This document shows positions 1 through 64,000 of a stretch of 64,000 nucleotides of DNA, one piece after another. The notes under the pieces were generated by a model. That model searched no databases. It saw only the letters and a list, made by a program, of their open reading frames with translations, and had not been told where the DNA came from. A program made the translations under genes and the position numbers. This DNA is from Octopus bimaculoides (lineage: Eukaryota). The stretch is taken from positions 56,039,972-56,103,971 of the forward strand of contig NC_068991.1 in NCBI RefSeq assembly GCF_001194135.2, written 5' to 3'. Numbering within the stretch: the stretch's first letter is position 1; each line of letters opens with the position of its first letter.

Positions 1-629
1 ATTCCCTCCTTCCCTCTCTTCATAATTGTAAAAAGTCAGCATAAATTATAGATGGAATATTTTTTCTGAGATTACATTGAGTGTAATTAACGATACATAT
101 TCTACATGAATCCTACACAAATAGTGTGTGTGTGTGTGTGTGTGTATGATGGCAGTAAACTGGCAGAATTATTACTATTGGTTGAAGTACCTTGTGTAAT
201 TTATTTTGGCTCTTTGTTTTATGTTCTAAGTTCAAATCTTGTAGAGACTTAATTTGCCATCTATCCTTAGATGAAGTATCACTCATGTGACGGGATGTAA
301 ACTTCTTTTCTAGCTATCACAGCTTGGACATTTTTGGGGGTCAAAAATGGGAAGGTTGAGTAGGTGCCTGTGTCTACACTCTTATAAATAAGTGAAGTAA
401 ACAGCTGTATAGGATTTACTGAAAATCTCTTGTAAAATAATTCTAATATATGTATATATAACCTTTCAGAGAGGTGTCTCACCAGTGCATTATTCAACTA
501 TATCTCACATTTAAAGAACAATAATATTAAGAATTATATAGTTAATGGGTCTGTTATAAAACACATTTCCCTACATTAATAGTTCCAGAAGTTGTGATCC
601 CTGCTTGATCCTCAACAGCTACAATGGTA

Positions 630-1004
630 TTTTGTAACTGTTGAGGATGTGGCTCATCTTCTAGGCTGTAGTTTCTGGCACGGAATTTCTGGAACCACTG
701 TTGACGCTGGTTTATGCTTACTGTCCAATCCCCATATACTACATTAATATTCCTCACACTTTCCGTTGTGTCGTTGCCTTTATTGAACTCATAAAGCAAA
801 ATATGTCAAATATGCTCCTTTGTCACTTCCATTATAGCTATGAATAAATAACTGTTAAAATCGAACTGCACTCTTCAAAACTTGCACTAAGAATAAGTCA
901 AGGTAAAATTACTACCTGCCTTTATAGCAAGTTTATCCCATCCATCTCCAACTTTTAGTTTGTGCAATTGAAAAAACTTGCATCATTTATGGGATGACCC
1001 AATA
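630..1004 (-). mobile_element. Mariner transposon 5' fragment (TIR plus transposase N-terminus, decayed)
   Basis: Minus strand reads MEVTKEHI*HILLYEFNKG...WFQKFRARNYSLEDEP (mariner HTH); TIR-like tattgggtcatcccataaat ends at 1004. Confidence 0.85.
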
Positions 1005-2943
1005 TTTGTCATCAAAATTTTCATCACACTAACTGCAACTAGGTCACTGACACAGTTCTATTGTAGCTGGTAGATATATACGTGTGTGTGTACATACACA
1101 ATCATAGTTTAAGTTAAGCATGGAAAGAAAGACAACAGCCATGACCTTTTTCAGAGACCATGCATATTATGTTATTGCGAGTTTATCAATGGTTATGTCC
1201 TCTGTGAGTGGTGATGACTATGCCACCTCTGTCCCTGGCTCATTTGAGTGAGGTCATTACTGTCATCAATGCAATGTTTTATGTTTTCACCTGGCATACT
1301 GACAACTGATTGATGTTGTGTTGTCACTCTCTCTCCCTCTCTCGTGTCACTGCTGCTTTATGTTGTGAATTTAAATTGCTACAATGTCATTGCTGTTTGG
1401 TTTGTGTGTATGTGCACTTGTGTGTGTGATTTGGTAGATGGTCGGCACTGTTTAGTGTGTATGTATATGTGTTTGTGTATGTTTTGTTAGCAATATGTTC
1501 TGATGAAACTATCCCTTACTATTCTGTATTTTAATTCTTTGTTTAATTCTATGTCAATAAAAAAATAAATAAATAAAAATTAAAAAAAACTAACAAACTA
1601 AAACAACCAATGATGGTGTCAGTATTCCACTGGATGTATTCACGAAGTATTGATAATGTTGAGCTTTGAATTAGTTAAAGTGTAATCTTGGGTGTAAATT
1701 GAGTAATAAAATTGATGGACATTCTACATTTTTTCTGCTTCTGTGCCTGTATCATGCATATGATGTTGTATGGTAGTAAAACACAAGTAGTTCAAAATCA
1801 ATGGTACTACAGTGACTGAAAATAAACAAATTAATTTTATTTTATTGGATGTGTAATGTGAACCCTGGAAATAATTGAATATTGTTGAGGAGGAGATATG
1901 TGACTAGAGAGATAATGATGTTTGTACAGTTTTACATCTATTCTTTCATGCTTGCTTGCAAAAGTTAGAATGTTTTTCTTTTGTTTGAACTATTGATTTT
2001 GTTGTAACAGCTGGATGCTCATCCTCCTGTTACCTGTCCGGTGTATTTTCATAAGTTTGTCCTACACATTCATGCTTGTTTTCAAACTTTTAGTTAGTTC
2101 TTGTGTCATATGTTCCGAATTATATAAAGCTTTCTTTTCATAAGTCCCAAGTGGTGGTTGAAAAAAATTGGGATTGTCTATCATATATGAAGCGTGGATG
2201 CTAAGAAATGTGTCCTATGTATCACATGTAATACACAGGACATGCAAAGGCATGGATGATGTACTTGAGGTTAAAATTTGGGGCTACTTATCACATAATA
2301 ATGAAATCAAATATTGAAGTCAGTGAGTTATGCAACCAGAGTAAGACCTAACAACACCTCTCTCTTGCTTCTTGGCTGACATATGTTCACTTCATTAATA
2401 GAACAGTAAACAAATAGAAAAATTTGCATGTAGTGAGAAAACGATGCAAAAAGGATCTGAGAAGAATAGAGAGTTGATAGTGGATGGTGCTTGAGGTAAT
2501 TATCATAGTAGAACAAGGATAAACAATATCATTTAAAAATAAAGCTTCAAAGATATTTTAATAAGCAAGGGAGCGATATTAGTGGTGAAGAGGACCTCTA
2601 TAGTTCATTTGAAGTGGCTGTTAAAAATTTAAGAAAATAAAAATATATTTAAAAAATGATGATTCCTGATGGTGGTACATCACTATATTGAGATTCACTA
2701 TAGAACAATTCCTCTCAAGAAGCAACTAAGCTCTACAGTGAAGTCAGGTTCTGAAGTGAGGTGTACTGAAGGCTCATTCAGTCTAAGAGAAGACCAACAA
2801 CAGTATGGTGAGGATGGTTGTTAGGCTAGCTATGATGGCAATGATAATTATTTTGTTTACTCCTGTTAGTATATTTATTTTATTGTTTTGTTTTCACTAT
2901 TGAGTAATCTGTTTCCTTTTATATTTTTATTCTCATTATTTAG

Positions 2944-3113
2944 GAATGGCTGGTTTCGCACGCCTCTGTGCAGGAGATGTATTCGAAGTTACTATGCGCT
3001 ATGGTACTCAGAAATGGAAAGCAAAAGGCAAAATAGAAAAGGATGGTTCTCAGCGATGGGATCTTCCAGATTTTGTATTCAAGACATTGGTTGGAGACAT
3101 CATTAGCTTAAAG
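2944..3113 (+). CDS. RIPOR: RIPOR exon (GMAGFARLCAGD...IISLK)
   Basis: ttag acceptor at 2943; ends AAG|gcaagt (GC donor); phase 1 to 0. Confidence 0.92.
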
Positions 3114-6100
3114 GCAAGTGTAGTACATGCACATATGTACATGTGCATAAATATACCATATTTGATGGTATATTAGCTCTTTTTTCAAAAACAATTTAAA
3201 AAAAAATTCACCCTGTATCCTATGTGATGAAACTAGGCCTCTTGTAAGCTTTTTTTCCGAATATGCGCTGCTGAAATCGGGGTTGATTTGCCTGTGAGTT
3301 TTGTATGTCATCATATACAGTACTTAAAAGGCAGCACAATTTCACAAATATTCAAATTCAAACATGTTCATATTTACACATGAACACATATATGCTGTCA
3401 TTTGCTCAAACACACACTCACACATAAATAAAATAAATGGTTCTTTGCTAGTTTTATCAATGAATATTGCAGTTGTTTGATCAACTGAAATACTTATTCA
3501 TTGACTTATAATGTTAATAACAGACTATGCCACAGCGTGTTGTACATTTAATGTAAGTCGGAGGCAGAATCAGTATGACAAAGTGTATGACATAGCTGGT
3601 CCTTTGATTTATGGGGGGAGCCCATCTGATGGGGTTCCACTGTTTCTGTCCACCCAGTTTAACTCAAAAGGCTTGGATCTACTTGAGGTTATCATAAAAG
3701 ATGCTTGTTCAAGATGCCATGTATTGATCAACCCTGAGACCTCATGATTGTGAAATAAACTTCTCAAACACTCAGTTGTATCTGTGTGTGTGTTGCATGC
3801 ATGAGTAATTATATAGACATACATACATTGTTTATTTGTAACAATTTTCCAAATCCAGACCATTAAAGTTAATTAATTTTATTATTACAATAATTCTTAA
3901 AGATGTCTCTTCTGTTTTATTTTATTTACACATATACAGGCAGTGGAATTACGGAGTCTTAAATCTGTTTTGTTGGGAGAAAAGAAATGTGAAACCAAAG
4001 ATTTATTCTCAGCTAATCCACAGATGATGACTGTTAGTATCAATCCAAATGGCTCTCTGAAACTCAGCATCATAGTAACATGGAAGTAAGACAATTTTTT
4101 TTTTTTTTTTACTTATTTTCATTATCAAATCTGTTCCTCCATATATAAATTATTCTTGCTGTTAGGATTTTCTGTCATATACAAAGGTCAAGTTTGTTAT
4201 CTGTAAAACAGGGCTTTGTAACTTAGCAGAAGGAATCAGGTTTGTTTATCATCATCATCCCTAAAAGTCATCATCTGAATAATATATAATACAAGTATGC
4301 CTTCTTGGTTATGATATCTATATAGGTTTTTCATTTGGGGAATGTTTCTGTGAGAGAGTGTGTGTGTGTGTGTGTGTAGGAAGGTTAAGAGGGAAACTAA
4401 CTTTTGTATTTGGAAAGTGCACAGGTACAATAAATGCTGAAAATGTGCAGAAAATAGACTCCATCAGTTGCCAGAGCAGGGCAAGCTAGAGGTAGAAGAT
4501 AGCTTAGATGGCTTCTGTTATCTAGGTGACCAAGTTATTGTTGTTCTACCTTATTTGAAATTGATATTAGAGGTATGATTGCATGATAGAATCATTGGCA
4601 CTTCAAATAAAAATGGATTTAATTAATTTTGTGTTTGCATAGATAAGTATAAAAATATTCTTTGATTTATTATATGCCAAATAGATTTTGTTATGATATT
4701 TTCATAAAATTTAGATCTCAAGCTGAATTATATGCCACTGAAGTAATTTTCTTTGAAACATCTTCACTTTTCAGTCCATTGGAAGGTGTGGATGAAAGTC
4801 TAATAATTTATGAAGTTCCACAACGCACTCAAGACACGCCACGACGTCGACCGGTCTCTGCATTAGCAGTGAATGGACAGTACTCTCAATTGGTAGGTCT
4901 CTTACTGCTAAGAATGTGAACTTTTTTATCATCAACTCCTAAAAATACTATTCTGTAGATCTCTGCACCTGTTGCTAAATCTTGAACAGTGCAAAACTGT
5001 ACTTCAGTTAGGCTGTTGTTGTTTTTTTTTTTTGTGGGGTGGGATCAAAAGCTGGAACTAAGCATTCTTCTGTGTAAAATTTTTAATGAAAACTTCTTGT
5101 CAGAACACTTCCTGTTTGCACCATGTTTGTTTATCATTTGCATTTTATCAAGTAAATTTCTCTGGATTTATGCTCCCTTCAAGTTTTGAGCTTAATACCA
5201 GTTAATGTCTCAAGGTGTTATTATCTATTATTCATTTACTGATGATTTGATTAGGAAATTGATCCCCAGGAATCAACATCTTGTAAATATACGTGGAACA
5301 CATAAATTTAACTGTATTCAACCTTGGCAGTTGAAAGAATATAGCAACAGGAAAAAAATCAATGATAAGTAAAAGCTACATTAACATTGCACACCAATGA
5401 TAATTGTATTGTATCAGCAAATTTCATCCAAGTTCATGCAATGGATAAGTTTTTATTATTTTATACTGGATTACTGTATTTTGTCAAAATTTAGTTAGTA
5501 AGAAATTCATATAAAAAAACAATCATTTTCTTCTCATGCACCCATCTTAGATGGAACCTACTAAAGGTTATTCATTGAAGAAAACAAAATCATATGCAAC
5601 ACAAAATGATTAAGAATATTAAAATTCATATAAGGGTATTAAAATTTTGTAAAAATATTTTAATCCCACTAGGAAAAAGAAGTATATATTCTTGAAGTAA
5701 TCAGCATTGCCTTCTAGCATAAAAATGGCTTATACATTGTCCTTGTCAACTTGTAAGAGTTAATCTCAGCTAAAATTAGGTACTCAAAATAAGTACTTCA
5801 CCCTTCTTATTTACAGGTGAATTAAAAAATTCATCCAATTTTAAAAGCATCCATTCTCACGTGAATAAAAAATAAGTTATGTAAAAAAATAAAAGAAACT
5901 ATTCAATTCTTACATATATTGTGCTGATATAACAAAGAAATTTTGTAATTCTTTTTTCTAACATACACTATTACACCTGTTGAATTTGTATCTGATTAAG
6001 GATTTTTTTATGCTTTCATTCCATATACATAATACCTGTTGGTTGGTTATATCTCTTGTAAATTAATCCCTTTTCAAGTTACAAAGGATCCATTGAGACA

Positions 6101-9100
6101 TTAGTGTTAAATAGATTTCAGCATTGATAAGACACTAGTATATTATGGCTTTTCTTTTTGTGCCCCAGTATTTCATTAGCAATATAGACATGAAATATTG
6201 CAAATTCTTTTAAACATAATAATTTGTTGGATCATTTTGGATTTGTTTGTGAGTCATATTAGTTGTGTTATATTATAATAATTTTGTTTTGTTTCTTTCT
6301 TTGTACAGTTTGGTAGTCAGTTAGACCTGCTTGGCCATGAAAGGAGGTACTCCAGTCCCGTGTCATTGCCTCAGTCAAAGGATGATAGTTATATTCTTTC
6401 ATCGTCAAGCTCTTCATTATCTCTTGCTGCAACAGCTTATCCAATGAATGACTCTGATAGCGCTATCTATATATCTCAACTTCCACAGCGCTCAGCTTCT
6501 CGATCAATGTTGACTGGCTCAGCTATGGCTCTTCCACCCCCCTTAACTACAACGGGACATTATCCTTCAGGACTGGCACAGCATGCAGTGTGTGCATATG
6601 CAACAGATGCTTCTAATTTGGAAGATGCACTTAATTGTTTAAGTGTATCACTTGAAGATGTACGTGGCCGATACCAAGAATTACAGAAAATTGAGGAATT
6701 GGTTGATGTTTTACGATGCTTATTAAAGGTAGGCCAACTTCTAAATACAGTATTTTTTTATTATTTTCATTTCTGTGTTGATGCTGTAAAATTTCTAGCA
6801 GAACAGCAAAGAACCAGAGCTTTAGCTCTACCATGTTTATTGGAGTTGCAAACAGTATGAGAAATTTTAAGTGAATGCTATGGACTGCTCAAATAGTTTA
6901 ATAGTTGATAGTCTTGAACAACACTTAAGCAAAATCCACACAGTTGCTACTCTATACTACACTTTACAATCTCTGATGATCTCTCAAAGTGACCCAGTTA
7001 GCATTGCTAAAACTGAATCACAATAACTAAGTTATCTCATTAGAGCCAGAAAATACTTCATCTTTGAATAGTTGCTTGAATAAGACTCACGTTGGAGCAC
7101 TTCGTAACCACTTTATCAAGGCTCATTTGTCCCAGGCTCACCCACCTTTCTCTGCTTGTGACCCTTATTTTGCCTAATTTCCCAGAGTCTGCACTAAACT
7201 TTTCACTCCCTTGCCTACCACATTTTCTCTACAGACATTGCTGTGCATATATACATATATAAACATATTACAAGAATTCTTTTACGAGAGATTTTCAGTA
7301 AACCCTATGCAGCTGTTTCTTTCCACTTATTTACAAGAGTGTAGACATAGGCACCTACTCAACTCTCCCTGTTCCTGATCCAGCAAAATGCTGAATAACC
7401 AGTATATCAATCTCATCTATCTGGGAGGACCAGCAAATATCTGATATTGTTCTTTGCCCTCTATCTTGTTAAAAATAATAATTGCTGTTATCTATGTCCC
7501 AATTAGTGTCTAAATTTGAACTAATGATTATCCAAATTATGTGATTTGTTTGCCCATAAATTTATCAGCTATACTGTATGTTGAATATGACAAAAAAACA
7601 NNNNNNNNNNNNNNNNNNNNNNNNNNNNNNNNNNNNNNNNNNNNNNNNNNNNNNNNNNNNNNNNNNNNNNNNNNNNNNNNNNNNNNNNNNNNNNNNNNNN
7701 NNNNNNNNNNNNNNNNNNNNNNNNNNNNNNNNNNNNNNNNNNNNNNNNNNNNNNNNNNNNNNNNNNNNNNNNNNNNNNNNNNNNNNNNNNNNNNNNNNNN
7801 NNNNNNNNNNNNNNNNNNNNNNNNNNNNNNNNNNNNNNNNNNNNNNNNNNNNNNNNNNNNNNNNNNNNNNNNNNNNNNNNNNNNNNNNNNNNNNNNNNNN
7901 NNNNNNNNNNNNNNNNNNNNNNNNNNNNNNNNNNNNNNNNNNNNNNNNNNNNNNNNNNNNNNNNNNNNNNNNNNNNNNNNNNNNNNNNNNNNNNNNNNNN
8001 NNNNNNNNNNNNNNNNNNNNNNNNNNNNNNNNNNNNNNNNNNNNNNNNNNNNNNNNNNNNNNNNNNNNNNNNNNNNNNNNNNNNNNNNNNNNNNNNNNNN
8101 NNNNNNNNNNNNNNNNNNNNNNNNNNNNNNNNNNNNNNNNNNNNNNNNNNNNNNNNNNNNNNNNNNNNNNNNNNNNNNNNNNNNNNNNNNNNNNNNNNNN
8201 NNNNNNNNNNNNNNNNNNNNNNNNNNNNNNNNNNNNNNNNNNNNNNNNNNNNNNNNNNNNNNNNNNNNNNNNNNNNNNNNNNNNNNNNNNNNNNNNNNNN
8301 NNNNNNNNNNNNNNNNNNNNNNNNNNNNNNNNNNNNNNNNNNNNNNNNNNNNNNNNNTTGAAAAAGAAATCATTATTTATCATGGCTTTTAGTTAATCTT
8401 TCTAAGAACTGCAATTTCATATTTCAAAGATTCAACTTTATATCCTTTATTTCAGTATTCAATTAATAATTCACAGTGAACACTTTGACAGAACATAAAC
8501 TTCATATATATAAACTTCAGAATATAAACTTCAAATATAAAGCAATTTAGAGTTAATACTTCTTTAATTTATTATCAATGATCTGCTACCTTGCAAAATT
8601 CCATAGTCTAAGGCTGTGGTCATAGGTGCACAGTAAAAGACACAACCTCAGCCCCCTGTCTTTCTTGGTGATCTTGGATCCTGATTAATCTGGTATGTTG
8701 AGTTGAGCTATTAGCTTCTCTGTAAGTGAATCTTTTGCTCTTTGACAGATTTTCAACCATGAAATGCAGAGAGTGGTTTAATGAGGCAAGTTGTACTGGG
8801 TTATATGGTAACAGTAGCAGCTAAAACCTGACCTGAATTACAATACCATTAAAATACTGTTTATGTTATCTGAATATGAACTGAGAAACTCTGGGGGATC
8901 TAATTTGAGTTTTCAGAAGGAGATTAGTATCCAATACTTGATTGGTTCTTTATGAAAATCTCAGGAATGAGGAAGTGGCAATCATATAAGGAGACACCTT
9001 CTTGAAACAGTTATACAGCTGTCCATGTTGTATGTTGATACTCCCACCCTTAGTTTCTTACCTCATTGTAAAGCAAATAATGATTTCTAAGTTTGGCACG

Positions 9101-10103
9101 AGGATAGAGATTTGTAAGGAAAAAGATCTATATCTCATTGAGGATCTCTCTTGGAGAAAGGATATTCTTAGTGTAGCTGTGATGCATCCTGAAGAGTAAC
9201 TCTTCCCTTTTGGTCCAGAAGATAATTCAGCCCCTACAACTACTGATGTTCAACAAGATTTATGCAAGGCCCACAGTGGAGTGTTGTTTCATTATTTGGA
9301 GCAGTACTCTGTTGTAGAGTTCTCAAATTTTGATCAGTGCCACTGCTATATGCTCTAATATACTGCATTGCCCACCAGAAAAGATCAGTGAGCTGATTGA
9401 CACTTCATCACTAACAGAATTATTGCTAAGACTGCTTTACAAAGAACTAAGATACCTTTTTAGTGACAGAAAATACTTTAACCTTGATTGGTTGCTAACC
9501 TTCTATAAAGCTCAAATAAGATTCACATTGAAGCACTGTATAATTATTCTATCAGAGCTCACTTGTTGCAGGCTCACTCATCTTTCTCTGCCTGTGACCC
9601 TTTGTGTGTCTAATTTCTCAGAAACTACTCTAAACCACATACACGCTGTCACCCCTTGCTGTTTTTTCTCTTTACTATTATGATTACTTCTGCCCTTTAG
9701 GGCTGGCTGGTCTTGTACCGACCACTGTTCATACACCTCCCAATCCACTCATCGCTCTACCTTTTTTTACTGTTAGTGTGTCCAACCTCACCCCTTTTCC
9801 CTGCATTGACTGTTATGCCAAATCCTTAATTCTCCAGAACATTGTCCATCTGGAATCTTCTTCCTGCTTATGTATTTCCTTCAAATATTGACCTGCAGCA
9901 GTTCTAGCAGAACATTAAACCGGATCAATCTCAATGGTGTCAGAGGTTCTGTTAGGGTCAAGGGCTCTGTCTCTCCTTGCAAACTCAACAAGCAAAAGAT
10001 AAAATGTTAAAAAACAAAAGACTTGAACTTAGAACATAAGGAGACATATCTAAACACTGCTGGGCTTTCACTGTCATTTCTGCTTCTCCACAAAACATAC
10101 ACA

Positions 10104-10181
<78 letters not shown>

Positions 10182-11767
10182 AGAAGAAGAAAAAACCTGA
10201 AATGTTACAGGTTGTATCAAACAGATTTTTAGGATATTTGTATATATTTTTGCTGTGATTTGTTGCTTTTTGTGTTACTTTTAAATTGGAGGTTCTGTTT
10301 ATTAATTAAGCTTATAATGATCATTTCCTCTTTGCAGAAGCATTCCAGATCTAGTTCTTGTTCTTCTAATATAAGTGTCTCAATTGAACATGCCTTGGAA
10401 GCTTTTGACTTTCTCAATACAGAGGACATTGTTGATGATGTAGATAGCTCACCTAGGTTAGTTTGCTTTTTTTTTTTAATTTATATTGTTGTTGCTTGTT
10501 TATTGAAGTGCAAATATATTTGACACTCTCATGCATTTACATATTTTTAAAAGTTTGCACACACTCACTCATATTTATACCCATGCATATACATATCTAC
10601 ATTTGTGTGCATGCACCTATATATAAATATTTAGATTTCATATCAATTTTATGTGTTATTTAGAAATGTAATGCTTGTTTTTCTTGTGACTAATTGAGTG
10701 CAGTTATGACTTTGTTATTACACTATGTATAATACTGGTTAAAATTATACATAATAAGTCATTAATTAGATAGGATGTTGAGTTATTAGTAGGATACAAA
10801 TCTATCACATTTCCTTGAGAAATCTTTTACCTCTCAACTAAATAGGTTACAATTTCTCTCATTGACCATTATGGAGATAATGTGAATTACTATAATGTCC
10901 AGTATTGTTATTAAGTTGTTATTTTGATGAATTTTTTTTGTTTCTTTATCATTTTAGTGAGAGCAGAAGATCAAGCCTAGATCACATTCTAACCAGTCCA
11001 GAATCTACTGCCAAAACAACAGATTCTGGAATCGAATCTTTAGCTAAGAGATTATGTGAAGACACCCAACTGAGTTCAAGCACAAATTCCAGTCCACTTC
11101 CTCCAAGTTCAGGCAATGAACATGTGGACCAAGCTCTTATCTTCCATCTTAATTACTGTAACAAATTAATTGAGGTCAGTTTACATCAGCTTGTTTTTTT
11201 TCTTCATAACCTATGGTGGGTGGTTACATAAAATTTACTTGTTCACATAAACTGTTTGAGCTAATCTTGTGTAACATGTCTTCACTAGTAACTTGTGATC
11301 TTAGTTATTACATATTTTCTTAGTACTTAGATGTGGTAATGGGTAGCTCAAAGGCTGAGCTACTCAGCCTATATTCCTTTGTGTTGTGTGTAATGGTGTA
11401 TAGAAACAGAAATATTTAATCTTTGAAGGAAAATTTCAAAATAATTCCATCAACTTATTTATGAAATACAAAATAATTTATATTTGATTAATCTGTTGTT
11501 GTTGTTGTTTTTGGGGTGGTGTTTAGGCTGTGTTTGTCTCTCTTTGTGCATTTATCTGTGTTTATGCACATGTATGTATGCACTAAAACTTAAGTGTACT
11601 CAGAAATTTCATCAATTTTATTTTAAGTAGACTTCAAGTTTGTAGGTCAAATGAAACCTTAGACAATTAGTTCAATATTTTTTAATTTATTTCCTGTTTT
11701 ATATTCAATGACTCACTTTTCAACAAAGAATTTATACACATACATCCACTTCCATTTCACTCTCACA

Positions 11768-11821
<54 letters not shown>

Positions 11822-13570
11822 GGAAAATATTAAAACTATATGTAAATAATTTTTTATGTCAGCATACATCAATTAATCCAGCAATGTTAAGCTTGTAAAA
11901 TTTGTTTTCTGACATAGGCAAAGTGCTTCCGATTTATTTGGTAAAGGAAGGAGAGTTAAATAGTGTGACTTTCATGTTTCTCTAGAGTATTTGCAAGTAG
12001 AATTGTTGCAGTTAAGAATTTCAGTCAAATTATTGAGTTGGTTCACCAGAGTTTTGTAATTGACTCTGTCATTAAAATTACAGATATTTGGAAACCTACA
12101 TTAATAAATATAAATTTATGTTCTTTTCTCTTTTTGAATTTGTATTTCATTGAATGATAATACATAAAATTTTACTTGTGAACTATTTTGTAACAATATT
12201 TGCAATGTAAACAGTTGCTTAATTGTTGTATGTTAATCTAAGTTGATAATTAGTCTTAATGGCCTCTGTGTTATTCAGTATTTGTCTGTTTACCAATGTT
12301 GCACCTGATAGTTATCATACCATTTTGTGATGTTATGGTAACCACAGTTATTGGGTCAAGGTATTTCACTTAAGTTAATCAATGGTTGTTCTTTTGTATT
12401 TCTCACATCTGCTGTAATGACCAGTGAACATAGCTTCATTGTTCTTGTCATTGTTTTGACTAAAGTTGGTGAATATATTCTAGCTTAATTACTATTTATA
12501 TAAACCATTGTTGTTGAAGATAATAATATGAATAATAACTTCTTATATTAATATAACCAACAATTTTAAGGAGATATAATTGATTTTATTAATCAACTCT
12601 GTTACAAGGCTTGCATTTGTTTATTTTGCCCACAGAAGAAAAGAACAAGGTTGACATTGTTGGAATTGAACTCATGATAAAAATGAACATAACATCTGCC
12701 CTTTTAATGACGTTTTGATAATAATAATAATAATTATTAATTACATTTCAGAAATGTTACCCTTTATCATCCAACTTATTTTATAATCTCTTTCTGTAAT
12801 TAGATAGAAATTTGCTTACAGAGAATGTTCCTGAGTTCAGTTAATATATCAGTACAAAAAATATATTATTTCCTTTGAATGTGTCTAGATTTTTCTGTGG
12901 AATTATGCCTAAGAATCTAGTGTTAATGAATAGATGAAATAAAATAGTGCATTTAAAACTTCTTATGAACATTTTCAAGGAAAATTTTTTGAGCAGAATT
13001 TTTTAAAAATCCAGTTTTCATCTGCATGTGTATCCATAGAGTTGATGTGTATTTGTTTCTCCCTTCAGTCTTATGTATTGAGGGTTGGCAAACGTACTGG
13101 GATGACAGTTCTATTAGTTAATCCCCTTATATGAGAAAAGTTGTTGAAAAAGTATAGTAGCCAAGGTAAGAGCAAGTTGGAAAAATTTCACGGAGCTGAT
13201 ATCTTTGTTAGCAACAATAGTCTTTTCTGTCGGAATGAAGGGTATGATACTAGCGTTAGAACTGTGATAGTGCATGGTAGTGTGACACGGGCCTTGAATT
13301 TATAAGACTTTTGAAAACTAGAAAGAAACAAGGCAAGTGTACTCTGATGGATGTGTAATGCTAATATGCATAAATGCTAGAGTACAAATGAGCTGAGAGA
13401 AAAACTAGGGATCAGGTGTAATAATATATAACAGGGCATCCAGCTGTAGAAACACTGCCAAATCAGATTGGAGCCTGGTGTAGCCATCTGGTTTCACCAG
13501 TCCTCAGTCAAATCGTCCAACCCATGCTAGCATGGAAAGCGGACGTTAAACGACGACGACAATACGTACA

Positions 13571-13610
<40 letters not shown>

Positions 13611-14054
13611 GCCTNNNNNNNNNNNNNNNNNNNNNNNNNNNNNNNNNNNNNNNNNNNNNNNNNNNNNNNNNNNNNNNNNNNNNNNNNNNNNNNNNNNNNN
13701 NNNNNNNNNNNNNNNNNNNNNNNNNNNNNNNNNNNNNNNNNNNNNNNNNNNNNNNNNNNNNNNNNNNNNNNNNNNNNNNNNNNNNNNNNNNNNNNNNNNN
13801 NNNNNNNNNNNNNNNNNNNNNNNNNNNNNNNNNNNNNNNNNNNNNNNNNNNNNNNNNNNNNNNNNNNNNNNNNNNNNNNNNNNNNNNNNNNNNNNNNNNN
13901 NNNNNNNNNNNNNNNNNNNNNNNNNNNNNNNNNNCAGGGCATCCAGCTGTAGAAACACTGCCAAATCAGATTGGAGCCTGGTGTAGCCATCTGGTTTCAC
14001 CAGTCCTCAGTCAAATCGTCCAACCCATGCTAGCATGGAAGGCAGACGTTAAAC

Positions 14055-14086
<32 letters not shown>

Positions 14087-14757
14087 GAAGAGGCTACACT
14101 GATTATAAGCATGTGATATATCTGGAGGATGATTGCTGCATAAAGAAGTGTTAAAGCGCTTCAAGTTACTGGAAATTGCAGAAGGGGACCAAGTAAGACT
14201 TGGGATGAAGTTTTGAAGGCTGTTCTAGAGATGCTGCATCTCATGGAAGAAATAACTGAAAACCATGAGTGATCTGTGGTGCTGCTGAAGACTTGACCAT
14301 TCATGACAAAGTGCACTCTGGTGCAAGGGTAGTGTTTAGAGACTGAGATATTTTGTGCCTTGCCAAGCCTATATGTTCCTTCACCTTGCATCCTTAACCC
14401 CCTTTCTCACATCTACCTAATACCTGCCTCCCTCTTTTTACATATTTGCTTCTCACTTTCCTTTATTGTTGTTGTTTGTTCCTTCTTGAGCCATGCCTGG
14501 CTCATAAGAGCCAGTTTCCGAGTTTCATTGGCTTATAGGTTCCCACCTGGATGGGACGCCAGTCTGTCACAGGTGAGCTGCAGGAGGAAAGAATGAAAGA
14601 AAGTTGTGGTAAAGGAGTTAGCAGAGGTTTGCCATTATCTTCTGCTGGAGTTTTGCTCATAAACATGCACAGTTCCTGATCTGAGATTCAAACCCGCGAT
14701 CTCTCGACCACGAGTCCGCTGCTCTAACCACTAGACTATGTGCCTCCACCTCTCCTT

Positions 14758-14802
<45 letters not shown>

Positions 14803-17238
14803 CATAAGATACTGTATTGGATCACCCTCATTGCCATACCCATTACACTAACACCTCCCTGTTGTGTTACAAGCCAGCACTCTGTCTCTCTGTTGAGTCA
14901 CCTCCATTGTTATCCATCACGTATTGCTTTTATCTCATCACCCACCCTTACCTTTGTTCACCACAAACCTTGCCTGTCTTTCTCCTCTTGATTCTACCCC
15001 CAAATATCCCTTACTCTTGCTTCTTCCACCTTCCCACTCATGCTGGTCCTTCTAATGTCATTACTCTTTCTTTCTCTCTCCCACCATTTCCCCTCCTCAG
15101 TCACCTGAGTAAATGTACACACCCTAGTTTGTTCAGTATCCTGTACACTTATACTCCTATTCTCCTTCTCAACCCTAATGCTGCACTCCCTCAGGTGAAT
15201 GGTGAGCAAGACTACTTCTCTTACAAAAAAATACTAGTAAAGTGGTTTGCAAACAATTAGAGAAAGTTTAGGATTGTGAGTCCTGTTCCTGAGGACTATT
15301 CAACCATTCTAGTGTTGGTGCCATAAGAAAATGAATTCAGTACACTTTGTAAAGTAGTTGATGAGAGGAAGGTCATCCAGCTGTAGAAACCAATCCAAAT
15401 TATCTGTTTGAGCATCCTCCCAATAAGAAATGGCTCAGTTCATAATGACTCATCCAACCCATGCCAGCTTGCAAAGTGAATATAAAATGATGAGATTTAG
15501 AATTAAAGTTGCTGTCTTTTCTTCATATTTTTTGTTAGTTTCAATAAATTATTTTCTCTCTCATAAATTATTCAGTATGTTATTAAAAGAAATGATTGTA
15601 AATAGTTAATTAGGTTAAGATTTTTGAAAATATATATTCTTAAGTTTGATAAAATAAAACATTTTACTACAATGTAATATCTATTTACAAGATATGTAAG
15701 ATATAATTGGATCAATTTATTCATTATGTGTCTTCATCAAAATTGTAATCCTTTCGGAAATAGAAGTGGCAATTCAAAGACAAGGTCCTTTTTTAATTAT
15801 AAATATAATTTAATCAGTGAACTGAACACATGTTTGTCTAGAAATTAATTCACAGTGCTGTCACACATGTATTTTGTTATTAAGTACAGTGATTGTTTTT
15901 GCTACTTCTTCTTCAAATCAGTATTGTCCATACGAGTGCAGTACTTAAAGCTTAATAGCAAATAAGGAGATGCAATTAATTTTTGGATATGATTGATTGT
16001 CCAGTTTAGATGTGTTGGAGAGAGAGAGAGAGAGATGCTATTGAAATAAACTCATTTAGAATATTTTCCATAAACCAATTTATTGTATTTAATCAGGAAA
16101 ATAATTTAGAGAAAAATTTAGATGTTTAAGTTCTTGAAGGTTAATTCAAAATTAATATTTTTTTAATATAGTTTAGCTTCTTTTTCTTTTAACCTTCTTC
16201 CTTTTTCTTAATATCCTCTTGTACTCACATTTTTGTTCTCACTCTCTCTTTTTACTCCCCTCTCATTTTCTTCTCTATTAATGTATTTCTTTACAAAATC
16301 TGCAATTTCTGATTTGTTCAATCTGTTACATGACTCTTTTTTAAAACCTTTTTTCTTGTTTTTTTTTCAGAATTTGGGTAGTTTTGGGCCTTTGAAATGC
16401 AAGGAAATATATGCATTAGATAAACTTCAAAAGCAATCTCAAATTCTTGAAAATTTAATACATCTTGCTAAAGCTGGGAGTGAAATTGACTTACATTCTG
16501 GTAAATAATCTTCAGTAACATAAATATCAATTAATATAAATTGAAATGATTTAATGTGACAAATTTGAAATATATATAATGGTCAAGAAAAAAGAAAAAA
16601 CAAAACTGTGTGAAATGATATAAGAGAGTAGAGGTTTGATCATTCATCTTGTTGATTGTGGTTAGAAAACATGTGAGAAAAGTATTGTTGATGATATGAT
16701 AGTGATAAGGTTATTATTGACTTAAAAGTTTAACTATGTTCGTTAACTGAGTCTCAATTCACATATTCTTCCAAGTTACATGAAAACACTTGACTAATTG
16801 TAGTGTTATGTTTCTCTCATCAGGTTGTGTGCATGTGATCTTATATGCTTGGTTGGTTGCTTAAGGTGTTTTGAATCTGTAAACATTGATTTCTAGAAAT
16901 GTCAATGAAGCAAATGTTTGAAAAAGTGATATAATAATAATTCTTTCTAATTTTGGTACAAGTCCAGCAAATTTTAGGGGAGGGAGCAAGTTGATTACAT
17001 TGACTCCAGTTCTTGACTGGTACTTTATTTTATTGACCTCGAAAGGATGAAGATAAAGTCAACCTCAGTGGAATTTCTACTCCTCATTGTCACTGCTCAC
17101 ACTTTCAGTTATATCTAAACTTCTCTTAACTTACATGTGCCCTAGCTCACTGGGTGTTGACCTCGCAAGTGATTGTAACAAACACGCAGATTAAAAGAAA
17201 AATAATAGATAATATTAAAGAACAAAGTAACCTTGAGA

Positions 17239-17282
<44 letters not shown>

Positions 17283-18993
17283 AACATGGACAAGAGTGGA
17301 GAAAGTGACCTCTGTAATTGATGATTACACCATACATCACCAATGATCATTTCTATTGTGCCAGCATGTTTAGATGTAGAAAAAAGGTACAAAATACGAT
17401 GAACAATAATATTACTTCTGCTGTTGTTATTACTGCCACCTATTACAATAACTACTACTATTAAATAGTTGCAGGCATGGACCTGTGATTAAGAATTTCA
17501 CTTTGCAACCGTGCTGATCCCAGTTAATTCTATTTGAATTTATTGGTATCTGATTGTTTGATGTAATTAACCAAGTTTGCTGAAAAGGAATGATGACACC
17601 TGGCTGGAGAGGTGATGATGCAGCAATGGACTGGAGGTCGAATACTGGTTAGTTGAAACAGTAGGTGGAGGTGCTCACATCAGGGTGGGGGTGGAAAGAA
17701 ATGCACTGTAAAGATATTGAAAGGAAGGCCATGAAAGTGTGCATTCTCTCCTGATGACCCCTGAAACTTTTCTGGCATCTGCTATGCAGAGTTTTCAACT
17801 GTCTGCACTTGCACTAGCAAGCTGTTTCCAGATCTTTGAGTGCTTTCTAGATATCTGCCTGAATGTATTAATCCCTTTTACTTCTTATTTCATGTATATA
17901 TATATATATATATATATATNNNNNNNNNNNNNNNNNNNNNNNNNNNNNNNNNNNNNNNNNNNNNNNNNNNNNNNNNNNNNNNNNNNNNNNNNNNNNNNNN
18001 NNNNNNNNNNNNNNNNNNNNNNNNNNNNNNNNNNNNNNNNNNCACAATAAATGTTCATATAGCACAAAGAGCAAAGACGAAGACAAAATAAACTAGTAAA
18101 AATAACTGGATAATTCCAGTTATTTTTACTAGTTTATTTTGTCTTCGTCTTCGCTCTTTGTGCTATATGAACATTTATTGTGGTTTAGAGTCAAGATTTG
18201 ACTGCTATTTTTCAGTGTGGCAGTATCTCTTAGATACCCTATATTATAATTTATATATATATATATATATATATTTACATATGATAGGCTTTAGCACTGT
18301 TTCTGTCAAACAAGACATCAGTCAAACTAAGCCTATTATAGAAAACATTTGCCCAAGATGGCATGTAGTGTGATCAAACCTAATCAGCATGGTTGCAAAG
18401 TGAAATTCTGAATTACAGGTCCTTACCTGCACCTATTTAATAGTAGTAGCTGTTGTAATAGGTGGTTGTAGTAACAACATGTCCCTCTTATATGCTCTGA
18501 TATACTGGATATACAAGTAACAGTAAGTTCCTGGACATACATTATATTATAATTTTTCACCTGATTTTCCTCCACATTTGTACGGTGTGATTTGGTGTCA
18601 CAATGTCTCACTACTTATCATTATTGTTTGTCATATGGTGCACACTCACTGCAACAAGAATAACAAGGGGTCATTTCTACCTTTTACCACTTCCATTCAT
18701 TTTTCTCTGTTTTTTTGGTATTCTAATTTCATTATTGTAATGATATGGCTTTGTATGTCTTGAGTATTTGAAATTTATTAAATTCTTTTCCTCTGTCTAT
18801 GTCTTCTGCCAGTTTTAGGTGAACATCTTAATGATAAACAGTTGAAGGAGTTCTGGGTACAGTGCGTTGATAGAAATGTTCTGGTGGTCCCTGCTGAGAA
18901 GCTCATTACTATGATGGAGCAGAAATTATTGCATCGCTTCCAAGAACCCTGTGATGTCAAACCTACCCGAGGTAACCTGTCTGTCTGTCTCTT

Positions 18994-19041
<48 letters not shown>

Positions 19042-20532
19042 ATGTTATTGGTTGCCTTTTACCTTTTCTTTCTTTCTTCTTTCTTAATCTTTTTCAATAT
19101 AAGATCAAGTGACATTTCCAAAATTTTGGAATTTAGTAGTTTCTAGTAGGGTTAATTTTATGATCAGTTAATTTGGTAAAATAAAAAGAATACCAATGCA
19201 GAACAGTAAAACTAGTACTTATTAGAACTAAGTGAATCCAATTTTGAAGACCAAACAGACTGACTGGGGACAATGAGATTTACCTAAATGAAATATCTAC
19301 CTCATTAATTTTGGATATATTGCTTGGAAACCAGTAAGAGTTAGCAACAGGAAGAGCATTTAATTGATGTCATACACACGACATCAACTGATGGTCCCAA
19401 TTGCTCTTTAGCCAACTCCTCAGTGAGTTAAATTTAGTATAGAGCAGTTAATTAGAGAAAGATATTGTATTTTGCCTTAGAGCTTTGTGTAAGCTAAATT
19501 TATAAATTTTGTTCCTTCAATAAACAGTGTTCAACATGATAAAAAAAATTTAAACAATAACACTTCCTCATACTACAACTACTAATTTTATTCCCCATTT
19601 TATTTTATTGCTTAACATGCTCTTATACAATAATAATCTCTTATTTATGGAAGATTGGTCATATTTCTGTATGTGATGGTGATTAGTTGTTGATATTGAT
19701 AGGAAACTAAACTAATCATTGTCAATATAACAACCTGTACATAAAGCAGATATATCACAGAAAGCTCAATTAACTGTAGTATTCATCTTGATATAATATC
19801 TATATCTCTTATACATGTACAGTATTAACACAATAACACTGTATGTTTATAAGAGATTGTCTCAGAACAAATACTGCAGTTAATTTGGGTTTCTGAGGTG
19901 TATTTGCATTAAGTATGATACATAGCTTGCTATTTTAAACTAATATTGTTTCTGTTGCACATAAGAAATTTTTAATATAACTAAATGTGTATTTTTTTTC
20001 TTTAAATTTTCAGTATTTTGTCATTTGGTTAGTCGTATTCTTGACATCTCTGATGCTGAGCTGAAAATGACCCAGAACCTCTATATCACACTTTTCCAAT
20101 TTTCACTGTTCTTTAGAAATGAAGGATTTACTCTTGTTGACAAAATTATTGAAGAAAGTAAGTAAAATTTCTGATCACTGCATTTTCATGATTGATTTCA
20201 TGGTGTATTTAGCTACAAACTTGTTGGTTGAGAGTTTGAATCCACAGCAAGCATGTCTGTTTTCTTTGGCAAAACACTTACCTTTATGGACCTCATTTCA
20301 TTTAACTATCCAGTGGTATGCACCTGACTTTTTCATAAAGGTCAATAGGATTGTTTATCCATAATGGATTACAAAAGGTCAAACAACTATTTCTTATTAC
20401 TCTCTTTGTGCAATATCTTTTATCTTTTACTTGTTTTATTTGGACTATGGTCATGCTGGGGCACCACCTTGAAGGGTTCATTTAGACAAATCAACCCCAG
20501 TACCAATCTTTTTAAGTTTGGTACTTACTCTC

Positions 20533-20563
<31 letters not shown>

Positions 20564-23500
20564 TTTCCCAAACTGCTCAGTTTTAAAGATGTAAAGAAAC
20601 CAACTCTGGTTATCAAATAACAGAGGGAGACAAACACAAAGATACACACACACATGCCCCCACACACACACACATGCCCACACACACACACACATGCCCA
20701 CACACACACACAGACACACACAAAATGGGCTTCCACACAGTTTCCTTCAACCAAATCCACTCGTAAAACATTGGTTGACCAGGGTCTATAGTAGAAAACA
20801 CTTGCCCAAGTGCTACATAGTGGGACTGAACCCAAGACCACATGGTTGCAAAGAGTTTATTAATTCAAAGTTAAATTGAAAAAAAAAAATTGTAATTGAT
20901 TTTCTGTCCAGTAAGACTGAAGTAATAGTTTTGTAAACAATTTTAAAGAGACTGTAGAGAATCTTGGTTACACTTGAAACAGAAAATATTTTAGTGGCGC
21001 TTGCCTAAAATAAAGATGATATTTAAGAGGTTAAATTGTAAAATGAGAATAATGGTTTGTAGTAAAATTGTGGAATAGACTAAATAGTTAGAAGTTATTT
21101 TGTAATTTCCTTAAATACTTTTACTTTTCTTTGTTTCAGTGGCCAACCTTAGCCACTGCCTTGAAGAATTTTAATCAAATGAATCAACCCCTTTTTTTTT
21201 TTTTCTAAAGTCTGGTACATTTTCTATTGGTCTCTTTTACTGAACTGCTTAAGTTATGGGTATGTAAGCACATCAACACCAGTTGCCAAGCAGTGGTGGA
21301 GACACAGACACACATAATACATTCATATATATGTGTGTATGTATGTATGTGTGTGTTTGTGCATACACATATGCGATGGGCTTCTTTCAATTTTTGTCTA
21401 CCAAATCCACTCACAAGGCTTTGGTTGACCCAAGGCTATAGCAGAAGACATGTGCTTAAGGTTCCATGAAGTGACACTGAACCCATAACTATGTGATTGG
21501 GAAGCAAACTTCTTACCATTGAGCCACATCTAGGAATAATAAATTCTTCACTTAAGTTACAAGAAGGCCGCTATGTTTTCAGTATTTAAATACTTCCTAG
21601 GTTAATTGCTTGTTATTTCTTATCTTAATATTGACAACATACTATTTAACTAATTTTAGGGTATTAGATTTAGCTAATGTTAAGGTAGTGAGCCTGCAGA
21701 ATCAGATAAAATGCTTAGTACTTTTTCTTCTGGTTCTTTGATGTTCTGAGTTCAAATCCTGCTAAGGTAAACTTTGCCTTTCATCCCATCAGGGTTGATA
21801 AAGGACCAGTCAAGTACTTGGGTCAATATAATGGACTTGCCCCTTTCCCTCAAAATTGAACCCTGCAATGAACTGATGCCTCATTCAAGGGGAATGTTAT
21901 GATCTTGGTCACTTATATCATGGAAACTGGGTAACCAGCCTTATGAGGCCTAGGGCTTGAGGGGGAAAATGGTATTAGAAGTATCTGAGAAAGTTACCAT
22001 AATCATTACTATTAATTCTCATAACCAGTACTTTTCTGTGATCTGACAAGCTATATACTCTAGCTGACTAAAAATATATTCAAAATTTCTAAACAGACCA
22101 CAGAGAAAACTAAAAGACTCATTGGTAAGCTTAGATGAAAGAATAACATTATTTTTTAGAATATTTACAAATATTTAAATAAAAGGCAAAAAAACGCAAC
22201 ATGCAAATTGCTGAACTTTCAGATACCAAAATAGAATCAGAATATCAGCTGACATTTTCTTAAAGTGAAGATTGAACATTATCAATCTGTCATGAGCTGT
22301 CAGTGCTGTTTGAACAATTTTTATCATTATTTGATTGTATGTAGGGTCACAATTGAATTTATACCAATCAATATTTTTGACAACAGCAAAAATCATAAGT
22401 GAAACCAAAAGTCTTTATCAAAAAGGTGTAAAAACAAAACAAAAAGGGATTTTCTATTGAAACAAACTGTTTCCTGTTAAGTAATGCCTCATGAGCTTTT
22501 ATAGTTCTTTGGTCTTCCTAAAAGCATTTTATCCCATTGCTCACAAACTTCGAAATTTGGTTGTTATTGCATTTGGTTTCTGTAAGTAGAGCACTTTCAG
22601 GGAAAAAAAACCCTTGAGATGAAGTGGGAAAGTTTTTATTTATATATGTATTTATTCAAAAGTATGCTCATTTGTAATATTGAAGGGAAGGGAATATATT
22701 ATAGTCCCTCATAAATAGTAATATTCCTACCACCAATCTATACTCAGTTTGATGTTTACCAAAAATACAAAGAACTTTATCATTATTTGATAGCACATAA
22801 GATGCACATTTTATCTAAAGAAAAATGTCTCAAAAAAATAATCCCAGGCCCTTTATGTGAAGTTGGGCCTCCCATAAGTTAATTTTGTCCCTGCTATTCA
22901 ATACTATAGGCTAATTTTAATCCAGACAGTCTCTTCTACTTAGGCTATCTTGATAATAATTATGATATTTACTTAAGCATTATTATTATTATTACTTGCA
23001 CTGTAAAACGAATTATCACAACAATGATCTGGCAATGTTCACTAGTACTAGCTTTAATGCACTAAAAATTTGTTCTCTTGAATATACATTGCTGAAATTG
23101 GGGTGCATCGAATATGCTTGTGTGTCTCTTATGCTATCAAATACAGTAGTTATTTAGTTATGTATTAATGAAAAAAAAAAAAAAGATTACTTTTGAAACC
23201 AATTTAAAGTTCAAACTTACACTTTATTTTCAGTTTCTATCAGTGATAAACTGTGTTCAGGTAATGCTGAAGTTGCCATTAATTGTATAGAAAGGCTTCA
23301 TGGTAGTGTTGCACCTGCCTTCTGTCTGAAAGTCCTTGGAACTCTGCTCATCTGTGATAACCAAGATATCAGGCAAGCTACTGGTAAGTAATATTGGATT
23401 AAATTCTAATTACGAGTGTTTAAAATGAAGAATTGTCTTGTTAATTTTATCCCTCCAAATTTTCGCTTATGAGTGTATATGCTGATAACATAATGTAACA

Positions 23501-26500
23501 TACTATATTATGTGATATAATAGAGATATAAACACAAAGAAACTCAGTGACATCTAGACTGAGGTACTGGACTACTTGTGTCATTGTGCTGTACCCTTCA
23601 GCAAAGCACCTAAATCTGTTTGCTTGACTGACCAAGCAGAAGGAAAAAAAAAAGTTTCACTCTATGGTTGAGTTGTTAGCTGTGAAAAGAAAAAGCATTT
23701 TCAAGTAACAGCACCAAAAATTAATCAACCAAGCCATGCAAGTATGGAAAAAGAGATGTAATACCAAAATGCTGTCTAACATGTCTTAACTACAGACACA
23801 TAATTTTTTATGTAATTTAGAAAAGTATATGCCTTGTATCATTTCTGACTTAAAACTGTTTTTCCTTAACTCCTGTGAAAAAAAACAACAGTTTTTAAAA
23901 AAATATATGTGAATATGTATTTGTTAATCTTTATGTCCATCATGTGTCATGCTGTAGAGTTCTGCTCTCTAATTTATCAGGTTTTCTCTTCTATTGCTAA
24001 TGTAATAGACTTTTTTTTCCTGCTATTAAATGCTCTATACTATTGCAAAACTTGCTGAATGTATCCTGTTTCCACTTTGTTCTTATCCTTTACTATTTAC
24101 CTCTCTACTTCTGACCATCTCTACTGTATTTCTCTCTTCTAATCCCACTTCTAAATTCATGTAAATTAGACTTTGAGGAATACCACTTACTTCCCTTTAT
24201 ATTTTCCTGTCATACCCTAACATGCAACTGTTGAAACAACACACTTTCTCCCACTAAGTAAATGTCATGGGAAGAGAGGCAGTACCCTTGCTCTTTGAAC
24301 CCGACTCTTCAAATTGATGTGGCTAATGTCCAATTTAAACAACAACAGAGAATAAAATATGAATGGAGAAAGAATGTGCAAGGGAAATTCAGTCTGAATA
24401 TTTGCTGAGTGAATACCACTTGGTACTGAAGGATCAGTTAGCCATGTTAAACCAATCTCACTCATCTCACAAATTTCTAATCTATTAGTTTGATGCACAC
24501 TAATAAAATTTTCAGATTTTACCAGTTTTTTAATCGTGACATTACTTGTAAGTACTTCATTTTACTCTCATTCCATTCTTTCAGCATCTTACTTACGGAA
24601 TCTCCAGCAAAGCCGCCTTTCTCGTGATAAGGTTTGTATTCCAGACTTGTATGTTAGATGTGTTTCTTCTTATTTTTCATGTCCTTATATTTTTTTTTTT
24701 TTTATCCTTGAAGTTTATTAGCAGAATTTGAAAATCTGTTCATTTCATCTGTCTTTATGATCTGAGATCAAATGCCTCTAGGGTTGACTTTACTGTTCCC
24801 CCACCTGCAAATTGCTGGCTCTGTATCAAAATTTGAAACCAATTATACTGTCACGCTTGCATCTCTGTGAATAGTTATATTTTGTGAATATTTGACTTAT
24901 ATCAATGGATCAAAATTTTGTTGGTTTATGGCAGTGCAATATTAACAGTAGAGGCAGAGGACTAGGATAATGAAAGAAGTATTAGCTTAACACAAACTTT
25001 TAACACTACGTTGTGAACTTAAAGATAATACTGGTTGACAGTGAAATGGCTGGAGATTACATTGTTGTGTCTCTAGTTATTCCAATTGCTCCAGTAACAA
25101 TTAGACTATACTTTGTTGAGGAGGTCCAGTACTACAAAAATAGGCTTGGCATTGTCACTCTACTGCTAAAGATCAAGCTCACATTCCATTCCATTCCATT
25201 CCATAGGAAATTTTCTCTCTGTCTTTTTTTCACCAGAATCACTCATTTATAAAACAGTTGTTTTTATTATTAAGTGTGTAATTTTACTTACTACTGCAAG
25301 TATGCTACCATTCTTTTCCCTTTCATTTTTTAAATTTATGATGTCATTCTGTGATCATTCATGAAATTCCATATACTTCTCTAATTATCTAAGTTTTTTG
25401 AGATCAAAGGTTAGGCTAGGCTCTTTTGAGGAGGCCCAATAAGACTGAAACATATCCAGAGTTATTACAACACTGTTAAAGATCAAACTCACATGCTACT
25501 GCATTCCGTATTTAATTCATTGTAATTTAAATTGTCTTCATCTGCCCTTTTTTTACCAATATTAATCAATTAGAAAATTATTGTTCTCTAACATTGTTAA
25601 TGCAAGTATTTTCTGACAAGATACTTATGCGAACATCTAATCAGTGGTATTGTTGGTGGAGCAGCTAGGTGTGTCAATGTATATACTCCATATATGGATG
25701 TTTGTTGCCCATTTTTTGGCGAGTTCAGTGTTTATTTTAAAATAAGAACTCTTCACTATTGATATGCCATCCATTATCTAACCATTGAGCCCTCATGCTT
25801 TTGATAATCTGAATCATTAAGTTCATATTCCTTTATTATTCCAGTCACTGGTGGTATATGTTGAAGCTTTAGAAGACCAAACTGCTGAAGTACGGGCAGG
25901 AGCAGCTGTTGCATTATCTCTCTTACGGGTAAATTGTCTTTAACTTCACTGTCAATTTTGTTAATATCTCATGCACACAGATATCACACTTTTTCTTTCA
26001 TTGTTGTTCTTACTGTTGTTGCTATATAAGTAATGATTATAAATTTCATGTAAATATATTAAAGAATGTTTTTATTATATCTCTGTTATACTCCATCCAT
26101 CCATTTTCTCTGCCCACTATTTTTGGGAAGGGTCATAAGGGTAGTTTTTTTCAAGTACTTCCTCTGTAGGATCCTTTCAGAAGCAACTGTCATTGTGCTT
26201 TTTGGTTGGATTCCCAAGTATTACCAACTGAGACTATGGATATTATCCAACCACCTGGTTACCTGACAGCTCAGTTTGAAGAATGCCTTGTGATTCTTTC
26301 CTGCAACATTTTAATCACCTGTCCATAATACTAACTGAGCTGTGATCTATCAATGTGGAGAGGTCGTGGCTCAACTTGGAGAGACTCCGTGATCTCCAAG
26401 TTGTGCACCCTGCCAAGTAACATTATTTCAGAGATCCTTTGGAGGAATCCCATTTGGCCACTTGCAGTCACAATTGCACTCTTTTGATCACATCCCAGCA

Positions 26501-28002
26501 TTCATGACCGTAGGTGAGGATGAGCCTTTACTGTGCCAGCACCTGCAATTCTAGCATCCAGTGTAGCCTCCTGCTTCCCATCAGTTGTGACTATGCCCCT
26601 GAAGTACTTCTCCACTTGCTTCAGTGATGTTCTACTATCATGCAGAGTGCACTGGGAAAACGTTCTTCAGATGGCTAATGTGTCAGTCTTTGCAACACTA
26701 ATTCTCTTCCCTGCCTTGCAGAACTTGGCAGCAAACCCATTCAGTGCATGCAAAAGATCACCGCCTGGTGAACCAAGTAGCACCACATCATCTACAAATA
26801 TCAGCTGACTGATCCTACACCCACTGATTATAATACCACTTCTACATTGGCTGCATGTTGATCCAGTTCAAGGAAATTATAAAAAAGAAGAGGTGATAAT
26901 ATGCACCCCTGCCATAGTCCAACACCTACATTGAAAAATTTTGACTTAATACCATTTACCTGAACACCATGTAAGAACTCTGTAGAAAAAGGAACCCCAG
27001 CCAAGTATGGAAGAGACCTTCTTGTTAGGAAGTTGATGGATGGTCTGCCAGAATATTTTATTGGTCAATCTAAAGTCACAGCCCAACATACCTGCAAAAT
27101 CCTCCCAAAATTTAGCCTTGGGTGCTTTTACTGTTTCCATGGCAACTTTTCATGCCTCAGTGTATTATATATGCAGAAAGGGAGACTTATTTCTAATCTG
27201 AGCTTTTTAAGCCACCTTATTTGCTCAAATGGCATCTATAACTTCCTGGTTAGACTAGGATGTTCTTTTACCACCTGGCACCACACTGAGCCACTTTTGT
27301 TCATAGTATTGCATAGCCAAAGAAGAAACTGTCAAACAGAACAATTTCCATTCCATTTTGACATCTTCAGTTTGTTCTGGAAGGTTTCTAAATTTGGATG
27401 CAATAGTATCTACATATTTGTTTCTTATTCCATCATCCCTTGGGGTTTCTCACTTTATCCTGTTAGTCACCCTGGACAGTTTTGCAGTTTTGTGAGTTCC
27501 CCTTGTAGATATTTTCAGGTTGCAGATAACTGGGTAGTGATCAGTTGATAGCTTAGCCTCTCTCTTTACACGAACACCCAGCTCAGAATCAAAGACATCT
27601 GAGCAATAACAAAATTTGTCAGTGACCTCTTCTCCCTATATCAGACATACTTATGGATATCACTGTGTTGGAAAGAGATGTTTATGATAGAGAGCTCGTT
27701 TCCAGCATAGAAGTCTAGTAAGACCCTTCCATTCCATTGAGTTCAGTGATCAGCGCCAACATGTGCATTGAAATCTTCTTGTAAGACAAATGACTCTGTT
27801 ATACTGATATTTGAAATTAAGTCTTTTATACAGTTCTAGATTTAAGAGATGAGGAATTATGTACATTATTTACATTTGACGGATATTTGTCCTCATCTTG
27901 TTTGTTGTTTAACACGTTTCAGCTGATATACCCTCCAGGCTTCTTCAGGTGTCTTGGGGAAATTTCGAACCTGGGTTCTCATTCCTAAGGTATTTTTCGT
28001 TG

Positions 28003-28051
<49 letters not shown>

Positions 28052-28179
28052 TCACTGCCTGGAATTGAACTTGGAATCTTGGGGTTAATAGCCCGCAATC
28101 TTAACCTTGGGCATGTGGCGTAGTAGTTAAGAGCGTGGGCTACTAACCCAAACATTCCAAGTTCGATTCCAGGCAGTGA

Positions 28180-28218
<39 letters not shown>

Positions 28219-29519
28219 CATCGAAAAATACTTTAAGAATGAGAACCCAGGTTCGAAATTTCCCCAAGACACCTGATTAAGGATGGCGGGTATATCAGCC
28301 GAGACGTTGAGTTAACAACGAACAAGATGAGGATAAATATCTGTCAAATGTAAATAAGTTTTTTATCAGATTTTAAAAAACAACTTATATTATGTCTGTA
28401 TTTGTTCATTATTACCACATCACAATATATCAGGTGTTCAATAATTTCTTTGTCAAGAGTCAACTTACTAAATATCACAATACTTGTCTCTTGAACCTTT
28501 AAAAAATTTCATTTTGCTTAAGTATGAAAAGTGTACAATGTCAATATTCATATTCAATAAGTCCTATGTAAATTATCTGCAACTTCTTACTCATTGATTG
28601 ACATGTTTATTTGTTTTACTTTTACTGATATTTCATCAACAGGCAACTGAAAGTATTCAACAGCTTGTGTTCCTGTGTCAAACAGACTCCTCTTCATTAG
28701 TTAAAGTGTATCTCAAAGATGCTCTCTTCTCTCTAGGTATAATTTGTTTTTTCTTTTCATATAAAAATATCTAATTATCCCGTATGTATATACATTATAT
28801 ACCTGTGTGTGTATCATCATCATTTAATGTCTTCTATCCATATAAAAGAGTTGTCTCAGAAGTAATGCAAATGTGGGTATAATTCTTTTATTAACTGACA
28901 TAGATCGTTCAAATTCAGTTTGCCAGTAGAGTAACTATTCCTGTACATGAAACATTTCTCATTGTAATCTCCATCATATGTGGTGTATCTGCACCATTGT
29001 TGAAGCCAGCACTTGAATTCACATTAAAAAAATTGAGGTTAATACTCTGATTTCTCTTTTGATATTCAGTTTTCTTTTAGTCATCTTATATCAGTCAGTC
29101 TTATGATTGGCATCTGTATCTTTAACATTTACATGCATGCACACAAACTCAGATGAACACATAAGAGGTTAAGTGAAATAAAGTTGTTCTTTCTGTGTGC
29201 ATATATGCATCTATTATTAGTATGAAATTCAATTAATGTATTGCTAAAATATTTCATAAACATTAATAATATACTTGAAACTGTTTTCATTGTAATGTGT
29301 GAAAAGCAATAAAATTATGTATTAATGTAAATGCATTTGATATACTATACCTATTATATCAAGTAACATTTTTGTATGAGTAATTGTTTTAATTGCTTAT
29401 TTCAATTTGATTAATTTGTATTTATTTATCTATTTATTGCAGGGAAAGAAGGAATAAAAGCGTTTGAAGAAACCCAGCTGGGTTGTCACGGATTCCAAGG
29501 TGTTCATGTACAAAAGTAA
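2944..29519 (+). CDS. RIPOR: RIPOR/FAM65 family gene (Rho family-interacting cell polarization regulator), 5'-partial; 14 coding exons in window
   Basis: Joined exons give an uninterrupted frame of about 690 aa. It carries family motifs [90 protein letters not shown] and a C-terminal ARM/HEAT-like ATESIQQLVFLCQTD...LFSLGKEG. Similarity to vertebrate RIPOR1-3 is recalled, not searched. Confidence 0.93.
3940..4085 (+). CDS. RIPOR: RIPOR exon (AVELRSLKSVLLGEKKCETKDLF...IVTW)
   Basis: tacag acceptor, AA|gtaaga donor, phase 0 to 2; conserved FAM65 motif. Confidence 0.92.
4775..4892 (+). CDS. RIPOR: RIPOR exon (NPLEGVDESL...QYSQL)
   Basis: ttttcag acceptor, TTG|gtaggt donor, phase 2 to 0 matches neighbours. 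Confidence 0.85.
6309..6728 (+). CDS. RIPOR: RIPOR exon, Ser-rich linker ending [26 protein letters not shown]
   Basis: gtacag acceptor, AAG|gtaggc donor, 420 nt, phase 0-0, in frame with ORF 6360-6860. Confidence 0.9.
7135..9640. repeat. Two diverged copies of one repeat segment (about 7135-7200 and 9570-9640); class not determined
   Basis: ggctcac-ca-ctttctctgc-tgtgaccct...ctaattt--caga occurs at both sites. Confidence 0.5.
7601..8357. other. Assembly gap (others at 13615-13934, 17920-18042, 35461-35493, 60150-60274)
   Basis: Runs of N. Confidence 0.99.
10097..10180. repeat. (CA)n microsatellite; many further (CA)n, (CT)n, (TA)n and (TTA)n tracts occur across the window
   Basis: Directly visible; gives spurious HT/CV ORFs. 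Confidence 0.95.
10338..10456 (+). CDS. RIPOR: RIPOR exon (KHSRSSSCSSNISVSIEHALEAFDFLN...)
   Basis: tttgcag acceptor, AG|gttagt donor, phase 0 to 2; E-AL--FDFLN motif. Confidence 0.9.
10958..11174 (+). CDS. RIPOR: RIPOR exon (SESRRSSLDH...HLNYCNKLIE)
   Basis: ttttag acceptor, GAG|gtcagt donor, phase 2 to 0. Confidence 0.9.
13433..14082 (+). mobile_element. Two SINE 3' ends (13433-13560, 13935-14082) flanking a gap
   Basis: gggcatccagctgtagaaac...catgctagcatggaa...cgttaaacga(c/t)ga tail; matches copies at 54374 and 56055. Confidence 0.8.
14480..14750 (-). mobile_element. tRNA-derived SINE related to the 45083 copy
   Basis: Reverse complement gives gtggaggcacatagtctagtggttagagcagcggactcgtggtcgagag head and gactggcgtcccatccagg core. 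Confidence 0.75.
16371..16500 (+). CDS. RIPOR: RIPOR exon ([19 protein letters not shown]...)
   Basis: long polypyrimidine tract plus cag, G|gtaaat donor, phase 0 to 1. Confidence 0.92.
18043..18182. repeat. Near-perfect 140-bp palindrome (68-bp arms, 4-nt loop)
   Basis: 18043-18110 is the reverse complement of 18115-18182 with one mismatch; the left arm abuts an N gap. Confidence 0.92.
18813..18971 (+). CDS. RIPOR: RIPOR exon (VLGEHLNDKQLKEFWVQC...KPTR)
   Basis: ctgccag acceptor (alternative in-frame tag acceptor gives start 18819), G|gtaacc donor, phase 1-1. Confidence 0.85.
20014..20157 (+). CDS. RIPOR: RIPOR exon (VFCHLVSRILD...ITLFQFSLFF...IIEE)
   Basis: ttttcag acceptor, A|gtaagt donor, phase 1-1. 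Confidence 0.88.
23234..23383 (+). CDS. RIPOR: RIPOR exon (ISISDKLCSG...LKVLGTLLICDNQDIRQAT)
   Basis: ttttcag acceptor, G|gtaagt donor, phase 1-1. Confidence 0.88.
24585..24631 (+). CDS. RIPOR: RIPOR small exon (ASYLRNLQQSRLSRDK)
   Basis: ctttcag acceptor, AAG|gtttgt donor, 47 nt, restores phase 1 to 0. Confidence 0.85.
25845..25928 (+). CDS. RIPOR: RIPOR exon (SLVVYVEALEDQTAEVRAGAAVALSLLR)
   Basis: ttccag acceptor, CGG|gtaaat donor, phase 0-0; HEAT-like helix. Confidence 0.9.
26110..27790 (-). mobile_element. Decayed RTE-clade LINE in RIPOR intron
   Basis: Minus-strand remnants in order: EDFNAHVG (APE endonuclease), KAKFWEDF...FWQTIHQL, LIFVDDVVLLG (RT), QVEKYFRGIVT, and the 3' end near 26110-26250. 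Confidence 0.8.
27866..28357. repeat. 492-bp foldback: two inverted copies of a tRNA-headed repeat with hammerhead-like relics
   Basis: Arms 27866-28106 and 28126-28357 are reverse complements apart from scattered mismatches, with (TTA)n/(TAA)n tracts in each arm. Confidence 0.9.
28643..28736 (+). CDS. RIPOR: RIPOR exon (ATESIQQLVFLCQTDSSSLVKVYLKDALFSL)
   Basis: caacag acceptor, G|gtataa donor, phase 0 to 1. Confidence 0.92.
29443..29519 (+). CDS. RIPOR: RIPOR terminal coding exon (GKEGIKAFEETQLGCHGFQGVHVQK*)
   Basis: ttgcag acceptor, phase 1, TAA at 29517-29519. Confidence 0.88.
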
Positions 29520-32500
29520 GACTCATAGTACAACCAGTGTGGGAGTATATGATCTGGATATGTTACTGATAAGCCATTCATAAATTGAAGCCTATTGGAT
29601 AGAAACTCACAGATGAAGGAATCCAAGCAAACGGGCTACTCTTTACTTCTTCACCTAGTTATTAGGTGGTTCTCTCTGTTCAGCCATGACAGCAAATCTT
29701 TCAGCCAACTTTGGTCAAAATGATATTTTGACAGTCAGCAAAATATCTATCTACTTACCTTAAACCTACCTACGTACCTACCTACCTACTTACTTACCTA
29801 CCTTCCTACCTACCTATCAGCCTGCTCACCAAATCATTTACCCACCCACATGTCTATTAAATTATCCCAGTAGCAGCTTGCGAACCATTTCCAACTACCC
29901 TGCCAGTAGCCTGGAGTTGGATGTGCAACCTTTGTACTATGTTTCTTATTGATACACCAACCGCCAGCATCCGTATGTCACCCACTGTTGGGTTTTTTTT
30001 TTCACTCAACAGCTTGCACTTGCCATTGCAGAACTACCAACAACAATACTCCTATCCTAATTTACCAGCAGCACCTCCTCCTTTACCCTCCAGTCAGAAC
30101 AGGTTTCCTCGCAAATGTTATTTATTTTGTTCTATTCTATGAGGTACATCACTGCATCCATAGTCAGACCTCATAATGTAGTACATTGTAACATTTTGTG
30201 ATTTTAGTCAAACCTCTTCCTTCTGTGACAGCTGGACCTAAGTTCTGACGAGTTTTCTGTCATGTCAAAGCACACTTTATATACCATCCTGCGCCTGACA
30301 TAAGGTTTGAGGAAAATGAAACTTCATTGAAATTATCAGTTTAATTTTATTTAAAAAAAAAAAAACAATAAATCCATTACAACCAAGCAAACACCCAACA
30401 AATAATCAAATATACAGACCAACTTACCTACCAACCAAATACGCAAGCAACCAAGCTAATAACCACAACTTAACAAATCACAACCAATCAATCAGCAATG
30501 ACAACCAATCACAGTAAATCAACTATATCTGTTACTGTTCCTGATTGTTCATAAATTATTAATGTTTGTACTCTGCTTCAGCATCGTTGTACTGTGTGAT
30601 GTTATAAACCAGTACTTTGTAATGTTATGAATACTCTGTGTGGTGTTTTACATTTATTTAATGTGCTATGTTTTAATCTGTTACTGTGTTGACTCAGTTT
30701 TTAGGTAAATAGAGTTCTTTATCTATTGATACTCTCTCAGTGTTCAGCTTCTATGTGATTCTTGCTCTGGTTAAATTTCCATCTTATCATGTAGATAGCA
30801 GACTTGTAAATTTTAAAAGGGTTGGGGTCCCGTGATTCTATGCTCTTATCTCCCTTGTATTAATGTCCGCTAAGGGAGACCACCTGTACCCACAGATTAT
30901 TGAGAAAATACCACTATATTTAGTATCAATAACTGCTGATTCCTTAACTTAATGGGTTCTATTCATACACACACACACACACACAGTTCCAGCTACTTTG
31001 AATTGATTATAACCAAATAACATTGATATATTAAAAATACTGATTGATTACTTTGTCACCATCTGTTAATATTTTACAGCAATACATGATGATACTATTT
31101 GATATTTCTAATAAATAGCATTATATAACAAATTGTTTTTTATCAAACTTATGACCGTCAGTTAAAACTAGTTCTTTATATCTCTCAATGGGGGGAGAAG
31201 ACTAGTTACTGTCAGTTGAAACTAGTTTCTTACATCTCCACTAAGTGATAAGTTGATGACCGCTATTGTTACTACAATTGAATTTGCATTCCGTCTTTGT
31301 ATGTGATATAAAATAAACTGGAATTTTAATAGCAATTGTCTAAATCAATTCCATTTCAATGCAGCCTAACATGTGATGATTCAATTGATGTCTTGATTTC
31401 TTAAAACAAGACCTTATTATTTTAATAGGGGCTTCATGAAAATACTCAGTTGTGGGGGGAGAGAGAGAGAGAGAGGAATGTTACAGGTTCCTGTTGTTTT
31501 GTGCTCTTTCAAGACAGAAGAATCAAATCCTAGCACAGTTAGGCGAGTAACAAAGGTCTTTGTATCATGGAGACCTCACTGGTATGAGATATCTGCGTAG
31601 GTGAAGAAAATTGTCTGAAAACAGGGAGATATTTTAGTGCAAGCAAAGAAAACAGTTGAAGAAATGAAGAGGGACATGATGGTTTTGCTTTTTGTTTTTG
31701 TTTTGTTTTATTTCATATGCATGTTTATTTGAACATTTTGAAACTGACAGTTGTGTTAAATTATAATTTCAGTCTTGTTTTAACTGCAGCAAAAACAGAT
31801 TATTTAAGATTATAGCTGCAAACTTTCCAAGGAATAATCTGTCTGCCAGGTCATTTCCAAATTTTTTTTTTCTTTCTTTTTCATTCTTTGTTAATTCATT
31901 CAAACTTTTGAAAGTTGTTCACATATGGTATAATTTAATGTAAAAGAATTAGATTAAAATCAATGAACATTCTTTTAAATAAACTTGAAGTTCTCGCATA
32001 CGTTTCAAAATATTGACCATAATAATTTGGCCAGTGCAACTTAGGCATTAATACCTAATTTAACTTTAGACTTTGTAATGAAAGAACCATCTTTTCTGCA
32101 TCAGGATTACTATTAAGTGAGTAAAATTCATGTCTTGTCTGAGCCCCACCACCTCTTCAGATTGAAATCTGTGTCATTATGAATGATGGAATCAATCCTG
32201 AATTAATGATAGAATTGTTAAATATTTTCAGATTTCTTTCTTTGCATTTTGTGTGTGTGTATGTGTGTGTTGAATTTCCCTGTAGGAGTGCTCAAATCAT
32301 TTGAAGTGGATATCTTACCTTTGATGATGATTCTAAGATTTCTACTTTAATGACCATTTTGCTTTCCCTATTCACCAAAGTGACTGTTTATAAGGAAGCT
32401 CATGTTTATAGAAATTTTAACTGGCTCCTGATGTTGGCTAAGGAATGTTAATGAACTAGTTAAAAAAAACCCCAACTAAACTGCATATTAAAGGGGAATT

Positions 32501-33076
32501 TAGATGCATATGTGAGTATGTCTAAAGCTATTTTAAACTCTAGTAAACAGCAGAAAAACTATCTTGTAGTCACTCTTTGATAGAAGCATGGAAATGATTA
32601 GTTTCTGCAAAAAGATAGTCATGGCTGTGTAAGAGAATATTTTGTGGAATAGTTATGCTTTGTATTAATTATGTAAAGTCAAATCAAGTCAATCTAGTTT
32701 ATTCCCTGTTAAACAAAAAAAAAAGAAACAATGCTTGTACCAATTGTCTCTACATATCATTCCAATCTTCAAATTTTCATTTCCCGCTACATGGATTGCA
32801 ACATGTATTAATGTGAAGAGCCACTCTTCCTAACTCTAAACTATTCCATTCAGGTGTTTCAAGGCAAATAGTGTAATTAGCTTACAGTGGTAATGCAATA
32901 CCTATGTGTGTCTCTTTTATCTTTTGGTCACAACTCCAAACTACACACTTCTTTCTTTTACTATATTAATCTATCCCTTTCAACACACATTTACCAATTT
33001 TGTTGGACAGCTAGTATTAAAAGGTCTACCTTCTTACCAGTAATTTTGTTTTTTCCCTATCGATTGATTAAAACAG

Positions 33077-33109
<33 letters not shown>

Positions 33110-34213
33110 AACTAGCAAGGAAAATATTTAGCAACAATGGTTCTTGTTTTTTATTTTGTTGATATTAAAGTTATTGATGGGTCAATCCTAACTACAGTCA
33201 CTGCCTCTCTTTAGTTGGTACTTTAAAATTAATGTTACAGCTAGCTTTAAATATATCAGATAAAAAGGTCATTTATCAAGCAAGCTATTATCAATTCTTT
33301 TATTTTGTACCTTCCCCCTTATTTGTCTCTGCTGAAGCAGAATTTAATTAGTTTCTCCATTTGAATATTTCAACATGGAATTGATATTTCAGTATAAGAC
33401 TTCAAAGCCTAAACATAAAATATTTTCTTTTCATTTCATTTTTCCATGTCAGATATCTCAACAATTATAACCTCATTAACAACACATCTCAGACATTTAA
33501 GCATAAAAATTATGGTAAATTGAACAATATACAGAATTGGTTTTAATATCAAAATTTAATGGGAATTAAATAATTCAATATTGAAATGATATGGACATTC
33601 AACTGTTCATGCTTCTGGGTATCAGATGATTTACTGGGATAAATGATGAAATCAATAAATATAGACCAACTAATATTCATTTAAAATGGGATTACAAATA
33701 ATTGAAAATTTGAACTTTTTCAACTGGGTTTTTTTTTTAGCTTTACCTATTATGGGTGGGAACTTATTAAAAACTGAGAAAAAAATCTAGAAACATTTAT
33801 TTATTGTTATATTAGGCTTATCTATGGGATAAATAAATAGCTATTTATAAATTTCTGTATTTCCTTTCACATTCAAAGATATTTTCTTGACTAAGTTAGA
33901 AATTTTATTTAAATTTTTTTGGTGCAAATGCTATCCATTTTCCATGGTATTATATTGTTTACCTTTCTATAGATTCTCCATATGTACAATTTACCTTTGG
34001 TTAATTTGAATAATTAATTTTGAAGTACTTTCAACATATTTCCTAATGAATAGATGTTTATTAAATATAGATAAAAGAACTACATAGCAAAAATAAACCC
34101 TCTCTTCCTCCAATGATTTGATGCCACTTCAATATTTCATTTTATTTTTACAAATACAAGTGTGTCAAATGAACTCAGGGTTGTCTTTTCGTGTTTGCAA
34201 ATCTATGTGTGTA

Positions 34214-34250
<37 letters not shown>

Positions 34251-35874
34251 CATCTCTTTCTCATTTTTAAATAAATAAATATGTCTAAAATGTTTTCACA
34301 CCTGGAGAACGAAGCTGCAGCAACTTGGTTACTAATTATACTTACAGGACCTCTAACAATAAAAAAAAAAACACTTAATGAAAAAACAATTGTAATGAAA
34401 TAAATAGCAAAAAAATGGAAGACAAACCAAATCATCATTAATTAACCTATTGTTGTACCAAAGAATCTTGATGTTGCTTTAATAGACTATTTGATGAAAA
34501 CCCTGTTTTTTTTTTGTTTGTTTTTGTCAGCACCTGCCTACTGTAAATTGTGAACGTCATTGAATTAAAAAAGAAATAAATATATTTCTCTAATAATGTC
34601 ATAATAATACAATTTTTGTTACTCTTCTCATATAACCCACCTCATTCTGCTGTCAAAAAGCAGAAGCTACATATTGTATAATAAATATTAAAAATTATGA
34701 GCATTATTGAAATGTCTATGTATATTACAATATAAAGTTATATATTGAATTATATATTATATATTATAATATATAATTCTGAGTTACATAAAAACATGTC
34801 TGTATATTCTTTTTGCTTTTCTGGCACTCAAGGAGTCAAATGAATATAATCTATTTATTTCCATGTTCATGAGTGATTAAACTGGAAATGGTGACAACAG
34901 GACTCATTAATTAACAGTTTATTCATTTATTCAGCTAATTTCTGTGCAAATAAATCTTGAGGTATTTATGATTTCTCATTTCTCATCACACAAACTCACT
35001 AATTAAAACAATGAAACAATAAAGTTGCCAATATAAATAAATGGCGAAACAAGACTACCAAAATTCATGGGTTTTTATTCTTCTCAGTTGTATTTTTCTT
35101 TTCATTTATTCCTGTTATTGTTGTTTCCAGCTATTTTCACTCCTGCCTTTCTATAACCTAACCCCAACCCACACAATTCACTTGATTTAGTTAGAACTGT
35201 CTCTGGTATGTTACCAATCAAACCATCCTAATTTGTTTTCAGCAGTTGAATAAATGTTCACTAATAAAGAATTCTTTCTCTAATCACACACACACAAGCT
35301 TGTGAACAAATGAAAGAAAGAAAGTAGCAGTCAACATGTTTTGTAGGGGTTACATATATTTTTTAAAACAGTTTGACTCAATTCCACAATACTTAAAGCC
35401 CATCTCTTCAATCTTATCAAATAATGAAATGGATATATAGTGTTTTTACATAGATAATTANNNNNNNNNNNNNNNNNNNNNNNNNNNNNNNNNATATATA
35501 TATATATACCATGCAAGTACATTCTTCTGTACTTGCATGGTATGAATAATCTGTAAAATAGCCTTGTTTCAGTTTGATCAAAATATGAACATTCATTATT
35601 TAGGTTGATGCAAAGTTTTTTGTCTGTCCCATTACAGTTAGTTACTCCACTAGAGAGCATACATACATACATATTTAAAATGCAGATTAATTATTACTTA
35701 TTTTTGTTATTAGTACATTCATTTATGTTCTGACTTTTTATCCCCCACCAAAATCAAATTTGCCTTTGTTCCATCCTGATTCAATAAAATAGAATATCAG
35801 TCACTGGGGTTGACTGTTCCTTCCCACCTCGATTTCTGGCTTTGTGACCATGTAAGAAATTAATGTTATTTCAA

Positions 35875-36645
35875 TAGTTTGATTGGCAGAATCAGTAAAG
35901 TATCAGACAAAATACTGGATGGTGTTTAATTACAACCCTTTGTGTTCTGAGTTCAAATCTAATTTAGGTCAACTTTACTTTTAATCTTTCTGTGCTCAAT
36001 AAAATAAAGAGAATTAATAATTATTACAGCAATGAAGAAAATGTCTCTCAGTATCCTATCATTCCACTGGCCTTTAAAAAGATAGAGGATTGATAGAATC
36101 ATTGGAGCATTGGGCAATATTCCTTGCAGTATTTGTTCCAGTTCTTTACATTCTGGGCCTAAATTAAAAATATTATTTTTATTAAAGTGGCAAGCTAGCT
36201 GAATTGTTAGTGCATCGGACAAAATGCCTAACTACATTTCTCTTTATGCTCTGAGCTCAGATCTCACTGAAGTCAACTTTGCTTTTTATCCTTTTGGGGT
36301 CAGTAAAATTAAGTACCAATCAAACTTTGGGATTGATGTAATCAACTATCTCCCTCCCCCAAAATTTCAAGCCTTGTGCTTACAGTAGAAAGAAATGTTA
36401 TTATTAAGATGGTGAGCTGGCAGAATTGTTAGCACACCTGACAAAATGTTTAGTAATGTTTCATCTGTCTTAAAGTTCTGAATTCAAATTCTGCCAAGGT
36501 TGACTTTGCCTTTTATCCTTTTGGGGTCAATAAATTAAAAACCAGTCAAGCACTGGAGCTGATGCAATTGACTAGCAGTCTCCCCTAAAATTTCATGCCT
36601 TATACCCTTAAGACCACAGGCTTTGTGCCAAAAATTTGAAAGAAT
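35875..36645 (+). mobile_element. Cluster of three tandem copies of a tRNA-derived SINE (ggcagaat...gttctgagttcaaat...actttgcctttcatcc family)
   Basis: Copies at about 35875, 36190 and 36408; related copies at about 21682 (+), 40820 (-) and 43470 (-). Confidence 0.7.
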
Positions 36646-37700
36646 CATTATTATTATTATTATTATTCATAGTTTGAGGAAAACATTAAGAGTTTTATTT
36701 CTTGGAACACGAATTAGGTTTATCTTGAAGAATAAATCTAAAGGTATTCAAAGATAACAAAATCAAAAGAAAACATGCATAGAAGTATTCATGGCAAACC
36801 AAGTTACCTAAAATCTTCAAGATTAAAATTACCTCACCTCGTTCACAAATCTTAATAGTTATTTTCTAGAATATACATATCTATGAGTGTTCTTATATGT
36901 AATTTATCAAAGCCCTTTAGAAATGGTTGTGTGTTATTCCTGTGTGCCAATTACAAATGGAAGTATTGGCATATTCTTTAATTACAATAATATCATTAGT
37001 TTGGCAGTTAAATAGGTGTAATTCTTTAGTTTTTCAATTAACTTCTACACATTATAACTATTTGGTATTGCTATATTAATCACTAATAATCTATTGTCAG
37101 TTTGTAAGGGTAAATAATGTCAGCTTATATGCTAATTATATACTAGAGTTTCATAGTGTTTTTACATAGATAATTTTCAAGAGAAGAGGAAATTCATACA
37201 AGTACCAGAAAGCTTTACCTTGAAAGAGATGAGATTTGATGGCCAGCTATATGTAGAGCAGCATCACTACACCCTTGTGTTTCCAAATGTATTTTGTTGG
37301 CAACAGTATACAGCATTTTGATATGCAGTGTATTGTCTCAGGAAATGATGCATGTGATTACCTGTATTGTAAGAGTTGTAGATGTTCCTTTCAATATATC
37401 TAGTGATGGTGGACTGTTTTTGTATCATGAACTCTGTTGCTTCTTTTGCCTTATTCATGCTGGATTTCTGCATCTAGGCCAGAGATTATCTTTTATTTAT
37501 ACATAGGGCGTACAGTTTACAGAAATATTGGCCATGTAAAAGCATATCATTCTGGTTATTCACCATGGTAGACTTGTGTCTTCACAGTCTGTATTTGTAT
37601 TTCAATTTGATTGTTGTGGTTCATTGTAATTATTTTCATTCCATTTCAACACCAACATCTTATCTTCGCTCTAACATCATTCAAATAAAATAGGTACATG

Positions 37701-37742
<42 letters not shown>

Positions 37743-37930
37743 TAGGTGCAGACTTGGCTGTGTGGTTAAGAAGCTCACTTTGCAACCATGTGGTTTTGTA
37801 TTCAGGTCCCACTGTGCAGCATTCTGAGCAAGTGTCTTCTATTATAATCCCAGGCTAACCACTGCCATGTAAGTGAATTTGGTAAACAGAAACTGTGTGG
37901 AAATTCACTGTGTGTGTGTGTGTGTATGTA

Positions 37931-37964
<34 letters not shown>

Positions 37965-40954
37965 CACATAGACCCATATGTATTTGCCCACTACTGCTTG
38001 ACGTGTATTGGTGTGTTTATATCCCCCATAATTTAACAGTTCAACAAGAGTCCAACAGAATAAGTACCAGAGGAAGTACTGGGGTCAGTTTGTTCAACTA
38101 AACTTTTCAAGCCATTATTCCAGCATGACTGCAATCCAGGGACTGAAACATGATATGCATAAGCTCAAGAGAAATAGGTTTTGTATTACAAAACACTGCA
38201 CTGATAGCAAAATGTAATTTTAAGAGATGTATTTAACTGACCCTACATTCACTCTACATGTGATGCCATCAATTGATTAATACCTTCAAGAAATATAGCT
38301 TTTATTGCCTCTGTATCTCTAATGAATAGTTTTAAGATTGTTATCTATAGGCTTATAAAAGTGTGGCTTTCAATTCTGACTCAGAATGGCTTGAATTGGA
38401 TGTCCTTTTTTGTGTGCATTTATTGTAAAGATGTAAAACCATCCCTATTTCATTAATAGTGACAAGATATCCTTGATCTAATATTTCCATCATTATTTAC
38501 CAGAAAACTTTGGTTTTATTTTTATGTTACTGTAACTTTTGAAAAAGGCTTGGGAAGGATTTACTGCTGCAAAGTTATAAAACTTTTGATGTAACAATTA
38601 CAAACTAAGACTGGCATCTTAAGAGATTTATCTTTATTTAACATCAAGAAACTACAACTAAGCACTAACCTTTAAAAGCTCTTCAGATGTTTAAACGTCT
38701 CTTTACTCCTGTGATTGCTGCAACATAAATAGCTGTTATTTCAGTTTGTTTTTGGTGACCAATGCAATAAACCTTATTTTTCCTCATGTATAATATGGAA
38801 ATAAGCAAATAAGCCTTCTACTAGTCACAGACTCCTTTTACACCTAAGATTCAAAAGTTCAGTTACTTCTATCAGCACTTATTATCCTCATCATATTGTC
38901 TGCCAGTTATAGATAGACATGGGCAACCTTTTTTGAGAAGCAAGCCATATGAAATGTTCTTTATAACATTACTTTAAAAAATTCAAGATAATTTTTTATT
39001 GGCATGCCATTCCAAAATTCCTGTGGGCTGCAACTTGCTCATGACTGGTCTGGCTCATTTCTTAATAATAATGTCTAACAGCTACTGAGAGTATATTCCC
39101 TCTTATTTTACACATTTCTTTTGCTCTCCCTTGGCAGTTAAACTGAGGAACTTTGGTAGACAAATCTTGGAAAATGATTAATTACTTGGCATGCTAGATT
39201 AGCTATGGCATTGAATTGTTTATCTTCAGACACTGGGTACTAGTTTCATCTTTTCCTGTTGTTTGTGTTGAAGACAGCAGTCACTCTGCTTTATAGCTTG
39301 GTTTTTAATTTTGCTACTGGAAAGAAAATGTATTTTCCCTATCTGAATACTCTCTCAGGATTTTTTATTACAGAAGAGCTGACAGAATGCTTAAATGATA
39401 CAGACATAGTTTGGTGTTAAAAGTTATTCCTTCCTAAATTACCAGACCTTTTATTGGTAACAAGAACTGTTATCTTTGAAAAAACATTTTCTTTTTCTTC
39501 CTTTTTCTGTTTTGTTTTTTGTATATATGTATTGCAATGACAGGTTTTAAATTGGCAATGTTCTGTGTCATTGTTTTAGGTGATGTTTTAAATGTTTTCT
39601 GCAGAGATTTTGAAAAACAAATTATTCTTATTTTATTTATTATTTGTTTATAGATTCTGTAGAATATATTTATTGTAAGATATGTTGTCTTCACATTCTT
39701 CATTTACAACAGATTAAGAACTGGAAAAAAAAAAATAAAGAATACTTTTAACATCTTATTTAACCAAAGCGTTATTTGTATGTGTGTATGTATATATATG
39801 TGTGTGTGTATATTTTTCATGTTAATATGTTATGTATGTGTTAATTTTTCTGTGATGTTTACTGCTTTTGAACAAATCTGGTAATTGAGGCTATGTATGA
39901 GACAAGTGACTGAAAATTAATGTAACAATTTATTCATGCTAAATAAAAAGATTATAAATGAATGGATAAATAAATAAATGAAATATTGTTTCCATATCCA
40001 GTGGAGAGTAAGTCTGCACTAAGACAAAGCATGTAAAATATTAAACAGAAATGACTGTGGAATTTGAATAAAACAGAAAATTGCTTCTCCTACTGCTATA
40101 ATGGCTTTATTATTATTTTATGTTTGGAAGGAGTGAATACTTGTTCATGGCTCATAACTTTTCTTTAAAATTTGTCATTTTATTTGTTGGCATTCCATAT
40201 TTTGTTGGACTAAATAACCCGGCTTGCTGCAAACAGGGCAAGCTGCTCTGGTGAGAATTTTCCTTTTAAGTGTGAATTTTGAAATTTGAATTTGCTAATA
40301 TAATATTTTAAAGCAAAAATATCAGTATGACTTCTCAAATCAAGGGAAGTGATGGCTGTTGAAATAGCCACTGTGACATTGTTTTCCAACCACTAGTTGA
40401 TATGGTCAAGAAACAAAGTAAAGACTGCAGCAGTAGCAACAAGTAAGATATATTTAAAAATGACACAAGCACAACCTCCACCTCCACAGACAATAATAAA
40501 ATGACTACAGTGGCCTTTCTTTTTCTAAGCAGAATAGGAACAGTTTTGCACAACCTTGTTGGAAAAGGGAAAAAGTTGAGTTGTCACAAAAAATGTTGAG
40601 CAACGCTAAGCTGCACTTAACTACGAATGGTAGGACAGTCTGCCTTAACACACTGGAGGAAGTACGAGAAGACACTAAGAGAAAAACAATTGTACATAAA
40701 TGTATATCATTAAAGATGAGACTGGACTGAGTGACACAGGTCCAGATTGAAAAATGCTTGAGACCAGTTTGGGGTTTAAAACTTATGTTGCCTGTGGGAG
40801 ATTCTTTGGCACAATTGAGGTAAATATTCTTTTCTACTCTAGGCACAAGGCCCGAAATTTTGGGGGAGGTGGGGCAGTTGATTAGTTCAATCCCCAGCAT
40901 GCAACTGGTATTTATCGACTCCCAAAAAGATGAAAAGCAAAGTCGACTTGAATT

Positions 40955-41190
40955 AACCAAGAAAAGTTAGTGCGCCTGCAGCTTAGCACCTGGAGAGGCA
41001 GGTCCATGCTGTCCAATAACACGATACGCTGGATGGAGGGACAAGTTAAATCGCTTGGTCCAGATCTCCAGGTGGAGAAGAACTGGGACAAGGTGATGAG
41101 GAAGGTAGCCAATCTCAACCAAAAATGGGCTGAGAGGAAGCTATTTCTGAAAGGTCAAGCAGAGGTGGCAAATGCTTATATCACCTTCCG
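40955..41190 (+). mobile_element. Tx1/L1-like LINE ORF2 fragment
   Basis: GPDLQVEKNWDKVMRKVANLNQKWAERKLFLKGQAEVANAYI resembles the post-RT region of Tx1-clade elements (recalled). Confidence 0.6.
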
Positions 41191-41479
41191 TGTTTTGCCT
41201 CAGTTTATATCTGACCAAGCTAGAGTACATACCCTTTCACTTTCTGTGGAAAGAACATATTCCACTAGTCAGGTGCTCCATTTGCTGTCAACATCATTAT
41301 ATTTTACTGCCTGGCTGTCATGTTTTCTCACAACTACTTCTAAGGTAGCAAAAACGACTAGCAGCAGCAATACCAATATGATTTGCAACAACAGAGCTAC
41401 ATCATTTACAAACATAGATGGAGGTGGAACATTCATTTGATGACAGTAATTTGATTGCTTACTTCATTTATTTGGGTTG

Positions 41480-42209
41480 CAAATCAAACTTCTACAGGAA
41501 ATAGCATACTGATTGATTCTGGGCACAACACGGCAGCTGGCTTCAATAGGGAATGAAGCTGCATACCATCCTTTGACAAGTGTCTCATTAATCAAATCCT
41601 GAAAATTGTCTTTCTTTAACAAGTAAAATATGTCCAGTCTCTCTTCTTGGGATATTATGAGCTCAGCTACTATGATTGTTTTTGTCTTCTTAGATAAAAG
41701 TAGTAGGTCTGGTATGAACAATGATACGAGCAACCCTTCTAGAAAGAAACCCTTCATATTCACTTGAATCTCCCAGTAGAAAATGGGTCACCAACTGCTG
41801 CTTTTGCCTTAGATGCATCATCAACTTCCCTTAGGAATCTGATACCTTCAAGTGGTTATGTCTGCTACTTGCTGGTTTTAACTCTGTTGGTCTGTCTGAT
41901 AATTTCTGTAAGGATTCTACCACCGCTGGGAATCTAGTCAAAATTTGCTCAAGGTGTAAAGAGTTGCTTTGCACTCCTTAGCAGATGGGTTTTCCTCTTT
42001 GCCATAGATTTTAAAGTTATTTGGGATATGCAAGAGGTCAGCAACAGCACACATAAGGAAAGACAATTTTTTCTCTGGTCCAGAGTTCTCCAGAAGAAAG
42101 TGGTTACTCCCAGTGCCTGATCCCACTGTATCCATTGTCCCTGGCAAGCAGATCTTACTACTTTTACATGATGATCTTTCTCTATTGAATCATAGATCCT
42201 CTTCACCAT

Positions 42210-42259
<50 letters not shown>

Positions 42260-42430
42260 CCCCTGAGATTGGTATTTTTTCGACCCCTTGATGCTGTAGT
42301 TGAAAAGTCCTAGCCATCTTTGACAGCCTACTCCAACAATCTCCTGGTGCCTCTAGTACGTTTCATCTCCCTTCATAGCTTCCTGCGGTTTCCACTTCTT
42401 TTCCTATCACCTATTCTAGTTTTGGCATGT
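41480..42430 (-). mobile_element. HERO/R2-like non-LTR element 3' part (restriction-like endonuclease), interrupted by (CT)n
   Basis: Minus frames give RKWKPQEA...RHQEIVG, QGQWIQWDQAL, IPNNFKIYGKEENP, then PDLLLLS...IVAEL...KGW...FPIEASCR (REL PD..D/E motif). Confidence 0.7.
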
Positions 42431-42499
42431 CCAACTTTCATCCTCAAATGATAGCAATATACTGACTGTTCTTACTTTAGTGACTCTGAAATTTTCTAC

Positions 42500-43850
42500 T
42501 ACTTATGGAATTGTTGAGGGAAGATCAGAAGTTGACGCGTGGAAAATTGTTGGACTGTCCCACTACCTTCACACTAATATATTACCCAATCTCTCCATTG
42601 CCTCCACCTTAGTCACGGTGGAATCATAAAGCTTTCGGGTATGATGCCATATGGGAAACACCACACCTTAAACTTCCAAGTAAGTGGATTTTGTTCACAG
42701 CCCATTCAGTTTTAAATTAATCCTCCAATTAAACTGAAAATTATTTCATTTTCTCCTCGTCGATTTACTGCGATTCTGTTAAAACTCACAAAAATAAAAA
42801 CTTAATGGAATTAAAAGTTAGAGTACAAGGGACATAACTCAGCCGTTAATAAGTAGTCTCCCTTGTCTGCCAGCGTTCCAATTTGAAAGAGCAGTAAATT
42901 CAACAGAGGCAAAAAATATTGCAGCTGTTGTATATATTGAACAACATTTACCAGAGAATTTCTCCTCCTTGATGGATAACTATAAGAGGTAAATATTAAA
43001 AAAATCTGATGGTTTCTTTTAAGGAATAATAAACTCTAACGAATACTTACACTGAATTAACTCTGCTAGAATTATCCAAAGACTATTAGTTGTTGTTGAT
43101 TAACCCTGAAAGTCATTTCACCGTTATTGTCTAACACTAAGCTTTGACCACCCCCAAGGATCTTGGCTGTTATTTCTAGTAAATCAAGTGACCACATAGA
43201 AGTTCCTTCATTAGCGCGTGAGCCAGTAATGGATCGCTGTGGTGGTGGTTGTGATGATGATGATGATAATGCTGGCGTTGTATGAGGTTTACCTCTAATA
43301 ATCCATCAGAAATTTATGCTATCTATATATATATTATTAAAATATATATATTAACATTTTCTTTCATATTGTTTCAGGCTTTATAAAATCGTCTTTTTTT
43401 TTCCTTAAGTCATCCAAGTATCGAATTACTCAAAGAATTTTTCTAACATAAGCAAAAGGCTTAAATTTAGGAGGAAAGGGATCAGTTGATTTATTCATCC
43501 CTAGTACTTAAATAGTTGTTTATCGAATACCGAAGGAAGAAAGGCGAAGTTAACCTCAGTAGAATTTGAACTCAGAACGTAAAGCTCAGTAGTTCAATAT
43601 TGTGAAGTGTAGTGTTCAACGCTCCAACGACACTAACGACTTTTCTGATATATATGAAAGTATATTTTAGAATATTTTGATAATAAAAATTGCCTGAAGA
43701 ATGTATATGAGAAGTCGTATAAAAGTCAGTTGTATTTGATGTCATCCTTGACGCATTTGATCACTCCGGGTCCTATAAGCGAAGCTGGGCCGACCATAAA
43801 ATTTTAATGCACTAAAAATCTTTGCTTGAATATGCGCTGCTGAAAATGAA
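42500..43850 (+). promoter_or_regulatory. Possible promoter / non-coding first exon region of the BTB gene
   Basis: Visibly more CpG dinucleotides than the surrounding DNA; candidate donor CAA|gtaagt at 42680; the ATG exon starts with an acceptor, so an upstream UTR exon is implied. Confidence 0.3.
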
Positions 43851-44830
43851 GTGCATCTAATATGCCAGTGCATCTTTTATGCCATCAAGTACAACATAAG
43901 TCATCATGTAAAAAATCTCAATAGTATTTCAATCAGTTGGAATGCTGTAGCCTTCAGTAAATTTTCATCCCAACAAAAGTCAGGAAAACGTAGAATGAAT
44001 ATACACTGTTCTACTGGGTACAGATCTAAACTAACTCAGCCATTCATACATTATACATTGTACCGCGGGACTGGGACACATTATAGTTATATGTTTTGAT
44101 AATGGATAGCTTCTACTGAAATATGAAGCAGTGGCAAAGCTGCACTTTGCTCTCTGATTCACATTGCATGCTCTCAACATATTATTGACAGGATCCAACT
44201 AATCAAAGGACCACATTGTGCATCAATATCTTTGGCAGAGTTTTACAGCTGGATATCAACTTCTGATCTTTCCTCAACAGCTTTGCAGAATGCACAGGAT
44301 TGCAACAGCTTTGCAGAATGCACAGGATACCTGTTTTTTTTTTGTTTTTTTTTTATTATTTATGGCACCAACACAAGTGAGGTTGCCTTGCAACTTGCAA
44401 AACTTCGGGCCTAAAAGGGCATCTACAATTGAAGAAGATTAGAAGAGGAAACAATAATTCTGAGGTGAACAGAGAGAATGAGAGAATAAAATATGTTGAA
44501 AGGAATAGATTTATAGTTGTTAGAGGTTGGTGGTAGTGGAGAGAGTAAGAGACACCATTGGAATAGTGATTAGGTGTGGGGGTGAAGGAATGGAGGAAGT
44601 GCTTGTCATCTTGTTTTCTATCCCTGTATTTATACAGTGTCTCAGATTAGATTCTACATTTGTAACACCTGCAAGTAGGGTCTACTTGTCCAAAGCCAGA
44701 CTTGCTAGTCATATGAAGTTTCATAACAGTACTTTATAATCGAAGAAATTGGATTTTTTCTGTAAAGAAGTGACAATCTATAAGCAGTGTCCTAGATTAG
44801 ATTTTAAATGAAGAGTTGTGACCTGTGTAA

Positions 44831-45385
44831 GTGGAGGTGCATGGCTGAGTGGTTAGGGTGTCAGCATCATGATCGTAAGATTGTGGTTTCGATTCCTGGA
44901 CCAGGTGGCGCGATGTGTTCTTGAGCAAAACACTTCATTTCCCCTTGCTCCAGTTCACTCAGCTGGCAAAAATGAGTAATGCTGCAATGGACTGGCATCC
45001 CATCCAGCTAGGGAACACGTATGCCATTGAAACCGGGCCCATGAGACTGACTAGGCTTTAAAAAGGGCACATTTATCTATTAGTGGAGGCGCAATGGCCT
45101 AGTGGTTAGGGCAGCAGACTCGCGGTTGGAGGATCGTGGTTTCGATTTCCAGACTGGGCGTTGTGAGTGTTTATTGAGCGAAAACATCTAAACTCCATGA
45201 GGCTCCGGCAGGAAGTGGTGGCAACCCCTGTTGTACTCTTTCGCCCCAACTTTCTCTCACTTTTTCTTCCTGTTTCTTGAGTAACGCTGCGATGGACTGG
45301 CGTCCCATCTAGCTGGGGTGGGGGCACAGACGCCATAGAAACCGGGAAACTGGGCCCATGAGCCTGGCTAGGCTTTGAAAGGGCA
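44831..45385 (+). mobile_element. Two adjacent tRNA-derived SINEs (44831-45075, 45083-45385)
   Basis: A-box tggc..agtggttag and B-box gtttcgatt heads; shared gatggactggc-tcccatc-agct core and gggcccatgag...ggcttt tail. Confidence 0.8.
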
Positions 45386-45879
45386 AAAAGAAAAGAGACC
45401 TGTGTAGGTGTTGAAATTCTCTCTCTTCCTCCTCTCTCTCTCTCTGCCTTTCTTTAACCTCACCATCAGAACACCACCCCTCTGTTAAAATTATATTTTC
45501 AACTCTCCTCCTCTATATCATTACTACCTTCAACTAACTTTTTCAACCACATAATATTATGTTCCCTCTACTTCATGTCACAGATGTTTCTATCTCTTTC
45601 TTTTTTCTCTCTGTTTTTCTCACTCCCTCTTTTTTCTTTCTCCCTCTTCCTGTCTCACTCTGCTTTATCCTCTTTTTCTCTCTCCTTTTTCTTTCTCCTC
45701 TCTTTCCCTTCAACTAATTATGTGAAAGCAATACAATTATATTCCCTCTATCTCGCGTCAGGAACGCTTCTCCCTCCCTCTTTTTCTCTCACTCTTTCTT
45801 TCTCCCTCTTTTCTCCTAATCATGTGAAAGTATTATAAATGGGCTAAGTAATGGAATGACAAGCAAAATTATTATAAGA

Positions 45880-46095
45880 TACTCCAGAAGAGAATCACCA
45901 AATTAATTCTTCAAGGTGTGCCATCCAGCAGGAGACCTAGGGGAAGACTATGAGCAAGATGGCTGGATGATATCCATAGTCTCATTTGGTCATACTTGGG
46001 AACCCAGCAGGAAAGTGTAATGATGGTTGCTTCTGATATGTCTCCATAGAGGAGATAATTGAGGATTCTATCCCCACAACCCTCTCATGAATAGT
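45880..46095 (+). mobile_element. RTE LINE 3' end fragment
   Basis: PEERITKLILQGVPSSRRPRGRL*ARWLDDI..LIWS..LG, typical RTE C-terminus; same family as the 26.1-27.8 kb copy. Confidence 0.7.
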
Positions 46096-46505
46096 GGTCA
46101 GAAAAATGGCGATAAATTTGTCAAACTGCATCATTTACAGAATAGTAAGATCTTTCATTAATCCTTTAGCATTCAGATTATTCTGTCAGATTTAATGCTT
46201 ATTTAGTCACGTTGTTTAAAATTAATCACTTATTATCTTGTAGTATTAAAATTTCAATGGTGTGATTGTTTATTTTTAGAATGACATTGTAGAGTAGATG
46301 TGAAATGACAAGATCTGGCTGGTTTTGAACACAGAACAGGTAGAATATTTGGGCTGGATATGGCCAGTTTAAATGCTGTGGGTTTAAGCATCAAACTATC
46401 TTGAATTTAAAAGTTATTCTTAGTTTGATTCAATGTTCAATTTCTTTTTCTTTGACCTTGTTTTATATTTTGTTAATGTTCTTTTCAAAGTTTTCCTTAG
46501 GAATT

Positions 46506-46851
46506 ATGGGTACACGATTCAGTCAAGGTCGGCGGAAACCAGTCCCAAATGAAAAACCTCCATATGTCTCTGAGAATGAACAAACTACATATGTCTCTAA
46601 GAAAGAAATCAACTATTTAACAAAGATATTTCAATTTGTCAACAACGACAGAAAGAAGGGTGAATTCTGTGACACAATAGTTGCGTCGAGAAATCAGTAC
46701 TTCATGGTACATAGTATAATGCTCGCATGCAATAGTTATATTTTCCGCAACATAACTGAGAGATATAGCAATCACAACAAGCGTTTAACTATATATGTGG
46801 ATTCCATTAAACCACACATATTTGAACTGTTGCTTGAGTACATATATACAG
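46506..46851 (+). CDS. BTB gene first coding exon (MGTRFSQG...BTB domain)
   Basis: ccttag acceptor at 46500, gaattATGG Kozak context (A at -3, G at +4), G|gtaaga donor, phase 1. Confidence 0.88.
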
Positions 46852-49800
46852 GTAAGACATCTCTGATGTATAGTTATATTCAGATAGTTGTAGGTTTGAT
46901 GGCTGATGCTAGTTTGTTTGCAGTGTTTTTGTATTCTGATTTTAAAAAAATAAATGTACATGTTTATTCTTCTGAGCAGTTAGAGAAAGGCTTAGTAGAA
47001 ATAATTGACATTATTGCTAGGAATATGATACAAATAAATTCAAAGTTGGTCTTAATTAGCACATCAATAATAATGCTATTTCCAGTAACAACATATTTAA
47101 ATGAAGTTGTAAATGATTGGGTCTTATAGGGATCATTTCATATCTTATAATCAGCACTGTTTGATGAGGCATTTAAGATTCATACAGTGACATTATCATT
47201 GTTTATGAAAGGTTGCCAATTTGAGTCATTCGATGAAACCTAAGAAATATGGAAGAAATATGCCTCTCGGTCCAGGATTTGAAATCATGATCTTATGATC
47301 ATAAGTGCAACACAGTCACCTCTAGGTCACAACCCTACATCATTGTCATCATTTATGATGTAAGCTGGTGGTTTAGTGGTTAGTGTGTTGCACTCATAAT
47401 CACAAGATCGTGATTTTGAATCTCAAATAAAATATTGATTAAATATTTAAGTTGATTAAAATTGATTGTGCTTTTCTCCTAAGATTTGTGACCTCGTGCC
47501 AAAATTTGAGATTAATATTTTAGCATACCTTTTTCCCCTCAACTACCACATAAACAAGATTTTATAATTGATTTTCTTAAATTTTGGTTTCAGGTAAACT
47601 GGGTTTGAAAAGAACGAATGTTGCCGAAGTTTCCATGGCCGCAATGGATTTGAAAATCCCAACTATCTGTGAACTTTGCACTAATTTCATTCAAGATATG
47701 GATTTAGAACAAGCTCTAATAATTATTTTAACCAAAAACATACCGCTTTCAAATCAAGTTTTTCGTATGGCTTTCCAGTTCGTTGAGAATAACTTCAGTA
47801 AAGTTTGTGAACATGAACTTTACATGAAAATAGAGATAAATGTTTTGTCAAGACTTTTATCAAGTGACAACTTAAATATACGATGGGAATTGGAGGTGCT
47901 TGACAACTTACTAAAATGGACCTATCATAGCTTCAAGAATCGAAAGATTTATTTTACAACTCTTATTAAACACGTTCGCTTCACCCAAATGACCATGCAG
48001 GAATTGCGTTATGCTTGCACCATGGCTAAACTGTTCCGAGAATCAAGTGTCTGTGAAATTGTTGTTGCAGAATCTGTTCGGTAACGTTCTCTTGGGTTTT
48101 CTTTTAAGACGTGACATCAAATGTTCATTTTGCCACAAACACACATACACACACACATGAGAAACAAATGCATCTGTACGTGTGTGAGGGAAATTATATA
48201 TCATGTGAATTAATTAACTTTACAAAAGAAAATAATTCTTACCTTAATCAAAAACAGTCTTAGGGTACTAATCCTAAAGGAAAGGTTACAGATCCTTCCA
48301 TTTAGAATTGCAAAATATGCACTACTATATTATTTAGTGTGGAGGCACGTGGCTCAGTGGTTAGGGCATCGGCATCATGATCGTAAGATTGTGGTTTCGA
48401 TTCCTGGACCGGGCGGCGCGCTGTGTTCTTGAGCAAAACACTTCATTTCACGTTCCTCCAGTCCACTCAGCTGTCATAAATGAGTAACGCTGTGATGGAC
48501 TGGCGTCCCATCCAGCTGGGAAACACATACACCATTGAAACAGGGAAACTGGGCCCATGAGCCTGGCTAGGCTTTAAAAGGGCGCATTTATTTATTTATT
48601 ATATTATTTAGTACAGATTTTCAACTGTTATAAAATAATGTGTGTGTGTATGAGAGAGAGAGAGAGAGTGCAGGATGCTAACACCAAACTTAAAAAGATT
48701 TATGACCATTTGCTTAACTAGCTATTCAATACAGTTAAGTGACATAAGGTATGATATGACAAAAGTAGAATTGAATGTCCTGTTTAAACTGAACAAAAAA
48801 ACCTTATGCAGCACATTAAGTTTTAAGATTTTTTGAAAAGAATTGGTGAATGTGGAAACCAGTTGACCATGTCATTCCTCTTGATGAATTAGTGGTGCCT
48901 TTTGTATTAATGTTGTTGTTCAACTTATTTTTGTATCAGACAAAGATATCAGTTACTCAGGGGAGACATAAACCACACAAGTGAAAACCCCAGAAATTGT
49001 TTTAAAACAGCTGAAGAAAATTCTACCACAGTAAGGATTCATTAAAAATAATTATTTTCTTTGTTAATTAATGGTTCTAATTTTGTTGCTAGGCTGAAAA
49101 TATTTAGGAGAGAGAGTTTTCATTCATTTCAATTCCAGTATCGGTAAAGACCCATTTCAGTCATGACTGGCCATGAGATTGCACCTAGAAAGTTCCCCTC
49201 CAAGGCACAAGTTCAGGCAAGGTTGTTTGTGGAAGACCAGCAATCGCCCATGCATACTAGTCTCCCCTCTCCATGCCACTGATGTTATCCAAGGGAAAGG
49301 CAAAGGCTTGATACAGCTTGGTAGCAGTGATGTCACAACATATTTCTACAGCTGAGTGAACTGGAGCCACACAAAATAAAGTGTCTTGCTCATGAACACA
49401 ACACACACCCTAGCCAGGAATTGAACTCACTACCTCATGATTATGAGTCTGACACTCTAACCACTGAGCCATGCACCTTCAGTATTGGTACTTATTTTAC
49501 AAAGCTCAGAAGGATGAATAGTAAAGTCTACCTCAGCAGGATTTGAGGCAGTTTGTTCATTTAAAAAGCAACCCAGTGCATTCACCTTGTGAAAGCAGAC
49601 ATTGGAGCTCAACAGAGCTTTCTGGCTCATTGGTTCCTAGTAAGCTATGCAACTTCTGCCAGCATAGAAAACAAAAACAGAAATTAAATGATGATGAAGA
49701 TGTGTACCTCTCTGTAGATTCTGCCAATGCTAACAGAATTATTTCTACTGGAGAATTGAAAAATAGTAGACACAGCTCTAGGATTACTTACCATCTCATC

Positions 49801-52800
49801 ATTCTGTATTCTCAAGAATTTACTTATAATCTTTTTTTTGAATTGACTCAAGGAAGGATTTAAATTCAGATGTAAAGGAATGTAATTAAATACAAGTAAT
49901 TTAATCAGACACTGTGATTGTTTGTGCCACTTACCATCAAAGAAATGTGGCTTTGCTAATCAATGATGGTGTGATTAAAAAAAATTAATTAATTAGCCTA
50001 GATATTGGTGTATGACGGAAAGAAGGAAAATCTAAACATTTCTTTGAAGTCACAACCAAATGCTAGGAAATGAGTGACAACTGTTTTTAATGCTTTCTAT
50101 AGATTTGTAATGAAATTTGAATTCTTTGGATACAAACTGAAGTACTATTGAGAGCCTTTCTCTCGATTTTTAATCCAGTTGCTAATTGTATAGGTAACTT
50201 GTTGAGAAACTTGCTTTGTTTGTAACATTTCAATGTCATTCAGTTTTGTTCTTCAGAACATTAATTCTTTAAAAGTTCTTCCCATCTATGTTTTGCCTTC
50301 AGACATTTCAAACTGAGACATTTCACAGTCTCAGAGAGCGTGTGATTGTCATAGGCACATCCCCTTCTTTTAGCTAAATCATTATTCAAAAATGAGCTAT
50401 TAAGTATTTTAGTTACAGATAAAAAAGTTTATGTAATGTAAATGAGGTGCATAGTTTTGCTTCTGAAAGGAAACCTCATGAGAAGACACACCTTAAGCTG
50501 ACTAACACCTACATAATCACCTCCCCATTTTACTTTTCTACAACATAGAAACAAATTATCTATTTACACTAAAATTGGAATATATTTAACTAATCTAATT
50601 TGTACATCCAGTTTAAAACATTGTTTTGATTCTAGAATTTTTTGATTTTTCAGGGTGCCAATAATTGTCTGACATCCAGTGTTTTGGAAGGCAATATTCA
50701 ATCCAAACAAAATATAACGCAAATATGTGGTGGAGAATCATGTGTGAACAATGCCAAATCAGATCTTGTCCCAAAGTTAAACTCTGAAGAAATTTGTAAT
50801 TATAATCGAAACTGTCATTTTTCACCAAATGTTTTTAATGATATTCAGTCTTTTATGGGAAATTCTATGAATGCCAGATCTTGTGAGAATATTTCTTCAG
50901 TTCAGCTTAACAAGAGAGATGAGAAGTTGCAAACGCAAAGTAAAACAGAAAGCAGTTTAAACAAATCATCATTCAATCAATTTAAAGAGATTTTGGATGG
51001 ATCTAATCAGTTAGTCAAATCTACAACAGAATTTAAGTCTGACCTAACAAAACAGAAAGCAGTAACTCATGACAACACTGCTCAAATAAATGGAGTGCCA
51101 GTTTTGATTGAAAAATCAGCATCTGTTTTACTTAGCAAAAGAAGCAATGCAATAGATTTATCAAGTGGTATCTACAATCTGTTTGATTATACTACAGAGA
51201 TAAATCCACTTTGTGGAAAATTGTTTTCATTAGATAATTCTAGTAAAATTAAAACAATCTGTGGGCAAACAAAGAACTTGAGAATTAAACGACAATCTAA
51301 AATGCGTTTGTTCATTAAATCTAACAGATTAAAAGTAAACAATAAAATATCTAAAATCCTTCATAAGAGAACTCCAGGTGTTTCTTGTATGTTTGTTAGG
51401 CGAAAGAAACCAACAATTATCAAAGATTCTTATCTAACACTAAAACCTAAAACAGTTTTAGGAGATGTTGAAAATGGTTCCATAAACAACAAGAAACATT
51501 TTCCCTCAGCTTCACATATTTTCAGTAAAAACAAAATGTTTACTTGTTATAATAATGATACAACTACTGTAAGAAGGTATGGTAGGGTAAAATATATTGA
51601 AGGTGGATTTTCTAACTGTGTAATTTCAAACAGTGAAGCTAGTTCAGGAACAGAGTTAGAAAATGATGAGAATTCTAATAATGAACATAGTACTCCCCTT
51701 GACGAAACTGGGGTCAAATTAGATCATATTCCTCAGCCAGAAGAGCAAGCACATGACAGAGTAACATTTCAGAATGATATTGAAGACGAAAATATTGAAG
51801 TCACACCGGTTATCCATGGAGCAGTAATCCGCTTAACAAAAACAGATTTAAGTTCAGATGATGAAAAGAAAACTCTTCCAGATTTCCATAAAAGAATTAC
51901 TTATGGAACTAATATATCGATAAGGACTGCAGAACCTTTGTATTCAGGAACAAATGTTACTTCTGCCTATATTTGGGAAAACAGCTCTATATCAAGGCCA
52001 GTCATTATGATGAAAAATACTGACTTTAATTATAACTTACCCAATGTTTGTTCAGTTCTTTCAACAACAGACAATATAAGTACCACTCTACCTGATCTCA
52101 CGACATTCCTTACTCAGAGACGCAATTCTGTTGATGTATGCACTGACTTATTAAGATTTGCGCGTAAGAGAGCAATGCCAAAAAAATGTTTTTCTGATGA
52201 AGTATTAAGTGTTTGGGAGACAGAACTGAAAAGGGGTATTTCTGAAGCTGCTGAAAAATATAAACATAATGTTCTATTTAATAAGAAAAATCAAAAAGTT
52301 AGAATGGTGTCTCGGATTGTTGAGGTAGATAGCCACTCCTCCGAAGCACCAGTTACAAAGAATGACAAAAATAATTCACAGAATACCAAAAGTGAGGAAC
52401 TAAAACCTAATTCTTCAAAGAAATCAAATTTGGTTCTTCATTTTAGCACAGAATGTTGTTTAGACAATGTGTCAGATGTTGATTACAATAGAGAAAATAA
52501 AATAGGAACTAATGATAAAGATAACCAGACAAATGGAGACAATTATGATTCTGCAAAGGAAGAAACAGCATCACTAGATATTCTAAGCATCCAAGCTGTT
52601 CCTGCATGCTCTTGCGCATCTATGCCATCGTTGGTAAGACCCCATTATCATTATTGCCCTAAATTTCTTATTATCGCAATCATCTAAGACAAAATGCACT
52701 GAGCAACCATCATTGCTTTTAGGGAATAAATGAGAAATTTTTAACCCTGATAACACTCCCTAGAATATGCATCTAGTATGAAGACACAGATCTCACTGTG

Positions 52801-55800
52801 TGGTTGAGAAATGTGCTTTATGTTCATGGGTTCAATCCCACTGTGTGGAACCTTGGGCAAGTGTCTTCTACTATAGCCCCGGGCTGACCAAAGCCTTGTG
52901 AGTAGATTTGGTAGATGCAAATTAAAAGAAACCCATTGTATATGTGTGTGTGTGCGCCCTTGTCTAGACATCACATGATGGTTGTAAATGAGCATCATTG
53001 TCATACAAGCAAGGTTGCTCATTACCAGTCTTCCATGAAAAACATGTCTGGCCATGAGAAAATATTACTTTGCTCAGAAATAGAGAAAAAGGTGAGAATA
53101 GGTGACAGAAAGGGCATCCAGCCATAGAAAACCTTCCTCAACATATTCCATCTGACCCATTCACGCATGGAAATGTGAGCATTAAATGATGATGAAGCTT
53201 TCTTGCTCAACCTTCTATATATTTCTAACCCTCCTATACATGTATTATTTCTTGCCAACCATACAATATACTGCCGACTCTATTAAACCTTGCTGTCTAT
53301 ATTCTACACTACAGTCACTACATGTGCTGTCATTGATTTCTTGCTATTCTTTTCCCACCAACTCTGCTGGTCTCAAGTATCACCTCAGCCACTTTGATAT
53401 TAACCCTTTTCTGATAATTTCTAATCTCATATACTCCCACCACTACCACCTACATAGATAACACAATAACACAACCCAGTCTTTCTGTACAGGTTTTCAA
53501 TATGATTTAGTTTCACATATGTAGACCAGATGTCCTTGTGCTTCTCTTTCTTTTATCAAAAGATTTTTCACTGTGTACTTCGATGATCATCTCGCTGTCT
53601 GAAGAGCTTAATGACATCAAAATGACTGAAACATGTTTCTCAGAGATAACTTGTTTTGTGAACAAGACCAAATCCCAACAGCTGCTACCTTGCTTTATCT
53701 GTCTGTCTACTTCTCTTTCTCTCTCTCTCTCTCTGTATGTCATCTCTGTCTGTCCATTTGTCTGCTTCTATTTGTGTTGTTTGTCCATTCTGATCTGGGG
53801 CTAATTAACCAATCCAGCATCTATGTACACAGATACCTATATAAATTAACACCTATGTACAATAATATACTTTTTAACTATCTTTTGCCTTCTCATCTAC
53901 CAGTATAAAGTCACCTCTCCTAGGTTTATAGTCTTACAAATTGCATGATAGCCACACAAGTGCTTGGTGGCTTGAAAAAAGTATACACACTGTAAAGTGG
54001 TTGGTGTTGCAAAGAGCATCCTGTTATAGAAACCATATCAAAGCAGATACTAGATCTTGATGCAGTCCTTGGGTCCATTGAATCATGTCAAACCCATGTC
54101 AGCATGAAACATAGATGCTAAATGATGATGATGATTCATACTTATGTACACAAGCATATTTTGGATCTCTATGCAGTTGATAGATCTGTAAGAAAAACCA
54201 TTAACTTTTCCTCAAACCACACTCTATTATCTTAAAGAATAAGGACACATTTCTGTAATCTTGGCACAGAGATGTTATGTCTTAAAGAATAAGACATAAT
54301 GATAACTTGAATTTCTACAGCCTCTGAACCACATTACCTTCTCCATATTTGACCCTTCTTTTTTGCTACTACAACTCAGCTTGCGAAGACTTATTGGGGC
54401 AAGCGAAAGCGAAATCGGGATAGCACCTGTGCCCAGCGTCGCCTTTCTAGCACTTGTGCCCGTGACATGTGTAAGGATTTTTGAGCGAGATCATTGCCAG
54501 TGCCCCTGGACTGGCTCTTGTGCGGGTGGCACATAAAATACACCATTTTGAGCGTGGCCGTTGCCAGTACCGCCTGACTGGCCTTCGTGTGGGTGACACG
54601 TAAAAGCACCCACTACACTCTCTGAGTGGTTGGTGTTAGGAAGGGCATCCAGCTGTAGAAACTCTGCCAAATCAGATTGGAGCCTGGTGTTGCCATCCGG
54701 TTTCACCAGTCCTAAGTCAAATCGTCCAACCCATGCTAGCATGGAGAGCGGACGTTAAACGAACGATGATGAATGGCCTATGTTCCTATCAACTAGGTTG
54801 TTACAAAACAACTACATTCAGAAGCACCCAACGTTTCTCTTTTTCTTGTCCCCTTTATTGTATTATAATGCTTGGATCATAATGCTCATATAATAATGGA
54901 TCATTATTGTATCATAATGCTTGGATCCTTTACTAACCACTGTGCTCAATAAACATTTCTTCTCTTGAAAATCAACTCTCTGGAATCCTGTTCTTGTCCA
55001 TGTTTTGCATGCCTATGTCAACTTACAGATGTTCAGGCTGAACATAAACTGGAACTACATCTTCAACCTGACTGTGCCATAAAACATGCATGCACACTAG
55101 GTGGTATCAAAAGGTTCCCGAGTTAGTTATGCTTAATAAAAAATAACTAATTTACCTTAGTTTTAACATAATCTCCTTTGAAATAATCACCTTGTGCAGT
55201 AATCCACCCATCCCTGCATTCCTGTCACTTTTGGAATCCAGTCTGGAACTCATTTTCTGTAAGTGAGTTGAGGACCTTCTGTGATTCGCTCTGGATCTTG
55301 ACAATAGTGTTAAAATGGTGACCTTTGAGCTGCATTTTTGTCTTGGGGAAGAGATGGAAGTCTGTAGGTGCTAAATCTGGTGAATAGGCCGGGTGTGGAA
55401 GTAATACCATGTTGTTTTTGGTGAAAAACTCACAAGTGAGGAGAGCTTAGTGAACAATCCGATTCTTTGCACTCCATAGATCCAGTTGCTTTCACTGAAT
55501 GTCCTCCCTCAAATGCTTCAAAACACCACAGCAGAACTCTTGATTGATAGTCTAGCCCTATGGGTCAAATTCTCGATGCACAATACCACAATTCCAAGGA
55601 TGACACTCATGGCAGGTCTTCCAGATTGCTCATCATCAATGCCACTCAAAGCATTGTGTATGATTCATTGTCTCTTCACTGTAAGCTTGCCAAAACATGC
55701 TCAATGTCTCTGTAGCAGACTTCCAAAGTTTAATGTAAGATTTAACGTTGGCTCATTGTTCCTGTCCATGACAGAATCGCAGGCCACAGCATACACATCA

Positions 55801-58062
55801 TCACAAAAACACAAATTTCACAACTTGTGAAGTAAACACAGTGATGTCACTTGGCACACTGCCTCATGAAGGCTCCTGCTAGCTCCCACTGTGCATGGGA
55901 CCATGTGCTACATTCTGCTGGCACACTACAGGTGTTATCAAAAAGTCTAGGAACTTTTTGATATCACCTCATATACATGTATATGCCTACCATGTAGTTA
56001 CACATTCTGGAATACATAAGCACACACTCACTTATGGATATACTTATTACACACCATCATCATTATCATCGTTTAACATCCGCTTTCCATGCTAGCATGG
56101 GTTGGACGATTTGACTGAGGAAAGGTGAAACCAGATGGCTACACCAAGCTCCAATCTGATTTGGCAGAGTTTCTACAGCTAGATGCCCTTCCTAACGCCA
56201 ACCACTCAGGGAGTGTAGTGGGTGCTTTTATGTGTCACCCACATGAAGGCCAGTCAGGCGGTACTGGCAACGGCCACGCTCATATATATACAAAGTACAT
56301 ACAGACAAATACTTGTACTTACACACAAGTACTTGTGCACACAGATACACACATATGCAAACATGTGTGTACATATGAGTATGTGTGTTCATGACACCTT
56401 GGGCAAGTGTCTTCTACTGTATGCCTGGGCTAACCAAAGCCTTGCGAGTGGATTTGGTTGACAGAAATTGAAAGAATTGTGTGTGTGTTTCCTTGTTTCT
56501 GTATCCTCCATCAGCACTTGACAATCAGTGTTGGTGTTCCAGTAACACAGTGGTTTGGCAAAAGAGACTGATTAAAAAGAATATCAGGCTTAAAAAAAGT
56601 AATGGGATTGATTCCTTCAACTAAAATTCTTTAAAGTTGTGTCCTAGCATGGCTGCAGTTTAATGAGTGAAACAAGTTAAAATATATACATATCTATATA
56701 TATGTGTGTGTACCGTAAAAAATTTAGATTCAGGTGAATATGGTACTTAAGTTTAGGCACCAGAATTAAGTATGGTATTATCCATACAGTTTCAAAATAA
56801 GGTGATTAAGGTCAAAATAAGCAACAAGGATATCCAAAGTTAATGCAGTACAATCGTTTCATGCGACTCCATTTAATTAAGCAATGTGAACATTACATCA
56901 AATATAAAATGCAGAGCAATCCTCAGCTGCACAAAGATATAGAAATTTAATGAAATTACATTTAAACAGAAGGACATATTTTTATAACTACATCTAAACT
57001 CTCCAAGTAGAAAGGAAGAATACAAAAAAACATTTTGACTTAGCCAGACCATACAGGCTAGTATGAATATACTTATTACACACCATATACATATATACAA
57101 AGTACATGGAGAGTTTAGATGTAGTTATAAAAATGTCCTTCTGTATAAATGTAATTTCATTAAATTTCTATATCTTTGTGCAGCTGAGGATTGCTCTGCA
57201 TTTTATATTTGATGTAATGTTCACATTGCTTAATTAAATGGAGTCGCATGAAACGATCATACTGCATTAACTTTGGATATCCTTGTTGCTTATTTTGACT
57301 ATATGTGTGTGTATGTATGTATTTCATTTTAGGATTGGAATGACTACCCAGAGGAAGCACTTTATGGCTACATACATGAGGAACCTATTTCAACATCTGC
57401 ATTTAACAGAGAGCCTAGAAAACCTCAAGAGATCTTTACAAAAGATGAAAGGGTAGGTTTATAATTTGATATATTGTTTCTGTAAAGGCTGTTATTAAGT
57501 TATTAGAATATATATTATTTATGTGATTGTTATAACTATTGCTACTGCTATTGTTCTTTTTGTTTAGAGACTGGTCAGTTGTGATTAAAAAGACCAGTGA
57601 CCAAATACGTTCCAACTGCCTTTTTATTTTGTTTTTCAGAGAAAATGTTATCTGGGGTCACATTACCATGGAGTAGGGAGGGGTTCTTTTATGATAGTAG
57701 AGTGTGTTTAGAGGGATGACGATGATGATATGCTCTCCATTTTAGGATACTCTTAAATGTGTAGTGATAGCTAGTGACATCAAAACATGTAATGAATGCA
57801 AAGATATTGAACCTACTTCAGAATCTTCTCCACCTAGAAAAACTACTGAGACCCAGAATATCAATATAGATCTGGCTGAACAAGAAAAAGTAAGTTTATA
57901 TTCTGATATAATTTATGTCCTTAATTTGTTTATTATGTTATTGAGACTTTTATTCTTTTATTTGTTTCATTCTGCTTTGGTTATATTGACTTCAATACTT
58001 ATTTTACCAATTTCTGTATGTCAAATTACTGTTATAAGACATATGCATACATGTACACATAT

Positions 58063-58112
<50 letters not shown>

Positions 58113-60274
58113 TGTCAGTGTAAATATATTTGCATTTCATGTATAATTCATATAAATGCATTTCTTTTAAGGATACTGTTTACTATGTAGCAGTTGGTAG
58201 CAACATGGAAAAATGTAGCATATGTAAAAATATTAAAGCTGCTTCATCATCTGCTTCATCCAAAGAGATCAGTGAACCCCAGGAAGCGTGACAACCTGGA
58301 GAGATCACCATAGACCTTGCTGAAAATAATTACTTTTGGTTTTGTTTAGAAGAGAGATATTAACTTAGCTAAGTCTAGTCAGCATAATACCTGATTTCTT
58401 CATAAATTCTAAACCTAACCCTGAGTGCTTGATACTATTCTAAATTTACATACTGAATGAGCAGGTACTATTAGACAAATAGAGGATGCAAAGGAAAATT
58501 AGACATAATATACCAGAAAAATCACACATCTTTGGAATCAAATGTGTAAATATAAATTTAGTGACTAATATCCCCACAGAGGATTACAATTCCAGAGCCT
58601 AAATCAGTGAGGGACCTGGGTATCGACATGAGTGATGATACCTCTTTCCAAGTGCACATTACCAGGATGGCCACAAAGTGCAGACGACTGGCTGGCTGGA
58701 TCCTGAGAACGTTCAGGACCAGAAAGAAAAAAACCATGATGGTCTTCTGGAGGACATTAGTTCTCAGCCACCTGGATTACTGCTCCCAGCTATAGTCACC
58801 TAACAGTGTAAAATTAACAGCAGCCTTGAAGCAATCCAGCGAAGCTTCACAAAGAAGATTGTCTTGTTACAACAGCTCAGCTACTGGGAAAGGCTGAAAC
58901 AGCTAAGACTACTTCCTGGAGCAAAGGCGGGAGAGGTATGCAGTAATATACATCTGGAAGATCCTGGAAAGAATTGTGCCAAATTTTGGCATTGAAAGCT
59001 ACACCAATGCCAGAATGGCTCGACACTGCACAGTGCCAAAAAGAGCCCAGCAATGCCATCGTGCTTTAGGACCAGTTACTACAACAGCCTGGGTTTCAGG
59101 GGCCCACAGCTTTTTAATATTCTTCCAAAGAGCCTGAGGGACCTACACAAAGTGAATGTGTTTTCAAATCAAAACTGGACCTCTTCCTGTTGAGAGTCCC
59201 AGATGAACCTACCTTGCAGCAAAAGGTGCAAATGAGAGTAGTGACATCAAACTCTCTTATTCACCAATAATAACACCAATAATAACAGCGTAGCAAAACG
59301 CATATGTATACTAAACTAGAGATTGGCAGACAGACCCTGTACACACACAGTTGACACCGTTCAGCTATGGCTGTCATCGATCCATGGGAGGCTACTCTAC
59401 TTTCTCTTGGAATGTGTTATAACTTTACACTACATTTAATTTTGTAACCCACACTAACCCAACCACCAGGACTATCTTTTACTTGTTTCAGTCATTTGAC
59501 TGTGGCCATGCTGGGGCACCATCTTGCAGGGTTTTAGTTGAATAAATCAACTCCAGAGCGTACATATAGTGTTATTGTATAGAGTGGAAGTTCAACACGA
59601 AGTTTTGAACTCATTATCTTGTGGTTAATAATCCATTACCTTAAATTTGAAGCAATTAAGTCTTTAAACACTATTTTACTGGGTTTAGTCTTTCGACTGT
59701 CACCATGATGGGGTATCACCTTAAAAAATTTAATTGATCATACTGACCTCGGTACATATTTCAATCTGGCATTTATTTTATAGATCTCTGCTTCATGAAC
59801 TGCTAACTTTGAGACACAGTGGGACACAATACACAATTTAACAACAAATGTAAACACACACACATATGCACATATTAGGTGCAAGAATGACTGTTTGGTT
59901 GAGAAGTTTGCTTCCTAACCACATAGTTCCACGTTCCCTCTGCATAACCCTAGGCCAACCACAGACTTGTGACTGAATTTGGTAGATGGAAACTGCAGCA
60001 TTGTTCATCAGTAAAATGATCAAAAAACATCTTTATAAAGAAGAGTTGTTTGCTTTATACTCCTCGTGTGCTGATTCTGCCTATAAGAAAGGAACAAATA
60101 ATACAATGTAGCTGTAGGTCATAACACATGGGCAAGGCTGGGGTGCATTNNNNNNNNNNNNNNNNNNNNNNNNNNNNNNNNNNNNNNNNNNNNNNNNNNN
60201 NNNNNNNNNNNNNNNNNNNNNNNNNNNNNNNNNNNNNNNNNNNNNNNNNNNNNNNNNNNNNNNNNNNNNNNNNN

Positions 60275-60319
<45 letters not shown>

Positions 60320-61071
60320 ATATTTATATATATTTATATATGTATGCACACCTCCAGCATAAACTCATTTGTATCTCAAGTGTAATTTATATAAATGCAT
60401 TTCTTTTTAGGATTCTGCTAACTATGTAGTGGTTGGTAGTAACATGGAAGAATATAACGTAAGTAAAAATAGTAAAGATGCTTCAACATCTGCTTCGCCC
60501 AAACTGATCAATCAAGCCCAAAAGACCAGGCAACCTGAAGAGATCAACATAGACCTTGCTAAACAAGAACAGGTAAGTTTATATTACATATTTTATCAAA
60601 CTCTGGCCACAATAACACAGTTATCAAGTTAAATATTTATATATATATCAAATCCATTTTCATATATTATTTTGGTACCAACTTTGGTGACTACTGTGCT
60701 ATTCATGTGTGGAATTTGCAGTGTAAATTCTTGTTTTGGAGGTATATAGAGCCCTGTTTCACTGTTAGTAGGACCAAGAAAGAAATATTCCAACAAGCAA
60801 GAGAAGTATCATTTAATAAAGTAAACATGATTTACATGTGTTCTACTGTAAGTTTCATGCTTGGGTACTAGAATAATCAGATGGGTTAGCATGACATGTA
60901 CCAGTAATTCTTTTGTATTTTTATTTTCTTTTTTTGTGAGCCTGAACATTCGCGGAATAGTGATAGTACATTGCATACTATACAAACTCGTCTAATTACT
61001 GTACTGAGCATGAAACTTATAGTAGCTCACATGCAAGTCCTGTGTCTATTGAATTTAATGATATATATATA

Positions 61072-61130
<59 letters not shown>

Positions 61131-63537
61131 GCAATGATATCCAGCCTTGTACATGGTGGCAACGAGGCAACATATCTATAAATATATAGGTCTATACTGA
61201 GGAGACCCATATACACACATTCATTCAAATATATATCCGTTCATCCATATAAGAGTTAGTTATAAGGGATTATTAATTTGGGCTAGAAACTTTGTTGACT
61301 CTCTGTTAATACAAAAACACCAGGCTAACAAAAGGTTTTCAGATTTGTATAGAACTCCAAATCCTAAGACAAGATCTGATGTTGGAATTCATCACCAAAT
61401 GACTTTGTAAATCCATGGTTGCATTCCCCAGTTAATATCATATTTTTCACAGAGTGATATACAAAAAAAGGCATAAATGATTGGCTTTACATATTTCTTT
61501 GTTTGTGCAACTTAGACTTACAACTGTTTCTGATATGCATTATAGGTGTGTTCATAGTTCTGTTTACTCAGTTGGTCAATTGCATATCAGAAACAGCTGT
61601 AAGTCTAAGATACACAAATAAAGAACTATGTAAAGCCTATTATTTATGCCTTTTCTCATGTATATGTGTGTGTGTATATACATATATGTATGTGTTTGTG
61701 TGTATATATATATACATACACACAGTGGGGAGGTCCAGTATTAAGGCAACCAAAGTTTTGGGCTTTGATAACTTTGTGGAGTTCTGTATTTTTATGTGGA
61801 TATCCAGGAATGGTAGTTCATTGCAACTGGATTCTGTCGTGAATTAGATAGATGGGTGAAGTGTGTTCGGTATATTGTTAAATATATTCAGATCTTCATT
61901 TGATTTGTCCCAGAAGATGAAGCAATCATCAAGGAAGCATTTCCACTTTTTAATGATATATTTCTTATATTCCTGATCAAAAGCTTTTTCTACTTCCTCA
62001 TAAAGTTTTTCTTCTAAGTATTCCATAACTAAGTTTGCATATGAAGGCACAAACCGCGTCCCTATAGCTGTGCCCTTTAACTGTCGATATGTTTTATTGC
62101 CAAATCTAAAGCTATTTTCCTCTAGTACTAGGCATGTGGCCTTAGTGATGAAGTCAGTCTTGAAGCATTCATTTATCCATTCTCTATGTTTCTCTACCCA
62201 GTGACTGATTGCTTCTAGGCCTAAATTGTGAGGTATATTAGTATAGAGATTGGTGATATCAAAACTTGTAAGTATAGTACCTTCAGCAACAGTGGAAGGG
62301 ATGTGTTGGATGAAATCTATGCCATGGATAGAAATCTATGCCATCCTGTACATAACTGTGTATTAAAGGGCACAAAGGTTTTAGGAGTATATCTAAAACT
62401 TGACTTAGTTGTGTTGGCGCTTGAGGTCCAGCAACTATTGGTCATAGTTTAAGGTCAGCAGGCCTTAGTATTTTTACGCAATGGTTCTTCTGTTTATTTA
62501 TGGCACTTTGTATTTCGGAGCTTTTGTGGATTTTGGGTAACCCATAAAAATTGCTCTCTTTGATTACAGAGTTGCATATATAGTATTTCTCCTTGTCTAT
62601 GAATCAATCTTGGAATTCATTGATTAGTCTTCTGATTTTATTCATTATCGTTTTTTCTGAGTGTCTTGGTTCTTCCTTGTAGTAGGTTTGGTTTGTTAAC
62701 ATTTCCAATATTTTATCTTTATCATAGTCTTTGTCCATGATTACTATCACCCCTCTCTTATCGGCTTCTTTTAGGATGATTGGGTTGTTATTTTTCAGTG
62801 TTTGTAAGGCTTCCTTTTCTTCTTCATGAAAGTTTTGTTTGCATCTGTGGGTATTTAGGGGAAATTTTGAAATCATGTCCTCAATTAGGCATAGTGCAAA
62901 TTATGCATAAATTTACTAGCGCAAATTATACATAACGCTACGGCTTTATAAGTTTGTTCAGAGTTGCCTCTCTAGGTACATCTCATTGACAAAAGCCAAG
63001 AAGCTTGAAACATCGATGTCTAGGATTCCTAATAGATGGCGACACTGAATGAACTGGGTGTTTTCACACATTTTTACCATAAGAAAGATATGTTCTCCAT
63101 AGTAACTGCAGTGTATTTGCTTTTAGCAGTTGAAATATGTCACAGACATATTTCAACTAACCTAAATTCTGCACGCATGTACATGTGTGTGTGTGTGTGT
63201 GTGTGTATGTGCGAGTTTATATCCCTATAACTTAGTGGTTGTTTGACTAAAATTCTTCAAGGTGGTACCTCAGCATCACCATAGTCTAATGACGGAAACT
63301 TGTAAAAGATAAGAGATATCTCCAACATAAATTTATTTGCATCTCAAATATAATTTATATAAATAAATTTCTTTTTAGGATACTGTAAAATATGTAGTGG
63401 TTGGTGGTAACATGAAAAGATGTAAGATATGTAAAAATGTTAAAGCTACTTCAACACCTCCACCCAAAGAGATCAATGAACCCCAAGAGACCGGACAACC
63501 TGAAGAAATCGACATAAACCTTGCTAAACAAAAACAG
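46506..63537 (+). CDS. BTB-BACK domain protein (KLHL/KBTBD-like N-terminus, no Kelch repeats in window) with long low-complexity exon and tandem repeat exons; probably 3'-partial
   Basis: Exons 46506-46851, 47594-48080, 48940-49030, 50654-52633, 57333-57452, 57746-57889, 60411-60572 and 63379-63537 join in one frame of about 1160 aa. BTB motifs: FCDTIV..FMVHSIMLACNSYIF, FELLLEYIYTGKL. BACK motifs: FVENNFSKV, LSRLLSSDNLNIRWELEVLDNLLKW, LIKHVRFTQM. Confidence 0.8.
47594..48080 (+). CDS. BTB gene exon: end of BTB plus BACK domain
   Basis: tttcag acceptor, CG|gtaacg donor, phase 1 to 2; BACK motifs. Confidence 0.9.
48339..48600 (+). mobile_element. tRNA-derived SINE, same family as 44831
   Basis: Highly similar to 44831-45075; (ATTT)n tail. 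Confidence 0.85.
48940..49030 (+). CDS. BTB gene linker exon (RQRYQLLRGD...ENSTT)
   Basis: gtatcag acceptor, ACA|gtaagg donor. This exon is needed to convert phase 2 to 0; splicing 48080 directly to 50654 hits a stop after 6 codons. Confidence 0.8.
49145..49480 (-). mobile_element. tRNA-derived SINE
   Basis: Reverse complement begins tgaaggtgcatggctcagtggttagagtgtcagactcataatcatgaggtagtgagttcaattcctgg. Confidence 0.7.
50654..52633 (+). CDS. BTB gene large exon, 660 aa, Asn/Ser/Lys-rich, no recognisable domain
   Basis: ttttcag acceptor, in frame with the 681-aa ORF 50642-52687; TTG|gtaaga donor in phase 0. Confidence 0.85.
52795..53190 (+). mobile_element. SINE (gttcaatcccactg...ccttgggcaagtgtcttctactatagcc family)
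   Basis: Same head and core at 37748-37915 (+), 20720-20855 (-), 21375-21525 (-) and about 56395 (+). Confidence 0.75.
54374..54772 (+). mobile_element. Longer copy of the ggcatccagctgtagaaac SINE-like family
   Basis: 3' part near-identical to 13433-13560; its start matches 63975-64000. Confidence 0.8.
55096..55973 (-). mobile_element. Internally deleted mariner element with both TIRs
   Basis: Minus ORF 55225-55410 PHPAYSPDLAPTDFHLF (mariner C-terminal motif); HTH-region remnant at about 55600-55790; left TIR aggtggtatcaaaaggttcc and right ggaactttttgatatcacct. Confidence 0.85.
56055..56281 (-). mobile_element. Reverse-oriented copy of the same SINE-like family
   Basis: Reverse complement of the 54560-54770 region. 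Confidence 0.8.
56811..57299. repeat. Inverted repeat, about 195-bp arms and 100-bp spacer
   Basis: 56811-57005 versus 57107-57299 are reverse complements with a few mismatches and one 2-nt indel. Confidence 0.92.
57333..57452 (+). CDS. Repeat exon 1, diverged (DWNDYPEEALYGYIHEEPISTSAFNREPRKPQEIFTKDER)
   Basis: ttttag|GAT, AGG|gtaggt, 120 nt, phase 0-0; shares tcaacatctgc and cct-aagagatc with the later repeat exons. Confidence 0.7.
57746..57889 (+). CDS. Repeat exon 2 (DTLKCVVIASDIKTCNECKDIEPTSESSPPRKTTETQNINIDLAEQEK)
   Basis: ttttag|GAT, AAA|gtaagt, 144 nt, phase 0-0. Confidence 0.75.
58172..58326 (+). pseudogene. Repeat exon 3, disrupted (in-frame TGA, no donor); pseudo-exon or alternative terminal exon
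   Basis: taag|GAT ACT GTT TAC...; colinear with repeat exons 4 and 5 but has TGA at 58289-58291 and lacks the terminal CAG|gt. Confidence 0.65.
58585..59270 (+). mobile_element. CR1/L2-like LINE 3' fragment
   Basis: RDLGIDMSDDTSFQVHI...WILRTF...LVLSHLDYCSQL*SP, then YWERLKQL...RRERY..IYIWKIL; stops and frameshifts. Confidence 0.8.
60411..60572 (+). CDS. Repeat exon 4 (DSANYVVVGSNMEEYNVSKNSKDASTSASPKLINQAQKTRQPEEINIDLAKQEQ)
   Basis: tttttag|GAT, CAG|gtaagt, 162 nt, phase 0-0. Confidence 0.78.
61835..62880 (-). mobile_element. Penelope-like element reverse transcriptase fragment
   Basis: Minus strand IILKEADKRGVIVIMDK, GTAIGTRFVPSYANLVM, FLDDCFIFW...LHPSI are PLE RT motifs. Confidence 0.8.
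63379..63537 (+). CDS. Repeat exon 5 (DTVKYVVVGGNMKRCKICKNVKATSTPPPKEINEPQETGQPEEIDINLAKQKQ)
   Basis: tttttag|GAT, CAG|gtaggt, 159 nt, phase 0-0. Confidence 0.78.
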
Positions 63538-63881
63538 GTAGGTGTTCATATTATGATATATTTTATCAAACTGTGTTCACAATACTGTAGTTATCAAGTT
63601 TTTATACTTTGAATATATGTATTTGTTATGTATATAAATCTGTGTCGTTAGAAAATTCAGCATAAATTCCTACGCACGCACGCACGCACGCACACGATAG
63701 ATCGCTAGCCACTACACGTTATTTGTTTTCTCTCTTTATTTCTTTCTGTGTCCCTTTCTGTGGAAGAGTGTAGGCTTGAAACGTTAAAGACTTTTTCAAT
63801 TCCCAAGCGTTAAAATAATACATCTGTTTGTTGTCTACACTATCTGTCTTCGTCTTTTGTTTTGTTTTTTGTGAATTCTCC

Positions 63882-63924
<43 letters not shown>

Positions 63925-64000
63925 ACCAAATTTGATGACTGGCACCCATGCCAACCTCCCCTCATTGGACACTAAACTCGGCTTGCAAAGACCTGTTGGG

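Follow-up and report, generated by a model that had tools for sequence, protein, structure and literature searches.

Tandemly duplicated one-repeat exons, probably independent cassettes, in a BTB-BACK gene of Octopus bimaculoides

The window, by which we mean the whole 64,000-nucleotide stretch of Octopus bimaculoides DNA analysed here, holds a gene that opens with BTB and BACK domains, passes by way of a linker exon into a long low-complexity exon and then runs into a series of short exon-like units. Its parts are as follows.

46506 to 46851, forward strand: exon 1, with the start codon and the N-terminal part of BTB; donor in phase 1
47594 to 48080, forward strand: exon 2, with the remainder of BTB and then BACK; donor CG/GTAACG, phase 2
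48940 to 49030, forward strand: exon 2b, a 91-nt linker, RQRYQLLRGDINHTSENPRNCFKTAEENSTT, leading from phase 2 to phase 0
50654 to 52633, forward strand: exon 3, 1980 nt, 660 aa, low-complexity; donor GTAAGA, phase 0
57333 to 57452, forward strand: unit u1, 120 nt, 40 aa, phase 0-0; donor GTAGGT
57746 to 57889, forward strand: unit u2, 144 nt, 48 aa, phase 0-0; donor GTAAGT; CxxC present as CNEC
58172 to 58330, forward strand: u3, a dead unit or pseudo-exon; CxxC present as CSIC
60411 to 60572, forward strand: unit u4, 162 nt, 54 aa, phase 0-0; donor GTAAGT
63379 to 63537, forward strand: unit u5, 159 nt, 53 aa, phase 0-0; donor GTAGGT; CxxC present as CKIC

A first-pass annotation of this DNA had proposed five such units, all beginning ag/GAT, and all five lie where it placed them. 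Four of these (u1, u2, u4 and u5) are, as it also held, open and in phase 0-0; they have polypyrimidine acceptors. The CxxC motif that it assigned to u2, u3 and u5 is present in each. In u3 an in-frame TGA occupies 58289-58291 and the homologous donor position carries no phase-0 GT. The CxxC of u4 has been lost, the corresponding residues reading YNVS, and this unit also contains an internal consensus donor, AAC/GTAAGT, at 60458/60459. The introns around the units measure 282-2806 nt. Since u5 ends at a donor and has no stop codon, the gene must run on past the window.

Joined in an 8-exon model, the O. bimaculoides exons yield one open frame of 1163 aa with canonical splice sites, and the gene has its orthologue in Octopus sinensis LOC118765495, with which it is colinear over all 8 window exons. 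Exon 1 matches Pfam BTB (PF00651; E 2.8e-16 for the window model, 7.7e-20 for the orthologue) and shows 96.8% nucleotide identity to positions 3001-3346 of the O. sinensis sequence (L003); exon 2 matches Pfam BACK (PF07707, E 6.5e-17), and a Pfam search with exon 3 returned no recognised domain. The connection between these domains and the tail is made by exon 2b, which joins the BACK exon in frame with the 1980-nt exon 3 and is found in every O. sinensis model, direct splicing of exon 2 to exon 3 being out of frame both in the window and in Argonauta. An alternative exon 3 acceptor at 50679/50680 had been considered and was dropped after the discovery of exon 2b. The proposal that the units belong to the BTB-BACK gene is thus upheld by a conserved 91-nt linker that restores the frame and by the O. 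sinensis RefSeq models, which join all the parts; judged from sequence, the intact units are coding exons of this gene, each encoding one protein repeat.

The annotation of Argonauta hians divides matters differently, giving a 280-aa 'kelch-like protein 20' that terminates at the stop codon behind BACK and, as another gene, a hypothetical protein of 1915 aa; on that pattern exon 3 and the units would form a gene distinct from BTB-BACK. Such a division could also draw on the in-frame TAA directly after exon 2, which is read if the intron is retained and which is kept in Argonauta, where the donor arrangement CG/GTAA is likewise present. Yet exon 2b is conserved in Argonauta from its acceptor on, including codons 5' of the ATG annotated there, it keeps the frame that splicing from the phase-2 end of exon 2 imposes, no ATG occurs in the copy of the window, and 14/14 O. 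sinensis models join both parts. We regard two genes as very unlikely, and the Argonauta annotation has probably split one gene in two. A short BTB-BACK-only isoform, arising by intron retention alongside the long form, is possible.

That u2-u5 are homologous, as first suggested from shared motifs, is confirmed by tblastn within the window, with E values of 6e-8 to 3.5e-17 for most pairs and a weakest direction, in the u2-u3 pair, of only 0.042. The inclusion of u1 in the same family fared less well: its STSA and PQEI segments are indeed present, but neither shuffle tests (p 0.10-0.33) nor the unit HMM (E ~9) give it a significant match to the others, and at the level of sequence its homology to them is not demonstrable. 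The duplicated block exceeds the exon, as about 55 nt of upstream intron is common to u3, u4 and u5 and about 60 nt of downstream intron to u4 and u5.

60355 to 60410, forward strand: co-duplicated upstream intron element (family D2), with further copies at 58116-58171 and 63323-63378
60573 to 60630, forward strand: co-duplicated downstream intron element (family D11), with a second copy at 63538-63600

Between u4 and u5 the upstream element is 85% identical over 60 nt and the downstream element 82% identical as a repeat family, 47/62 positions matching when the two flanks are aligned; the intron flanks of these two units are 76-85% identical. The pattern argues that the unit array was made by tandem exon duplication.

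The spacers between the exons contain three further features.

56712 to 57299, no strand assigned: foldback insertion (inverted repeat I2), with arms 56811-56984 and 57126-57299 that are 97% complementary
58560 to 59290, forward strand: retroelement-like fragment in the u3-u4 spacer, which we take to be LINE-type, with ORF fragments, e.g. ...FWRTLVLSHLDYCSQL
60150 to 60274, no strand assigned: assembly gap (N) in the non-coding u3-u4 spacer, 136 nt upstream of u4

The foldback insertion stops some 33 nt short of the u1 acceptor, is flanked by repeated TATATGTGTGTGT and, on comparison of the loci, is absent from O. sinensis. No confident transposon domain was found when the spacer ORFs were searched against Pfam, and the spacer 58596-60149, which holds most of the retroelement-like fragment, aligns to O. 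sinensis at 84%. To the left of the assembly gap there are stops in all three frames and to the right a (TA)n(TG)n microsatellite; the sequence on its left (59650-60149) aligns at 84% with O. sinensis L003 21650-22155 and that on its right (60332-60699) at 89% with 22936-23300, both in the same order and strand as in that species. The 780-nt O. sinensis interval between these two alignments contains no unit and has stops in every frame. As no unit straddles the gap, the continuity of the reading frame across it is not an issue.

Spacers so rich in SINE-, LINE- and foldback-type repeats raise the question whether the unit itself might be a fragment of a dispersed transposon family. We consider this extremely improbable. 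The copies are strictly tandem, on one strand and bounded by splice sites; tblastn and the unit HMM detect no further copy in the 64 kb on either strand; and an exhaustive HMMER search of 1.84 billion representative proteins returned two matches only, namely O. sinensis XP_036363633.1, whose positions 278-1161 align to query residues 1-886, and the Argonauta orthologue. Word-indexed searching of proteins gave no match for the concatenated tail and, for exon 3 plus tail, solely an unspliced Logan genomic contig; in these searches the word index was saturated by low-complexity words, and both true orthologues were missed.

The O. sinensis locus is annotated as an "uncharacterized protein" with 14 RefSeq isoforms (XP_036363630.1 to XP_036363644.1) and products of up to 1656 aa; searching the literature for the locus name brought up no paper. 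The two species agree in exon boundaries and phases, the unit exons having been located in the genome of O. sinensis with identical limits. Amino-acid identity is 97% in BTB-BACK, 87% in exon 3 (which is 32% identical to its Argonauta counterpart, and 75% to a Logan genomic contig of another octopod) and 74-85% in the units. Unit by unit, u1 is 80% identical to O. sinensis s1 and u2 85% identical to s2, both s1 and s2 occurring in 14/14 isoforms; u4 is 74% identical to s4, which likewise has no CxxC; and u5 is 83% identical to s5, which an in-frame 9-nt length difference leaves 3 codons shorter. Unlike the window, O. sinensis has no copy of u3 between s2 and s4, and none appears in its RefSeq isoforms. 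The expectation that the array would extend past position 64000 is met by about eight more units in the orthologue, followed by a 101-aa Cys-rich exon, and the description of the window units as the C-terminus, already at odds with the missing stop in u5, has to be given up. In all, the unit loci of O. sinensis number 14 or more, including one 5'-truncated unit and one that is intact but unannotated.

The 14 O. sinensis isoforms vary by whole units, X1 carrying all 12 and the others lacking one to five. The suggestion that phase 0-0 symmetry would permit skipping without frameshift finds its counterpart in these models, X6 lacking exactly s4 (the equivalent of u4) and X5 exactly s5 (the equivalent of u5), where the evidence is RefSeq computational annotation of a sister species. 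Isoforms X2, X9, X10 and X12 contain chimeric units, a sign of faulty mapping or assembly where repeats are nearly identical. By extension, skipping of units would also be expected in O. bimaculoides itself.

Tandem exon duplication is known to yield mutually exclusive exons (reviews PMC9013439, PMC6071210). The octopus units resemble such exons in being homologous neighbours duplicated together with their intron flanks and differ in being serially included, with no competing RNA structures found. The first-pass annotation had raised mutually exclusive splicing as one source of variable tails; on that model each transcript would take up a single unit from among u2-u5 and those further downstream. 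The exons are adjacent, homologous and of the same phase, and the co-duplicated intron elements could in principle be selector sequences. The orthologue models contradict it: the longest isoform holds every unit in series and the others drop one or several, which indicates cassette skipping instead. Moreover, the unit lengths differ (144, 162, 159 nt), joint inclusion of symmetric exons gives no frameshift, introns of such length impose no steric block, and the best docking/selector duplex between the conserved upstream element and the upstream introns is no better than shuffles. A one-of-N choice is therefore highly improbable.

The array is, as had been proposed, lineage-specific, since Argonauta has a single unit. 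The Argonauta unit exon scores 43-48 against u4 and u5 by Smith-Waterman alignment, where the shuffle mean is 19 and 0/2000 shuffles reach the score; it is also the top match to the unit HMM in its locus, albeit weak alone (E 0.026). The Argonauta tail consists of entirely different short repeats, and nothing corresponding to the Cys-rich last exon of O. sinensis was detected in Argonauta.

How strongly the tail is constrained bears on whether the units do anything at all. Measured against O. sinensis, dN/dS is 0.24 in BTB-BACK, 0.71 in exon 3 and 0.81 in the units, and among the young paralogues u3, u4 and u5 it amounts to 0.9-1.7; exon identity (87-94%) equals intron identity (84-94%). With dN/dS near 0.8 and exons no more similar than introns, the tail could be nearly functionless, and the units might be spliced in as neutral passengers of no sequence-specific function, in a tail that drifts by birth and death or is largely annotation noise. 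The dead u3, the truncated and unannotated units of O. sinensis and the wholly different repeats of the Argonauta tail would all accord with this. Nevertheless, 4 units of the window and at least 12 of O. sinensis have stayed open and in phase, with acceptor and donor intact, even though paralogues diverge by 35-65% in amino-acid sequence, and the u5/s5 indel is in frame. Across 11 O. sinensis units conservation clusters in motif columns (C15 and C18 90%, Q 100%), and codon position 2 is the least variable (0.19 vs 0.35 and 0.31). We consider a purely passive tail fairly unlikely; the tail evolves almost neutrally, under weak constraint.

What kind of protein the units build is a separate matter. 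The impression that the unit is not a known domain was correct, there being no Pfam or PDB match (a profile search of the PDB with the unit gave E >1). AlphaFold2 returned a pLDDT of 54 with a 15-sequence alignment and of 33 for four units, without secondary structure, and the tail is predicted to be intrinsically disordered. It had also been suggested that paired CxxC motifs bind metal, such that the CxxC pairs of neighbouring units, or of the two chains of a BTB dimer, would bind zinc and fold the tail. The occurrence of CxxC in u2, u3 and u5 and the conservation of both Cys columns in the O. sinensis units are in keeping with that idea. But each unit of some 50 aa offers just two Cys and not the four ligands per repeat of a zinc finger or zinc ribbon, no zinc family is matched in Pfam or the PDB, s1 and s13 also lack CxxC, and skipping would leave sites unpaired. 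In particular, u4 and s4 lost both Cys before the species split and are still intact and included. The want of a fold in AlphaFold2, which does not model metal, is weak evidence against zinc. On balance the suggestion is not sustained, and we hold a metal-binding repeat to be unlikely.

BTB-BACK-Kelch proteins of the KLHL/KBTBD type are Cullin-3 substrate adaptors, in which Cul3 is contacted by a phi-x-E motif in BTB and by a 3-box at the start of BACK. The octopus protein shares with them the order of an N-terminal BTB followed by BACK, the nearest solved structures being KEAP1 (6wcq), KLHL3 (4hxi), KLHL11, KBTBD2 and gigaxonin, and phmmer matches extend across the whole BTB-BACK region (KEAP1 E 1.8e-17, KLHL3 E 1.4e-16). 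It differs in having no Kelch propeller (5-6 repeats) or other recognised C-terminal domain: neither the window model nor full-length O. sinensis X1 gave a Kelch match, Pfam finding BTB and BACK only, and where Kelch would stand there are some 700 aa of low-complexity sequence and the array of ~50-aa units. In the HMMER alignment the phi-x-E residues M-S-E of KLHL3 stand opposite Y-S-N/H and the L-R-E of KEAP1 opposite S-N-H, so that the Glu is not clearly conserved; an I-T-E sits 4 residues before the aligned site.

Taken together, we think it probable that the units are one-repeat-per-exon modules which lie in the C-terminal half of one large BTB-BACK protein and act as independent cassette exons. 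The history that we propose would start from an ancestral exon in phase 0-0, some 150 nt long and single in Argonauta, which in the octopus lineage would have been duplicated in tandem along with flanking intron, ~55 nt upstream of it and ~60 nt downstream. Of the resulting array the window would hold the start, with u2, u4, u5 and the decayed u3 placed after an apparently unrelated but symmetric u1; beyond position 64000 there would follow roughly eight more units and then the Cys-rich terminal exon. Because all the units are symmetric, the spliceosome can omit any of them without a frameshift, and as independent cassettes they would alter repeat number, with no one-of-N choice. The tail would be close to neutral except at the motif positions D1, Y5, G9, CxxC, S-T-S...P and EI-x-IDLAKQEQ.

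Arrays of repeat-per-exon cassettes are familiar from the titin PEVK exons, the nebulin repeats and tropoelastin. The likeness to these lies in tandem-duplicated symmetric exons, each encoding one disordered or simple repeat, whose skipping alters repeat number in frame; the octopus gene differs in protein family and repeat sequence, and the analysis gave no sign of a mechanical role or of tissue-regulated inclusion. Alternate C-terminal exons encoding zinc fingers occur in the Drosophila BTB genes lola and mod(mdg4), which lack BACK; here, too, a BTB gene has a variable C-terminal part, the differences being the zinc-finger terminal exons and the absence of BACK in the fly genes.

Most likely, the tail would bind partners where other adaptors of the Cullin-3 type use a Kelch propeller, presenting short linear motifs in a multivalent array, with a valency set by exon duplication, loss and skipping; both the Cul3 binding and the motif-array function are what we infer. 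A more ambitious reading, which we think quite doubtful, is of an octopus adaptor with tunable valency, in which cassette skipping would adjust the number of repeats from tissue to tissue, and the birth and death of exons would do so over evolution, the units binding a multivalent partner. Each unit would offer a hydrophobic YVVV-type patch, a CxxC and an acidic EIDIDL-type patch, and might bind, for instance, by zinc bridges between units or between chains, or by motifs that may resemble SUMO-interaction motifs.

Since the exons and their skipping already stand in RefSeq for the sister species, the mechanism is standard and the constraint weak, the biological payoff is uncertain, and with its units already annotated there as skippable cassette exons this is a tidy but ordinary case. 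The comparison corrects the Argonauta annotation and supplies an 8-exon model for the window. It also provides a clean and datable instance of tandem exon duplication in cephalopods, from one unit in Argonauta to at least 14 loci in O. sinensis, with intact, dead and truncated copies next to each other, and defines a BTB-BACK protein in which a disordered repeat array would serve as the substrate-binding module in place of the Kelch propeller.

The five exon-like units proposed by the first-pass annotation, each opening at ag|GAT, were all recovered by reading 57000-64000 and translating every such site. The intact ones (u1, u2, u4 and u5) have lengths divisible by 3 nt, phase 0-0 and polypyrimidine acceptors, and CxxC is found where it had been reported, in units 2, 3 and 5. 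Their assignment to the BTB-BACK gene is borne out by a single open 1163-aa frame, which, once the linker exon 2b is included, runs through eight exons with canonical splice sites, and by an Octopus sinensis orthologue carrying BTB-BACK together with tail units. A direct junction of exon 2 to exon 3 was rejected, being out of frame both in the window and in Argonauta.

Exons of the gene and the dead unit u3 (window positions, forward strand), with amino-acid identity to O. sinensis
46506-46851, exon 1, BTB (BTB-BACK as encoded by exons 1 and 2, 97%)
47594-48080, exon 2, BTB/BACK
48940-49030, exon 2b, 91 nt, counterpart of the first exon of the second Argonauta gene, 90%
50654-52633, exon 3, open, 1980 nt, 87%
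57333-57452, u1, 40 aa (DWNDYPEE...TKDER), donor GTAGGT, 80%
57746-57889, u2, 48 aa, CNEC, donor GTAAGT, 85%
58172-58330, u3, dead, CSIC, TGA at 58289-58291, homologous position without a phase-0 GT
60411-60572, u4, 54 aa, YNVS in place of CxxC, donor GTAAGT, 74%
63379-63537, u5, 53 aa, CKIC, donor GTAGGT, 83%

A separate 166-aa ORF (6360-6860, plus strand, ...LEDVRGRYQELQKIEELVDVLRCLLK...) could belong, as an exon, to an unrelated gene upstream.

Word-indexed protein searches were uninformative. Exhaustive searching with HMMER (exon 2b, exon 3 and u1/u2/u4/u5 as query) gave only two matches among 1.84 billion representative proteins: a 1915-aa protein of Argonauta hians and P0003 (XP_036363633.1, 'uncharacterized protein LOC118765495 isoform X4 [Octopus sinensis]'), positions 278-1161 of which align to query 1-886. 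In the O. sinensis protein Pfam recognises BTB and BACK and nothing else, and a literature search on its locus found no paper. LOC118765495 has 14 RefSeq isoforms of 1394-1656 aa, the longest with 12 tail units (s1, orthologous to u1, plus eleven of the repeat family) followed by a 101-aa Cys-rich end, so that the units of the window do not, as had been supposed, form the C-terminus. The orthologue of u4, s4, likewise lacks CxxC, and the units of the two species therefore pair one to one.

In Argonauta the locus is annotated as a 280-aa BTB-BACK protein ('kelch-like protein 20') and a separate gene for the 1915-aa hypothetical protein (L001 10001-12112 and L004; BAAFZT010000086.1). Conservation of exon 2b begins at a common acceptor, 5' of the Argonauta ATG, in exactly the frame set by the phase-2 junction with exon 2, and the window exon has no ATG. 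Because this conserved linker codes 5' of the annotated start, the sequence suggests that the two annotations are one gene; a BTB-BACK-only short isoform ending at a conserved TAA may also exist. One Argonauta exon belongs to the unit family (L001 16451-16588, phase 0-0): its Smith-Waterman scores against u4/u5 are 43-48 (shuffle mean 19, reached by 0/2000 shuffles), and it is the best unit-HMM match in the locus, weak alone at E 0.026. The remaining tail consists of unrelated short tandem repeats. A 42-nt tandem repeat of ~45 copies (L001 18025-20088) can be read through without a stop in three frames, two forward and one reverse (VCCYSNDVSKPQQQ / LSLNNKYVAIATTL), of which the annotated protein takes the second forward frame; in P0004, QNQQSSFG / QNQQPCCC repeats come after it.

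Within the window, u2-u5 match one another with tblastn E values mostly of 6e-8 to 3.5e-17 (each unit against the whole window), the weakest pair being u2-u3 (E 0.042 in one direction), and neither tblastn nor the unit HMM finds further copies on either strand of the 64 kb. The kinship claimed for u1 holds only in part: STSA and PQEI are literally present, but its likeness to the other units does not exceed shuffles (p 0.10-0.33; unit HMM E about 9). The duplicated block extends beyond the exon: u3, u4 and u5 have in common about 55 nt of upstream intron, u4 and u5 also some 60 nt of the intron downstream, and a microsatellite precedes each of u3, u4 and u5. At the u4 site of CxxC loss (60458-60464) the sequence is now AAC|GTAAGT, an exon-internal, phase-0 consensus 5' splice site absent from the O. 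sinensis orthologue, use of which would leave a 48-nt mini-exon.

The assembly gap (N, 60150-60274) sits in the u3-u4 spacer, 136 nt 5' of u4. Stops interrupt every frame of its left flank, and its right flank consists of (TA)n(TG)n. In the O. sinensis locus sequence L003, 59650-60149 matches 21650-22155 (84%) and 60332-60699 matches 22936-23300 (89%); order and strand agree, and the intervening 780 nt of O. sinensis hold non-coding repeats and no unit. The gap thus touches no exon, and since every unit is phased independently, frame continuity across it is irrelevant.

The introns carry repeats and transposon-like sequence of several kinds. A ~590-nt insertion (56712-57299; 174-nt inverted arms 56811-56984 / 57126-57299, 97% complementary), flanked by repeated TATATGTGTGTGT and absent from O. 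sinensis, ends ~33 nt 5' of the u1 acceptor. A foldback or MITE-type origin is possible for it, as is an effect on the splicing of u1. Within the u4-u5 intron, ORF fragments (61844-62876, minus strand; ...KWKCFLDDCFIFW..., ...LKEADKRGVIVIMDKDYDKD...), which we take to be a reverse-transcriptase-type retroelement remnant, have no confident Pfam match and no match of at least 150 nt in the O. sinensis intron. SINE-like dispersed repeats lie at 54549-54762 / 56069-56282, 52850, 56396 and 59921 (exon 3-u1 and u3-u4 introns), include an inverted pair (94% complementary), and have related copies across the whole O. sinensis locus.

How the units are spliced was read from a unit tally per O. sinensis isoform, these being computational RefSeq models.

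Tail units in the O. sinensis isoforms
X1, all units present
X4, without s11
X5, without s5 (= u5) exactly
X6, without s4 (= u4) exactly
X7, without s9
X8, without s8-s9
X11, without s8-s11
X13, early end, after s10
X14, without s5-s9

The orthologues of u1 and u2 are present in 14/14 isoforms. Were the units chosen in a mutually exclusive manner, no isoform should combine them, but X1 carries every unit and others drop whole units; moreover, complementarity between the conserved upstream intron element and the preceding introns does not exceed shuffles, the introns are long, and symmetric phase imposes no frameshift penalty. The annotated O. sinensis pattern is cassette skipping, so that of the proposed variable C-terminus the whole-unit skipping (X6, X5) survives and mutual exclusion does not. 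Chimeric s7 units occur in X2, X9, X10 and X12. Their 5' half comes from the exon at L003 33156-33317 and their 3' half from another unit, which in X2, X9 and X12 is the 5'-truncated one at 39200-39319. They look like an artefact of mapping or assembly in a set of near-identical repeats, and imply either that the junction is non-canonical or that the repeat region is misassembled. The unit at L003 31200-31343, intact and with good splice sites, is in 0/14 isoforms.

The comparison between units proposed earlier gave dN/dS of 0.9-1.7 among the paralogues u3/u4/u5 and 0.5-0.7 for u2 against the others. Relative to O. sinensis, the values are 0.24 for BTB-BACK (dS 0.056), 0.71 for exon 3 and 0.81 for the pooled units (dS 0.107, dN 0.086). 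Because of this last value, and because nucleotide identity is alike in units (87-94%) and introns (84-94%), the tail is close to neutral on this timescale. All live units nevertheless keep open frame, phase and splice sites despite 35-65% amino-acid divergence among paralogues, and u5 and s5 differ in length without a change of frame. Conservation is centred on D1, Y5, G9, C15, C18, S-T-S...P and EI-x-IDLAKQEQ, with codon position 2 the least variable. As u3 differs by at least 21% from every other unit, well above orthologous divergence, yet no counterpart was found in O. sinensis, it is an old copy that died in the window lineage and was deleted in O. sinensis.

As the first reading had it, the unit is not a recognised domain: neither Pfam (unit peptide) nor the PDB (15-sequence profile) gives a match. 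With AlphaFold2 the four window units reach a mean pLDDT of 32.6; a single unit, modelled with a 15-row alignment, reaches 54 and shows no secondary structure. That paired CxxC motifs bind metal is an unlikely but possible reading, with nothing here in its favour: two Cys per unit are insufficient for binding zinc alone, u4/s4 persists after loss of both, and no fold is predicted. The nearest solved structures to the BTB-BACK part are KEAP1 and KLHL3; a Cul3-adaptor function, suggested by family analogy, is provisional, because the Glu of phi-x-E shows no clear conservation.

Tandem exon duplication is common, affecting about 10% of animal genes according to a study cited in PMC9013439, and the unit array had already been captured by automated annotation in the sister species. 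On the best-supported account, in all four of its parts, a single ancestral symmetric exon would have been amplified, intron flanks included, by unequal tandem duplication; copies would be born, drift and die; each live copy would offer the spliceosome an independent cassette; and the product would be a BTB-BACK protein with a tail that lacks Kelch and forms a disordered motif array of variable repeat number.
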